This document shows, piece by piece, positions 1 through 64,000 of a stretch of 64,000 nt of DNA. How positions within the stretch are numbered: the stretch's first letter is position 1; every line of letters begins with the position of its first letter. The translations under genes and the position numbers were made by a program. The stretch is from Gnetum montanum (taxonomy: Eukaryota; Plantae; Gnetophyta), in the NCBI GenBank assembly GCA_015680685.1, contig MNCI01000614.1:594868-658867 (forward strand), written 5' to 3'. The notes beneath the pieces are model-generated. The model had not been told where the DNA came from and did not search any database. It saw nothing but the letters and a program-made list of their open reading frames with translations.

Positions 1-419
1 TATGCTATGATAAAAACTATATGAAAATCATGTGCCCAAGCACTATATTTATAGGTCAACATATACCCCATGATATCAGATATTTGACATTGCATCTTAG
101 GGTCCAATATTGGGTATTCGATATTGAGGCTCTAATATTGGGTATCCAATATCAGAGTTAGTCAAAACATGACTCATCAAATGGTATCATTTCAAAAATT
201 ACAATTAGTTTATGATGATAATGCGAATAGTTATAGCATTCTAAAAATTGCAATTAGTTCATGATTAAACTACTTAGCCCTATAGGGAAGTAATTTTTTT
301 ATGGTCTAGTTGGAGTGAGATAGTAAATTTGGAATAAATTTTTCTAGGCCCATAGGTATGAATTATTTATTCTACATTTTCTAGTTTTATTGATAATTAT
401 GTTATGTAAATTCATGTAG

Positions 420-3400
420 GTGCAACCTCTACCCATAAGAAGGTTGATATTTACTATTTTTCCTAATTCCTAGTGTGATGTATTTTTTCTTTGGCAAAAG
501 TTACTCTTATAACCTTTGTTCTTGATCCTCATGTTCTAATATTAACTAGGGATATATTTTAGGATTTTAAGGATAAAATCCTCTTTACCTTAGCATGGAT
601 GAACCTTGAATTAGTATTCCATGTGGATATCATAGAACCACACATAGAACCTAGTACACAGGAGGAAAAGAGTTCTTTTGAGTAATGGGAGTGATCCAAC
701 TGCTTAAGCATGATGTTAATTAAAAATCACATAAAAAAGAACATTTGAGGTTCTATTCTTAACAAGGTTAAGGATTTCATGCAAGCCATTGAAGAATAAT
801 TTGTAAAGTTTAATAAGGCAATAGACAACATCCTCATACATAAACTCTTAGGCATTAGGCTTGACAGCACTAAAGGTATGCATGAACATATTATGGAAAT
901 GAGGGATATAGAAGCCCAATTGAAATCTTAGGATTGACTTCTCTAAGACATTTCTTGTTAAATTCATACTTAATTCTCTTTCAAATGAGTTTGGACCATT
1001 TAAAATCTCATGCAACACACATAAAGAAAGTTGGTTAGTAAATGAACTTCTAACTATGTGTGTTCAAATGGAGGAAACAATTAAGCATGAAAAGCTAGAA
1101 AGTGCTAATCTAGCTACTCATGATAAAAGAAAAGGTAAAAAGAGAAAAAGTATTCATAAGGGAAGAAATGAAGGAAGTGTGTTAATAAAACAACATGATG
1201 AAAAGATTGCTTATTTTTTTCTATAAGAAAAAGGGATACATAAAAAGAAATTACCAGAAGTATAAAAAATGGCTTAAGAAGAAATGTAATATGATTTATT
1301 ATGTATGTCATAAATCTTATATTTTTGATGCTTCTCATAATACATTATGTGTTGATTTTGATTGCACAATTCACATATCTACTACCATGCAAGGCTTCCT
1401 CCAACTAAGGCAATCGAAGGGAAATGAATGAAGCATTTATTTAAGAAATCAGATGCATTCTCAAGTGGAGGTTGTTTGGACATTTAGACTAGTATTAGAC
1501 TCTAGATATATTCTAGATCTTCTAGATGCTTTCTATATTCCATAATTTTCTAAGAATTTAGTTTTAGTTTCTAAATTAGTCAAGTATAGATACATGTTTA
1601 ATTTTGAGATTCTAGTTGTAAATTACTTTAAAATAAGATATTGTTGGTTCTTGAAAACTTGTTAATGGTTTGTATAAAATATTCTACTTTTGAATATAAT
1701 ATTTTAACTACACATTTTTACCTTGATAATAAAAGGTGCATCATAAATGAATAATCCTCTAAGATTTGGCATAAAAGATTGGGTCATATCTCCATAGAAA
1801 GAATTAAAAGATTAGTAGACAATGGTGTCTTGATTATCCTTGACTTTACTAATTTTAGTACTTTTATAAAATGCATTAAGGGAAAGTAGACTAAAAAGAA
1901 CACTAAAGGGGCAAAGAGGAGTTCAAATATTCTTAAAATCATACACATAGATATTTGTAAACCTTTGTTCACTCCTTGTTAAAGTGGTTAGAGATACTTT
2001 ATTTCATTCATTGATGATCATCTCTACCTTTTGTTTGATAAAGTAGAGGCATTAGGTTCTTTTAAGATAATCAAAATAGAAATAAAGAAACAAAAGGAAA
2101 ATAAAATCAAGATTATAAGGTCAAATAGGGGAGGAAAATACTATGGGAAGTATACAAAAAAGGGACAAGAATTAAGTCCATTTGCAATGTTCCTTCAAGA
2201 AGAGGGCATTATTGCCTAGTACACCATGCCAAGAACACCACAAAAAAATGGTGTAGTGAAAAGAAGGGACCATACACTTATGGATATTCTAAGATGTATT
2301 ATTAGTAATTCTAATATTTCCTTTACCCTATAGAGTGAGGCCTTAAAGTTGTAGTATATCTTAAATAGGATCCCATCAAAGGCTATTCATAAACACCTTT
2401 TGAATTTTGGAATGGATGGAAGCATAGTTTAAGACACAACAAATTTGTGGATGTCTAGTTGAAGTAAGGGTGTATAACCCAAGATTACAGAAAAATTGAT
2501 CAAAGAACTATCAGTGGATACTTTATTAGCTCTGTAGGAAACTCCAAGGGTTTCAAATTTTATTGTTCCACTCACATACCTAGAATTTTTGAGGCTAGAA
2601 ATGCTAAATTCCTTGAAGAATTTGAATTTAATGAAAATAAAATCCCTCAAGAATTAAAATTTGAGAAACTAAAGGAATGTGATAAATCTTTCATGAATAA
2701 ATAGAGATCAATCATCTCCCAAGGTAATCCAAAGCACACATTAGAAAAGTTATCAAATCAAGAACAACCTCTTCAAGAGAAACATATTATCACTAATGCT
2801 ACCACCTAATATATTCAAACATTGAAGGAGAAGTAGAATTAATAAAGTCTTCAAGATCACAGAAACCAACAATTCTTCTAACTATGTTGTATACCTTCAA
2901 GATTCTAACTTTGATGTTGGACTTGAAGATGATCCTATGTCATTTTCACAAGCCATGAGTGGAGAAATTTTACATTTTGGTATGATGCCATGAAAGAAGT
3001 GATAGATTCTATGGCTAAAAATTAAGTTTTTAACCTTGTCAAATTGCCAAGAGGAGCTTCAACAATTGGCTATAAAACCAAAAGAAATACTTCTAGTAAT
3101 GTTGAACGATATAGAGCTAGACTTATAGTTAAAGGATTTACTCAAAAGAAGAGCATTGATTACCATGAAACCTTCTCTCCAGTATCAATGAAGGATTTAG
3201 TTAGAATAATTATGGCTTTGGTGGTGCATTTTTTTAGAGCTATACCAAATGGATGTGAAAACAACATTCTTCAATGGGGATCTTAAAGAAGATGTGTACA
3301 TGAAAAAAATTGATGGATTTTGTAAAAATGATCACTTGGATTATAAGTTAAGGAAGTTAATAGATAGAATAAAGCAAGCCTCTTGATAATATTATTTAAA

Positions 3401-4457
3401 ATTTCATAACTTTATGGTCTCATTTCGTTTTATTAAGAACATTGTTGTTCAATGTATATACCTTAAGGTTAGTACAAAAAAACGTCATCTTTTTGGACCT
3501 TTATGTGGATGACATCTTACTGGCATGTAGTGACATTGATTTGCTACATGATATAAAGCAATTCCTCTTTCAAAATCTTAAAATGAAGGATATGGATGAA
3601 GCCTCCTATGTCATTGGGATAGAGATTTACAAAGATAGACATCAAAGGATATTAGGACTGTCTCAAAGGATCTACATTGAAAAGGTTTTAAAGAGATTTA
3701 AAATGAAGAATTGCTCACCTATAGTAGCTTCAATAATGAAAGGAAATAAACTTAGCTTGAAGTAATGCCCAAAAAACTCATTGGAACAAAAGCAAATGAA
3801 AGGCATACCTTATGCATTTGTTGTTGGTAGCCTTATTAATGTGCAAGTATATACAAGACCTAATATAAGTTTTGTAGTAGGAATGCTTAGTAGATACCAA
3901 AGTAATTTAGGCATCAAGCATTGGAAAGTTACTAAAAGAGTCATGAGGGATTTGCAAGAAACTAAGAACTACAAGCTTACATACGGGCACATCAACTATC
4001 TAGAAGTGGTTGGATATTTAGATTCAAATTTTGTTGGATATGTAGACTCTAGAAAATCAACTTTTGGATATGTATTTACATTCATTGGAGGGGTCATATC
4101 TTCGAAGAGTACTAAGAAAACAATAGTTCCTACATCTACAATGGAGGAAAAATTCATTACTTTCCATGAAGCTACATCACATTTATTATGGTTGAGAGAT
4201 TTTATAACTAGCTTAAGAATTATTGATGTCATCATAAGGCCAATATAGATATATTTTGATAATTTTACTGCAATTTTCATTTTTTAGAATAATAGAAGTG
4301 GACATCATAATAAGCATATCAATATAAGGTTCCTTATTGTTAAGGATAGATTCAAAAAGCATGAAGTTGATATTTAGCATATTAGCATTGAATTGATGAT
4401 TGTTGATTTTATGACTAAAGCTTTAACAACAAAATAGTACATGGATTATGTAAATCA
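420..4457 (+). mobile_element. Degenerate Ty1/copia LTR retrotransposon gag-pol (gag-PR-INT-RT-RNaseH), tentatively Ikeros-like
   Basis: Copia domain order with many stops and frameshifts: GAG-pre-integrase IWHKRLGHIS (~1765), integrase IKIIRSNRGGKY (2031-2219), RT YRARLIVKGFTQKKSIDYHETFSP and LYVDDILL (3044-3765), RNase H GYLDSNF..SRKSTFGY (3781-4248). Cut at 4458 by the next insertion. Confidence 0.93.
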
Positions 4458-5514
4458 TGTGGACCTTTTGGTGTGTTGAAATGTTAAGTAGAATGGAGTC
4501 AAAGGTTATTTGTGTGGTTGTGTTTGTAGGATAAGAATGTGGATTAAGATAAGAAGACCTGCAGAAGCTTAAGAACATAAACAAGGAATGAAGAATTCAA
4601 TAGCAAAGAAAGGTTAAAGAAAGACATCTCCAAGGAATAGTAGATGTCTTGGTAGAACTGAAGGTAGCATAGGCGAAGATGTTCTATAAAATAGTAGATG
4701 TCTTTCATTAGACAAATATGTCTTTCATCAGACAAAGACATCTTTCATTAAAGAAACACATCTTCTCAGAATGAAGACTAGTCATAGAAAGATGTCTTTC
4801 ACCAGAAGAACATGTCTTTCCAAAATGGAAGCTAGATGTAGAAAGATGTCTCAATCACAAAGAAGACATCTTTCATGATCATTAGCTAGCTATTACATAA
4901 GTTCCAAGATGAATTTAAAAAAATAGTAGCTAGAAGAAGACATCATTCTCATTAGGAAATATGCAAGCTTTTGTACTATGATTGTGTAATCATTGTTGCT
5001 CCTCATTGTTCTATCTTTTGTCTATTGTAAAGTGAGTTGTAACTCAAGTATAGGGATTATCAAACTACGTTGCATTCATCCCTTGGAATTTTTTTTCTCT
5101 TCTATTACCCTATGGGGTTGATGTGCTTCTTACGAGAAGGCATCTTGCTTAAGCTTAGTAGGATCCTATGGGATTTAGTGTTGTTGTAGCACCACAACAC
5201 TTTGGAGCAGAGCTCAAGTTGTAAAGGTTGTGTGATCCTAGAAGCCAATTTCTAAGCTTGTTCGGACCCTATGAGATTGAGTGGATTCATAGAATTGAAT
5301 CACTATGGAGTGGAGCTTAGAGCTTGTACAAGGTATGGTACCCTTCAAGTTACATTTCAAAGAAACAAAGTTTGAAGGTGTACTTGCAATCTACCCTTTG
5401 AGTGTGGACTACCTAAGCTGGGAAACCATGTTAAATTTGGTATGTGTGCTTTTTCCCAAAGATTTTTAATTTGGAGCATTTATTCATCCTCCCTTCTAAG
5501 TTCAATGATCCATA
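4458..5514 (+). repeat. 5' LTR of the SIRE-type element, with degenerate aagatgtctttc-type U3 repeats (4550-4945)
   Basis: Starts with TG, matches 9198-9302, and is followed by ag plus the PBS. Confidence 0.8.
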
Positions 5515-5516
5515 AG

Positions 5517-5528
5517 TGGTATTGGAGC
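5517..5528 (+). promoter_or_regulatory. Primer-binding site (tRNA-iMet, decayed TGGTATCAGAGC)
   Basis: tggtattggagc lies directly after the LTR end. Confidence 0.8.
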
Positions 5529-5560
5529 ATGGTAGTTTTCATCATCATTAAAAGTGAACA

Positions 5561-6885
5561 ATGGAGGGGACATCTTATACAAAGCCATCCATGTTTGATG
5601 GATTTGAATTCACCTATTGGAAAGCTAGAATGCAAGGATTATTTGAATCCATGGAGTTTGAAGTTTGGGAAGCAATCCTTAAAGGCTACACTCTGCTTGT
5701 CTACAGCTCCATAGGCATCATCAAGCCTCACACCAAATAGATAGAAGAGGAGAAAGATAAGTTTATGTTTGATTCAAAAGTAAATAATTTTATATATTAC
5801 ACTTTGAATAAATCTGAATTTAATTGAATAGAAGGATGTAAATGGTCAAAGAAATTTGGAAAGCTTTAGAAGCTACTTATGAAGGAACCTCTATTATTAA
5901 GCAATTGAAATTGTTAGTTTTGCAAAGTGAATATGAAAAGCTTAAAATTAGAGAAGGTAAGAAAATAAAAGATTATTTATTTAGAGCTAAAAATATTGTT
6001 GTAGCTATTAGAAGAATAGGAAAAGATTCATCCAAAATCAATGTCATCATCAAAATGATTAGAACTCTATAGCTAGAGTTCAGATTGAAGGTCATGTCTA
6101 TGGAAGAAATTAGAAATTTCTCAACTTTGATGTTTGAAGAGCTTCAAAGTGCTCTCATTACTTATGAAATGAATCTCATAAGTGAAGGAGCCATCCAAGA
6201 AAGACCTATTTCTCTAAAGACTACCTCTAAGGAGAAGGAACTCAATGTGCATGATGAGGGTAGCGAAGATGAGTTTACCTTTCTCTTGAGGAAGCTACAA
6301 TAATTGCTAAAAAGAAGAAACAATGGAGAATTTTAACAAAGACCCAATCTACTCAAAGGTAGAGAAAGAGGTAAAAGATTTTTAAATTCTAACTTAGATT
6401 TCTCTTCTATAGAATGTTAGGTTTATGAAGGAAGAGGCCATATGGCCTTTGAATGTCGTAGTGATAGTAGGGTTCAACTAAAGAAAAAATCCAATGATGA
6501 GGAATTAAAAAAGATGAACTTTTATACAAGTTGGGAAGATGGTGAGCAAATTGAAGAAGAAGCATGAAATTCTTCCAAATATTTACATCTCTTATGCATG
6601 GCACTTACAAATAAAAATTCTTCACATATTGCTAAACAAGGTGGTAAGTGTGATGAAAAGTATAGTGAACTTAAAGAAGAAATTTTTATTTTACATTATT
6701 TGATTAGGAAGGTAAAGAAATTTCTAATTTCTAAGATAGATGTTATTCACATTGAAGTGAGAGGAGAGATGTTAGACATAAAAGCTGAGATTCAACAACT
6801 AACTTGTCTAAATAAGAATTATAGAAAGGTTCAAGAAGAAAAGACTCCTAAAAAACAACCAAAGAATTTGGAGAAAGTCACATAG
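5561..6885 (+). pseudogene. gag: Copia gag pseudogene
   Basis: MEGTSYTKPSMFDGFEFTYWKARM.., KEIWKALEATYEGT (5842-6072), ELQSALITYE, and a zinc-knuckle remnant GHMAFEC at ~6440. Confidence 0.8.
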
Positions 6886-9197
6886 GAAGATGCAAGTTCA
6901 AGCTCAAGCATAGTCAGGTTTGATAATATTAATCATGAGGAGAATATTTTATTTTTTTGTAAGAATTGTGGTAGTAAGAAAATACTTAACTATTCTCATG
7001 ATGATCAAAACAAAATTGATGCTTGGACTTGTCAAAAGGACTTTGGTAAGGAAATTGTGCATGCACAAAATGAAGAAAAGTGAAGAATAAAAAATGATGA
7101 AATAAGTGATCAAGGATTCTTTCATAAGGAACATAGACAAACAAAGAAATCATATAAAAAACTAATGAAAAAGAACCTAAGGATGAGGAGGTACTTCATG
7201 ATAGGGAACCTCATCTCAAACTCCATTAATCTTCTCTTCTCACTTACAAGCAAGTTAAGTCAAGGTAAGTTTCAATCTCTTTTCTTGATAGTTAATTTAT
7301 AAGTATATGATTTGAGAAGTCAAAAATTGTTTTTAATTTGTGTCATGTCTAGATCAAAAATTTGATGGGTTGATTGTTTAGAGTATCTCTTATATTTATT
7401 TTGAGCTTGATGAAATTGGTTTTATGAAAACATGTAATGTAGTACTTGTAATGATTTCATTTGGGCCTTTATCTTGGAATAATCTTAGTTGAGTTTCTTA
7501 TCTAGCCTTCAATCTTACATCGTTTGAACTTCTTATGATGATTATTTTCTAAGCTCATGTCCTTTGGGATGCTTTAGCCATTGTTGTAATAGTCATGAAT
7601 TTTAAGTAGGCACAACTTTGAATATACTATCCATATTATTGATTGAAGATCTTAGTCTTCACATTTAATCCTAATGCTGACTTGCAATTGTAGTGCTTTT
7701 TTGGTTTACAATGGTCATTTCCTTGACAAATACAAGATGATCTTAAAAGCTCAAGAAGAGCTGCATATGTGTAGGGGGAGCTTGTTCCTTATTATCTATC
7801 ATTATCTTAGAGGTCACCAATGTAGGGGAAGTCTTTGGAGACTTTTGCCAAGAAACACTCAAGCAAAAAAATATTATATTACAAATGTGAGCAAGAAAAG
7901 AACACCAAAAAGTGTTTTTCTTTTAAAAGGATGGAAAAGTCTTGGATTTGTATTCATGATCTCCTATGGTAAGAAACAAGGTATATGAATATATCTATAG
8001 ATTCACTATCAGCATTATTATCATCTTGTTTTGGATAAAAAGTGATTGGTTATGCTTGTTCCATTGCCTTGTCCTAAAAGCTAAATATGCATGTTTCTTT
8101 CATAGACTTCCATATCCTTTTATTGATTTTTTTCAAGTAAGAGAATTCTGGTTGAGTATAGAGATACAAGTTTTAATGAGCCATTTATTTCAAATAGATA
8201 AGTTACTTGTTCCTAACTACTCTATCATTGGTTTTTAGCACCCAATTTTAAATTCTCTTAGTTGTTTGTTGTTATTTGAATTAGTTGTAGCTCCTTGTTT
8301 TTGAACTAAAAAGAGCAGATCTCAATGTATGGAGATATTCATCACCAGCCCACCTATTCGATATTCAAGCATTTGTACTCTTCACCTAATTTTTCCACCT
8401 AATGTATTTATTAGTACTTAAGCTTTCTCTCTTTTTAATTGTGAACCAAGCTGAAGCAAGAAGTACTCATATCTTTATGAAAGGATGCAAATAATTGATA
8501 TTATTTCTCACATCAATATGAGCAAAAAATTGATTATTCTCTTTATGGTAAAATATCCAAGGTAAAAGTATTCTTTGATCAAAACATCCTTTGAATATTT
8601 TGTCTTGAGATATACTTCATAGCTAAGGTATTTAAATTTGGCATGACTAGTTACAAATCATGTGGTCCAAATATGTATTGCTACTCATTTACTCTCCTCA
8701 TCACAACAATTTCTATGCCTTATTCTTTTGCTAATGTTTTAAAAAGAAGGAAAATATTGGAAAATTAGAGAACCATGTGATATCTACTACTAATGGTTTA
8801 TTGGTTTAGAGACAGGTTACTTGATCTTCAAGGATCATACTTTACTTCAAGCTTTAAGTTTTTATATAATCTTGAATATCAATTGAAAGGCTTGGATCAG
8901 TTCATAGCATATCAGGGACATCTCTTCATGGAAATTAGTGTTAAAGGATGAGTACTCTTTAATTGATATTCTTGCTTAGCTAAATGTTTTTATCTCTTTG
9001 GGATTATCATATGATGTTGGTTATGTATATTCTATGATGTTGCTCTTTTATGATGTCTATTTAAACACTTGTTTATGTGCTTTATCCTTTTTACTGCTAT
9101 TCAAAAAAGGGGAGAGTAGTTTATGATATATTTGGAGGTTCTGCATGTCTATTAACCCATTTTTTGAAATTTTGAACATCACCAGAAAAGGGAAGAT

Positions 9198-9302
9198 TGT
9201 GGACCTTTTGGTGTGTCAAAATGTTCAGTAAAATGGAGTCAAAAGTTATTTGTATGGTTTTGTGGTTGTTGTGTTTATATGAAAAGAATGTGGATTAAGA
9301 TA
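9198..9302 (+). repeat. Truncated 3' LTR of the SIRE-type element, preceded by a PPT
   Basis: agaaaagggaagat|tgtggacc; matches 4458-4551 and then breaks into gypsy RT. Confidence 0.8.
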
Positions 9303-12130
9303 TGCCAGCATCACATCTATATCGATTCAAACATGAAGCTAAAGAGGTAGCAGCAATGGTGGTTGAATCCCAAATTGAACTAGATCATCAAAGAGGAAAT
9401 TGAACAACTCTTGAAGGTAGGGTTCATCTATGCAATTGTAGATAGTAAGTGAATTAGCCCACTCTTGATCGTGCCAAAGAAAGACTGAAAGTGGTGGATC
9501 TATATTGATTTTAGGTTGTTGAACATGACAACATTCAAAGATCAATTTCCATTGTCATTTGTGGACTAGGTGTTGGATATTTTTGGGCATTGCTATTATA
9601 GTGTTCTAGATGGTTATAGTGGTTATAACCAGATTTAGATCATGCCCAAGGATAAGACCAAGAAACATTCACAAGTCCCTAGGGAGCTTTTGCATATAAA
9701 ACGATGCCTTTTTGTCTATGCAATGCCCCTGCAACATTCCAATGTCTTTTCTTGAGTATTTTTAGTAGTATATTGGTAGCAGGGTGGAAGTCTTCATGGA
9801 TGACTTCTCCACCTATGGAACTACATTTAAGCAAGCCCTGGACCACCTTTAGCAAGTTCTTAAAAGACACATGGAGATTAGTTTTTAACTTAATTGGTAG
9901 AAGAGCCATCTCATGGTCTAGGAAGGAATTATGTTGGGACATAAAATATCACAAGAAGATTGAGGTGGACTCTAAAAAGATTAGGATCATCCAAGGAATC
10001 ACTTGTGAATGCAAAATAGTTAAAGATGTTTGATAATTCTTTAGACACATTGGCTACTACTAGCAATTCATAGAGAATTTCTTAAAGATCATGAAACCAT
10101 TCGTCGAATGCCTGATTGGTCTTGTCCATTTCACATCATGATGGATGCATTAAACTATGCCTTGTAAGCTATGCTTACATAGTTGGATGATCAAAAACAT
10201 CCTTATTACATCCACTATGCAAGCAAAGCATTGTTGGTGCACAACACAAGTACACCATAATGGAGAAAGAATTGATGGTGGTGGTGTATGCCTTAGAGAA
10301 ATTTAGGCTTACATGGTGGCTAATGATCTTATAGGAGTTCAGTTTTATAATGGTAGATCAAAAAGAAACTAAGAACATGGTCACTGATAACTTGTCTTAC
10401 TTACAATGGGATAACAAAGAGGAGGAGAGCCTGTGTTTTCTTTGCTAGTGCAATAAATGGACAAGTGCCCAATGAACCAAAATGGTATGATGACATCCTA
10501 ACTTATCTTCTCATTCAAGAGATGTAACAATATTTGGATCACTGGAAGAAATAATAGTTTCTTCATTAAGCCAAACACTTCATGGAAATCAATAGATAAC
10601 TTTACAGGGTGTGTGCTGATGTCCTAGTTTGTTGGTGTGTTCCTAATGTAGATCAACTACATGTTCTTCAAGACACTCATGAGGACCCTTGTGGGGGTCA
10701 CTATGTAGGGAGATGCATGAACATTAATATCCTACTGGCAAGGTATTACTGGCCAATAATCTTTAGGGACGTTTATCAATTTATCTACTCTTGTGAACAC
10801 TGTCAATGAGATGGTGGGATGACTACTCGAATGGAGAGACCTCAACAGTGGATCCAACCATTGGAACCCTTTGACATTTGGAGCATAGACTTCATGGGTT
10901 CCATCATGCCCATATCAAATGAAAAGGTGTACATAATAGTTTTTGTTGGCTATTGTACCAAATGGGTATAAGTAGTAGCCATCACCAACTGTACACCTTC
11001 CACCACTACTTTTTTTGTATAATAGAATATTATAAATAGGTTTGGAGTACCACGTGCACTAATTTTTGACAATGGAACTCACTTTACAGGTACTATCTTT
11101 CACAAGCTCCTGTAATGCTTGGGGGTTGAACATAAACTAACAACACCTTATCACCCCAAAGCTAATGATCAAGCTAAATTCACCAATAGGGAGATTGCTA
11201 AGATCTTAATGAGAACAATTAGCAAATATATGAGAGACTAAAGCATGAAACTCAATGATGCATTAGGCCTACCACTTCCCATGAAAACTCCCTATAGGCT
11301 ACTCTCCTTATGAGCAAGTGTATGGAAAACTTCCAACTCTTCCTATTTAATTCGATCTTCGTACACTTTCAATAGCCTATGATTTAGATCTTAACCTAAG
11401 CCTAGCATAGAAAGAAATATTGATCAACCTTAACATGATAGATGAAAATAAATTGGTAGCCCTATCATTGAATGAAGTGCACAAGGCATTCAACAAAAAA
11501 TTCCATGACCTTAGAATAAGGAAAGTTAAATTTCAACTTAGAGACAAAGTTCTCTATTGGAACCCCACATATGTACCTCAATGAACTAAGTTCCAAACAT
11601 TGTGGGAAGGTCCTTACATCATTTATGAAACCTTTCCTTCTACGGCCATGTTAATTTACAAACTTGTGAGCCCAAACAAGAAGCAACTGGTCAACATGAA
11701 ACAACCCAAACCTTTCCATGAGCCTAAGCAAGCCAGTGAAAGAAATGCCTTATTAGATGGACACCCACACTTAATCTTTCACATCTCCTCCTTTCAACTC
11801 AGTTGTGGAGAAGATGGCCATCCATTCTAATTTCTTAAGTGGCTCCTTAGTTTCTCTACCTTTTTTTTTACAATTTTTTGTTTTGCGCTTTATTGTTTTT
11901 ACACTTTCTTTGTTTTTATACATTTTTTTTCACTTTGTTATTTTTCCAAATTTTTGTTTTACAACATTGTGAGTATGTTTTATTTTTCTTGAATATTTTA
12001 CAAATTATTTTATATTTTTCTTTATTCTGATGTGGATTTTCCTTATTTTCTAATAAAGTGCTTTATTGCCAACATGACACAATGACATTGTAGTTGTTTG
12101 CTAATGGTGATTTGTACCTAATGTTTTTAA
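9303..12130 (+). mobile_element. pol: Athila-like Ty3/gypsy pol fragment (RT-RNaseH-INT) plus start of the 3' UTR
   Basis: LDGYSGYNQI and MPFCLCNAPATFQ (RT), EKELMVVVYALEKF (RH), H..PCGGH...CEHCQ zinc finger, TPYHP, WEGPY C-terminal module. Same family as 53340-58162 on the minus strand. Confidence 0.9.
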
Positions 12131-13889
12131 TTGCTAATGTTTGGGTTCTATTTTTGAATTTTGATGAGTGAAGCTTTTTGGACTGGTGTTTATCATAGCA
12201 TTAGGGTTTAGATCTAAGGAACTTTTCTTTAGGACATAAATCTAAACATAAAGACTTTCGTAATTACCTACTTAATTTCTTGAATTGCTTTTGCATTTGT
12301 TGATCATAACAAATATCTGGGTTTACCTCATTAATAAATTGTTGAATGGCATTAAAGCTTATTTCTTCTACCTTCAGATCTTGCTATTTCAGTTCTTGTA
12401 AGATACATATTACATAATAGTTGAGGTAAATAGTTGAGCAATTGTTCTTTAGCATCATGTTCATGGGTTAATTTGCCAAGATAGTACCATTCTTCCATGG
12501 TGTCTAAAAATGCTAGCAAATCTTCTATTCTATCTAACCTAGCCTTAAATAATCTATCTCAATATAAGTCATCATATTTATTCTTATCACAAAGAAATTC
12601 TTTTATTATGGCATTGATAATTAACATAGAAGGGCCATTTAATAGTTTCCTTTTTACATATCTTGGTATATGATTCCACCATCTCCTTAACATATCCCTA
12701 AAATTAAATGTGGTATTTAGAATAGCATGTTTGGAGAGTTTTCTTTCTAGAATAATTTGGTTATCAATGAAACCTTGGATATTATCTATGGTATCTTACC
12801 CTCCTTTGATATCTTTACCATCCATAGTAAAGGTTGGTGCTTTGTCACTAAATTTTTGCATTTGGACACTTGAGTAAATTTGAGGTGCTTCATGAAAGAT
12901 ACCATGAGTTTTTAATAAGGTTTCTTCATCTGAATCAAGAGATGCTACAAATCCAGTGTTGTCATTGGATATTTACATTTTATCCTTGATGTTAACACTT
13001 ACTACCTTCTCCTTGCCTTTTCCTTTTGAGCTTTCTTTAGCTTTTTGCTTTACTCTATACCTAGCTCTATGGGATCTACCTATGTAAGGAGGTGATCTTT
13101 GGCTTAGGGCTATAGGAAGATGATGTTTTCTTATGTGGTTTTGGACTTTGGCTAGATTTCTTTTTGGGAACCCATACCTTGTGCATTTCATGTATTTTTT
13201 CTTTGATCACTTCTTATGCTATATTATTTATATAGTTTTGATCTAAAAGTAAACCTATTATATTGTTAGCCTAGTTTTGCAATTGGATTGTGTCTGTTGT
13301 AGTGTCGAATGTCTTTTTTTCTTGTAACATATATATGACCTCTTGAGGAATTTGTTTATCTTCACTAGAGTCTCCTTCATTCATGTTTATCCTAAGAAGG
13401 ACATCACATTCCATACAATGGTAATGTTTGTCTTGTTTTTATATAGAATGGTGCTAATAGGAGGGATCTATGAAAGATTGTTCTATTGAGGAAGAAGAAT
13501 CTTGAATTTCTTCTACATTTTGTTGAGAAGATGAGACTTCTTCTATGATGACTTTTCCTTTATCTTTTGATGAAACTGGTCCTAAAACCTTTTATAAATC
13601 TAACAAGATATTTAATTCTTTAAATAGTTTTGTCATTTTTTCAGCTAATTTGATTTTTTCTTCCTAATCTTGTTGCTCCTTTTCTATAGGGACTCTAAAA
13701 GAGGATGTTGAAGTCCTAGAGATAAGATCTAATGGATTTGTAACTAGAGGGAGAATTCTCTTTAGCTTTGGCTTCTTTTTAAAGAGATCTTCATAGAGAG
13801 GATCATATTTTGTAAACTTTAGGTCTTGCAATTAAACCTAATATCTGTGTTTACAAAATTTAGATTTCTTAGGCCTTAAGTAATCATAG

Positions 13890-14660
13890 AATTATTCTTG
13901 TATATCATTTAGATTTGGATATAATCTGTTTGTCCGCAGATCTTTAGTATCAATATTTACTCCATACTCTAAGTTGGTAGATCCAACTTGTATTAATTTT
14001 TGACCAAAAAGGAATAAATTTTTAATACTAGTGGATTCAAAAAATTTAAATATTAATATAGTTCCTATTGTAGCATAAACATCATTTTGTACCATATCTA
14101 ATGGAATGTAAGCTATGATCATTAAGCTATCAAAAAGATTAGGGTTAGGGAGAAAAAGGGTGAAGTTAGGAAGTGTGATTACTAAGGTGTTAGCTTCTAA
14201 GTGTCCTTTAGCTTGAGTAATGATTGCATCTTCAAAATTCTTAAATCATCTATTGATCAAAGAAATCCAATATGGATTTTTCAAGTGGCAGTTGAATTGG
14301 GGGGATGAGTGTGAACATCGACTTCTGCTACATGAATGTAATTGTACCCTTGCTTAATCCATTTGGAAACCTCATTTGGGGAGAAAAATATGAGTGATAT
14401 TGGTTAGAGACTAGATTTGTAGATTTCTAAATCACACTCGGAGAGATGCATACTTGAAAAGATTTCTAATGGATTAATACTACTCATAGAATAGATTTCA
14501 CATTGTTTAGATATTGGCAAGAAAAATGTGCTTTGTTTATTACTACAGTATAATGATAAGAAATGAACATAAGAACTAGAGGAAGACGAACCTGAAAGTG
14601 TGTGAGATGATGCTACCATTGTTGAAGTAGAAGTCATTGCCACATTGCAAATGAGCATCT
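13890..14660 (-). pseudogene. Caulimovirid 30K-superfamily movement protein
   Basis: KQGYNYIHVAEVDVHTHPQF..WISLINR.FKNFEDAIITQAKGHL..LPNFTL.LPNPNLFDSL fits the 30K MP core. Confidence 0.85.
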
Positions 14661-14752
14661 TACTAGCCTATCCATTGGCCTTCCTGTGCATCTTACTCCC
14701 TCGACACCTCAATGACTAACAACTTTGATGTATATGAAAAATGTTGAGCAAC

Positions 14753-15015
14753 TTGGCTCTAATACCACTATTTGCTTGGATCACAAATTTGCTCTCTTCC
14801 TTACACTCAAATTGCTTAACCAAGAACTAAAAAAAGATTGCATAGCATAGCATATGTATCCAAATAACATAACTTTATTGCTTCAAATAAGAAAGCTTTA
14901 TAGAAAGAACTCTTAGGAATGCTTCAAAAGGAATGCTTAGAGGGTGCTATGAGTTTCTCTTCTGATTTCTCTCTTGGGTTGCCTATAAGAGTGCACACAA
15001 TATTCTTATATAGGA
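14753..15015 (-). promoter_or_regulatory. Caulimovirid intergenic region: TATA box, polyA signal, tRNA-Met primer site
   Basis: On the minus strand: cctatataag (~15005-15014), aataaa (~14873-14878), tggtattagagccaa (14753-14767). Confidence 0.75.
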
Positions 15016-15169
15016 GAAGCTAAGGCTTCTCGATGCTTCTAAGTGGGGGATGACTCATCTAGCACTAAGTATAACAGAGAAAATACACATGTTTTTAGGT
15101 GAATCTTATAGGATATGCATTAGACACAATAATTCAGGTGAGAGGATGTACAATAATTCCTAAAAGTGG

Positions 15170-16080
15170 TAATCAATTGTCAGAAGCATAATTATGGCTT
15201 CTAGATGCTCCATTATCTTCTGAGTGATCTTCATCATTGCTTGGTGGGCCATCTAAATCATTAAGTCCCCATGAAGAAGGTGGATTTTTTATATCAAAAA
15301 TAGGTGTTCCTCATTCATAGAACCATTGAAGCATTTGGTATCCTATTCAATCATTATGTTTGGATAGGATTCTTTCTCCAAGATACTTGAGATGTAGAGT
15401 GGAAGGTGCAATATCCTGCAACCTATAGTATTCAATTATATCATGTTGGTTAGTGGTATAAACATCTCTATAAAATGCATTATCCTAGGGATTAGACTAG
15501 TTTATATGGTAACTAATACAGGCGATGAGAAAATAATAGGGATTATAGCCATAACTAAGGGCTTGCCAACCATGGGTTTGGAGTTCACCATAGTAAAAGA
15601 AGTCACCATGGTACTCATTTCATTAAGTATATAGATGGTGTGGATAGGCTGGGCCATAATATTTTAGAGTATGCCCATAATTATGCCACCATTTCCAAAA
15701 TAATTCATTTGGACCATTCCACTTATTAATTTCAATAATGAAATGGTGGAAAGGACTTGGTTTGTAAAGAGGCCAATGGAGCAAATGGCTTTCAGTGTAG
15801 CAGCTTTCACCATCATAGGTTAAAGGTAATGCAGTTAGATTAACGTTACACATTTCGACAAAATTCCTAAATACTATAGGTGGGTAAAAAGGATGATAGG
15901 TTGTTTGTTTGATGTAAGCATTATAATCTTCAAATCTACAAAACAATCTATAAGCCATGAAATTAGCTCCATGTTGGAATTTAAGAGCTTCTTCTTTCAA
16001 ATAGGGAAAATAGACTTCATTTGCATGGTAGGCTTGAATGTATAAAGAGGACCATAGTCTCTATCCTTCCCTTTGCAAAA
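15170..16080 (-). pseudogene. Caulimovirid ORF downstream of RNase H (florendovirus ORF2-like, function unknown)
   Basis: ORF 15623-16000 contains FWKWWHNYG. Coding-like sequence continues to an acidic tail (..GPPSNDEDHSEDNG..) at ~15200. Confidence 0.55.
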
Positions 16081-16149
16081 TATCTACAACATCATTAAAT
16101 AGATTAGTAACTCTAAAAGAGATTATACTCTATTGTTAGGAAATTAGCT

Positions 16150-17950
16150 AAGCTATTTTGCTATCAACTAATATATTTAGTACTAAACTCAAAGTTAGCT
16201 AAATACAAGGCCCATTTAATTAATTAAGTATGAGATACTTTATTTAGATTCTTAATACTAAGGTACTTTTCAAAAAAAATTATATCACTCCAGATGATGA
16301 AATGTTGATTTTGTAGGAATACTCTGAATTTTTCAATCCCCTTGATTATAGCAAGTAGCTCTTTATGAGTGCTATGATAATTCAATTGATTAGGGGAGAA
16401 TTTTCCAGATGCATACTTGCATATGTAAATTACTCCATTGAGGTCTTCCTTCAATGAAAATCCCCAAAATTCATGGGATGCATTAGTTTCTAAAATTAAC
16501 TTACTTGTGGATGGAAGTCTGAGTTGTAGATGATTTTGACATTATTGCTTCAATCTCCTAATAGTTGCAGTATGACTTTGAGACCATTTAGGTGAAGATT
16601 TCCCTAGGTGTTCATTTAGAATCTTTCTATCTTTTGCTAGATCTTTGTAAAATTCGAAGACATAATTTACACATCCCAAAAAATGTTCAAGTTATATTTT
16701 GTCTCGTATTTCATCATGAAAATTCTTAATTACTTCAAGGATGTGGTTTTGCAGGGTAATCATACCTTGTGTTATTTCTAATCCTAGAAAGTTTATTTTA
16801 TCTTGAGCTATTTGAATTTCCATTGGAGATAAAACTAAACCATACTTATCAATAATCTTCCAAAAGACATTTAAATGCTCAAGGTGTTCCTTAGGATTTT
16901 TACTCATAATTAGAATATCATCTATATATATGATAATAAAATGACATGCATTAAAAATTGGATCCATGTAATTTTGAAATATAGAAGGTATTTTTTTATG
17001 CCAAAAGGTAACATAGTCCATTCATACAATCACCAGGGACTGTAAAAGCTATTTTCTAGCAATATTTAAGATACACTTATATTTGCCAAAAACCAAATTT
17101 CAAATTGAACTTTGAATAGACATGTATGTGGTTTAATCATTGAAATAGATCATCCTTATTTGGAATAGGATGTTGTATTGGCTTAATCAAGTCATTAAGA
17201 GGTTTATAATTGACTACTAATCTCTTCTTTCCTCTTACCAATTCAACTCATTTGTTTACATAAAAAGTAGCACAAGAAAACATACTTGTACTTGGTTGTA
17301 TTAAACATTTTGTTAAGAGTTGTTTGATCTCAACATCACATTTTGTCTTTAAGTTGGGTGGAATCCCTATGTGTTGAGATTTTGATATGATTTTCACATA
17401 TTATTTTAATTTAATGTGGCACCAATGTTCCATCTTGTGTTTGAAACATGTTGGATCTTTACTAGCTAAATCTAATAAATCTTTTTTTATTTTTTGGAAT
17501 TGATCATCCAGTTTTTCAACTAAGTTTATGATCCATTCCATTTTCCATGTTTTTGTGATTTTTGAATTGGAAAGCTACTAACATATTTAGCTAGCAGTTA
17601 AATCTTTGTCCTGCTAAACTAATATAGTCTAAACTAATAATGTAGGGTTCTAAGTGCTACAATTTATCAGTCCCTAGAAGAAAATCATAAGAAGGTATAT
17701 CAAATTGATATATAGTAATAGAAAATTGCTTACCTTGGGCCACTGTAATTGCTATTTCTATTTTATAATCTATGAGTATTTTTTGAGTATTAAAAGAGAC
17801 ATATGTTCTTTCCCTCTTGATCCAGAAATGCCTTGGGATTGTATTCATTCTTACTAAAGAAATTTTTGCACCACTATCAACTAATATATATATAGGGTAT
17901 GGTTTTTAAGAAGGAAATTTAATTAAGAATGTATAGACTGGGACCGTAGA
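16150..17950 (-). pseudogene. Caulimovirid aspartic protease-RT-RNase H
   Basis: VDSGA; FYVNK(W)VELVRGKKRLVVNYKPLNDLI; YIDDILI; ETNAS...WGF; ELLAIIKGIEKF. Confidence 0.9.
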
Positions 17951-18601
17951 ACAAACCTATTGATTTTTATTTACCAGTTGAATAGGTAGAGCTATCTGTG
18001 TTTCTTCTTGGTACTACTATCTTTGTTCACTTTGTTCTTCTTGTTGTAGTTGTTCAATTCTTGTGTAGCCCATTGGACATATGTTTGTAGTTGTATTATC
18101 CTATGGGTGTGCAAAATAGATCTTTCCAAATTTGGGTGAGGTAGTTTTTCTTTCTTCTTTGGAGAAGATTATTCAGAAGACTGCCTAGAGTTTCTAGAAG
18201 ATCTAGATTCATTATCAATATGTTCTAAGATTCATTCTCAATATGTTCTAACTCTTTAAGTTCATCTTATGTGTCTAGAGGATGCTGAGTTTCTTGGTAA
18301 AAGAAATCTCTTTCTTCTAAATGGTCTTTCTAGAGTAGGATTTCTTTCTTTTTCTACATTTTTCATTTAATAAACATGTACTTATGTATATCATCTACTA
18401 GTGTATGTTTTAGCTTTTGTTCTAGTTCTATGACCTAAAATTTTAAATTCTTATAGACAGGGTTAAGTTCCATAGGATCCCTTTTTTGTTGTTTGTAGGA
18501 TCTATGTGATCTATGTGAGGAAGAGTCATCCTTTGTTCCATGTCCAAGTCAATGACCAGGGTATTTCTTTCCATAATTAAAATGATGATGATTCATATTA
18601 T

Positions 18602-19202
18602 TTAAAGCACAACATAAAAATTGTCTAAGTTGCCAAATGGATTAAACAAGGGTACAATTACATTCATGTAGTAGAGATCAATGTTTACATTCATTCCCAT
18701 TTCAACTACCACTTGAAACATCCATACTAGATCACTTTGATTGATTGTTGATTTAATAATTTTAAAGATGCAATCATTACTCAAGCTAAATGATGCTTAG
18801 AAGTTGACACCTTAGTCTTCATACTTCCTAACTTCACCCTTTCTCTCCATGACCCTAATCTTTTCTATAGCTTAATGACCATAGCTTAAATTATGCTAGA
18901 TATGGTACAAAATAGTGTTTATGCTACAATGCAAACTAGATTAATATTTAAAGTTTTTGAATCCACTTGTACTAAAAGTTTACTCTCGTTTAGTTAATAA
19001 TCGATATAGGTTGGATCTATCAACTTAGAGTATGGAGTAAATATTAATACTAAAGATCTATTGATAAAAAAATTATATCCAGATCTAGACAATATATAGA
19101 AAGAATTCTATGATTACTTAAGGCCTAAGAACTCTAGATTTTATAAATGCAAATATTAGGTTTAATTATAAGACCCAAAGTTTACAAAATATGATCCTTT
19201 CT
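18602..19202 (+). mobile_element. Second caulimovirid copy (movement-protein region), inverted relative to the first
   Basis: Reverse-complement homologue of ~13796-14380. Confidence 0.85.
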
Positions 19203-19528
19203 GTCAATACAAAATACAATAAAAAAATAAATATATATAATACATAAGCAAAATAGATCTCTTTGTATTTCAATTTTTTTCTTTTATAAATTAATAATTT
19301 TTTTCACATTCATCGAATTCAAATAAATTGGTTAGCTACTACGCTATGACCCTTTGCTTGTTCTATCATTTCCTGCTTTAGTAGGCCTTGTCTTTTCACC
19401 TGGATCATACACCATAAAAAGAATGAACTAGTCAGCTAAAGTTACCATAAAGACTCCAATAAAATAAATTTATGATATGCCAAAGGGTAATTGACCCGAG
19501 ATGGCCCCGCATCTATTTCAGGACGTAT

Positions 19529-22500
19529 CTAATTAAGACCTACCACCAAGCATCGTAAAATCTCCTCTTCCGTGATGTCAACCCAATTCTTGTTGCCCAA
19601 ATCAGCACTTGCAGAAACTTTCTCCTTCTCCATGGATGTCCATCTTGGGGGTCTAGGAGAAAAGGTGGTGGTGGTGGTCTCACCCATAGGAAAGGTCACT
19701 TCCCTTTTGGGGGACTCACTCACTATCACCTATTTCATGAACTTATCGTAAGCCCTAGAAGCACCAATAATATCAAGGAACATCTCATGAGTATGTAACT
19801 TGACTGAGGCATCCCTGTATTGGTTACGATAGGTGGCATATTCTAGCTTATACATATGCTTATGGTTTTTCTGTGCATGCCCCCATTCGTAAACCTTGGG
19901 GCTGTAATCTTTCCAGTCTTGATTCTTCTGGGCTAATATGTCCATTTGCATGTGTTTCTCTATTATCTCATGGGTGGCCTCATTGTTGCATCGCACAACC
20001 ATCCAGTACCTCATGTAGTCAATGACGACTATGCATCAATTACCATCATTGGTGTCCTGGGCCAACAAGAATTTATTCCTGGAATGGAGATCTCCCACCT
20101 TAGCGGTTAGGTTGGCCTTCTCCTTCTCAAGCATCTGGACTCATTTCCAAATGTGTTCATTCACACACTAGCATTCCTACAAGGAGTGTGCCAAGTATAA
20201 GGCACATTGGCTTGCCTCATCGTATACGCGATGAGGTACTTCAGTTACCTCTAGTGGAAATGTAGGCATAGCGTCGACGTTAACCACCCGCTTAGGGTCC
20301 CACTTGAGATGAGAAGCTGCCAACCAAAAAAAGAGAAATGCATTAGTAATAGAGGCATAGTGAATACAATGACAATGTAGAGTCTATCATAGCATATTAG
20401 CTTACCCACTTCTGAGTCAACCTACCTTACACGGTCGATCATGTCATTGACTACCCTTTCCATAAAAGTAAATTTGTCAAGGGTTTCAGTCCATGGTTGT
20501 AAGCGGATTGAGGACGGGCTGGGGGTATCAATAGTGGTATAAGCTGCACAGTAAAATGTGTTAGTTAGAATGGAGAGAACCATAATAAGGCTGATGAATA
20601 GCATAAATGATAGTATAAAGTTCCTACCCAGCAAACCCTCAGGGGTGATAGCAGGGGGGGGGGGGTCACCCATCAGCACATTGTCAAATATATGGTCAAA
20701 CTCACCAGCATCCAAATGGAGCCCCTCTCCTTCTAGTTGACCTAGTAATGTAGTAGCATCCTCGATGCTCATGTGCCCCTCTAGCACTAAGCTGATCTTT
20801 GCGAAAGGGTTGTCAGCAGGGGCCTTGTCCTGGTTTCCAAGAGCCTCTTCATCATCGCTTGGGCCTCTTTTTTCATCAATAGGGACCTCCTCCTTATCCT
20901 CTTCATTGGAAAAGACCTCCTCCTCACCAGCTGAGGCCATTTCTTTTATAGTAGGGGCCTCTTCTTCTTCGGTAGAGGCCTTCTCCTTTGTAGCCGGAGC
21001 CTCCTCGTTTTCGCCAATCGCCCTTGTTGTAGGGTCCACCACCTCTTCTCCCTCTTCTTCTTCTTCTTCTTCCTCCATTGAGAAAGCATAATTGCAGTAA
21101 GTAAACTAGACAAACCTAAAGCAGATGCTACACTATGCTACGCTATCTAGAATAACACAGTGTAGCAAGTGTTACCTAAATAAAAAATAAAAACAAAATA
21201 AACAAAAATAGGAGAGAATACTTACCAATTGGAGGCTGCACTCTACAAAGCTTGAATTGTAGCTTCTTCCCCCTCTCTTTGCTAGTACAAGGGATCTCGT
21301 TGGCAGTGCAGGACCTCTTGCATTGTAGCTTTGTTATCATCATCTCTACAATGAGGTGTTCCCCCCTTATCACACTGCTGGTGGTAGTGCGGGGTGCCTC
21401 TCGCATGCTGTTCTTGGTTCAAAAGTTGTGTGCCACCCAGTCCCTGGTCATCATTGAGAATGACTTCCCGTAGCTTCTGGGGGATCCTAAGATCGAGTGG
21501 GATGGAAGACTTGGAAGATCCATGGTTTGGAGATCTACCTACGATCTCGCAATACCTAGACCCCATTCTCGCGGATTACCAAGAATTCCATAAAACACCA
21601 TAGGCAGGCTATGAAAAAGGCATGGTGCACATAGAAATGGAATTCAAGCTTCCTATGAAGCTTGACCATCTTAACCTGCATGCCTCTACAAAGATGCTTG
21701 GCCCAATTGTAATGGGTTCCTTCTTCCATGACTTCCCTCATTATCCGAGCCTGCTCAATCCCAATGATTTTTCCTTGGGAAAATAGCTTGGATATTTTTT
21801 GGATTTTTCTCCCACAGGGAGACCATCAGTAGGGATGCTAAAAAGATCCATGAAAAATTGATCATTGACATCAAGTACCACACGCACACCATGAACATGT
21901 GTGCAGAAGCAGTCTGCCTTTTCGGAGAAGGAGTCGGCTAGGGAAAGCATCTCAGCAGGTGGGAAACTCAGGTTAACTGCCAAAAATAAGTCCATAAGCC
22001 TAGCCTCCTGAAGGTTATGGACTAGTGTGGTTGGGGTCCCATTGCAGAGAAAGCACTAGGTCTCCTCCACCTCCTCGTACTTAAAGAAGAGGTTGGTCTC
22101 GTTGTGCCCGGAGGCAATCACAGTCACTTCCTGGGCTTTCTTCACTACTAAAAAAATTTGCAAAAAAAAAATGTAAAACAAAAAAAGAAAGAGGGTTAGA
22201 AAATTATAAACATTACTCAGAAATTTAGTAATGAATGCACACTTTAGCGTACTAGGTTTGAATGGCGTGGCAAATGGTGGGAGATCCACCAAAACGTCTT
22301 TGACGGTGAGCGGCCTAAGGGATGCCCATTTCCTATCCAACCAACTGACTTCCTTACATTTCCCATAAAACTAGGAATACTGAGTTGGATAGGTTTTGAA
22401 CTCACCCCCGAATTGGCATATCATGCCAGCGCACACATTCCTAGTGGAGGAAAACTCCTATAGGGTCATCTATGCCAATGCCAAGGCGTCTGTGTCACTA

Positions 22501-23995
22501 TGAAGACTACTTCTGTCAATAGAAAACCTGGTAACACAAAAAATGAACACATATACTATTAACACCTGTGTCTAGTGTAGCATGGATTACACAAAAAAAT
22601 GCCTTCATAGAACTCACCCACCGGCATAGTAAACGGTTCCAGGTGGGTTCTGGAAGCAAGTGCCCATGTGGCGAGTGACAAACAACATGTTGTATAGGTG
22701 GTAGCACTTATACTCAGGCATTTTCCAGATCCAAATTAGGCATATTAGGCTTTTTGGAGGCTAGTTGGAACCTTCTGCTTGCTCACCCCTAGTTGACCCA
22801 TTAGTCAAAAATTTTAGAATACCCTGGTTTGCCCCCGGAAATAGGGTTTCTGTGATTGTGGCTACTGTCTCCGTTGATAAGTGTGACCAAACAATCATAC
22901 TAAAGTACTAGAGGAGGAACTGTAGGAAGTCTCGGGTGCCTTCCTGGAACTAGACCACCTATCACTCCACACATGCATGGGGAGGAGGGACATTGGCCAC
23001 CGATTCACTTAGGTAGCACAAGACTCCTACGATTTCCAAAATAATCAAAATGGGTTTCAACATAACCTTGCACCAACGAAGAACCAAACATTAGCACTAT
23101 GTACAAGCAAAGTTTACATGTAGCATAGCACAACCCTTTCATTACATATAGCATAGCATGGAATTTTCATTGCATATAGCATAGCAAGATTTTACAGTCA
23201 CAAAAAAAATGCAAAGAAACAACAACAAAGAAAGCTTTGTAGTGTAGCATGGTCATCAAACCGCACACAATGCAACAATGCTTAGATGACATGTGATGTA
23301 GTAAATAAATAGGAATAAGCAAGCATGCAACAACAATGTAATTAGAGCATTACTACAATAAGCATAGCAATATGGTAAGCTTAACAAATTCAACAATGCA
23401 GTGGTATTGCAGTCTTAAAAGCATGAAAATATGACAAACCTACTAAACCTTGCAATGTATTGGCATACCACAGTAAAAGCATTACAAATGTAGAAAAGTA
23501 AGAGTTCACTGAGCCATAGCCATCCCAACCATAATTTAGCTGTATAAAATAACTCACGTTGTACTGTGCTAAACACCTATTTCGTCTGTCAAATCATGCA
23601 GAAAGCCAAAACCCTCTCAAATGCAGCGCACTACGCTAGCCATACTCTAAGTGGGCTAGGCTCACCCAAACCCCTATGACAAGGAAATCACAGCAACGGT
23701 AGCCAAGGTGATGCTGCATGCAGCCGTAGCATAGCATCTGTACAACCACTGTGGCCAACCAATGATAGCGGCAGTGAAATGGCCAAAAATGGTGACCAAA
23801 ATGAGTGGAAAAAGATGTAGATTTCAACAATAACAATTACAAAAATCTAAACAACAAAGACAACGTAATAACTTACCAAGTGGATAGAGTCTCCTACCAC
23901 ACTACAACATGTGCCTAAGTTAGGCTCCCCAAAGTGTCCTTGACTTCATCCACTTTAGCGAGCCCTCGGTGCTTATGTTCACCTTTGGGTGCCAT
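19529..23995 (-). pseudogene. Antisense multi-exon accessory gene with a PMD (plant mobile domain)-like region, acidic linker and coiled-coil-like C-terminus, copy 1
   Basis: ATG at 23995 (MAPKGEHKHRG). Minus-strand splice donors at ~23876 (GTAAGT), ~22617 (GTGAGT), ~21225 and ~20406. Motifs VNDQFFMDLFSIPTDGLPV and HYNWAKHL. E-rich exon at ~20640-21085. Confidence 0.7.
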
Positions 23996-24127
23996 CGCTT
24001 CACTCACAGATTTTGTTGGCCACTATGCTACGCTATTTCACTTTCTCTCGGCATGATCGAACTACGCTCTGGATGTGGGCTCTGTGCTCTGAAAGTGAAA
24101 ACAAAAAATTTACCAGTGATAAACCCC

Positions 24128-24135
24128 TATTTATA
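24128..24135 (-). promoter_or_regulatory. TATA box of the antisense gene, copy 1
   Basis: TATAAATA on the minus strand ~130 bp upstream of the ATG; conserved at 42058-42065. Confidence 0.7.
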
Positions 24136-24280
24136 GCCAATGCAGTGAAACGAATTTTCCATTTTAGCACCCTGAGTAATGTGGGATGCCCTGTCTAGCA
24201 TAGCGTTGGCATGTCGCAAACTTGCGATAGCGTAGCATTCCTATCTGGAAATAAATGGGCCCAACTGAAAATTTTTCCTC

Positions 24281-24597
24281 ACCTTAAATTAGAAACCTAC
24301 CCACACGAAGCTTTCACTCCATAGTTTGTAAATACCTTAAACTAGTGACATTTTATGAAGCCTACCTATTAACGGTCCACAAAGACCTTAAACTAGCAGC
24401 TTTACCTAAAAACCACATCACGATCTGCGAAGACCTTAAACTAGTAACTTCACTTAAGAACTTGTTAATGGTTTACAAAGACCTTAAACTGATAACTCTA
24501 CCTTTATGAGCTATTAATGGTCCACCATGATCTTAAACTGGTAAAGTTAATTACATGTTCGAACCTACTCGTAGTCCACCAAGACCTTAAACTGGTA
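24281..24597 (+). repeat. Hairpin-motif array A, copy 1: GGTC-N6-GACC-TTAAACTRG with ~25-30 nt variable spacers, 6-7 units
   Basis: Read directly, e.g. ggtc cacaaa gacc ttaaactag at 24374. Confidence 0.9.
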
Positions 24598-24723
24598 ACC
24601 TGCCAACTTGGCCAAATGTTTGATAATCATCACATGTTTCATTATTGCTTTGCTAATGTTTATTTTTATATGCTATAGATACATACTGGTATCACTTGAC
24701 TGGGCTTCTTCTTATTGTGGTAG

Positions 24724-27700
24724 GTTGGACAAGATGGCCATGTAGTGTGATCTACACTTGCCTTTAACCTTAACAGGTCCTCATGGAAAACTTGCAAGAT
24801 ATCTGAACCTAGAGTTGGTAGACTGAAATTCATCTACTAATGACATTGTAGCATCCCTGGAAACATCCCTAGATTGGTCTAAACATTTGATCCAAGCCTT
24901 AGACCTAGAGGTTAGGGATGTGACTGAGGACCCTCTCATCAAAGTGCCAGTAACGACATCCGGGGGGAAATAAAGACACTAAAACTAAGTTCCCTCCTAG
25001 ATCAACAAATACAAAGAGATATGTCTAGAGTCCTTCAAGACACCACCAGAGTATTTGCATGGTCTTACAATGACATGTCGGGTTTAGACCCATGGCTAAT
25101 ACAACATAACATTGTATTGGACCTATGTGTCAAACCTGTTAAATAATAGGCTCTCAAGATTAAACTAGAAATTGCACTAGCCATACGTGATGAAATCACA
25201 AAGTTATACCAAGCAAGTTTCATTTGCATAGTCAACTACTCAGAATGGGTGTCAAACATCATTGTAGTCTCTAAGAAAATAGAAGGGATATGAATTTGTA
25301 TAGACTTCCAGGATTTGAACAAGGCAACGATTAAAGACGACTTGCCACTACCAAGTATCAACCAGCTTATTGACACTACAACTAGTCATTCTTTACTATC
25401 CTTCATGGATGGGTTATCCAGTTATAATCAAATTTACATAAATCCAAAGCATTAGTTGACAACCACTTTCATGACCCCTTGGGGTACCTTTTGTTACACC
25501 ATGATGGTCTTTGGTCTAAAGAATGCCGGAGCAACTTATCAACGAGCCATGGCCTACATCTTTAGCGACTACCTTCTAGAGAGGTTAAACGATTATGTGG
25601 ATCACATAGCAGTCAAATCTAAGATGGCTATTAATCATCCCACTGTTCTAGATGTAGTCTTGACACGTTGTCATAGGCATCGCTTGCGACTTAGCCCAAA
25701 GAAGTGTGTTTTCGACGTGAAAATAGGATGCATGTTAAGGTTTGTAGTATCAGAGGGTGGAATACGAGTGGACCTTAATAAAGCTAAGGTCATCATTAAC
25801 CTAGCACCTCCTACTAACCTTAAAGAATTTCACAGGTTGCAAGGTAGAGTACAGTTCATCAAAAGGTTTATAGTAAGGTTGATTGACAAGTTACACCTCA
25901 TGCAACACTTATTAAAGAAGGGGGTTAACTTTGAATGAACAACATAGTGCCAACAATCCTTTGATGACATGAAGAAAGAGCTTTTATACCTCCTGACTGT
26001 GTACCCACCACATAGGGATAAGCCTTTCTACATCTACCTTGCAACCTTGGACACATTTATCGCAGTGTTGTTATGCCAAAAAAGAGAAGATGACTCTAAG
26101 ATCCCAGTATATTATTTGAGCCACACATTAATAGCATATGAAGCTAAATATAATGAAGTGGAAAGGAATTACCTCGCTTTAGTGTTCACACTAAAAAAGT
26201 GGAAACACTACCTATTTTGCAACCAAGTGAACATCATATGCAAAAGAAACATACTTCGGGATATCATGAACAATTTGTATGAAAGTAGCAGGATAGCTCA
26301 ATGGAAAGCAATAATAACAAAATTCAATTTACACTATGTGGCCAAATCATGAACGAAAGGACAAGCAATATCTACTTAGCTTGCAACCTCACCTGTTGAT
26401 GATCAGGCGATCATAGAACCTGAATTCCTTGATGAACATGTTAGCTGCGTCAACCTTGTACCATTACATTTTAAGGCCACCTTGCATTTTGATAGTGCCT
26501 CTACCACATGAGGTGGTAGTGTTGCCACTGTCATTACATTCCCCTTAGGGGACATGCAATTTTTCACTTACCACTTCACATTCCTTTGTACGAACAATGT
26601 AGCCGAGTACGAAGGACTCCTCAAGGGCCTCTTAGCAGCCCAGTAATTGAAAAGTCAACATTTGGTAGTTCGAGGTGACTCACAACTTATTGTCAATCAA
26701 ATCACTGAGGTCTACGCGTGTAAAGCTTTGCATTGACAACCTTATTATGATTTGGCCAAAAACTTATTATAACAGTTCACCACAACAAACATCTAGCATG
26801 TGCCATGCTGTGAGAACACCATAGCCAATGCCTTAGCTACACTACCATTAAATGTGCCACCATACCTATTTGCAATCCTACTTGCTTCAATAACAGAGTG
26901 CATAGACCTTATCACCCAAGCAGTAAACGTGGCTTCTATAAGCGCTACCAGCACCCAAGAGTGATAGGCTAACATGAAAGCCTACCTGCAACATGGTGAA
27001 CCCCCACATGGCTTGACATCCACCCAAAGGGATGTAATCTGAAAGTGGGCATGGCAGTATGTCCTCGTAGGAAATGATACCTTGTGTAAACGCTCCTTTG
27101 ATGGGATATTGTTAACTTGCATTGGTGGGGAGGAGGCACAAAAAATTGTTAGCAAAGTCCATGAAGGACTATGTGGAGGACACATAGCTCTTAGGGCCAT
27201 GGCAACTAAGATTAGATGCCTAGGGTATTATTGGCCTTGCATGGAATGCAATTTTTTTGCTAAAGTCAAGACGTGTGACATGTGCCAATGTCATGCAAAT
27301 CTTATACGCATGTCACCTACTAAGTTGCACCCTACGCAGATCACGTGGCCATTCCAATGATGGGGACTAGATATCATAGGACCCATCACACCTAAGTCTT
27401 CTGCAAGACATAGCTTCATGATTATTGCCACTGAGTACTTTATGAAGTGGGCAGAGCCTATACCCCTAAGGAAAACTACATCCCAATAGGTTTTCCACTT
27501 CATCTTGGATAACATCGTAACAAGGATTGGTCTTCCCATGACTATTGTGATAGAAAATGGGCCATAATTTAGTAGTGCGGAAACCAAAACCTTTTGTAGC
27601 AACCTTAGCATTAGGCAATCTTTCTTGTCACCATATTACCCGCAGGCTAACGGTCAGGCAGAAGCAAAAAACAACGCCATCATCAACTTGCTTAAAAGAA

Positions 27701-28193
27701 TGCTTAGCAAGCAATGGCATGAGCAAATCCTCTATGTACTTTGGGCCAACCATACGACATGTAGAACGGCCACAAGTAAGATCCCCTACAGCCTATTCTA
27801 CGAATCTAAAGTAGTGTTACCCCTTGAGTTGTAGGTAGTATCACTGCAGATGATCCTTTCAAGAATCATAAATAAATCCTAGAATAATGATTCAAAGATC
27901 ATTAATCTTGACTCCCTAGAGGAAGAGCATGCATAAACACTGGGTCACATCGAATGGTATCAGGACAAGCAACAGCAAAAGCATCATGCAGACCTATATT
28001 CAAGGCCAATTAAAAAGGGGGACCTAGTCCTCAAAGATGTGCATGAACATGTGAAAAAGTTTTTGGCAAACTGGGAAGGTCCATTCATAGTCACAAAAGC
28101 CTACGAGAATGGAGCCTTCAAGCTGGCAGACATGCACAGTAGAGAGTTTTAAAATCTAGTGAGCCTCCCATACTTAAGCAGTATTTCATCTAA
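24724..28193 (+). pseudogene. pol: Tat pol: RT, RNase H, archaeal-type RNase H (aRH) and integrase, copy 1
   Basis: SFMDGLSSYNQI; FGLKNAGATYQRAM; YVDH (YVDD in copy 2); RH YLATLD..PVYYLSH; aRH LHFDSAS..CTNNVAEYEGLL..RGDSQL (~26480-26830); INT HEGLCGGH, SPYYPQANGQAEA, NWEGPF. Confidence 0.95.
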
Positions 28194-28213
28194 TGCAAAA
28201 GCAAGGTAAGCAC

Positions 28214-28512
28214 CATAGTCTGCTATGACTATAAACTGGAATCAGCAGTTTTCCATGACTATAAACTGGCATAGATAGTCTACCATGACTATAAAATGGC
28301 ATAGAACATCTACTATGATGTTAAACTAGCATAGACGGTCTGCTACGACCTTAAACTGGCCCATCCACCATCTGCTATGATGATAAACTAGCACAATGGT
28401 CTGCTAGGACCTTAAACTAGCACAATGGTCTACTAGGACCTTAGACTAGCATTGTGGTCTACTAAGACCTTAAGCCAGTGTATCAGACGGTCTACCAGGA
28501 CCTTAAACTAGG
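28214..28512 (+). repeat. Hairpin-motif array B, copy 1: 10 units of ~30 bp just after the integrase stop
   Basis: Stems agtc/gact, catc/gatg and ggtc/gacc around 6-nt loops, each followed by wtaaactrg. Confidence 0.92.
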
Positions 28513-29678
28513 TTTGCGGCACAACCTTCTCAACTCACAATCCACAACCATTCAAAAAGGAGTGCGTGCATAGTGCTAACATGGGGTGGAGCATTACAGT
28601 CCCAGAACATAGTCCACAATGACAAGAAAAAACCCTCTGGAACATATGTGATGCCACTACCCGTAGCATCTTACCGATCCTCTGGAGATGTCGTATGACA
28701 TCTTGCTGATCTTTCGGAGCTACCGCTGCCATGGCCGGTCACCCTGGCAGTAGCTTCCATTGTTAACACCTACTGGTGGGGTCCCAACACTATTGTGGAC
28801 CAGCCACAAGGTCACTACCCTCTAGCCCCTACCATCATCCAAGCTCAAAATATGTTTAGCTATTAGGCCCCTCATCTTACAGCTAAACTGCATGATGATT
28901 TCCTTGGGCGGGGACTCCTAAGCACTCACGTCACTACAACTCTTCAACTCCTCAGTGCCAGCCCCTTAAGCCTATCACTGCCATAACCACTGCTACCCTT
29001 CCTTCTTTAGACGTTGCTTGCCTTTGCAACAATGCCTATCACTTTAGTCATGTCTAAAGCAAGTAAGACCTTTTCCTAACTACATCTCATGGTTACATTT
29101 CTCTGGTCTACTTTCTATTGTGCTTGCAAGGTACATGCTGAGACGGCATCGGTTAAAGATGCATTTCACCAAGAGAACAAGACACCACATCATTCCAAGG
29201 TGACTGCTTTGACTAGCTTAGCTACTTGGGAGTGCACATCGTACCCCTTCCTTTTAACCTTCATCATCTAGTTTCTCAAACCTGTAGTTTCCATTTTCAT
29301 ATTCCTTTTACAAGCTTTCTTGATATGTGTAAAGCCCTCCCATATGCTCAACCCCAATGTCCATGATGTACGTAATGCAACTTACTACATGGGAAGAATT
29401 TGTAGGTAGGTCAAATCCCCACACGGATGTAACCCAACTCATCCCGAGGAGGAAACACCTGTCCTGCAACAACAAGGGTGTTTGCAAATGAATATGGCTA
29501 AACAACAAAAGAAAAGTACACAAGTGTAACAAAGCTCAAAAAATAAAATAAAAAGGGAGCTAAAAAAAGGGTGTGTGCCCAAAAAAAATGGCAGACCAGC
29601 TGTCTTACAATGACCATCTCTAATCATCCCAATGAGAGGTACTCCCAAGCATAGCAAAGAGACATTTGAACAACCACT

Positions 29679-31344
29679 TGTACTAACCTAAATCATTAGT
29701 GTAAGGTTGGAAGGGAAAAAAAAAACACTAAAAGATCATCAGGCAAACACAGCTGACCATACCTTTGCCCAAGGGAAAGCAGGAAAAGAAAACAAAGGTA
29801 GAGTGCATTGGATGGTTTGCACACAAATCAACCAAGGACTTCCCTGAGCATAAACTATGGCCTGCATTGGGGTTATCGTAACTGATGTTTGAAACGTAAA
29901 TAGTGCCCACGAAATGTAAATAGAAACCTATGTAGAATTGGTATTGTAAACAAAACGTAAATTGAATGTAAAACAGAGCAAACAATATAATGGATGACAA
30001 AATTAACTATATTGTATTACTTAGAAAAGATGTGCACCAGTCAAAGTGTAGTTGCACATGTAGATGGCAAGTCAAGCGCCAAGCCCCGGGGTGATGTGAT
30101 GTGTTTTAGAACTGCTTGGATGCTAGGAGTCAAGTGTGCCCGAGCACCCAAGGATTGCTTGTATGAGTTTCCTAAGTCATAAACCTTAAAAATTGCCAAC
30201 CTTATTTATGTGAATTGATAGGGTATTTATAGGGTTTGGCTAGGTTCAGGCACGAAATTCATGGATGGAATCAATGGTTGAGAATTGAGAGGAAAATGGA
30301 TCAAGTGACACGTGTCTGATGGCCAGATGTGTGTGAGTTAGACATGTGTGGGCAAGCTATGTTTTTGACCAAGTGTATCGACTTACTCAAGCTAGCTTAT
30401 GCTCATGGAAGCACATAAATTCAAAGCATAATAGCTCAAAAAGGTCACAAATTATGAAAATGTACAATGAAATGATAATGTACAACAAGAGAAATTGACT
30501 CTAGCTCTCTTGAAACTTCTTAATCTTGAAATTAACCACTGCAAGATGTCAGTTTGGGTGATTTTGTGGCAGTTTGAGGCATCTTTGTTTGATCAGGACT
30601 TATAGTGTGAGTTGCTTGTGCCTTAGCTTGTCCTTAGCATGCTCATGCTACACTCACACTACACTCACACTACATTCATGCAGGTAACGTGACCTCAGCG
30701 TAAGTGAGCTAGAATGATGTATTTTCTAGCAAATTTTAATTTTCAAGCCTGTTTCTTGAGTGCAACTATTATCTGACTGTGTGTCTGACCTTAGGAATGA
30801 TTTGAAAATAAAAAATTGAGCTTGATGTACCATATTTTGGACCATTTTGGGTAGCTCACGCTGGACTCATGCTGCTAGCATGAGTGCAGCATGACCACTC
30901 TATAAAAACTTATAATTTTGAACTAAAATATGGAATTCTAGAGGCTGGAACTTGAATTTTTTCAATGCTGAAGTCCAAGGATAACTTGGACGTTGGGAAT
31001 CAGATCATTTTGAGTTAGTTTTGGGCTCTAAAAGTTGCTCACACTGCACTCATGCTGCCAGTGTGTGTGAGGAAATTTGCATCTTTTGATGTTGAAATTT
31101 GAATCCTTGAAAGCTGAGGCTTGGAGTTGACATTAGTGGCCCTTGAGGATGGATTTCACCTTCAAATTGGACCATATTTGACTTGATTTTTAAGCTCTCG
31201 AAGTTACTCACGCTGAGGGCAAGCTAGCTTGACAACGTGAGCAAGCTGGGCATGAGTTCCATGCCTTAGTTAAATTTTGTCTCCGAACGCTCAAAAGAGC
31301 TTGAGTCATTTTCAAAGTGCTAGGCCAAAATTAGTGATGTTTCA
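29679..31344 (-). mobile_element. Solo LTR of a Tat-type family related to 58163-59993, inserted just upstream of the copy-1 PPT
   Basis: TG..CA ends. TSD ccact/ccatc against the empty site ccacc at ~47528. Its left part is the reverse complement of ~59530-59993. Confidence 0.9.
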
Positions 31345-31445
31345 CCATCGAAGAGCAATGTTGGTATCTTTTCTTTCATGGTGTTTCATATTCTTTGTCG
31401 ATGTCTATTGGGCGAATGCTCCAGACATCCACAAAGAGGGGCTAG

Positions 31446-33328
31446 TAAAACACCATAAAATTTTAGGACTCTCATGTTTTAGTAGAGTTTTGAAAATTAG
31501 AAAAGGATTTCCACAAGTGTAGCATCATGATCATTCATACTGGGGGTACACTATCTAGTTTGGCAAGTTTTCTACCTCCAAGGAAAACAGGCTCATCGGA
31601 CTCTCTAGCCTGCCCAACTGAACAATCGACCCAGCTGACAATTTATGTAGAAACTAAGCTAGAAGTTATTGAAAGTGTTTGGGATGAGCAAAATAGTTTG
31701 GCAAGTTTTCTAGCAAATAAGTCTGCTACAGTGTGGTACGCTATGTAGTGTAGCAAGCCTTGAAAAAATAGTTGCTTAAGTGTCCAAGTGCAAGTTGACG
31801 GAATGATTGCAAAACAAGTCAAAGATTCGATCAACATAAGGTGTTGTGCTATCCTATGCTATGCTATGCTACGTAGCGTAGCATAGCGTAGCAAGGACAA
31901 AGTAGAAAGGCCTAGCTTGCTAGCTTGCTAAGTGATTCCAATAAGAAATTTTCACTAGGAAAACACTCCGGCCTCCAAACCGGTTGCCTTGTGTAGCACC
32001 AAGCCTTGAGCAAAGCTTCTTGCTAGAGAATGGCAGATTAAACGAAAAAGCAAGATACATTAGCTACTACGCTGTGCTATGCTACATAGCAGAGCAACAA
32101 TGCAAAAGCAGCAAGGGATTTTCAAACATTAGTTTAGCAAGTTCAAAGGCTTCCCGACACAAAATACAAGAGTTGTAGTTGTTAGCATGACTAAGCTTCA
32201 GACATGTTTTCAACTTTAGCACAAGTTCTAGTCAAAACTAGTGGCTACGCTATGCTACACTATGTAGCGTAGCACAACATAGCAAGCAGCCACTTACACT
32301 ATGCCAATGAACCTGAATAGTGTGAGTAATACAACACTGGTACAAAAGCATCAAGACATCTTTAGGTAGTTCTAGAACTTGTTGACAACAATCTTCCTCA
32401 CTCTAGCATCTCCTTGGCGGAACTAGCAATTTCACTCCATTTTGCAAACTCCTTGGCTAGCTGCTGAAACATTGTTCCTATGCTTGACCCTGCTCGTAAA
32501 AGAAGGAGAGACATAGTCCTAGAGAATAAGATCCATTTTTGTTTGCAATGATATCCCACTAATCTCATCACATACAGTCTCAAAGGTATAGTCACAGCAT
32601 AGCCAAGTTCATGTCCAACATTGCAAACCTACCCAGTACAAGCACATTTGCATTTTGTGGGGTCCAAGACACATGGCATCTAGGCCGCATTTCTCGCCTA
32701 CTCCTGGCCCTATAAATACCTTGGAAAACAATGCTCAAAGGGTTGGATTTTTTGGGGAGGTTACTATTTTGTTTAGAGAGTTGGCATTTTTTTACATCGA
32801 CAAGAGCAATTGGCTTGTTGGCTTTTTGCATTGGCTGGTTGGCTTCTTGATTGGCTTCTTAGCAAACGGAGTTGGATTTCTTGCTGCTATTGGCTTTTAA
32901 GCTAGCTTCCAGAAGGTGTAGTTGGCATCTTCCTTGAGCATTCTAGTTACCCTTGAGTTCTTTGTGTGTCTCCGGCATTGTATAACCTATTGTACACTCA
33001 AACAAGGCAAAGAATCAAATATGCGACCTTGGGGCAGTGCATTTTCTCACCTGATTTTGTTTTATTATTTCTTTGTTGTTATCGTTGTTTTGCACTGTTT
33101 TCTCCTTTCTGCATTTATTGTCCATCGATTTACCTCTCACATCTCACTCTCGAAACAATGTTTACGTAAGGTTAAGATACACTGACTAAGTTCCTGTTCA
33201 ATTAACTAGATCATTCAGGGTGCCCCACTTCCATTTTTCTCTAGCACGACCCTCGCATAGATCCAAGGTTAAACTGTTCATCCAATAGCCTCTCGATGTT
33301 CTAGCCATCAATGTTTTTAGTTGCTATA
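31446..33328 (+). repeat. Central shared LTR of the tandem Tat element
   Basis: Preceded by PPT aaagagggg and followed by a PBS; homologous to 47629-49489; TATAAATA at ~32711. Confidence 0.92.
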
Positions 33329-33333
33329 GTTTT

Positions 33334-33350
33334 TAGCACTAGAAGGAGGG
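33334..33350 (+). promoter_or_regulatory. PBS (tRNA-Asn, decayed TGGCGCTAGAAGGAGGG)
   Basis: tagcactagaaggaggg; the intact version is at 59999-60015 and is complementary to the plant tRNA-Asn 3' end CCCTCCTTCTAGCG-CCA. Confidence 0.8.
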
Positions 33351-33499
33351 CCTTTTGGTGCCTTTTCTATGTCCTACGGGTAGTCTTGCATGCTCTCTAT
33401 ACCCTTTCACACACTAGCATAAATGTGACACCCTTTCGTGGTTTTTTACACATTGTGTGATGCATATTGGTATCAATGACAGTTCCTTTGGATCCTGAT

Positions 33500-36400
33500 A
33501 GGATGAAAATCCTTCGATCCCCCATCAATTTCTGTGCTACTTGTTTATGATCTCCTCTTTTTACCATGCAAGATAATTCTAACAACAACCACTACTTCCA
33601 GCTTGAGCCTTGAGGCTCCTTTCTCGGCCCAAAGCACCATGTGTGCTGAGTGGCCACCTAGCCTGGTGCTATGCCACACCAATCCCTTAGGATTCAACAC
33701 ATGTCACTCGAGTTCTTGGTAGAAGATGTAGAGCATTATGAATTTATCTACACAAGATCTAGGTAGATCTACCCCTAGATCCCCCTGATGGAGACATATC
33801 AGTGGATCTTTGATCAATTGCTATGAGTCAATAGGCCTAGGGAGTGGGACAAGCTATCCAATTGTGATGAAGCATTCTAGGATAAGCAGGAAGATCTAGA
33901 CTCCTAGTCCGAGGGGGGTGATCAAACTTACCCTGTGACCATCCCTTCTTCCATAGCATTCATATCAAACCCCCTTTTTGTGGTGACTCCCTTTATGATC
34001 ACCACAAATCCACCTTAATCTATGCTCTCATCAGCCATGGGCAGCCATCCTACACCCTCAATGTATCAACAGGCACCTCCCTCAATTTCATACCCAAGCA
34101 TTCTCCCCCCCATTTTTTCCATCCTCATATTAAGCACCGGTTACACCCACGCTATCCTACATACACACCGCTTCTACTTCACAATTTCCTAGAGCCTCCA
34201 CTCCTCTCTCATCCTTTGCATCTATTCCATCATCAGTGGTGGGTCTAGCCCCAACTGCGTGGTGAACCCCATCCACTTCGCTCCCCCCCTCGTAGCCCCA
34301 CCAGATCTCACATCACTTGTATTACCAAGCATATCAGGCCCTGCAGGTGTCACAACCAAGCACGGGGCTATGCCCCATTCCATCGGTCATGCAAATGACC
34401 AACCCTACACACCACTAGCAACCACCACTTCACTAGCACCACTCACTGGGTGGTGGACCTCAAAAATTACACCCTTCACAAGGGCAGCTCCAATGGCTCT
34501 TGCTATGGGCCAGGATTCTGCCCTTGCTATGCCACAAATGATAGTTGCCCCCACAACCCTGCAACCGTATGTGTTGTCTCTAGGATTAGATCAAGTGTTT
34601 CAACTTATCCAGATCCTCATTGAATAGGTTAAACACCTCAAGGCCGTTCGTTCTAACATGGTTCAGGTCATGGATTTCTACCATGATGACCCCATTAGCC
34701 TAGTGGTTCCCATGCTTACATTACCCCTTGGGATGCTGCTCCCTCAATTTATAGAATACAATGGGGAGGGCGACCCAAATGCGCATTTGGTTACATTCAA
34801 GTTTGAGTGCTTATTGTTGCAACAATGGCCGCATACCATTATTCACATCTTTACTATGTCCCTGATAGGTAAAGCTTTAGATTGGTATCACAGACTCCCA
34901 TGCTCCTCCATCTCAACATTGGAGGAACTGCTTACCTAGTTCATGACCCACTTTAAGTATAACTTGAAGCCCAAGGTCATGCTAGATCAGTTGATGGGAG
35001 TTAAGCAAGACCTACTAGAGTCAATGCAGAGGTTTATACAGCAGTGGAGTGCCACCTTTAATGAGATCCGTGAGCCTATCACGAAGGCCCATTTGTTGGC
35101 CATCTTCAAGGGAGTGGTAAATGATTTCATTAAATCCAAGCTGTATTACCTAGCCCTAGGATCTCTCAGCCAAGCTTTTTCACAGATAAGAAGCATTCAA
35201 GATGCGGTCAAAGCTAGCAAGAACCTAGCCTATGTTGCATATAAAAGCACATATACTAAAAAAGGACAAAGAGAAGGGCAAGGTCGCAATGACCACGGTG
35301 GTCACAATGGCAAATGAGGCCAAGTCCAACAACAATAATAAGAAAGTGGCCACAGCACCAACTAACCCCTTGCATACACCAAGCAACGTTGCACAACCCT
35401 CCACATTGACACTAGAAGTGCCCACCCCACCTAAACCTAATTTCAAGCATAAAGATTGCTCCAAGTACACCCCACTACCCATCAAGCCTTCATAAATTCT
35501 GAAGCAATTGCTAGGGGCGGGGTACATTCAGCATAAGCAGATGTTAAAGGAGGCAACCAAAAGGCATCAATGATATTGCGAACTTCTTAGGAACCCCTCC
35601 TTGGCTATGTCCAACGAGCCCCCAGTTCGTAAAAACTTCAGGCTAGAGTGGTTCTGGGACTACCACCAACTTTGTGTTCATGACACGGATTACTGTCTAG
35701 CCTTAAAAGATGACATTCAATGGATGATTGATCATGGGAAGTTGATGCTAGATGAGAGTAATCCCATCTACCCTAAAAATCAATCCATGCATGTTTACAA
35801 GGACCTACTCAATGCTAACGATGTGGCGTACATCATTAACATGATTGGTGTAGATGGTAATCTGGAACCACCACAACAACCGTTTGTGATTCGTGTACCT
35901 CAACGCAGGGTAGCAACACCAACAACGGCAAAAAAGACAGCACAACAAATTTTTGTACTTAAGGTCCCTCCTCGAACATCTGCCCCCACACCTTTTGTAG
36001 TCAAAACCACACCACCCCTCACACTAATGCACCAAACCCCATTCATCATTATGGGGCCAAAACACTTAAGTATCCCCATTCCCAAAACCAGTGTAAAATG
36101 GCATCACAGCCTTCTCGTTCAAGGAAATGGGAAGAGTGTCTGATAGGTGAAACAACTACAGAAAGTACCACCCAAAGTCCTTCCAAGCCTACTCCTTTAT
36201 CCTCTGCATCTATGCCCACCTTGTCACCAAAATTTAACACCGCTACACATGCATGATCATCGCCACCTTACTCGAAAGGATCTAGCCCCAAACCTGAAAC
36301 TGCTCCTCCTTGGGAGATCTGTCTTCTAGGAAAAATGGAGGAAGAGAAGGGTGGTAAGCAACAGGAAGGTGGAAAAGACCTCTTAAGTGATTTTAGTAAG

Positions 36401-37290
36401 GTAAAACAGGCTCTAAAAAAAAGAACACAACACTGAGCCTGTACGACCTCGTAATGACTTCCACCGCACATCGTGAGGCTTTGATTCACATGCTAATGTC
36501 CATACCAGTTGATGAGAACATGTTGGCAGAAGAGAAAGCAATCCATTCAGTTATGCTTTCTTCTATGCTTGAAGAACTGCAGCCATCCCAATTGACATTC
36601 TGTGATGAGTCCATTAAGGAAGACCCTAAAAAGGATCAGGCAATCACAACATCCCTGTTCATCACAATTTGGATTGATAAACACAAGATTTGAAGAGTAC
36701 ACATTGATGATGGGGCTGCTACAAATGTCATCTCATTCCCCATGGACAAACTAGGTTTGGTAGACCAAATCAAACCCACGACAACATCATGTCTGAAGTC
36801 ATTCAATGGGGCACGAGTAATGGTGAAAGGCACTATCCACATTGACTTTGTGGCAGGGGACTAGTTCCCCACAAGTGCGATGTTTATCATGGTGGAAGAG
36901 ATGCCCAGGTTTAACCTAATCTTGAGGAGATCATGGTTAGCCCAACTCAGGGTTGTCTCTTCATCCATACATCAGGAAATCTATTTACCTTATGCAGACA
37001 GGGAGGTGGTGATACATGGTGACGAGATGACAACCCAGGCAATAAATAACGTAGACATAGAGCAAGGTTTAGAGGTCATAACCTCTGAGAATGAGGCACC
37101 TATTTCTACCGATACTAACTATTTGACAAAAGAGCCAGCCCAAGATGTTGACTTAGAAAATGAAACTGCATGGGCCAAGTTGCCTTTTCAAGTGGTAGAC
37201 GACGATGCAGAAGAATACCGCAACAAAGCCTCTTAGCCTTATGTGTCGCCAAGCCCATGATGGGTTAGAAAGTAGTTGCAAGAATTATCG
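33500..37290 (+). pseudogene. gag: Tat gag-protease, copy 2
   Basis: YNGEGDPNAHLVTF..SLIGKALDWY (retrotransposon gag); YHQLCVHDTDYC knuckle; protease VHIDDGAATNV and FNLILRRSWL. Homologous to 60094-63490. Start and end are approximate. Confidence 0.9.
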
Positions 37291-37437
37291 TTACTCATGT
37301 AGTGTAACAACTCCACTACACCTTACCTAATTAATGCCCATTATACATTTTTCCCTATTTTCTTCACATTTCCTCATTTACACTAAGTGTCTAACTTATT
37401 CTTTAAATCATTCACATGTCCTCCATTTTTATTATGC

Positions 37438-37622
37438 CACAGCTTGTTAAGGCCTAAAACTGACAAAATGTTTTCTTTACCATCATCACCATGGCCCGAA
37501 ATAGTGTAAAACTACACAGCTCGAAATGGCCTAATTACACATGGCCCAAAATGGCCTAAAACTAGTGATAGCCCAAAATGACCTTAAACTATTGCAATAG
37601 CCTGAAATGGCCTAAAACTAAA
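37438..37622 (+). repeat. Hairpin-motif array C: GGCC-CGAAAT-GGCC-TAAAACT-like, ~6 units
   Basis: e.g. atggcccaaaatggcctaaaactag at 37541. Confidence 0.8.
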
Positions 37623-37908
37623 ATGAGACGTTCCAAATGAATTTTATATTTCAATTTTTTTCTTTCATAAATTAATAATTTTTGTCACATTAATCGAATC
37701 CAAATAAATTGGTTAGCTGCTACCCTATGACCCTCCACCTATTCCATCATTTTCTACATCAGTAGACCCCATCTTTTCATCTAGAACCTACACCATAAAA
37801 AAATGAACTAGTCAGCTAAAGTCACCATAAAGACTCCAACAAAATAAATTGACGATGCACCAAAGGGTAATTGATCCAAGATAGACTCGCATCTATTTCT
37901 GGAGGTAT

Positions 37909-40900
37909 TCAATCAAGACCTACCACCAGGCATCGTAAGATATCCTCTTCCATGATGTCAACCCAATTCCTGTCACCCAAATCAGCACTTGTAGCAACTT
38001 TCTCCTTCTCCATGGATTTCCATCTTGGGGGTCTAGGAGAAAAGGCAGCAGTGGTGGTCTCACCCACAGGAAATGTCACTTTTCTTTTGGGGGACTCACT
38101 CACTATCACTTGTTGCATGAACCTGTCATAAGCCCTAGAAGCATCAATAATATCAAGGAACACCTCATGAGTATGTAACTTGACTGAGGCATCCCTGTAT
38201 TGGTTATGATAGGTGGCACGTTCTAGCTTATACATATGCTTATGATTTTTCTATGCTTGCCCCCATTTGTAAACCTTGGTGATGTAATCTTTCTAGTCTT
38301 GATTCTTCTGGGCTAAGAGGTCCATTTGCATGCACTACTCTATTATCTCACAGGTGGCATCATTGTTGCGTCACACAGCAGTCCAGTACCTTACGTAGTC
38401 AATGATAACTATGCCCCAACTACCATTGTTGGTGTCCCGAGCCAACAAGAATTTGTTCCCGGAATGGAGAACTCCCACCTCAGTGGTCAAGTTCGCCTTC
38501 TCCTTCTCAAGCCTCTAGACTTATTTCTAGAGGTATTTGTTCATGCGCTTGCATTCCCACAAGGAGCATGCCGAGTACAAAGCACATTGGCTTGCCTCGT
38601 CGTATACACGATGAGGTACTTTAGTTACCTTCAGTGAAAATTCAGGCATAGTGTCGACCTTAATTGCTCGCTTAGGGTCCCACTTGAGACGAGAAGCTGC
38701 CAAACAACAAAAAAGAAATGCATTAGTCAGAGAGGCATAGTGAATACAGGGACAATGTAGAGTCTAGCGTAGCATTTTAGCTTACCCACTTTTGGATAGA
38801 CTTTCCTTACACGGTCAATCATGTCATTGACTACCCCTTTCATAAAAGTAAATTTGTCAGGGGTTTCAGTCTATATTTTTTAGTTAGAATATAGAGAACT
38901 TCTTCTCCCTGTTCTTCTTCTTCTTCTTCCTTCACTGATAAAGCATAGTTGTAGTAAGTAAACTATACTAACTTGAAGCAGATGCAAGCGTTAGCCAAAA
39001 AAATAAATAAATAAAATTAAAAAATACTTACCAATTGGAGGCTACACTCTACGAAGCTTAAATTGCAACTTCTTCCCCCTCTCTTCATTAGTACAGGGGG
39101 TCTCGTCCACAGGGCGAGACCTCTTGCATTATAGCTTTGTTATCACCATCTCTGTAATGAGGCATTCCCCCCTTATCACACTACTGGTGGTATTGGGGGG
39201 TGCCTCTCCCATGTTGTCCTTGGCCTGAAAGTTACGTACCACCCGGTCCCTGGTCGTCATTGAGAATGACTCCTCGATAGCTTCTGGGGGGTCTTGAGAT
39301 CGAGTGGTACGGAAGACTTGGTAGATGCATGGTTTGGAGATCTAGCTACGATCCTGCAGTACCCAGAACCCATTCTCATGGACTACCAAGAATTCCATAA
39401 AATGGCATAGGTAGGCTATGAAAAAGGCATGGTACAGATTGAAATGGGATTCAAGCTTCCCTTGAAGCTTAACCATCTTAGACTACATGCCTCTGTAAAG
39501 ATGCTTGGCCCAATTATAATAGGTCCCTTCTTCCATGACTTCCATTATTATTCGAGCCTACTCAATCCCAATGATTTTTCCTTGGGATAGTAGCTTGGGA
39601 AAGGCACAAGCACAGAAGATAGGGTAAACCATTTTGGCCACCCATAACCTGGCTTTTTCCATATAAATCCCCTTTCAGTCCTTTGTAGCCCCTAGCCACT
39701 CCTCGATGTCCTCTTGATTGTGTGCATCTTTCTTGGATTTTTCTCCCATGGGGAGACCATTAGGGGGGACATTGAAAAGATGCATGAATAATTGATTTTA
39801 ACATCAAGTACCATGTGCACACCATAAACACGTGTGCGGAAGCGGTCTACCTTTTCGGAGAAGGAGTCGGCTAGGGAAAGCATCACAGCAGGTGGGACAC
39901 TCGGGTTAATAGCCAAAAATAAGTCCATAAGCCTAGCCTCCTAAAGGTTATGGACCAGTGTGGTTGGGGCCTCATTGCAGAGTCAGCACTGGGTCTTCTC
40001 CACCTCCCTGTACTTAAAGAAGAGGTTGGTCTCGTTGTGTCTGGAGGCAATCATAGTCACCTCATAGGATTTCTTCGCTACTAAAATGATTCGCAAAAAA
40101 AATGAAAAATAAAAAGAGAAAGAGGGTTAGCAAAACATAAACATTACTCAAAAATTTAGCAATGAATGCACACTTTAGCGTACTAGGTTTGAACAACATG
40201 GGAAATGGTGGAAGATCCACCAAAACGTCTTCAACGGTGAGTGGCCTGAGGGATGCCCATTCCCTATTCAACTAACCGGCTTGTTTACATTTTCCATAAA
40301 ACTGGGAATACCAAGTTGGATAGGTTTTGAAATCACCTCCAAATTGGCCTATCACATCGGTGCACACATTCCTCATGGAGGAAAACTCCCGTAAGGCCAT
40401 CTGTGCCAACACCAAGGTGTTTGTGTCACTGCGAAGACCACTCCTATCAATAAAAAAAATGGTAATATAAAAAATGAATACATACATTGTTAACACCTGT
40501 GTCTAGCATAGCATGGATTACATGACAATACCTTTGTAGAACTCACCCGTCGGCATAGTAAATTGTTCCAAGTGGGTTCTGGAAGCAGGTGCCCATGTGG
40601 CAGGTGACAAAAAAAGTGTTGTATAGGTGGTAGCACTTATACTCAGGCATTTCCTAGATCCAACTTAGGTGTCTCAGGATTTTTGGAGACTAGTTGGAAC
40701 CTTTTTCCTACTCGCCTCCGATTTACCCATCAGTCAAAAATTTTGGAATACCTCGGTTTGCCCCAGGCAATAGGTTTTCTGTGATTGCGACTACTGTCTT
40801 CACCAATAAGTGTGACCAAAAAATCACACTAAAGTACTGGAGGAGGAACTGTAGGAAGTCCTAGGCACCTTCACAGAACTAGACCACCTACCACTCCACA

Positions 40901-41925
40901 CGTGCATGGGGAGGAGGGACATTAGCCACCAGTTCACTTAGGCAGCACAAGACTCCTACAATTTCCAAAACAATGAAAATGGGTTTCAACATAACCCTGC
41001 ACCAACGAAGAACCAAATGGTAGCACTATGTACAAGCAAAGTTTACATGTAGCATAGCACAACCCTCACATTAAATATAGTGTAGCATGACATTTTCATT
41101 GCATATAGTGTAGCAAGATTTTACAGTCACAAAAAAAATGCAAATAAACAACAACAAAGTAAGCTTTGCAGCGTAGCATGGTCATAAAACTGCATACAAT
41201 GCAACAACACTTAGATGACATGTGATGTAGCAAATAAATAGGAATAAGAAGGCATGCAACAACAATGTAATTAGAGTATTACTACAACAAGCATAGTAAT
41301 ATTGCAAGCTTAACAAATTCAGCAACGCAGCGGTATTGTAGTCTTAATAGCATGATGATATGACAAACCTACTAAACCTTGTAATGTATTGGCATACTGC
41401 AGTAAAATCATTACAAAGTGTAGAAAATTAAGAGTTCACTGAGCCACAACCATCCCAACCATAATTTAGCTGTATAAAATAACTCGCATTGTACTGCACT
41501 AAACACCTATTTCGTCTGTCAAATTGTGCAGAATGCCAAAACCCTCTCAAATGCAGTGCACTACACTAGCCATACTCTAAGTGGGCTAGGCTTACCCAAA
41601 CCCCTGCAACAAGGTAGTCACAGCAATGGTAGCCAAGGCGATGCTACATGTGGCCATAGCATAGCATCCATACAATTGTTGTGGCCAACTAGTGATGATG
41701 GCAGTGTAGCAGCCAAAAATGGTGACCAAAATGAGTGGAGAAAGATGCAGATTTCAACAATAACAATTACAAAACTCTAAACAACAAAGATAATGTAATA
41801 ACTTACCAAGTGGACAAATTCTCCTCTCATACTGCAATGTGCACCTGAGTTAGGCACCCCAAAGTGTCCTTGACTTCATCCACTTTAGTGAGCCCTCAAT
41901 GCTTATGTTCACTGTTGGGTGCCAT
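37909..41925 (-). pseudogene. Antisense multi-exon PMD-like accessory gene, copy 2
   Basis: ATG at 41925; donors at ~41806 and ~40547. Splicing ..IYYADG|SGLRSDTN.. keeps the frame. Most of the acidic exon is deleted relative to copy 1. Confidence 0.7.
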
Positions 41926-42057
41926 CAGTGCACTCGTAGATGTTGTCGGCCACTACGCTACATTGTTTCACTTTCTCTCGGCACAATCGCACTACACTCT
42001 AGATGTGGGCTCTATGCTCTAATAGTGAAAACAAAAAATTTACTAGAGGTAAACCCC

Positions 42058-42065
42058 TATTTATA
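42058..42065 (-). promoter_or_regulatory. TATA box of the antisense gene, copy 2
   Basis: Minus-strand ggcTATAAATAgggg. Confidence 0.7.
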
Positions 42066-42094
42066 GCCAATGCAGTGAAAAGAGCCATTTTAGC

Positions 42095-42412
42095 ACCTTA
42101 AATTAGAAACCTACCCACACAAAGTGTACACTCAATGATCTACAAAGATCTTAAACTAGTGAAATTTTATGAAGCCTACCTATTAATGGTCCGCAAAGAC
42201 CTTAAACTAGCAGCTTTACCTAAAAACCACATCATGGTCCACAAAGACCTTAAACTAGTAACTTCACGTAAGAACCTATTAATGGTCCACAAAGACCTTA
42301 AACTAATAACTTTACCTTTATGAACTATTAACGGTCCATCATGACCTTAAATTGGTAAAGTTAATTGCATGTTTGAACCTGCTCATGGTCCGCCAAGACC
42401 TTAAACTGGTAA
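42095..42412 (+). repeat. Hairpin-motif array A, copy 2
   Basis: ggtc cgcaaa gacc ttaaactag and similar, 6-7 units, period ~48-54 bp. Confidence 0.9.
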
Positions 42413-42537
42413 CCTACCAACTTGGCCAAATGTTTGACAATCAGCACATGTTTCATTATTTCTTTGCTAATGTTTATTGTTATGCACTATAGCTTCAAAC
42501 TATTATCACTTGACCAGGCTTCTTCTTATTGTCGCAG

Positions 42538-45500
42538 GTTGGACAAGATGGCCATGTAGTGCAATTTACATTTGCCTTTAACCTTGACACATCCTCATGG
42601 AAAACTTGCAATATATATGAACCTAGAGTCGGTAGACTAGAATTCATCTACTGATAACATTGTAACATCCCTAGAAATGTCCCTAGATTAGCCTGAACAT
42701 TTGGTTCAAGTGTTAGACTTAGAGGTTGGGGATGTGACTGAGGACCCTCTCATTGAAGCACCAGTAACGACATCCAGGGGGGAAATAAAGACACTAAAAC
42801 TAAGTTTTCTCCTAGATTAACAAATACAAAAAGATATGTCTAGAGTCCTTCAAGACAACACCAAAGTATTTTCATGGTCTTACAATGACATGCTAGGTTT
42901 AGATCCATGGCTAAAACAACATAACATTGTATTAGACCCACGTGTCAAACCTGTTAAACAAAAGGCTCATAAGATTAAACCAGAAATTGCACTAGCCATA
43001 CGTGATGAAATCAAAAAATTATACCAAGAAGGTTTCATTTGTGCAGTTGACTACTTGGAATGGGTGTCAAACATCGTTGTAGTCTCTAAGAAAATGGGAG
43101 GGATACAAATCTGTATAGACTTCTGGGATTTGAACAAGACAACAATTAAAGATGACTTCCCACTACCAAGTATCGACCAGCTTATCGACACTATGACTGG
43201 TCATGCTTTACTATCCTTCATGGATGGGTTCTTTGGTTATAATCAAATTTACATATATATCCAGAGCATTAGTTGACAACCACTTTCATGACCCCTTGGG
43301 GTACCTTTTGTTACACCATGATGCACTTTGGTGTAAAGAATGTCAGAGCAACTTATCAATGAGCCATGGCCTACATCTTTAGTGACTACCTTCTAGAGAG
43401 TCTAAATGATTACGTGGATGACATAGCAGTCAAATCTAAGATGCATATTGATCATCCCATTGATCTAGATGTAGTCCTAAAACATTTTCATAGGCATCGC
43501 TTGTGAATTAATCTAGAGAAGTGTGTTTTCGACGTAAAAATTGGATGCATGTTAGGGATTGTAGTATCTGAGGCTAGAATACGAGTGGACCCTGATAAAG
43601 TTAAGGCCATTGTTAACCTAGAAGCCCCTACTAACCTTAAAGAATTGCACGGGTTGCAAGGTAGAGTACAGTTCATCAAAAGGTTTATAGCAAGGTTGAT
43701 TGACAAGTTACACCCCATGCAACACTTATTAAAGAAGGGGGTTAAGTTCGAATGGACAACATTATGCCAGCAAACCTTTGATGACCTGAGGAAAGAGCTT
43801 TAATACCTCTCGACTGTGTACCCACCATAGAGGGATAAGCCTTTCTACATCTACCTTGCAACCTTGGACACATCTATCGTAGCGCTGTTATGCAAAAAAA
43901 GAGAAGATGGATCTGAGATCCTAGTCTATAACTTGAGCCACACATTAATAGCATATAAAGCTAAATACAATGAAGTGAAAATGAATTGCCTCACTTTAGT
44001 GTTCACACTACAAAAGTGAAGACACTACCTATTCCCCAACCAAGTGAACATCATATGCAAAAGCAACATACTTTGGGCTATCATGAACAACTTGTATGAA
44101 AGTAGTAGGATAGCTTGATGGAAAGAATTAATAGTGCAATTTGATTTACACGATATAGCCCAATCATCAACGAAAGGACAAGCAATAGCTACTCAGCTTG
44201 CAACCTCACCCGTTGATGATTAGGCAATCATAGAACCCAAATTCCTTGATGAACGTGTTGGTAGCATCAACCTTGTACCATTACATTTTAAGGCCACCTT
44301 GCATTTTGACGATGCCTCTACCACACGAGGTGGTAGTGCTACCACTGTCATTACATTCCCCTTGGGGGACATGCAACCATTCATTTATTGCTTCATGTTC
44401 CTTTGTACAAACAATGTAGCTAAGTACGAAGGACTCCTCAGGGGCCTCTTAGTAGCCCAGCAATTGAAAATTTAACATTTGACAATTTGAGGAAACTCGC
44501 AACTTGTTTTCAATCAAATCATTGAGGTCTACACTTGTAAAGCTTCACATTTACAACCTTTTTTTTGATTTGACCAAAAGCCTATTACAATGGTTCACCA
44601 CAACAAACATCCAGCATGTGCCATGCAATGAGAACACCATAGCCAATGCCTTAGCTATGCTAGCATTAAATGTGTCACTACATCTATTCATGATCCTACC
44701 TACTTTGATAATAGAATGCATAGACCCTATCACCCACGTAGTACACGTGGCTTCTATAAGTGCTACCAACACCCAAGAGTGATAGGCTAACGTGAAAGCC
44801 TACCTGTAACATGGTGAACCCCCACATGGCTTGACATCCATCCAAAGGGATGCAATTTGAAAGAAAGCACAGCAGTATGTCCTCGTAGGAAATGATACCT
44901 TATGTAAATGCTCCTTTAATGGGATATTGTTAACTTGCTTTGGTGGGAAGGAGGCACAAAAAATTGTTAGCAAAGTCTATGAAGGACTATGTGGAGGACA
45001 CATAGCTCCTAGGGCCAAGGCAACTAAGATTAGATGCCTAGGGTATTGCTGGCCTCTCATGGAATGCAATTGTTTTGCTAAAGTCAAGATGTGTGACACG
45101 TGCCAACATCATGCAAATCTTATATGCATGTCACCTACTAGGTTGCACCCTACATATATCACGTGGCCATTCCAATGATGGGGACTAGATATCATAGGAC
45201 CCATCACACCTAAGTCTTCCATAGGACATAGCTTCATCATTACTACCACCGAGTACTTTATGAAGTAGGCAGAGCCTATACCCCTAAGGAAAACTACATC
45301 CTAATAGGTTTTCCACTTCATCTTAGATAACATCGTAACAAGGTTTGGTCTTCTCATGACTATTGTGACAGACAATGGGCCACAATTTAGTAATGCAGAA
45401 ACCAGAACCTTTTGTAGCAACCTTAGCATTAGGCAATCTTTCTCATCTCCATATTATCCACAAGCTAATAGTCAGGCAGAAGCAACAAACAAGGCCATCA

Positions 45501-46021
45501 TCAACTTGCTTAAAAGAATTCTTAGCAATAGCAAGAGGTGATGGCATGAGAAAATCCTCTATGTGCTCTAGGCCTACCGTACGATATGTAGGATGGCCAT
45601 AGGTAAGATCCCTTATAGCATAGTCTACGGATCTGAAGTAGTGTTACCCCTTGAATTGTAGGTACCATCACTATAGATTATGCTTTCAAGCATCATAAAT
45701 GAAGCCTGGAATAATGAATCAAGGATCATTGATCTCAACTCCCTAGAGGAAGAGCATGCATAGACACTGGGTTGAATCGAATGGTATCAGGACATGCAAC
45801 GACAAAAGAATCATGTAGACCTACATCGACGGCTGATTAAAAAGGGGGACCTAGTTCTCAAAGCTATGTGTGAACATGTGGAAAATTTTTCAGAAAACTA
45901 GGAAAGTCCATTCATAGTCATAAAAGCCTACAAGAATGGAGCCTTCAAGCTGGTAGACATGCACAGTAGAGAGTTTGCAAATCTCGTGAACCACCTATAC
46001 TTGAAGTTGTACTTCATCTAA
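42538..46021 (+). pseudogene. pol: Tat pol RT-RH-aRH-INT, copy 2
   Basis: WVSNIVVVSKK, DDFPLPSIDQ, SFMDGFFGYNQI, YVDD, aRH, INT IVTDNGPQF. Confidence 0.95.
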
Positions 46022-46041
46022 TGCGAAAGGAAGGTAAGCAC

Positions 46042-46369
46042 CATAGTCTACTACGACTATAAACTAGCATCCATAGTCCACTACGACTATAAAATGACAT
46101 CAACAGTCTTCCATGACTATAAACTAGCATAGATAGTCTTCCATGACTATAAACTGGCACAGAACATCTACTATGACGTTAAACTGGGATAGATGGTCCG
46201 CTACAACCTTAAACTGGCCCATCAACCATCCACTACAATGATAAACTAGCAGAATAGTCTACTAGGATCTTAAACAAGCACAACGGTTTACTAGGACCTT
46301 AAACTAGCACTACGGTCTACTAGGACCTTGACCAGTGTAACATATGGTCTACTAGGAAGTTAAACTGGG
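46042..46369 (+). repeat. Hairpin-motif array B, copy 2 (11 units)
   Basis: Same structure as 28214-28512 with one more unit. Confidence 0.92.
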
Positions 46370-47628
46370 TTTGCGGCACAACCTTCTTAGCTCACAATCC
46401 ACAACCATTCAAACAAGTGAGCATGCATAGTGTTGATGTAGGATGGAGCATTGTAGTCCTAGAAAGCAGTCCATGATGATAAGAAAATGTCCTCTGGAAC
46501 ATATGTGATGCCACTGCCCCTGGCATCTTGCTGATCCTTTGGAAATGTCATATGACATCTTGCTAACCTTCTAGAGCTATCGCTGCCACAGCCCGTCACC
46601 CTGGTAGTAGCTTCTATTGTTAGTACCTACTGTTTGAGTCCCAACACTATTGTGGCTAAACCACAAGGTCACTACACTCTAGCCCCCGCCATCATCCAAG
46701 CTCAAAAGATGTTTAGCTGTTAAGCCTCTCACCTTACAGCTGAACTACATGATGTTTTCCTTGCATGGGGACTCTTAAGCACTAGCGTCACTGCAACTCC
46801 TAGACCCCTCAGTGCCAACCCCTCTAGCCTTTCATTACCATAACCTCTTATGGCCTTCCTGCTTTAGATGTTTCTTTCCTTAGCAACAATGCCTGTCACC
46901 TTAGTGATGTCTAAAGCAAGTAAGACCTTTGCCTAACTACATCTTATGGTTACATTTCTCTGGTCTACTTTCTGTTGCGCTTGTAGGGTATGGGCCGAGA
47001 CGGTGTTGGTTAGAGATGCATTTCACCAAGAGAATAGGACACCACATCATTTCGAGGTGACTACTCTAACTAGCTTAGCTACGTGGGAGTGCACATCCTA
47101 CCACTCTCCTTTAACCTTCATCATCTATCTTCTCACACCTGTAGTTCCCCTTTTCAAACCCCTTTTACAAGCTTTCTTGACATGTGTAAAGTCCTCCCAT
47201 ATGCTCAAGCCAAAGTCCATGACGTGCGTAATGCAACTTGCCACATGGTAAGCATCTGTAGGCAGGTCAAAGCCCCACATGGATGTAACACAACTCATCC
47301 CAGGGAGGAAAGACCTGTCCTACAACAACAAGGTTGTTTGCAAATGAATATGGTTAAATGGCAAAAGAAAAGAACACAAGCATAACAGAGCTAAAAAAAA
47401 GCCAAAAAGAGAGCTAAAAAAAGGGCATGTGCCCAAAAAAAATGGTACATTGGCTGTCTTACAATGACCATCTCTAAGTGTCCTAACGAGAGGTACTCCC
47501 AAGCACAGCAAAGAGACATCTGAGCAACCACCGAAGAGTGATGTTAGTGTCTTGTCTTTCATGGTGTTTCATATTCTTTGTCGATGTCTATCGGGTGAAT
47601 CCTCCAGATGTCCATAAAGAGGGGCCAA

Positions 47629-49489
47629 TGAAACACCATAAAATTTCAGGACTCATGTTTCAGTAGAGTCTTGAAACTTAGGCAAGGATTTCCACAAGTG
47701 TAGCATCATGATCATTCATACTGGGGGTACACTATCCAGTCCGGCAAGTTTTCTACCTCCAAGGCTAATAGGCTCATTGGACTCTCCAGCCTACCCAAGT
47801 GAACAATTAACCTGGCTGACAATTTATGCAGAAACTAGGCTAGGAGTTGTCAAAAGTATTTAGGATGAGCATAACAGTTTCGTAAGTTTTCTAGTAAAGA
47901 AGTCTGCTACGCTATGCTACGCTATGCAGCGTAGCAAGCCTTGAAAAAATAGTTGCTTAAATGTCCAAGTTTGAGTTGATAGAATGATTGCAGAACAAGT
48001 CAAAGATTCAATCAGCACAAGGTCCTACGCTATGCTACGCTACGTAGCATAGCACAACGTAGCAAGGATGAAGCAGAAAGGCCTAGCTTGCCAAGTGATT
48101 CCAATGAGAAAGTTGCACTTGGCAAACACTCTGGCCTCCAAAATCGGTTGCCTTGTTTAGCACCAAGCCTTGAGCAAAGCTTCTTGGTAGAGAATGGCGG
48201 ATTGAACGAAAAATTAGGATACACTGGCTGCTACGTTGTGCTATGCTACATAGCATAGCAAAAATGCAAAAGTAGCAAGGGATTTTCAAACGTTGGTTTA
48301 GCAAGTTCAAAGGCTTCCTATTGTAGTTGTTAGCATGACTAAGCTTCAGACATGTTTTTAGCTTTAGCACAAGTTCCAGTCAAAACTAGTGGCTATGCTA
48401 TGCTACACTACGTAGCGTAGCACAGCATAGCAAGTAGCTACTTACGCTACACCAATGAACCTGAAAAACGTGAGTAACACAACACCGGTACAAAAGCATC
48501 AAGATGTCTTTCGGTATTTCTAGAACTTGTTGACAACAATCTTCCTCACTCTAGCATCTCCTTGGTGGAACTAGCAATTTCACTCAATTTTGCAAACCCC
48601 CCTGGCTAGCTCTTGAAAAATTGTTCCTATGCTTGACCCTACTTGTAAGAGTAGGGAAGACATAGTGCTAGAGCGTAAACTCCATTTTTGTTCGCAATGA
48701 TAGCCCACTAATCTTAGCACATACAATCTCAGAGGTATAGTCACAGCATATCCAAGTTCATGTCCAACATTGCACACCTACCTTGTATGGGCATGTTCAC
48801 ATTTCGTGGGGTCCAGGACATGTGGCATCCAAAGCCCATTTCTCGCCTGCTTCTGGCCCTATAAATACCCTGGCAAATAATTCTCAAAGAGTTGGCTTTT
48901 TGGGGAGGTTGCTCTTTTTGTTTAGATAGTTGGCATTTTTTTACATCAACAAGAGCAGTTGACTTGTTGAATTTTCGCATTGGCTGGTTGGCTTCTTGAT
49001 TGGCTTCTTAGCAAATGGAGTTGGCTTCTTTGCTGCAGTTGGCTTTTAAGTTGGCTTTTAAGCTAGCTTCTAGAAGGTGTAGTTGGCATCTCCCTTGATC
49101 ATTCTAGTTACCCTTGAGTTATCTGTGTGTCTCTGGTGTTTTATAACCTATTGTACACTCAAGCAAGGCAAAGAATTGAATCCGCGACCTTGGGGCAGTG
49201 CATTTTCTCACCCGAGTTTGTTTTGTTATTTCTTTGCTCTTATTGTTATTTTGCACTATTTTATTCTTTCTACATTTATTGCACATCGATTTACCTCGCA
49301 CATCTCACTCTCAAAACAACGTTTACGTAAGGTTAAGATACACTGACTAAGTCCCTATCTAATTGACGAGACCATTCAGGGCACCCCACTTTTGTATTTC
49401 TTCGACATGGCCCTCACATAGATTTGGTGTTAAATTTTTCACTTGGCAACCTCTTGGTGTTCCAACCACTGACGTTTTCGGTCGCTACA
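47629..49489 (+). repeat. Rightmost LTR of the tandem Tat element
   Basis: PPT aaagagggg, then tgaaacacc...gtcgctaca. Confidence 0.93.
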
Positions 49490-50396
49490 GTTTTAGGACC
49501 AATTCCATCAAAATATAAATGAAAAGCCATTGTAGAAGAAGTCTCATCTTCTCAACAAAATGTTGAAGAAATTCAAGATTCTTCTTCCTCAATAGGATAA
49601 TCTTTCATATATCCTTCTTGTTGGCATCATTTTGTACAAAAATAAGATAAACATTACCATTTTATGGAATGTAATGCCCTTCTTAAGATAAAAATGAATG
49701 AAGGAGACTCTAGTGAAAATAAACAAATTCCTTAAGAGGCTGTATATATGTTACAAGCAAAAAAGACATACGGTGCTTTGGCAGATACAATCTAGTTGCA
49801 AAACTGGGATAACAATAGAATAGGTTTAATTCTAGATCAAAACTATAGAAATAATATAGCACAAGAAAGGATCAAAGAAAAAATACAAGAAATGCACAAA
49901 GTATGAGTTCCCAAAAAGAAATCTAGCCAAAGTCTAGAACCACATAAGAAAACACGATCTTATTATAACCCTAAGCCAGGATCACCTCCATACATAGGTA
50001 GATCCCATAAAGCTAGGTATAGAGCAAATAAAAATGCTAAAGAAAACTCAAAATGGAAAGGCAAGAAGAAGGTAGTAAGTGTTAACATCAAGGATAAAAT
50101 GGAAACATCTGCTGACAACACTGGATTTGTAGCATCTTTTGATTCAAATGAAGAAACCTTATTAAAAGCTCTTGGTATCTTTCATGAAGAACCTCAAGAT
50201 TACTCAGGTGTCCAAATGCAAAAATTTAGTGAAAAAGCACCAACCTTTACTATGGATGGTAAATATATCAAAGGAAGGAAAGATATCAAAGATAATATCT
50301 AAGGCTTCATCGATAACCAGGTTATTCTTAAAAGAAAACCCTTCAAACATGCCATTGTAAAAATCACTTTTAATTTTAGGGTTATGTTAAGGAGAT
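49490..50396 (+). mobile_element. Continuation of the second caulimovirid copy (region between MP and coat protein)
   Basis: Reverse-complement homologue of ~12681-13588; ORF 50099-50302 PQDYSGVQMQKFSEKAPTFTMDG. Confidence 0.85.
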
Positions 50397-51179
50397 TGAT
50401 GAGTGGCAAGATACCCCTACACTCAACCATATGAATACAAGCATTTCATGCATGATCTGGTCGAATTCCAAGGACTAAGTGCTTATGCACCCTTATGGAA
50501 CAAGGACAGGTTGGTTGATAGTTGTCTTCCCAAGCTTACCTATATGTCACAATTGTATGGTTAAGTAAACTTGAGGCATATGATTTTTATAGCTTTTATG
50601 TTTTTATGTCCTATGCTAGTAGGGAAGGAAAGAGGTAACTAAGTGACTAATTTAACTTAACTACTCATTCACTAAGTTCTAAATAATCCTAACACCATCA
50701 TCCATTCCCACTTTCCATACACATCCTAAACCAATGCAACATTGCTGAAATTACCAAACACTAATCATTACTGGGTTACCAAGCATTACACGTATGCTCG
50801 AAGTGGTCATTCTTGTGTAATTTAACGATTTTCTTAATTGATAAAAATGAATTAATATGGTAATAACATAAATGTAAAGTGCATAAAATAAAATAAAATA
50901 AAATAAATGCATAAGAAAATAAAATAAAAGAAATGCATAAGAAAACAAATCTCAAGTGCTGCAAGGATGAATCAAAGAGCTTGTCTTTATTGCCATACAT
51001 AAGGTGTGCTCAAGTACACAATGCTCAAATAAAGATCCATCCACACTTAGACCTCTTGTTGCGGGCACTTGGAAAATACTCTAACTTTCAAATAGACTAC
51101 AAGAGTTTAGCTACTTGACTGCTAAAAGACTTCTCTCCAATTGTGCACCTGGGCACTATATTTATAGGCTTGGGAACAA

Positions 51180-51335
51180 CTACTCGAATAATTAGAGTAA
51201 CCACTCTAATAATTAGAATAACTTCTAAAGTAACCACTAGAGTAACCACTCTAATAATTAGAATAACTACTAAAGTAACCGCTAGAGTAACCACTCTAAT
51301 AATTAGAATAACTGCTAGAGTAACTTCTAGAGTAA
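51180..51335. repeat. Degenerate tandem repeat (tagagtaaccactctaataattagaataact) in the Athila-like LTR U3
   Basis: Read directly; it explains the spurious repetitive ORFs at 51097-51367. Confidence 0.85.
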
Positions 51336-54300
51336 TCATATTGGGAAGGTATGAGATTATTGACTAATTGACAATTGATACTACTCTTATCCTACCCCCA
51401 CAACTGAATGAAAACTTATCCTCAAGTTCCTTACAAAATATTGGGAAGGTATGAGATTATTGACTAATTGACAATTGATGGTGGAATGGGATGACAGACT
51501 CAACGTGCCCAGTGAATGGATCAATAAGCATATTACAACATTAGTGTTCATGACCATTGTGGTGAACACTCATACATAAATGACATCCAAGCCTTTATTT
51601 GGCAGTTTGAAGAGAAAAAGAGAGAGAGAGAGAAGATGGAGTGTGTTGTTGCCAATGCCGAGATTGTGCCTTTTGTTGTTTATCCATAGCCATACCACCA
51701 AACTTGCTCCTTTCGTAAATGCTCTAGTTCCAGTCTATCCTGAGTGCTTCCTCTAAGCCCAGTCCATTGTTTGTATGATCATCATATGCACACACAAAAC
51801 AGTCACAAATGAGCATGGATAAATAATCCACAATGCAATTGATACCTTGCCTCGATATGAAGTGCATTGCCTAAGTTGAGGTTATGGTAGAAACTAGTTC
51901 GGAGATTTATCATTGGAAACTACCCAAGGTGTAGGGGTTAGGCAATTAGTAAAATGGAAAAAAATTCAAAAATTTGTGCCAAGGCCCCCATGACTAAGAA
52001 TGAACCTCTGGTAGCTATAAGATGAAAAAACATGAGGAACAAAAAAGATGAAAAATATCAACAGTGCCAATAAAATGGATGTCATGGATGGGGATGAAAC
52101 AAGAAATGATTGATTTTATGAAATGTTTAAGGAAAATAAGTTAACCATTGCACCAAAAAGAAATTTTAGTGGGTCCTCCCCAAAGTAGGCTCATGCCTTT
52201 TATGCCCTAACAAACAAACCAAAGAGTCCATAGGAATATCATTTAGAAGTAAGAGTTAAAAACTTACCCATAAGAATTCACCAAAGAAAAAAAATGCATC
52301 AACCCAAAATGGACTAATGATAAAATTGGCAATGAGGTGAAAAATGGAAAGAAATATGGAGAGGAGAGAATGGAATGGAATCCTAAGAACAAGGTTGTGT
52401 AAAGCCCTTTGTGTATTTCATGGTTAAGATAACTGAGTAGAACTCATCCCAAATCTAGACTCAAACCAACCACATTTAGTGACCTTACATCAATACACTT
52501 GGCCAATCCATCCTCTTGAGGCAACAAGAATGCTTCCACAAAGAGTGACCACCATCCCAAGGAGAGTGAGATGGAGAAGTAGGAAGCAAGAAAGGGCCTT
52601 AGTTAGAGGGGACCTTTAGCCATGAGTAACATGTCTTTCCAATGCCATAACCAGCACTTGTAGCCCATATTACTTTATTATGTCTAAGGGATGTGATTTG
52701 AATTTTCACCTTTTTCTCTTCTTTCTTATTTTTTATTTTTTTTATTTTTTAATATTTATGCATGAGAACCACACCATGCAAAGACTTATTTTTATTCACT
52801 CAGCTTCCTGATATTTGAACAATGTCAGAAAGGAAGAAAACCCAAGAAAAAGCATCCAATCACCCAAGAGAATGGCTAGCACTAATGCATTGAATCCCCT
52901 TGAAGTCACACCCTTTTCATCCTTTGAGTCTTTCCTTGGTTTGAAAAATACCTAGCCACCAATTCATTAACAAGTTTACTTAGAAAAAGGGGACTGTATA
53001 GTTCCAAACCAAAGGAGACCATAGAGTTGTATGGATGAGTGGACGATGTGGACTCATTGTCTGTTTTACCAAAAGAACCATACCTTAATATCAGCATCAT
53101 AATTCAAAGGTAAAAATCAAACATTAGCAATCAATACGATATAATTCAATACACCATAATGAGCACTTATTAGATGACGAATAAAAGTAAATCAAACAAC
53201 CAAAGAAATAGTAAAAACATGAACAATGGTGTAAAAAAAATAAGAAAAGTTGAAAGAATGTGTAAAATAAAAAATGTGTAAAACAAAAATTCAAAAAGAA
53301 CTGAGGGCCTAGAACGGTTAGCATAGGTGGCCATCTCCCGCATGACTAAGTTGGAAGGAGGAGATTTGAAATAGTCAGCATGGTTGTCCATCAAGAGAGG
53401 TAGCATGTGTACTAGTTGTCCTAAGCTCCTGGAAAGGTTTGGTTTGTTGCACATTGACCAAAAGTTTCTTATCTAGGCTCTCAAGTTTGTATATTATTAT
53501 GGCCCCTGAAGGAAAAGTTGCATAAATAATATAAGGTCCTTTCCACAGTGTTTGAAATTTAGGATGTTGTGGCACATGTGTGGGATTCCATTAGAGAACC
53601 TTATCTCCTAGCTGATATTTAACTTTCCTAATTCTTAGGTCATGCTATTATTTATTAAAGGCCTTGTGCAATTTGTTAGATGACAGGGCAGCTAATCGAT
53701 TTTCATCTAGCAAGTTAAGGGTTACTCACTATTGTTTCTGTGCAAGATTAAGGTCAAGGTTGAGGTCACACACCATGGATAGTGTATGGAGCTCAGTTTG
53801 AATGGGAAGCATTGGTAATTTACCGTACACTAACTCATAGGGAGAGTAGCCTATAGGGAGTTTCCACGTGGAGCAGTATGCCCAAAGAACATTGTTCAGT
53901 TTAGTGCTCCAGTCTCACCTAAACTTGCTAATGGATCTTATCAATATCTTCGTAAGCTCAACCCTTAAGTGTTGCATTAATTTCCCAAAAGTTGCATCTG
54001 TGAAGTGTGTACCACTATTTAAAATAATTGCACATGGCACACCAAACCTATTTATGATTTGTTGTTGAATAAATCATGCAGCTGTTGATGATGTACAATC
54101 TTTAACATCAGCTGCTTCCACCCATTTTGTTAGGTAATCAACAACAATAATAATATAATCTTTTCCATTTGACATTGGTGGAATTGGCCCCATAAAATCA
54201 ATTTCCAAAATTTTGAAGGGTTCTAATGGTTGGATCCATTATTGCAGATCCTCCATTATAGCAGTCATTCCCCCATCATGTTGATAGCACTCACAAGATT

Positions 54301-54971
54301 GGATGAAACGATGGGTGTCCCAAAATAATTTAGGACAATAATATCCTGCAAGTAGGATCTTGATGGTCATTTGTCTCCTAGTTTAATGACCACCACAAGA
54401 ACCCTCATGAGCATCTTGGAGAACTCGTAGTTGATCTATATTAGGAACACACCATCGAAGCAAGCCATTGGAACACACTTTGTAAAGTTGCCCATTGATC
54501 TCCATAAAGTACTTGGCTTGGTGAAGAAACTATTGTTTCTTCTTAAGGTTTAACTCTTGTGGTGTTTGTTGGGTGAGGAGATAGATAATAATGCTACTAT
54601 ACTAGTTTGTCTTCATGGGTGATTGATTATTCACTACAGTAGTAAAGATGAATTCATCAGGGAAATCATTAGAAATTGGATACTCATCCTTTTCTTGTCC
54701 CATCAAAATCAAGATAAATGATTAGCAACTACATTCTCAATGTCCTTGTGATTGATCATTGTTAAATTGAACTCTTGTAAGATTACAAGCCATCGTATGA
54801 TATGAGGGCTTACCATTGGCTTATCCATGAGGAACTGGATTGCACTATGATCTATATGTATATATATTTTATATCCCAATACATAGTGTCTAAAATTTTC
54901 TAATAAAAATACTACAACCATTAACTCTTTCTCTGTGGTAGTGTAGTTAAGTTGTGCACCAATGATACTTC

Positions 54972-57726
54972 TGTTGGCACGTTTGGCCATTCCATGGAAC
55001 AGTTGGAATATTTTATTTAAAATTAGCATAATCCCTGGTTGTAAATTTGTAGTTTAGTATTGTGAGTTGATGGGTATTTTTGAAGAAACATCCACTAGTA
55101 AATAATTTTGATGTTGAGGCCTTCTTGGAAAGCAAGATTAAAATGCCTTTATTGAAGATTGGAATAGCAAACAAAGGATGAAATTATTTACCGTAAAAAG
55201 CATACTCCCCGCTAATGTTGGATAATGGATTATTAAGGTCCACTTAAGAGTTGGAAGCGTGCGGAAGACCTCATTAATGGATTACCAATAGGTTTTGAAT
55301 TTCATTTGGTAAATTTAATTAACAAAGGATGCAAAGGTTTCTGTTGTAGAAAAAATTGAATAAAACAACAAAAATATCAGAGACGTCGGCATCGGCTTGG
55401 GCTTGGGCGTCACCCTAGGCATCGACATCACCAGAAATGGCTCTAGATTCTCCAGGAATACTTCCAAAACTTGCAAGGGAGGACTACATGCAAGCAGAGG
55501 ATAGATGGCCAGCAGCGGGAGGATGCACAGCGACGAATAAGAAGTCAACGACAGACAAAAGAGAAGCCTCTATTGCGTGCGCAGCGGCTACGACCTTGGC
55601 TTTGGCCAGATCTGGCTAAGGGAGGTGCAGCCAGCAGGCAAAGGAGCAAGTCTTCACCTCATTCGGGATTGATAGGGTTTCCAGGTGTGACTAAGGGTTT
55701 GATCAACCCAGAGATGCCTCGTCCGCGTACACCGAGGGCAATGGTAGTTCCAGATTTCATAGATCCAGCGGAAGCTTCTCCTTGAATAGCGACAATGCCG
55801 GCTTCGATGGTGGCAGCAGCAGATACAAATTTGCTCTGCTCAAGGATAAAACACCTTGCAAAATTTCTATATAATCATCAAAACCGGAAGAGCACTTGTG
55901 AGAGGCGAGGGTTAGAACGGTTGCAGAATCTTACAGGACACACGGCAAAATTTCCTAACGCAGTGGCTGAGCCTTCTCCCGTGATGGCAGTTGTTGGTAA
56001 CAATTTTTAGTAGGGCAAGATAATTTGAATTAGTTGCTAGCAGTTCCAGACCTGGCGCCTTCACATTTGGGCTTGATATTTCGAATTTAAATATTCCAGC
56101 CATTTTCATACGGGTGAAAGTGCACATGAATTATTTAGGATTAAGGTACCAACAACATTTATACCAAGGTACATATTATGTTATCACTTTGTTTATAAAA
56201 TCACTAAGAACTTCAATAAGCATTCTTCAAAATTTTAAAACAAGAAGAAAATGAAAGGCAATTAAAGCTATAATTGTAAACAATTATATGAAATTATTGG
56301 ATTTATTTTTCAAAAGTAATATTTATCTCCTAACTTCCTAAGTTAATACTCCCTAACTTGTTGGGCAAGTTACTTGGGAGAGAAGTTAGGTAAGATATTT
56401 TTGAATATGTAACTTCCCTACCTACCTTGGAACCCTATAAAAAGGCTTTAGGGGTCAAGGAGAAAAAGAGGAATTTTTCGGGGGAGGTCTCATACATCAC
56501 ATTTTTGGAGATCATACTTTGAAAAGCTATTCACTAGCACTTAGGCTCTCACTTGAAGACACACTTTGGGGTCTTGAGAAGAGCATTTAAAAAGAAGATT
56601 TGTAAAGACGATTGCTTGTAAGATGGCTTGCTAAAGGAAAGATTTCAGCCTCTTTGTCATAGTCCTGTGAGTTATGTTTTATTTTTGTTTTGTTTAAATT
56701 TTTTAGCTATTGGTTTAGATAGTATCATCCTTGGCAAGTAATTTTGGGATTTTTAGATTGCTCTTATTGTTCTTGTTGCTCGATAGAAATTTCTACTAAA
56801 ATTTCGCCATAGAAGCGCTTGTGTTTAAAAGCCTTAAGAGCATTTTAGTAGTAAATTGTTATTGTGCAATGTATAGGAACTGCTATTGGGATTGTTGTAA
56901 GAGAGCCTCTGCTTGTAGTCATGTCGTTGAATAATTCAGTAGTTAAGAGGGTTCAGAAAATCTTTGGTATTTTGATGGGACCAGAATAGCTTCTTTTTAT
57001 CTTTAAAGTGAATTTCCGTGGTATTTCAATCAGAAATTGTCAAGTCTTTCGAAGGTTCTGTTGAATGCAATCGTTGACATCTATTATCTAGCCAAAATGG
57101 AGTCTCGTACATTGTAGTTTACGTAGCAATTTTTGGTAGCATAGTAGGATTGTCTTGAAGAAATTGCTTGTTTGAGCCTTGAAAGTTTGAACAATTCATA
57201 GATATTGAATTTGGGATGGATTTATTGTGAAGTTTTTACTCGTGTCATTTTACCTTGTTGAAATATTTGAGGTCTACACAAATTTTCTTTCCTTTCTTTT
57301 CTATCTATTTTCATCGAATCTTGCTCTATTTCTAGTTTTCTTGTGGAACTATCTCTTTCTCTAGGGAAAATTAGGAGTAGATTTGTAGAGTTGTGCTCAA
57401 ATGTTTTAACAAAATTTTATTTGTTACAAGTAGGTATTATAAGGACCGCATAGACTAGGCAGTTGAACAAAATAGGAAACTCTCAACAACTCATAGTATT
57501 TGGCAAAGTAGGCTAAATCTCTTTAAAGTAAGTTTTTTGTAGTTTACACACAATGCAATCGTTACATTTCACACAACCGCACACCGCAACAGCACACACA
57601 CATACTCACATTAACTACTGAGTTTATTTGGAGGTATCTGGGCCTTGGTGTTGCCAGAGACCAGTAGGCACCTAAATCCTATTCGAGGACACTCGTTGGT
57701 GGTCGCGTCCCAAATGGTCGCCAACA
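54972..57726 (+). mobile_element. 2.75-kb solo LTR inserted in the Athila-like RNase H
   Basis: TGTTGGC...GCCAACA termini; TSD acttc/gcttc; RH coding joins across it; TATA-like cctataaaaagg at ~56435. Confidence 0.88.
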
Positions 57727-58162
57727 GCTTCTACTTGGATAGTGGATGTAATAAGGATGCTTTTGATCATCTAACTGTGTAAGTATGGCTCCTAAAGCAT
57801 AGTTGGATGTGTCAATCATGATATGCAATGATTTGGACTAGTCAAGAGCTTATAGAATGGTGTTTCTACTAGCTTCTATTTCAGAGTTTGAAAAGATAAT
57901 TCGCATTTCCTAGTCCACTCAAAAGGTACATCCTTTTTCATTAATTCCACCAATGGTTTGGAAACCTTTGAAAATTTCTCAATAAATCTCCTATAGTAGC
58001 AAGTATGTCCAATGAATGACCAAATATCTTTGACAATTTCTGGTTGATGGGTAATTCCTTGGATAATTTTGATTTTCTTGGGATCTACCTCTATCCTTGT
58101 CTATGATATTTTTTACCCTAGTACTATGCCTTCTTGGACCATCAAATGGCTTTTCTACCAGT

Positions 58163-59993
58163 TGAAACACCATAAAAAATTTTGGCAACACTTCCAAACA
58201 ACTTCAAAGTCTCTGAAATGGCTTCAAGCAGCCCACCATGGAGCAAGCAAGGTCTCTTGGGTGCCCACAAATCATGATGGCAAGTCTCGGTATCAAGAAT
58301 CATCCATTTTAAGGTCAAAAAGTGGAATTTTGGCTAAGTACAATGTGCTCACGTTGTGTTTACGCTGCACCGCGTAAGGATTAGCGTCACCAATGTTTGG
58401 GGCCCCAAAAATGAGTCAAAATAAGCCAAAATCAAGCACAAGGACCCCCCATGACCTTCACCAAGGTCCCCAGCGGTTCCCAGCCTTCAGAAAATCAAGA
58501 TTCGGGCCTTAGATGAGGTGTTTTTGGTTGATTACACTGTGGCTACATTTTATTACACTGCAGAGTGTAAGATGCGTAAAACACTATTCATCGCGCGAAC
58601 ACTATTCATCGTAGTTTCAGAAAATTCTAGAAAAGTTTCAGAAAAATGGCAGAAGATCCTTAGCATCAGCAACTTCCAGAAAATCAAGATTCGGGCCTTA
58701 AAAGAGGTGTTTTCGGTTGATTACGCTATAGCTACATTTTATTACGCTGTAGAGCGTAAGATGCGTAAAACACTATTTATTGCGCAAACACTATTCATCT
58801 CACGCTCAAACACTATTCATCATACGCTCAAACACTATTCATCCTACGCTCGAACACTATTCATCTCACGCTCAAACACTATTCATCTCACGCTTAAACA
58901 CTATTCATCCTAGGCTCAAACACTATTCATCGAAGTTTCAGGAAAAATTCCAGAAAAGTTTCAGAAAATGGCAAAGAATTACCAGCATCAGCAACTTTCA
59001 GAACATTTCAAAAAATTTCAGAAAGACTCAGAAACAAAGAAGTTTTACGCAAACGGGGGTCAAATTTCTCTTGTTGTACATTTCATTGTAAGTCAACATA
59101 TGTGGGCATGTTAGGCTCTCATGTTTAAATTAAATGTACTTTCATGGGCTTCAATAACCCATAAATTGTAAAATGCAATGTACCTGGTCTAAGAACGTAG
59201 CTTGCCAGCACACATCCAACTCGTGTACAACTGTCCGACATACATCCAACTCTCGCCAGTATGCATCCAGCCCAAGCACAACTGTCCATTGGACACATGC
59301 TACCAGATCCACTTTCCTCTCATCTCTCAGCCATTGATTCCATTCTGAAATTTTGTGCCGGAGCACGGCCCAACCTTATAAATACCCTGTCAATTCACAT
59401 AAATTAGAGGAGGGGGGAAATTGAAAAGCAATTGAAGGCAAAAATCAGAGACATCGGCAATTCTAAGAAAGACAGAATCTGCAATCCTTGGGCGCTCAGC
59501 ATATCTGACTATTGGCATCCAAGCATTTCTTGCATTCATCACATCACTTCAGACATCATCCCAAGGCTTAGTGCTTGACCTGCCATCCACACGTGCAGCT
59601 ACACTTTGACCTGTGCATATATTTCTATTAAACAATACAATATAGTTTCATTATTGCCTCCCGTTCACATTGTTTACTTCAGTTTATGCTTTGTTTACAG
59701 TATATATCTGTTTATTCTTTATTTATAATTCAGTACGCTCTGTTTACATTTTGTGTCGCTGTTTGCATTCCATTTACATCCCGTTTACATCGTTCACGAT
59801 AACCCCAGTGTTAGCCGTAGCTTATGCTCGGGGAAGTCCTTGTTTGATTTGCATGCAAACCATCCAAGGCACTCTGCCTTCGTTCCCTTTTCCAGCTTGC
59901 CCTCAAGCGAAGGCAGGGTCAGCTGTGGCTGCCCAACGATCTCTTGGTATTTTTTTCCCTTCCAGCCTTACACCAACGATTTAGGTCAGTACA
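58163..59993 (+). repeat. 5' LTR of a third, better preserved Tat element
   Basis: tgaaacacc...cagtaca; TATAAATA at 59377; it interrupts the Athila-like RT. Confidence 0.92.
58765..58932 (+). repeat. ~21-22 bp tandem repeat (cacgctcaaacactattcatct) in LTR U3, plus a larger duplication of ~58487-58660
   Basis: About 8 units read directly. Confidence 0.9.
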
Positions 59994-59998
59994 GTTTT

Positions 59999-60015
59999 TG
60001 GCGCTAGAAGGAGGG
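59999..60015 (+). promoter_or_regulatory. PBS (tRNA-Asn)
   Basis: TGGCGCTAGAAGGAGGG, 5 nt after the LTR end. Confidence 0.9.
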
Positions 60016-60093
60016 CCACTTTCTTGTTATTGATTAAAAACCTCATTACCTATCAAAACTCCATTCATCTATCCCAGTCCATTCACATTTATC

Positions 60094-63000
60094 ATGGAAT
60101 CTTCCCAAGTCAACCCAGTAACACTACCAATTGCTTCAAACCCTATGACTGCTACGGAATCCATAACCGTCACTGAACACATAAATCCTCAAGGCCCTAC
60201 ACGCCAATCCCTCAGGCTACAAGGCAAAGGCCCCATTCATGCAACTCTTACACCTGAACAATATAATTTTATCTGTGTTAAGATCCAAGCCAACCTACCC
60301 ATTGATCGTATGGAGAGGGAAGCTAAGCGAGAATATGAATTCATCCACAAAGGAGGACATGAGTTTATCCCTTCAGCTTTTGACATAATCCCACTATCTG
60401 AAAACCATCATAAACTCATATCCCAACTTCTCATGGTTAAAAATCAAGCCTTACAACTACCTCCCATAGAGCCTCAAGATGAAGAAGATGACTTTGCAGC
60501 CCAATATGAACATGGAGAATCTTACCATACTATTAGCCCCCATGTCCACACAAACCTATTATGCCATCCTCTCCTAGAAGAAAATATGTTTCCTTCTTCA
60601 TCCACAAACATTCAAGCACATGTTCCCCATTCCATCCCTATCTTCTCCATGCTCAATAACATTCACTCTGATGCATCCACTTCCATAATTCCTCCACCAT
60701 CGTAGTCTCAACAACTCCCCCAAACCAACACAGGGTCAATCCTCCAACCTCAAGTGGGTGAAATACCATCAGTCATACCAGCTTCTACATCTACCCATTA
60801 CATACCCAGACACAAATTCATAGGGCACCATTGATTACTCCTACCCAACATATTCAAGGTATTACCTCACAACCTATGGTTGGGCAGTGGGTTCCACCCA
60901 TAGTCTCAGTCCCGAATACCATCCCACCACAACAAATGTTAGCCCAACAACATGCTTTTCCACAAACAATGCAACAATTAAACCATTATCATCCACAATC
61001 AACTCAACCCATTGGTTTGCCTACCGCCCAAGAATGGGCAGACACACAAAAAATGATGCACTCATTGGCAGAAGAATTAAAACGCCTTAAAACCTTCAAC
61101 AATGAGGAAGTCAAGGTACTAGATTTCTATCAAGATGACCCAATTGACCCCTCAGTTCCACCCTTGACCTTGCCAAAAGGAGTCTCATTACCTCAACTGA
61201 CCAAGTACAATGGAGAAGGGGACCCAAATGCCCACCTAGTAACATTTAGAACCGAAAGCCTTTTACTTCAAGCATGGCCCCATGTAATCTTGCGAGTGTT
61301 TGCAATGTCCTTAACCGGAAAAGCCTTAGACTGGTACCGATCTCTACCCCGTAGCTCCATATCTTCTTTAGAGAATTTGTTGCATCAATTTGTCACCCGT
61401 TTCAAATACAATCTGAAACCTGAAGCCACATTAGATAGCTTGATTCAAATTAAACAAGCGCCATTAGAGCCAGCACAGAAATTTATCCAAAGGTGGAGTG
61501 CAGCCTTAAACGAACTTCATGAACCTATCCTCGAAACATATTTACTCACTATCCTTAAGTCAGCCGTGAATGACTTTATTAAGTCAAAACTTTACTACCT
61601 AAAAGCCCGCACATTGAGCCAAGCATTTGTACAAATCAAAGACATAGAAGAAGCGGCACAAACAAGTAATGACCCAGCCTACTCAACCTTTAGAAGCCAA
61701 CACATAAGGAAAGATAAACCCAAAACAATGGTAGCAGCAGTGGCTGAGGGAAAACAACCCACTATCCTAAACAACTATGAAAGAACAACACCCACTCATA
61801 CACCTGAAAGCTCCTCAAATAGAAATAACAACATAGGTCATGCACGTACCTTCGAAAGAAAAGACCCTACTCAGTACACACCATTGCCCATGAAGCCTTC
61901 ACAAATGCTTGATCAACTTCTAAAGGCTGGGTTAATTCAACATAAACAAATGTCTCCTGCGGCCTCACAAAGACATGATCGCTTTTGCGAATTGGCCAAA
62001 AATCCAGCCTTAGCAACACCCAACGAACCCCCTATCCCAAAAGGCTTTAGGTTGGATAGGTTTTGTGAGTATCATCAACGGTGTGGTCATGGGACTGATT
62101 ACTGCTATGCATTGAAGCAAGACATACAACGCATGATAGATGGGGGTGAAGTAGCATTCGACGAGACAAACCCAGTAAGGCCCCAAAATCAATCCATGGG
62201 GGTCTATAAAGATCCTCTCAATACCAAAATCAACGATGCCCCATATGTGATTAATACTATCCATATGGAAAACAGACAAGACGTCCTGCAAAAACCTTTT
62301 GTGATCCGTGTGCCTCCCAGTAAGGCAAGGATTCCCCTAGCCTCCACAAACAAGAGGCCTCCCTTTGTTATCAAGGTACCACCCCAGGCACCCACAACAC
62401 CCTTTGTGGTCAAGGCTCCACAGACATCGTCCGCTAAGACGTTAAACTGGCATGATGCAGCAACAAAAACCGCTAAGCAACCTTTCGTCATAAGAGTGCC
62501 ACAACGAGATGACCCCTCACCTACCCAAAGCCCAATAGTGGACAACATCTCGATCCCTCCTCCTCCAAGGGTTGACCCCACTAGCAACCCGACTAGGCCC
62601 ACCAAATGGGAACGTAAGCACCTCACAACTCCCATGACCGAAGCAAAGGCCACAACTAGCAAACAACAACTGAACACTGGGGCCCCTACCCCCAAGCAAA
62701 CCAAGCCTAAGTCCCCCTCCCGAGAGGTCTATCTCTCAAGCTTCACGGAGGAAGTTAAAACGAACACAATAGCTAATGACAAGGACTTCATAGCTGCACT
62801 AACCCAAGTAAAACAAGCGCTAAAACAAAAGAATACAACGATGAGTTTGTACGACCTGGTCATGACTTCAGCCACTCACCGCGAAGCCTTGGCTCAAACA
62901 TAGCATCCATTCCTATTACAGAGGACAACCCCGCAAATGAAGAATCCATCTGTGCAACGATTTCGCAACACACACCACAAGGATTGGGTTCAAATACCTT

Positions 63001-63650
63001 AGCCTTTTGTGATGATGCAGTTAAAGTTAACCCTGAACGAGGGGAAGTCACAACAGCTCCACTATCCATTAGCATTCGTGTTGGGCAGTGCACCATCCGT
63101 AGAGTGCATGTTGATGATGGTGCAGCAACGAACGTAGTCCTGTACTCCGTCATCAACAAGCTAGGCCTGGCAGATGAAATCAGGCCAAACAAAAACACAT
63201 GTCTAAAATCCTTCAATGGATCACATGTCAGGGTTAAGGGTACAATCAACTTAGCCTTTGTAGCAGGAGAGCAATTTCCCACTAGCACAGATTTCACTAT
63301 CAAAGAGGAGATGTCAGGTTTCAACATGATTCTAGGTAGGCCTTGGCTAGCTCAACTAAGGGCCATCTCCTCTCCCATCCACCAAGAAATCCACCTTCCA
63401 TACAAAGGTGGTCAAGTTATCATCCATGGTGATAACGTTTCCTCTTCGACTATCCATGACATAGATATGGTGAAAGTTTTAGAAGAATAATTTCTTGATA
63501 GTACACGTATGACAACCAACACAACCCTTAAGGCTAACACACCCAAACGAGTGGTTGAAGCTAACAACCCCCCAAAGGATCCTAAACCTTGCATGCTCCC
63601 TAATCCATGCCTAGTTAGGAAGCAACTACATGACCAAGAATCTTCCTTGG
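60094..63650 (+). pseudogene. gag: Tat gag-protease, nearly intact (few stops and a frameshift)
   Basis: ORFs 60094-60705, 60831-62903 (gag core, CEYHQRCGHGTDYC) and 62984-63490 (RRVHVDDGAATNV, ILGRPWL). Confidence 0.93.
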
Positions 63651-63857
63651 CTGAAAATGTGCTTGATGCTTGCCTACCTTCTGCCTACTCCTCTAACATG
63701 CATTTTTTGACTTTTGTTTACATTGCACTAGCCTATGCATTTACATTTTGCTCGCTCACTTAGATCATGCGTTTTTCTTTGTTTTCACATTCGTCAACTT
63801 AGTTCACACATTGCATTTGAAAAACATCAAACATAAAACATAAAACTACAAAAATAC

Positions 63858-63908
63858 ATGGCCCAAAAGCCTTAAACTAGCTTATAGCCCAGAATGGCCT
63901 AAAACTAT
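63858..63908 (+). repeat. Two copies of the array-C hairpin motif after protease in the third element
   Basis: atggcccaaaagccttaaactag and atagcccagaatggcctaaaacta. Confidence 0.7.
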
Positions 63909-64000
63909 CATTTTTTGCATTGCTTTTCTTTCATTCATACATTCTAACTCTATGTACAACAGGTGTCGCTTGATGTTGTTTTCTTCCTAGTTGATTTTTT

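What the first reader, a model, noticed from the sequence alone, without database searches (positions are those of the whole stretch)
42095..42412. Repeat-spacer array between the antisense promoter and the pol splice acceptor
Seen: a ~23-nt palindromic repeat GGTC-CRCMAW-GACC-TTAAACTRG recurs every ~48-54 bp, separated by ~25-30 nt spacers that are largely different from one another but conserved in order in copy 1 (24281-24597). The layout is CRISPR-like, but it is the same hairpin motif as the post-integrase array, with longer spacers. It sits immediately upstream of the antisense TATA and ~80-120 nt before candidate 3' splice sites. Inference: the motif is kept while the spacers drift, pointing to a multimeric binding platform that controls splicing or the antisense promoter.
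Basis: partly seen in the sequence, partly recalled or inferred. Interest (0 to 1): 0.78.

Follow-up and report, generated by a model that had tools for sequence, protein, structure and literature searches.

The report
Conserved hairpin arrays in plant retrotransposon
This is not a CRISPR array but an old tandem repeat inside a plant jumping gene whose units keep one small hairpin-plus-tail motif while the rest drifts; the same motif recurs at three other places in such elements and likely works in the element's RNA as a repeated docking site for one of its own proteins, which would give these common but unexplained repeats a testable job.

Summary
The array is real: six full units and one partial unit, period 48-54 bp, with the same units in copy 1. 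It lies in a decayed Tat/Ogre-type Ty3/gypsy LTR retrotransposon of a plant, in the 5.3-kb gap between gag-protease and pol that also holds an antisense multi-exon gene. It is not CRISPR: spacers are related to each other, match unit for unit in both copies, and no cas genes lie near. It is not a plain decayed minisatellite either. Between units, 0-1 of 17 stem/tail columns carry a transversion against 17 of 25 spacer columns. The motif (4-6-bp arms, 6-nt loop, AAACTRG tail) recurs on the sense strand in two more arrays with other periods and once inside a distant relative's gag, with about three paired stem changes. Best reading (0.45): repeated RNA stem-loops bound by an element protein, marking unspliced genomic RNA for packaging or export. 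Rivals: VANC-like DNA sites, splicing control, neutral repeat. No splicing or binding was shown. The scan noted this element layout before in this genome, and hairpin arrays in unrelated retrotransposons, but not this motif.

The parts
42094..42409 (+). Array B (the finding): 1 partial + 6 full units of arm(4)-loop(6)-arm(4)-WW-AAACTRG; full units start at 42137, 42188, 42236, 42284, 42333, 42387
24280..24595 (+). Array B of copy 1, same 7 units and spacer lengths
42058..42065 (-). TATAAATA box, predicted promoter of the antisense gene (copy 1: 24128-24135); this copy lacks about 116 bp between it and the array
   Evidence: sequence motif only
37640..42030 (-). Decayed antisense multi-exon gene of unknown family; strong minus-strand donors at 41806, 40546, 39031, 38628 with orthologues at 23876, 22617, 21225, 20248; ends approximate
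   Evidence: no family hit
42410..42537 (+). Predicted 3' end of the protease-RT intron: branch-like CTAAT 42467 and TTGAC 42510, YAG candidates ending 42492 and 42537 (45 nt apart in both copies)
   Evidence: predicted, no spliced read seen
42548..46021 (+). Broken pol: in-frame ATG at 42548, RT, RNase H, additional RNase H (RVT_3), integrase zinc finger and core
46031..46039 (+). Consensus 5' splice site candidate AAG|GTAAGC (GT at 46034; copy 1 at 28206), just after the integrase stop and 11 nt before array C
   Evidence: predicted
46045..46368 (+). Array C, post-integrase, 11 units, period 29-32; arms AGTC/GACT, C(A/G)TC/GA(C/T)G and GGTC/GACC
28217..28511 (+). Array C of copy 1, 10 units (one unit fewer than copy 2)
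37493..37620 (+). Array A, after gag-protease, period 23-29; arms (G/A)GCC/GGCC with the same tail
63858..63908 (+). Array A orthologue in a distant element (gag 64-67% identical to copy 2)
62428..62450 (+). Lone, perfect motif copy (CGTC/GACG arms) inside the gag ORF of the distant element; absent at the aligned place in copy 2
   Evidence: 33.3 bits, not in training set; best score in 40 shuffled windows 18.3
34193..37236 (+). Broken gag-protease of copy 2 (start approximate)
31445..33328 (+). LTR shared by the tandem copies (3' LTR of copy 1, 5' LTR of copy 2), PBS-like site at 33336; no motif hit
   Evidence: ends approximate
47629..49489 (+). 3' LTR of copy 2 after a polypurine tract at 47616; no motif hit
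   Evidence: ends approximate

Best explanation
The array is an old tandem repeat inside a Tat/Ogre-type plant LTR retrotransposon whose units have kept a small inverted-arm motif and its 3' tail while the spacers drifted, and it likely works on the element's sense RNA as a row of stem-loops that dock an element-encoded protein (probably Gag, possibly the antisense accessory protein), which would mark unspliced genomic RNA for packaging or export. Shown: the repeat, its place, the unequal conservation, the recurrence of the motif in four sense-strand places, paired arm changes. Inferred: that the constraint is selection on RNA structure, that the 5.3-kb gap is spliced as in Ogre (so that arrays A and B are only in unspliced RNA), and the identity and purpose of the binding protein. 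Units were probably multiplied by slippage or strand transfer during replication; selection then kept only the bound part.
For: Constraint: best 13-column window 0.923 identity among 6 units in each copy; uniform-rate simulations reach it in 0/1500 and 2/1500 (copy 2) and 0/1500 and 0/1500 (copy 1). Columns with any transversion: arms+tail 0/17 and 1/17, spacers 17/25 and 17/25 (p 4e-6, 8e-5), so low CpG content alone does not explain it. Pairing: 117 of 132 arm pairs in 33 units of arrays B and C are Watson-Crick and 12 of the 15 departures are C>T/G>A type. Covariation over 36 units: outer pair GC 18/AU 7/CG 4, third pair UA 32/CG 3, flanking pair UA 5/AU 2; 19 both-side cells vs 5.6 +/- 1.8 shuffled, 0/500; slid controls 16-43% paired vs 79%. 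Asymmetry that suits RNA: an invariant loop A and a one-sided tail; all four places on the sense strand, no hit above 9 bits in either LTR; hairpin probability >= 0.5 for 21 of 36 units on sense vs 9 of 36 on antisense, and 6 of 6 vs 2 of 6 in this array. Unit spacing is not held in helical phase (4.6-5.1 turns in B, 2.2-3.1 in A and C). Family level: contigs of 4 DNA runs (4 organism labels, 3 studies) join motif units through other spacers and skip or repeat units (161 joint rows), with poorly agreeing loose ends (0.48-0.62) just 5' of units at 42176-42178 and 42273. [quoted passage not shown]
Against: The covariation rests on only about three independent events; units are paralogues and share ancestry, which the tool warns can beat shuffles without structure. 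Whole-array folding is not exceptional: z -3.43/-2.86 in this copy but -0.79 in copy 1, and 4 of 16 other non-coding windows of the element reach -2.86 or lower; isolated modules fold as well or better on the antisense strand in 9 of 10 cases. Stems are short (about -5 kcal/mol). G-U and A-C departures are equally common (5 vs 7), so the RNA-versus-DNA test is blind in these decayed copies. Array C would stay in spliced pol RNA unless the donor at 46034 is used; its acceptor candidate (46986) passes my filter in one copy only. The lone gag copy is not kept in copy 2. No good phase-matched donor for the protease-RT intron was found. Motif limits were chosen after seeing the data, and spacer columns were compared without gaps. 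No binding protein was identified.
Confidence: 0.45

Rival explanations
1. DNA-level binding sites: the motif is an inverted half-site pair (GYC-N6-GRC plus tail) for a dimeric, element-encoded DNA-binding protein, most likely the antisense gene's product, acting like VANC or TnpA to lift methylation or to drive the antisense promoter.
For: Element carries its own spliced accessory gene with a TATA box next to array B. [quoted passage not shown] Retand antisense TRP28 proteins are predicted to bind DNA and about half of the elements carry arrays (PMC11963269, abstract and passages). The motif holds CG/CHG sites and the host DNA is CpG-depleted. Palindromes suit dimers.
Against: Three arm types coexist in one array and change in pairs rather than staying fixed; loop A and tail are one-sided; all places share one orientation (only 4 independent places, 1 in 8 by chance); none in the LTRs; no helical phasing. 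VANC motifs are 8-9-nt and non-palindromic. The antisense protein matched no family.
Confidence: 0.2
2. Same RNA stem-loops, but the job is splicing control: a bound protein represses or promotes use of the nearby splice sites, or loops the ends of the 5.3-kb intron together, setting the ratio of Gag to Pol and of genomic to spliced RNA.
For: Array B ends 83 and 128 nt before two same-phase acceptor candidates; array C starts 11 nt after a consensus donor kept in both copies; array A lies about 260 nt after the protease ORF end. A retrotransposon accessory protein needed for export of unspliced RNA exists in C. elegans Cer1 (PMC10309623, abstract).
Against: No splice joint in 4 RNA runs (weak, reads mostly under 90% alike). 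The lone gag copy is not near a predicted splice site. The donor near array C was found post hoc (AGGTAAG occurs 6 times on + and 4 on - in the window).
Confidence: 0.17
3. Neutral by-product: hypervariable tandem repeats made by strand transfer or slippage, seeded from one motif and homogenised only where copies still match, with no function.
For: [quoted passage not shown] Spacers are homologous; unit number differs between copies in array C; between the two copies motif and spacer differ equally (p = 0.39).
Against: Near absence of transversions in arms and tail over a span in which spacers approach saturation; paired arm changes; the motif kept in arrays of three different periods and alone in a gag ORF.
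Confidence: 0.13
4. A CRISPR-like memory array that acquires foreign spacers.
For: Only the layout: a short hairpin repeat with 25-31-nt gaps.
Against: Spacers homologous to each other and identical in order in both copies; each matches only its orthologue in the window; no match in 50,697 phage records; no Rfam CRISPR repeat; only RT hits among 20 ORFs scanned with PADLOC; eukaryotic retrotransposon context.
Confidence: 0.01

Closest known systems
Ogre elements (Ty3/gypsy, OTA, Tat) with protease-RT intron and internal tandem arrays
   Same: Domain order PR...RT-RH-aRH-INT; gag-pro and pol in separate frames with a non-coding gap; arrays after the coding region (PMC6317226, PMC7004042, PMC3305785 abstract).
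   Different: Gap is about 5.3 kb, not about 274 bp on average; it holds an antisense spliced gene and two arrays; best RT hits are gymnosperm (Taxus, Cryptomeria, 54-55%); the passages read describe Ogre arrays as hypervariable, with no kept structural motif.
Retand/Grande/RIRE2 elements with antisense ORFs and tandem arrays
   Same: [quoted passage not shown]
   Different: There both lie between pol and the 3' LTR and the ORF encodes TRP28; here the gene lies between protease and RT, has introns, and shows no Pfam hit; Retand is reported only from eudicots and monocots.
Repeated stem-loop packaging signals of RNA viruses and retroviral Psi
   Same: Many short stem-loops with variable stems and a common loop feature on the genomic strand; selection of unspliced RNA (PMC6281560 search listing and abstract start; PMC8096270 passages).
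   Different: Here they are built as tandem arrays in non-coding gaps with a long conserved 3' tail; no binding or packaging shown.
VANC/VANDAL anti-silencing system
   Same: Element-encoded accessory gene; short motif multiplied as tandem repeats in several non-coding regions (PMC5735166).
   Different: DNA transposon; 8-9-nt non-palindromic DNA motifs; no paired changes reported in the passages read.
CRISPR arrays
   Same: Hairpin repeat and spacer-like spacing.
   Different: Spacers are paralogous, no cas genes, no acquisition, eukaryotic host.

Membership tests
CRISPR array | Unique, mutually unrelated spacers | tested here: not met
   spacer similarity above all 300 shuffles in both copies
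CRISPR array | cas genes nearby | tested here: not met
   119 ORF pieces, Pfam; 20 ORFs, PADLOC: only RT hits
CRISPR array | Spacers match other replicons / polar acquisition | tested here: not met
   plant viruses and the host genome were not searchable
CRISPR array | Processed small RNAs | not testable with these tools
   no small-RNA run among the 21 listed
Tat clade of Ty3/gypsy LTR retrotransposons | Additional archaeal-type RNase H (aRH) domain | tested here: met
   RVT_3 hit E 3.9e-06 between RNase H and integrase; order (structure #1 of PMC10508981)
Tat clade of Ty3/gypsy LTR retrotransposons | LTRs, PBS, PPT, gag-PR-RT-RH-INT order | tested here: met
Ogre subclade | RT phylogeny, PBS type and eORF position | not tested
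   no tree with reference elements was built; PBS tRNA not identified by a tool
Ogre subclade | Spliced intron between GAG-PROT and RT | tested here: inconclusive
   acceptor candidates present; no joint in 4 RNA runs with low, divergent coverage
Plain (neutral) minisatellite | Units homologous along their length | tested here: met
Plain (neutral) minisatellite | Even decay along the unit | tested here: not met
Structured RNA element (packaging/export signal) | Compensatory changes in the stem | tested here: met
   about three independent events, phylogeny not modelled
Structured RNA element (packaging/export signal) | Bound by Gag or an export protein; needed for packaging/export | not testable with these tools
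   needs bench work
Known Rfam family | Match at gathering score | tested here: not met
   no match on the arrays in 37000-47000 at E <= 5
VANC-type anti-silencing system | Accessory protein of VANC family binding the motif as DNA | tested here: inconclusive
   antisense ORF has no family hit; binding not testable

The most novel reading that the evidence does not exclude
Gymnosperm Tat retrotransposons run a retrovirus-like RNA sorting system: a hairpin-tail motif, multiplied into arrays inside the introns of the genomic RNA, is read by the protein of the antisense gene nested in the same intron (a plant Rev/CERV analogue) or by Gag, so that only unspliced RNA is exported and packaged; the 'junk' tandem arrays of Tat elements are then selected protein-docking arrays.
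Probability: 0.25. Interest if true: 0.8.

Novelty: new variant of a known kind. Interest (0 to 1): 0.52.

Why it matters
Tandem arrays in Tat-lineage retrotransposons are common, seed satellite DNA, and are stated to have unknown function (PMC11963269; PMC7004042); a recent review says RNA export of plant LTR elements has not been studied directly (PMC12786077, passages). A 23-nt motif with paired stem changes, kept in arrays of three periods and once in coding sequence, turns this into a direct test: one short oligo as RNA or DNA, stem-breaking and compensatory mutants, and two candidate proteins. If it holds, it names a cis signal for how the elements that fill giant gymnosperm genomes pick their own RNA.

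Tried and rejected
No whole genome is held for the window. Collections gave no relatives: RT query in viral contigs, 8 pattern hits, none confirmed; motif in viral contigs, 0; two-unit pattern in metagenome contigs, 20 loci, none similar to the element by blastn, one (L009) holds a distant RT: treated as chance. Antisense ORF: no Pfam hit at E <= 1, no homologue at near or longer lengths, two low-complexity repeat proteins only among 1.84 billion representatives: family unknown; no structure prediction was run. RNA: no RNA holder listed; 4 raw-read RNA runs laid on 32500-47500 gave 178-1293 reads, mostly under 90% alike, the bin with the array among the lowest (0-0.9), and no splice joint; strandedness of the libraries unclear, so no conclusion on expression or splicing. 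Contig depth peaks over motif units, the TATA region and the acceptor were not used as evidence: the tool states contig depth cannot rank parts, and the motif is multicopy. Whole-array folding z-score rejected as evidence. Copy-versus-copy conservation test was negative. Codon-position bias between the copies showed nothing even in pol, i.e. their differences are post-insertion decay. Literature: 8 searches listed no paper describing a conserved hairpin motif in Tat/Ogre arrays; most subscription papers are not held, the Ogre splicing paper PMC2596294 could not be read, Macas et al. 2009 was seen only as cited, and no supplements were opened (those of PMC6317226 and PMC11963269 may list such elements).

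Full report
Observation. The sequence at 42094-42409 holds seven copies of a 13-nt core, GACCTTAAACTRG, at spacings of 53, 51, 48, 48, 49 and 54 bp; the window has 37 matches at two mismatches or fewer against 3.27 expected. Six units are complete: a 4-nt arm, a 6-nt loop, the complementary arm, two A/T and AAACTRG. A second copy of the element has the same seven units with the same spacer lengths at 24280-24595. Tandem Repeats Finder already reports part of it as a 48-bp repeat.

Context. The window is CpG-depleted plant DNA. Two copies, about 86% identical, lie in tandem and share an LTR. Copy 2 reads LTR, PBS-like site, gag, protease, a 5.3-kb gap, then RT, RNase H, an additional RNase H and integrase, a 3' region, polypurine tract and LTR. 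That order places it in the Tat clade (PMC6317226, passages; structure #1 of PMC10508981, parts 1-2 of 3 read). The best RT hits are from Taxus and Cryptomeria at 54-55%. All genes are broken. The gap holds a decayed antisense gene: a minus-strand TATA box at 42058-42065 and four strong minus-strand donors found at orthologous places in both copies, against none shared on the plus strand there. Its protein matched nothing. An earlier scan note on another piece of this genome describes the same layout (e1-10288023).

Not CRISPR. Spacers are related to one another (mean score 13.9 vs 8.1 +/- 1.0, above all 300 shuffles; 11.5 vs 7.8 +/- 1.0 in copy 1), match only their orthologue in the window, match no phage record and no Rfam family. 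Twenty ORFs scanned with PADLOC gave only the two RT pieces. The array is an old tandem duplication.

Not an evenly decayed minisatellite. Among six units the motif is 83% and 76% identical, the spacers 55% and 53% against a shuffled floor of 48%. Uniform-rate simulations matched to the overall identity reach the observed best 13-column window in 0, 2, 0 and 0 of 1500 runs. To set aside methylation-driven transitions I counted transversions only: 0 of 17 and 1 of 17 arm and tail columns against 17 of 25 spacer columns in each copy. Limits were chosen after seeing the data and spacer columns were compared without gaps, so the p-values (4e-6, 8e-5) are optimistic. Against this, the two copies differ equally in motif and spacer (20/138 vs 18/165, p = 0.39); their differences show no codon bias even in pol, so they record decay after insertion and cannot show selection. 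Contigs from four DNA runs (four organism labels, three studies; 2650-4156 contigs laid each) join motif units through other spacers and skip or repeat units, in 161 joint rows of which 15 were shown; some of these may come from the other arrays, and many have short sides.

The motif is wider than the finding. It forms array C after the integrase stop (period 29-33; 11 and 10 units), array A after the protease (period 23-29), an orthologue of A in a distant element whose gag is 64-67% identical, and one lone perfect copy inside that element's gag ORF, which scores 33.3 bits on a matrix trained only on arrays B and C (best in 40 shuffled windows 18.3). All lie on the sense strand; neither LTR has a hit. 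The arms come in types that change in pairs: GGTC/GACC, AGTC/GACT, CGTC/GACG and GCC/GGC. Over 36 aligned units (unit 1 of array B in both copies and five degenerate units of arrays A and C were left out) 19 cells show both-side changes against 5.6 in shuffles, and slid controls pair 16-43% against 79%. These cells come from about three independent events. In 33 units of B and C, 117 of 132 arm pairs are Watson-Crick and 12 of 15 departures are of the deamination type, 5 G-U and 7 A-C. One loop position and most of the tail are nearly fixed. In context the hairpins form with probability 0.5 or more in 21 of 36 units on the sense strand and 9 of 36 on the antisense strand, 6 of 6 and 2 of 6 in this array; but isolated modules fold as well on either strand and the array's folding z-score is matched by 4 of 16 other non-coding windows.

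How it most likely works. Paired arm changes, a read loop base, a one-sided tail, one orientation and absence from the LTRs fit a small RNA stem-loop bound by a protein better than a symmetrical DNA site. Position adds a hint: array A follows the protease frame, array B precedes two same-phase acceptor candidates and an in-frame ATG at 42548, and array C begins 11 nt after a consensus donor kept in both copies. In Ogre the protease-RT gap is an intron spliced from part of the transcripts. If the same holds here, arrays A and B, and perhaps C, are present only in unspliced RNA, the form that must be exported and packaged; retroviral Gag makes this distinction (PMC8096270, passages) and a C. elegans retrotransposon uses an accessory protein for it (PMC10309623, abstract). 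The wording 'marks the unspliced genome' also stands in an earlier scan note on an unrelated element (e1-10641911) and is not independent support. I put this at 0.45, splicing control by the same RNA modules at 0.17, a VANC-like DNA site array (PMC5735166, passages) at 0.2 and a neutral by-product at 0.13. No splicing, expression pattern or binding was shown: four RNA runs gave thin, divergent coverage and no splice joint.

Comparison and novelty. Tandem arrays and antisense accessory genes are known in Tat elements (PMC11963269, part 1 of 5 and passages; PMC7004042, passages; PMC3305785, abstract), and their function is stated to be unknown. Eight literature searches listed no description of a conserved, covarying hairpin motif shared by several arrays of a Tat element; the library lacks most subscription papers and no supplements were read. 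A 2026 preprint on transposon-encoded regulators (10.64898/2026.08.24.746577, passages) covers DNA transposons only. The scan itself has noted hairpin arrays in other retrotransposon groups but nothing like this sequence. Verdict: a real, constrained feature; a new variant of a known kind; interest 0.52, because it makes an open question testable, while the mechanism is inferred from few independent events.

Noticed in passing
window 37640-42030 (-) and 19262-24135 (-): Antisense multi-exon accessory gene nested in the protease-RT gap; helical-looking domain near 39400-40100 and an acidic low-complexity exon (20422-21105 in copy 1, largely deleted in copy 2). By eye it recalls Transposase_32/ATHILA-type accessory proteins (recalled, not supported by any search).
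   Followed up: partly
window 46031-46039 and 28203-28211: Consensus 5' splice site just after the integrase stop, suggesting a 3'-UTR intron that would contain array C; acceptor candidate at 46986 in copy 2 only.
   Followed up: partly
window 19262-49489: Two copies in tandem share one LTR; copy 1 is cut at 19262 and its 3' region carries a 1.7-kb insertion (29678-31343) related to the LTR of the distant element at 59277-59993.
   Followed up: partly
window 58200-64000: Distant Tat element with the same PBS-like site (60001), a 713-codon open gag frame and the same post-protease array; its LTR region holds a 22-bp tandem repeat (58785-58931).
   Followed up: partly
window 47200-47640 and 37650-38090: Non-coding windows that fold better than shuffles (z -2.9 to -4.6), near the polypurine tract and the 3' end of the antisense gene.
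   Followed up: no
window 47900-48430, 31840-32280, 21130-21170: Many short TGCTACG/CGTAGCA-type words in both orientations in the LTR and flanks; a possible separate, DNA-level motif.
   Followed up: no
window 3400-3765 and 9279-11461, 53212-58220: Fragments of a Ty1/copia RT (RVT_2) and of another Ty3/gypsy element present twice in opposite orientation.
   Followed up: no
window 51174-51338: A 45-bp tandem repeat built of 12-bp and 21-bp sub-units.
   Followed up: no
L013:2249-2645 and L018:20-479: Unrelated metagenome contigs with regular short repeats (period 70 and 32-64) that matched the two-unit pattern; no similarity to the element.
   Followed up: no
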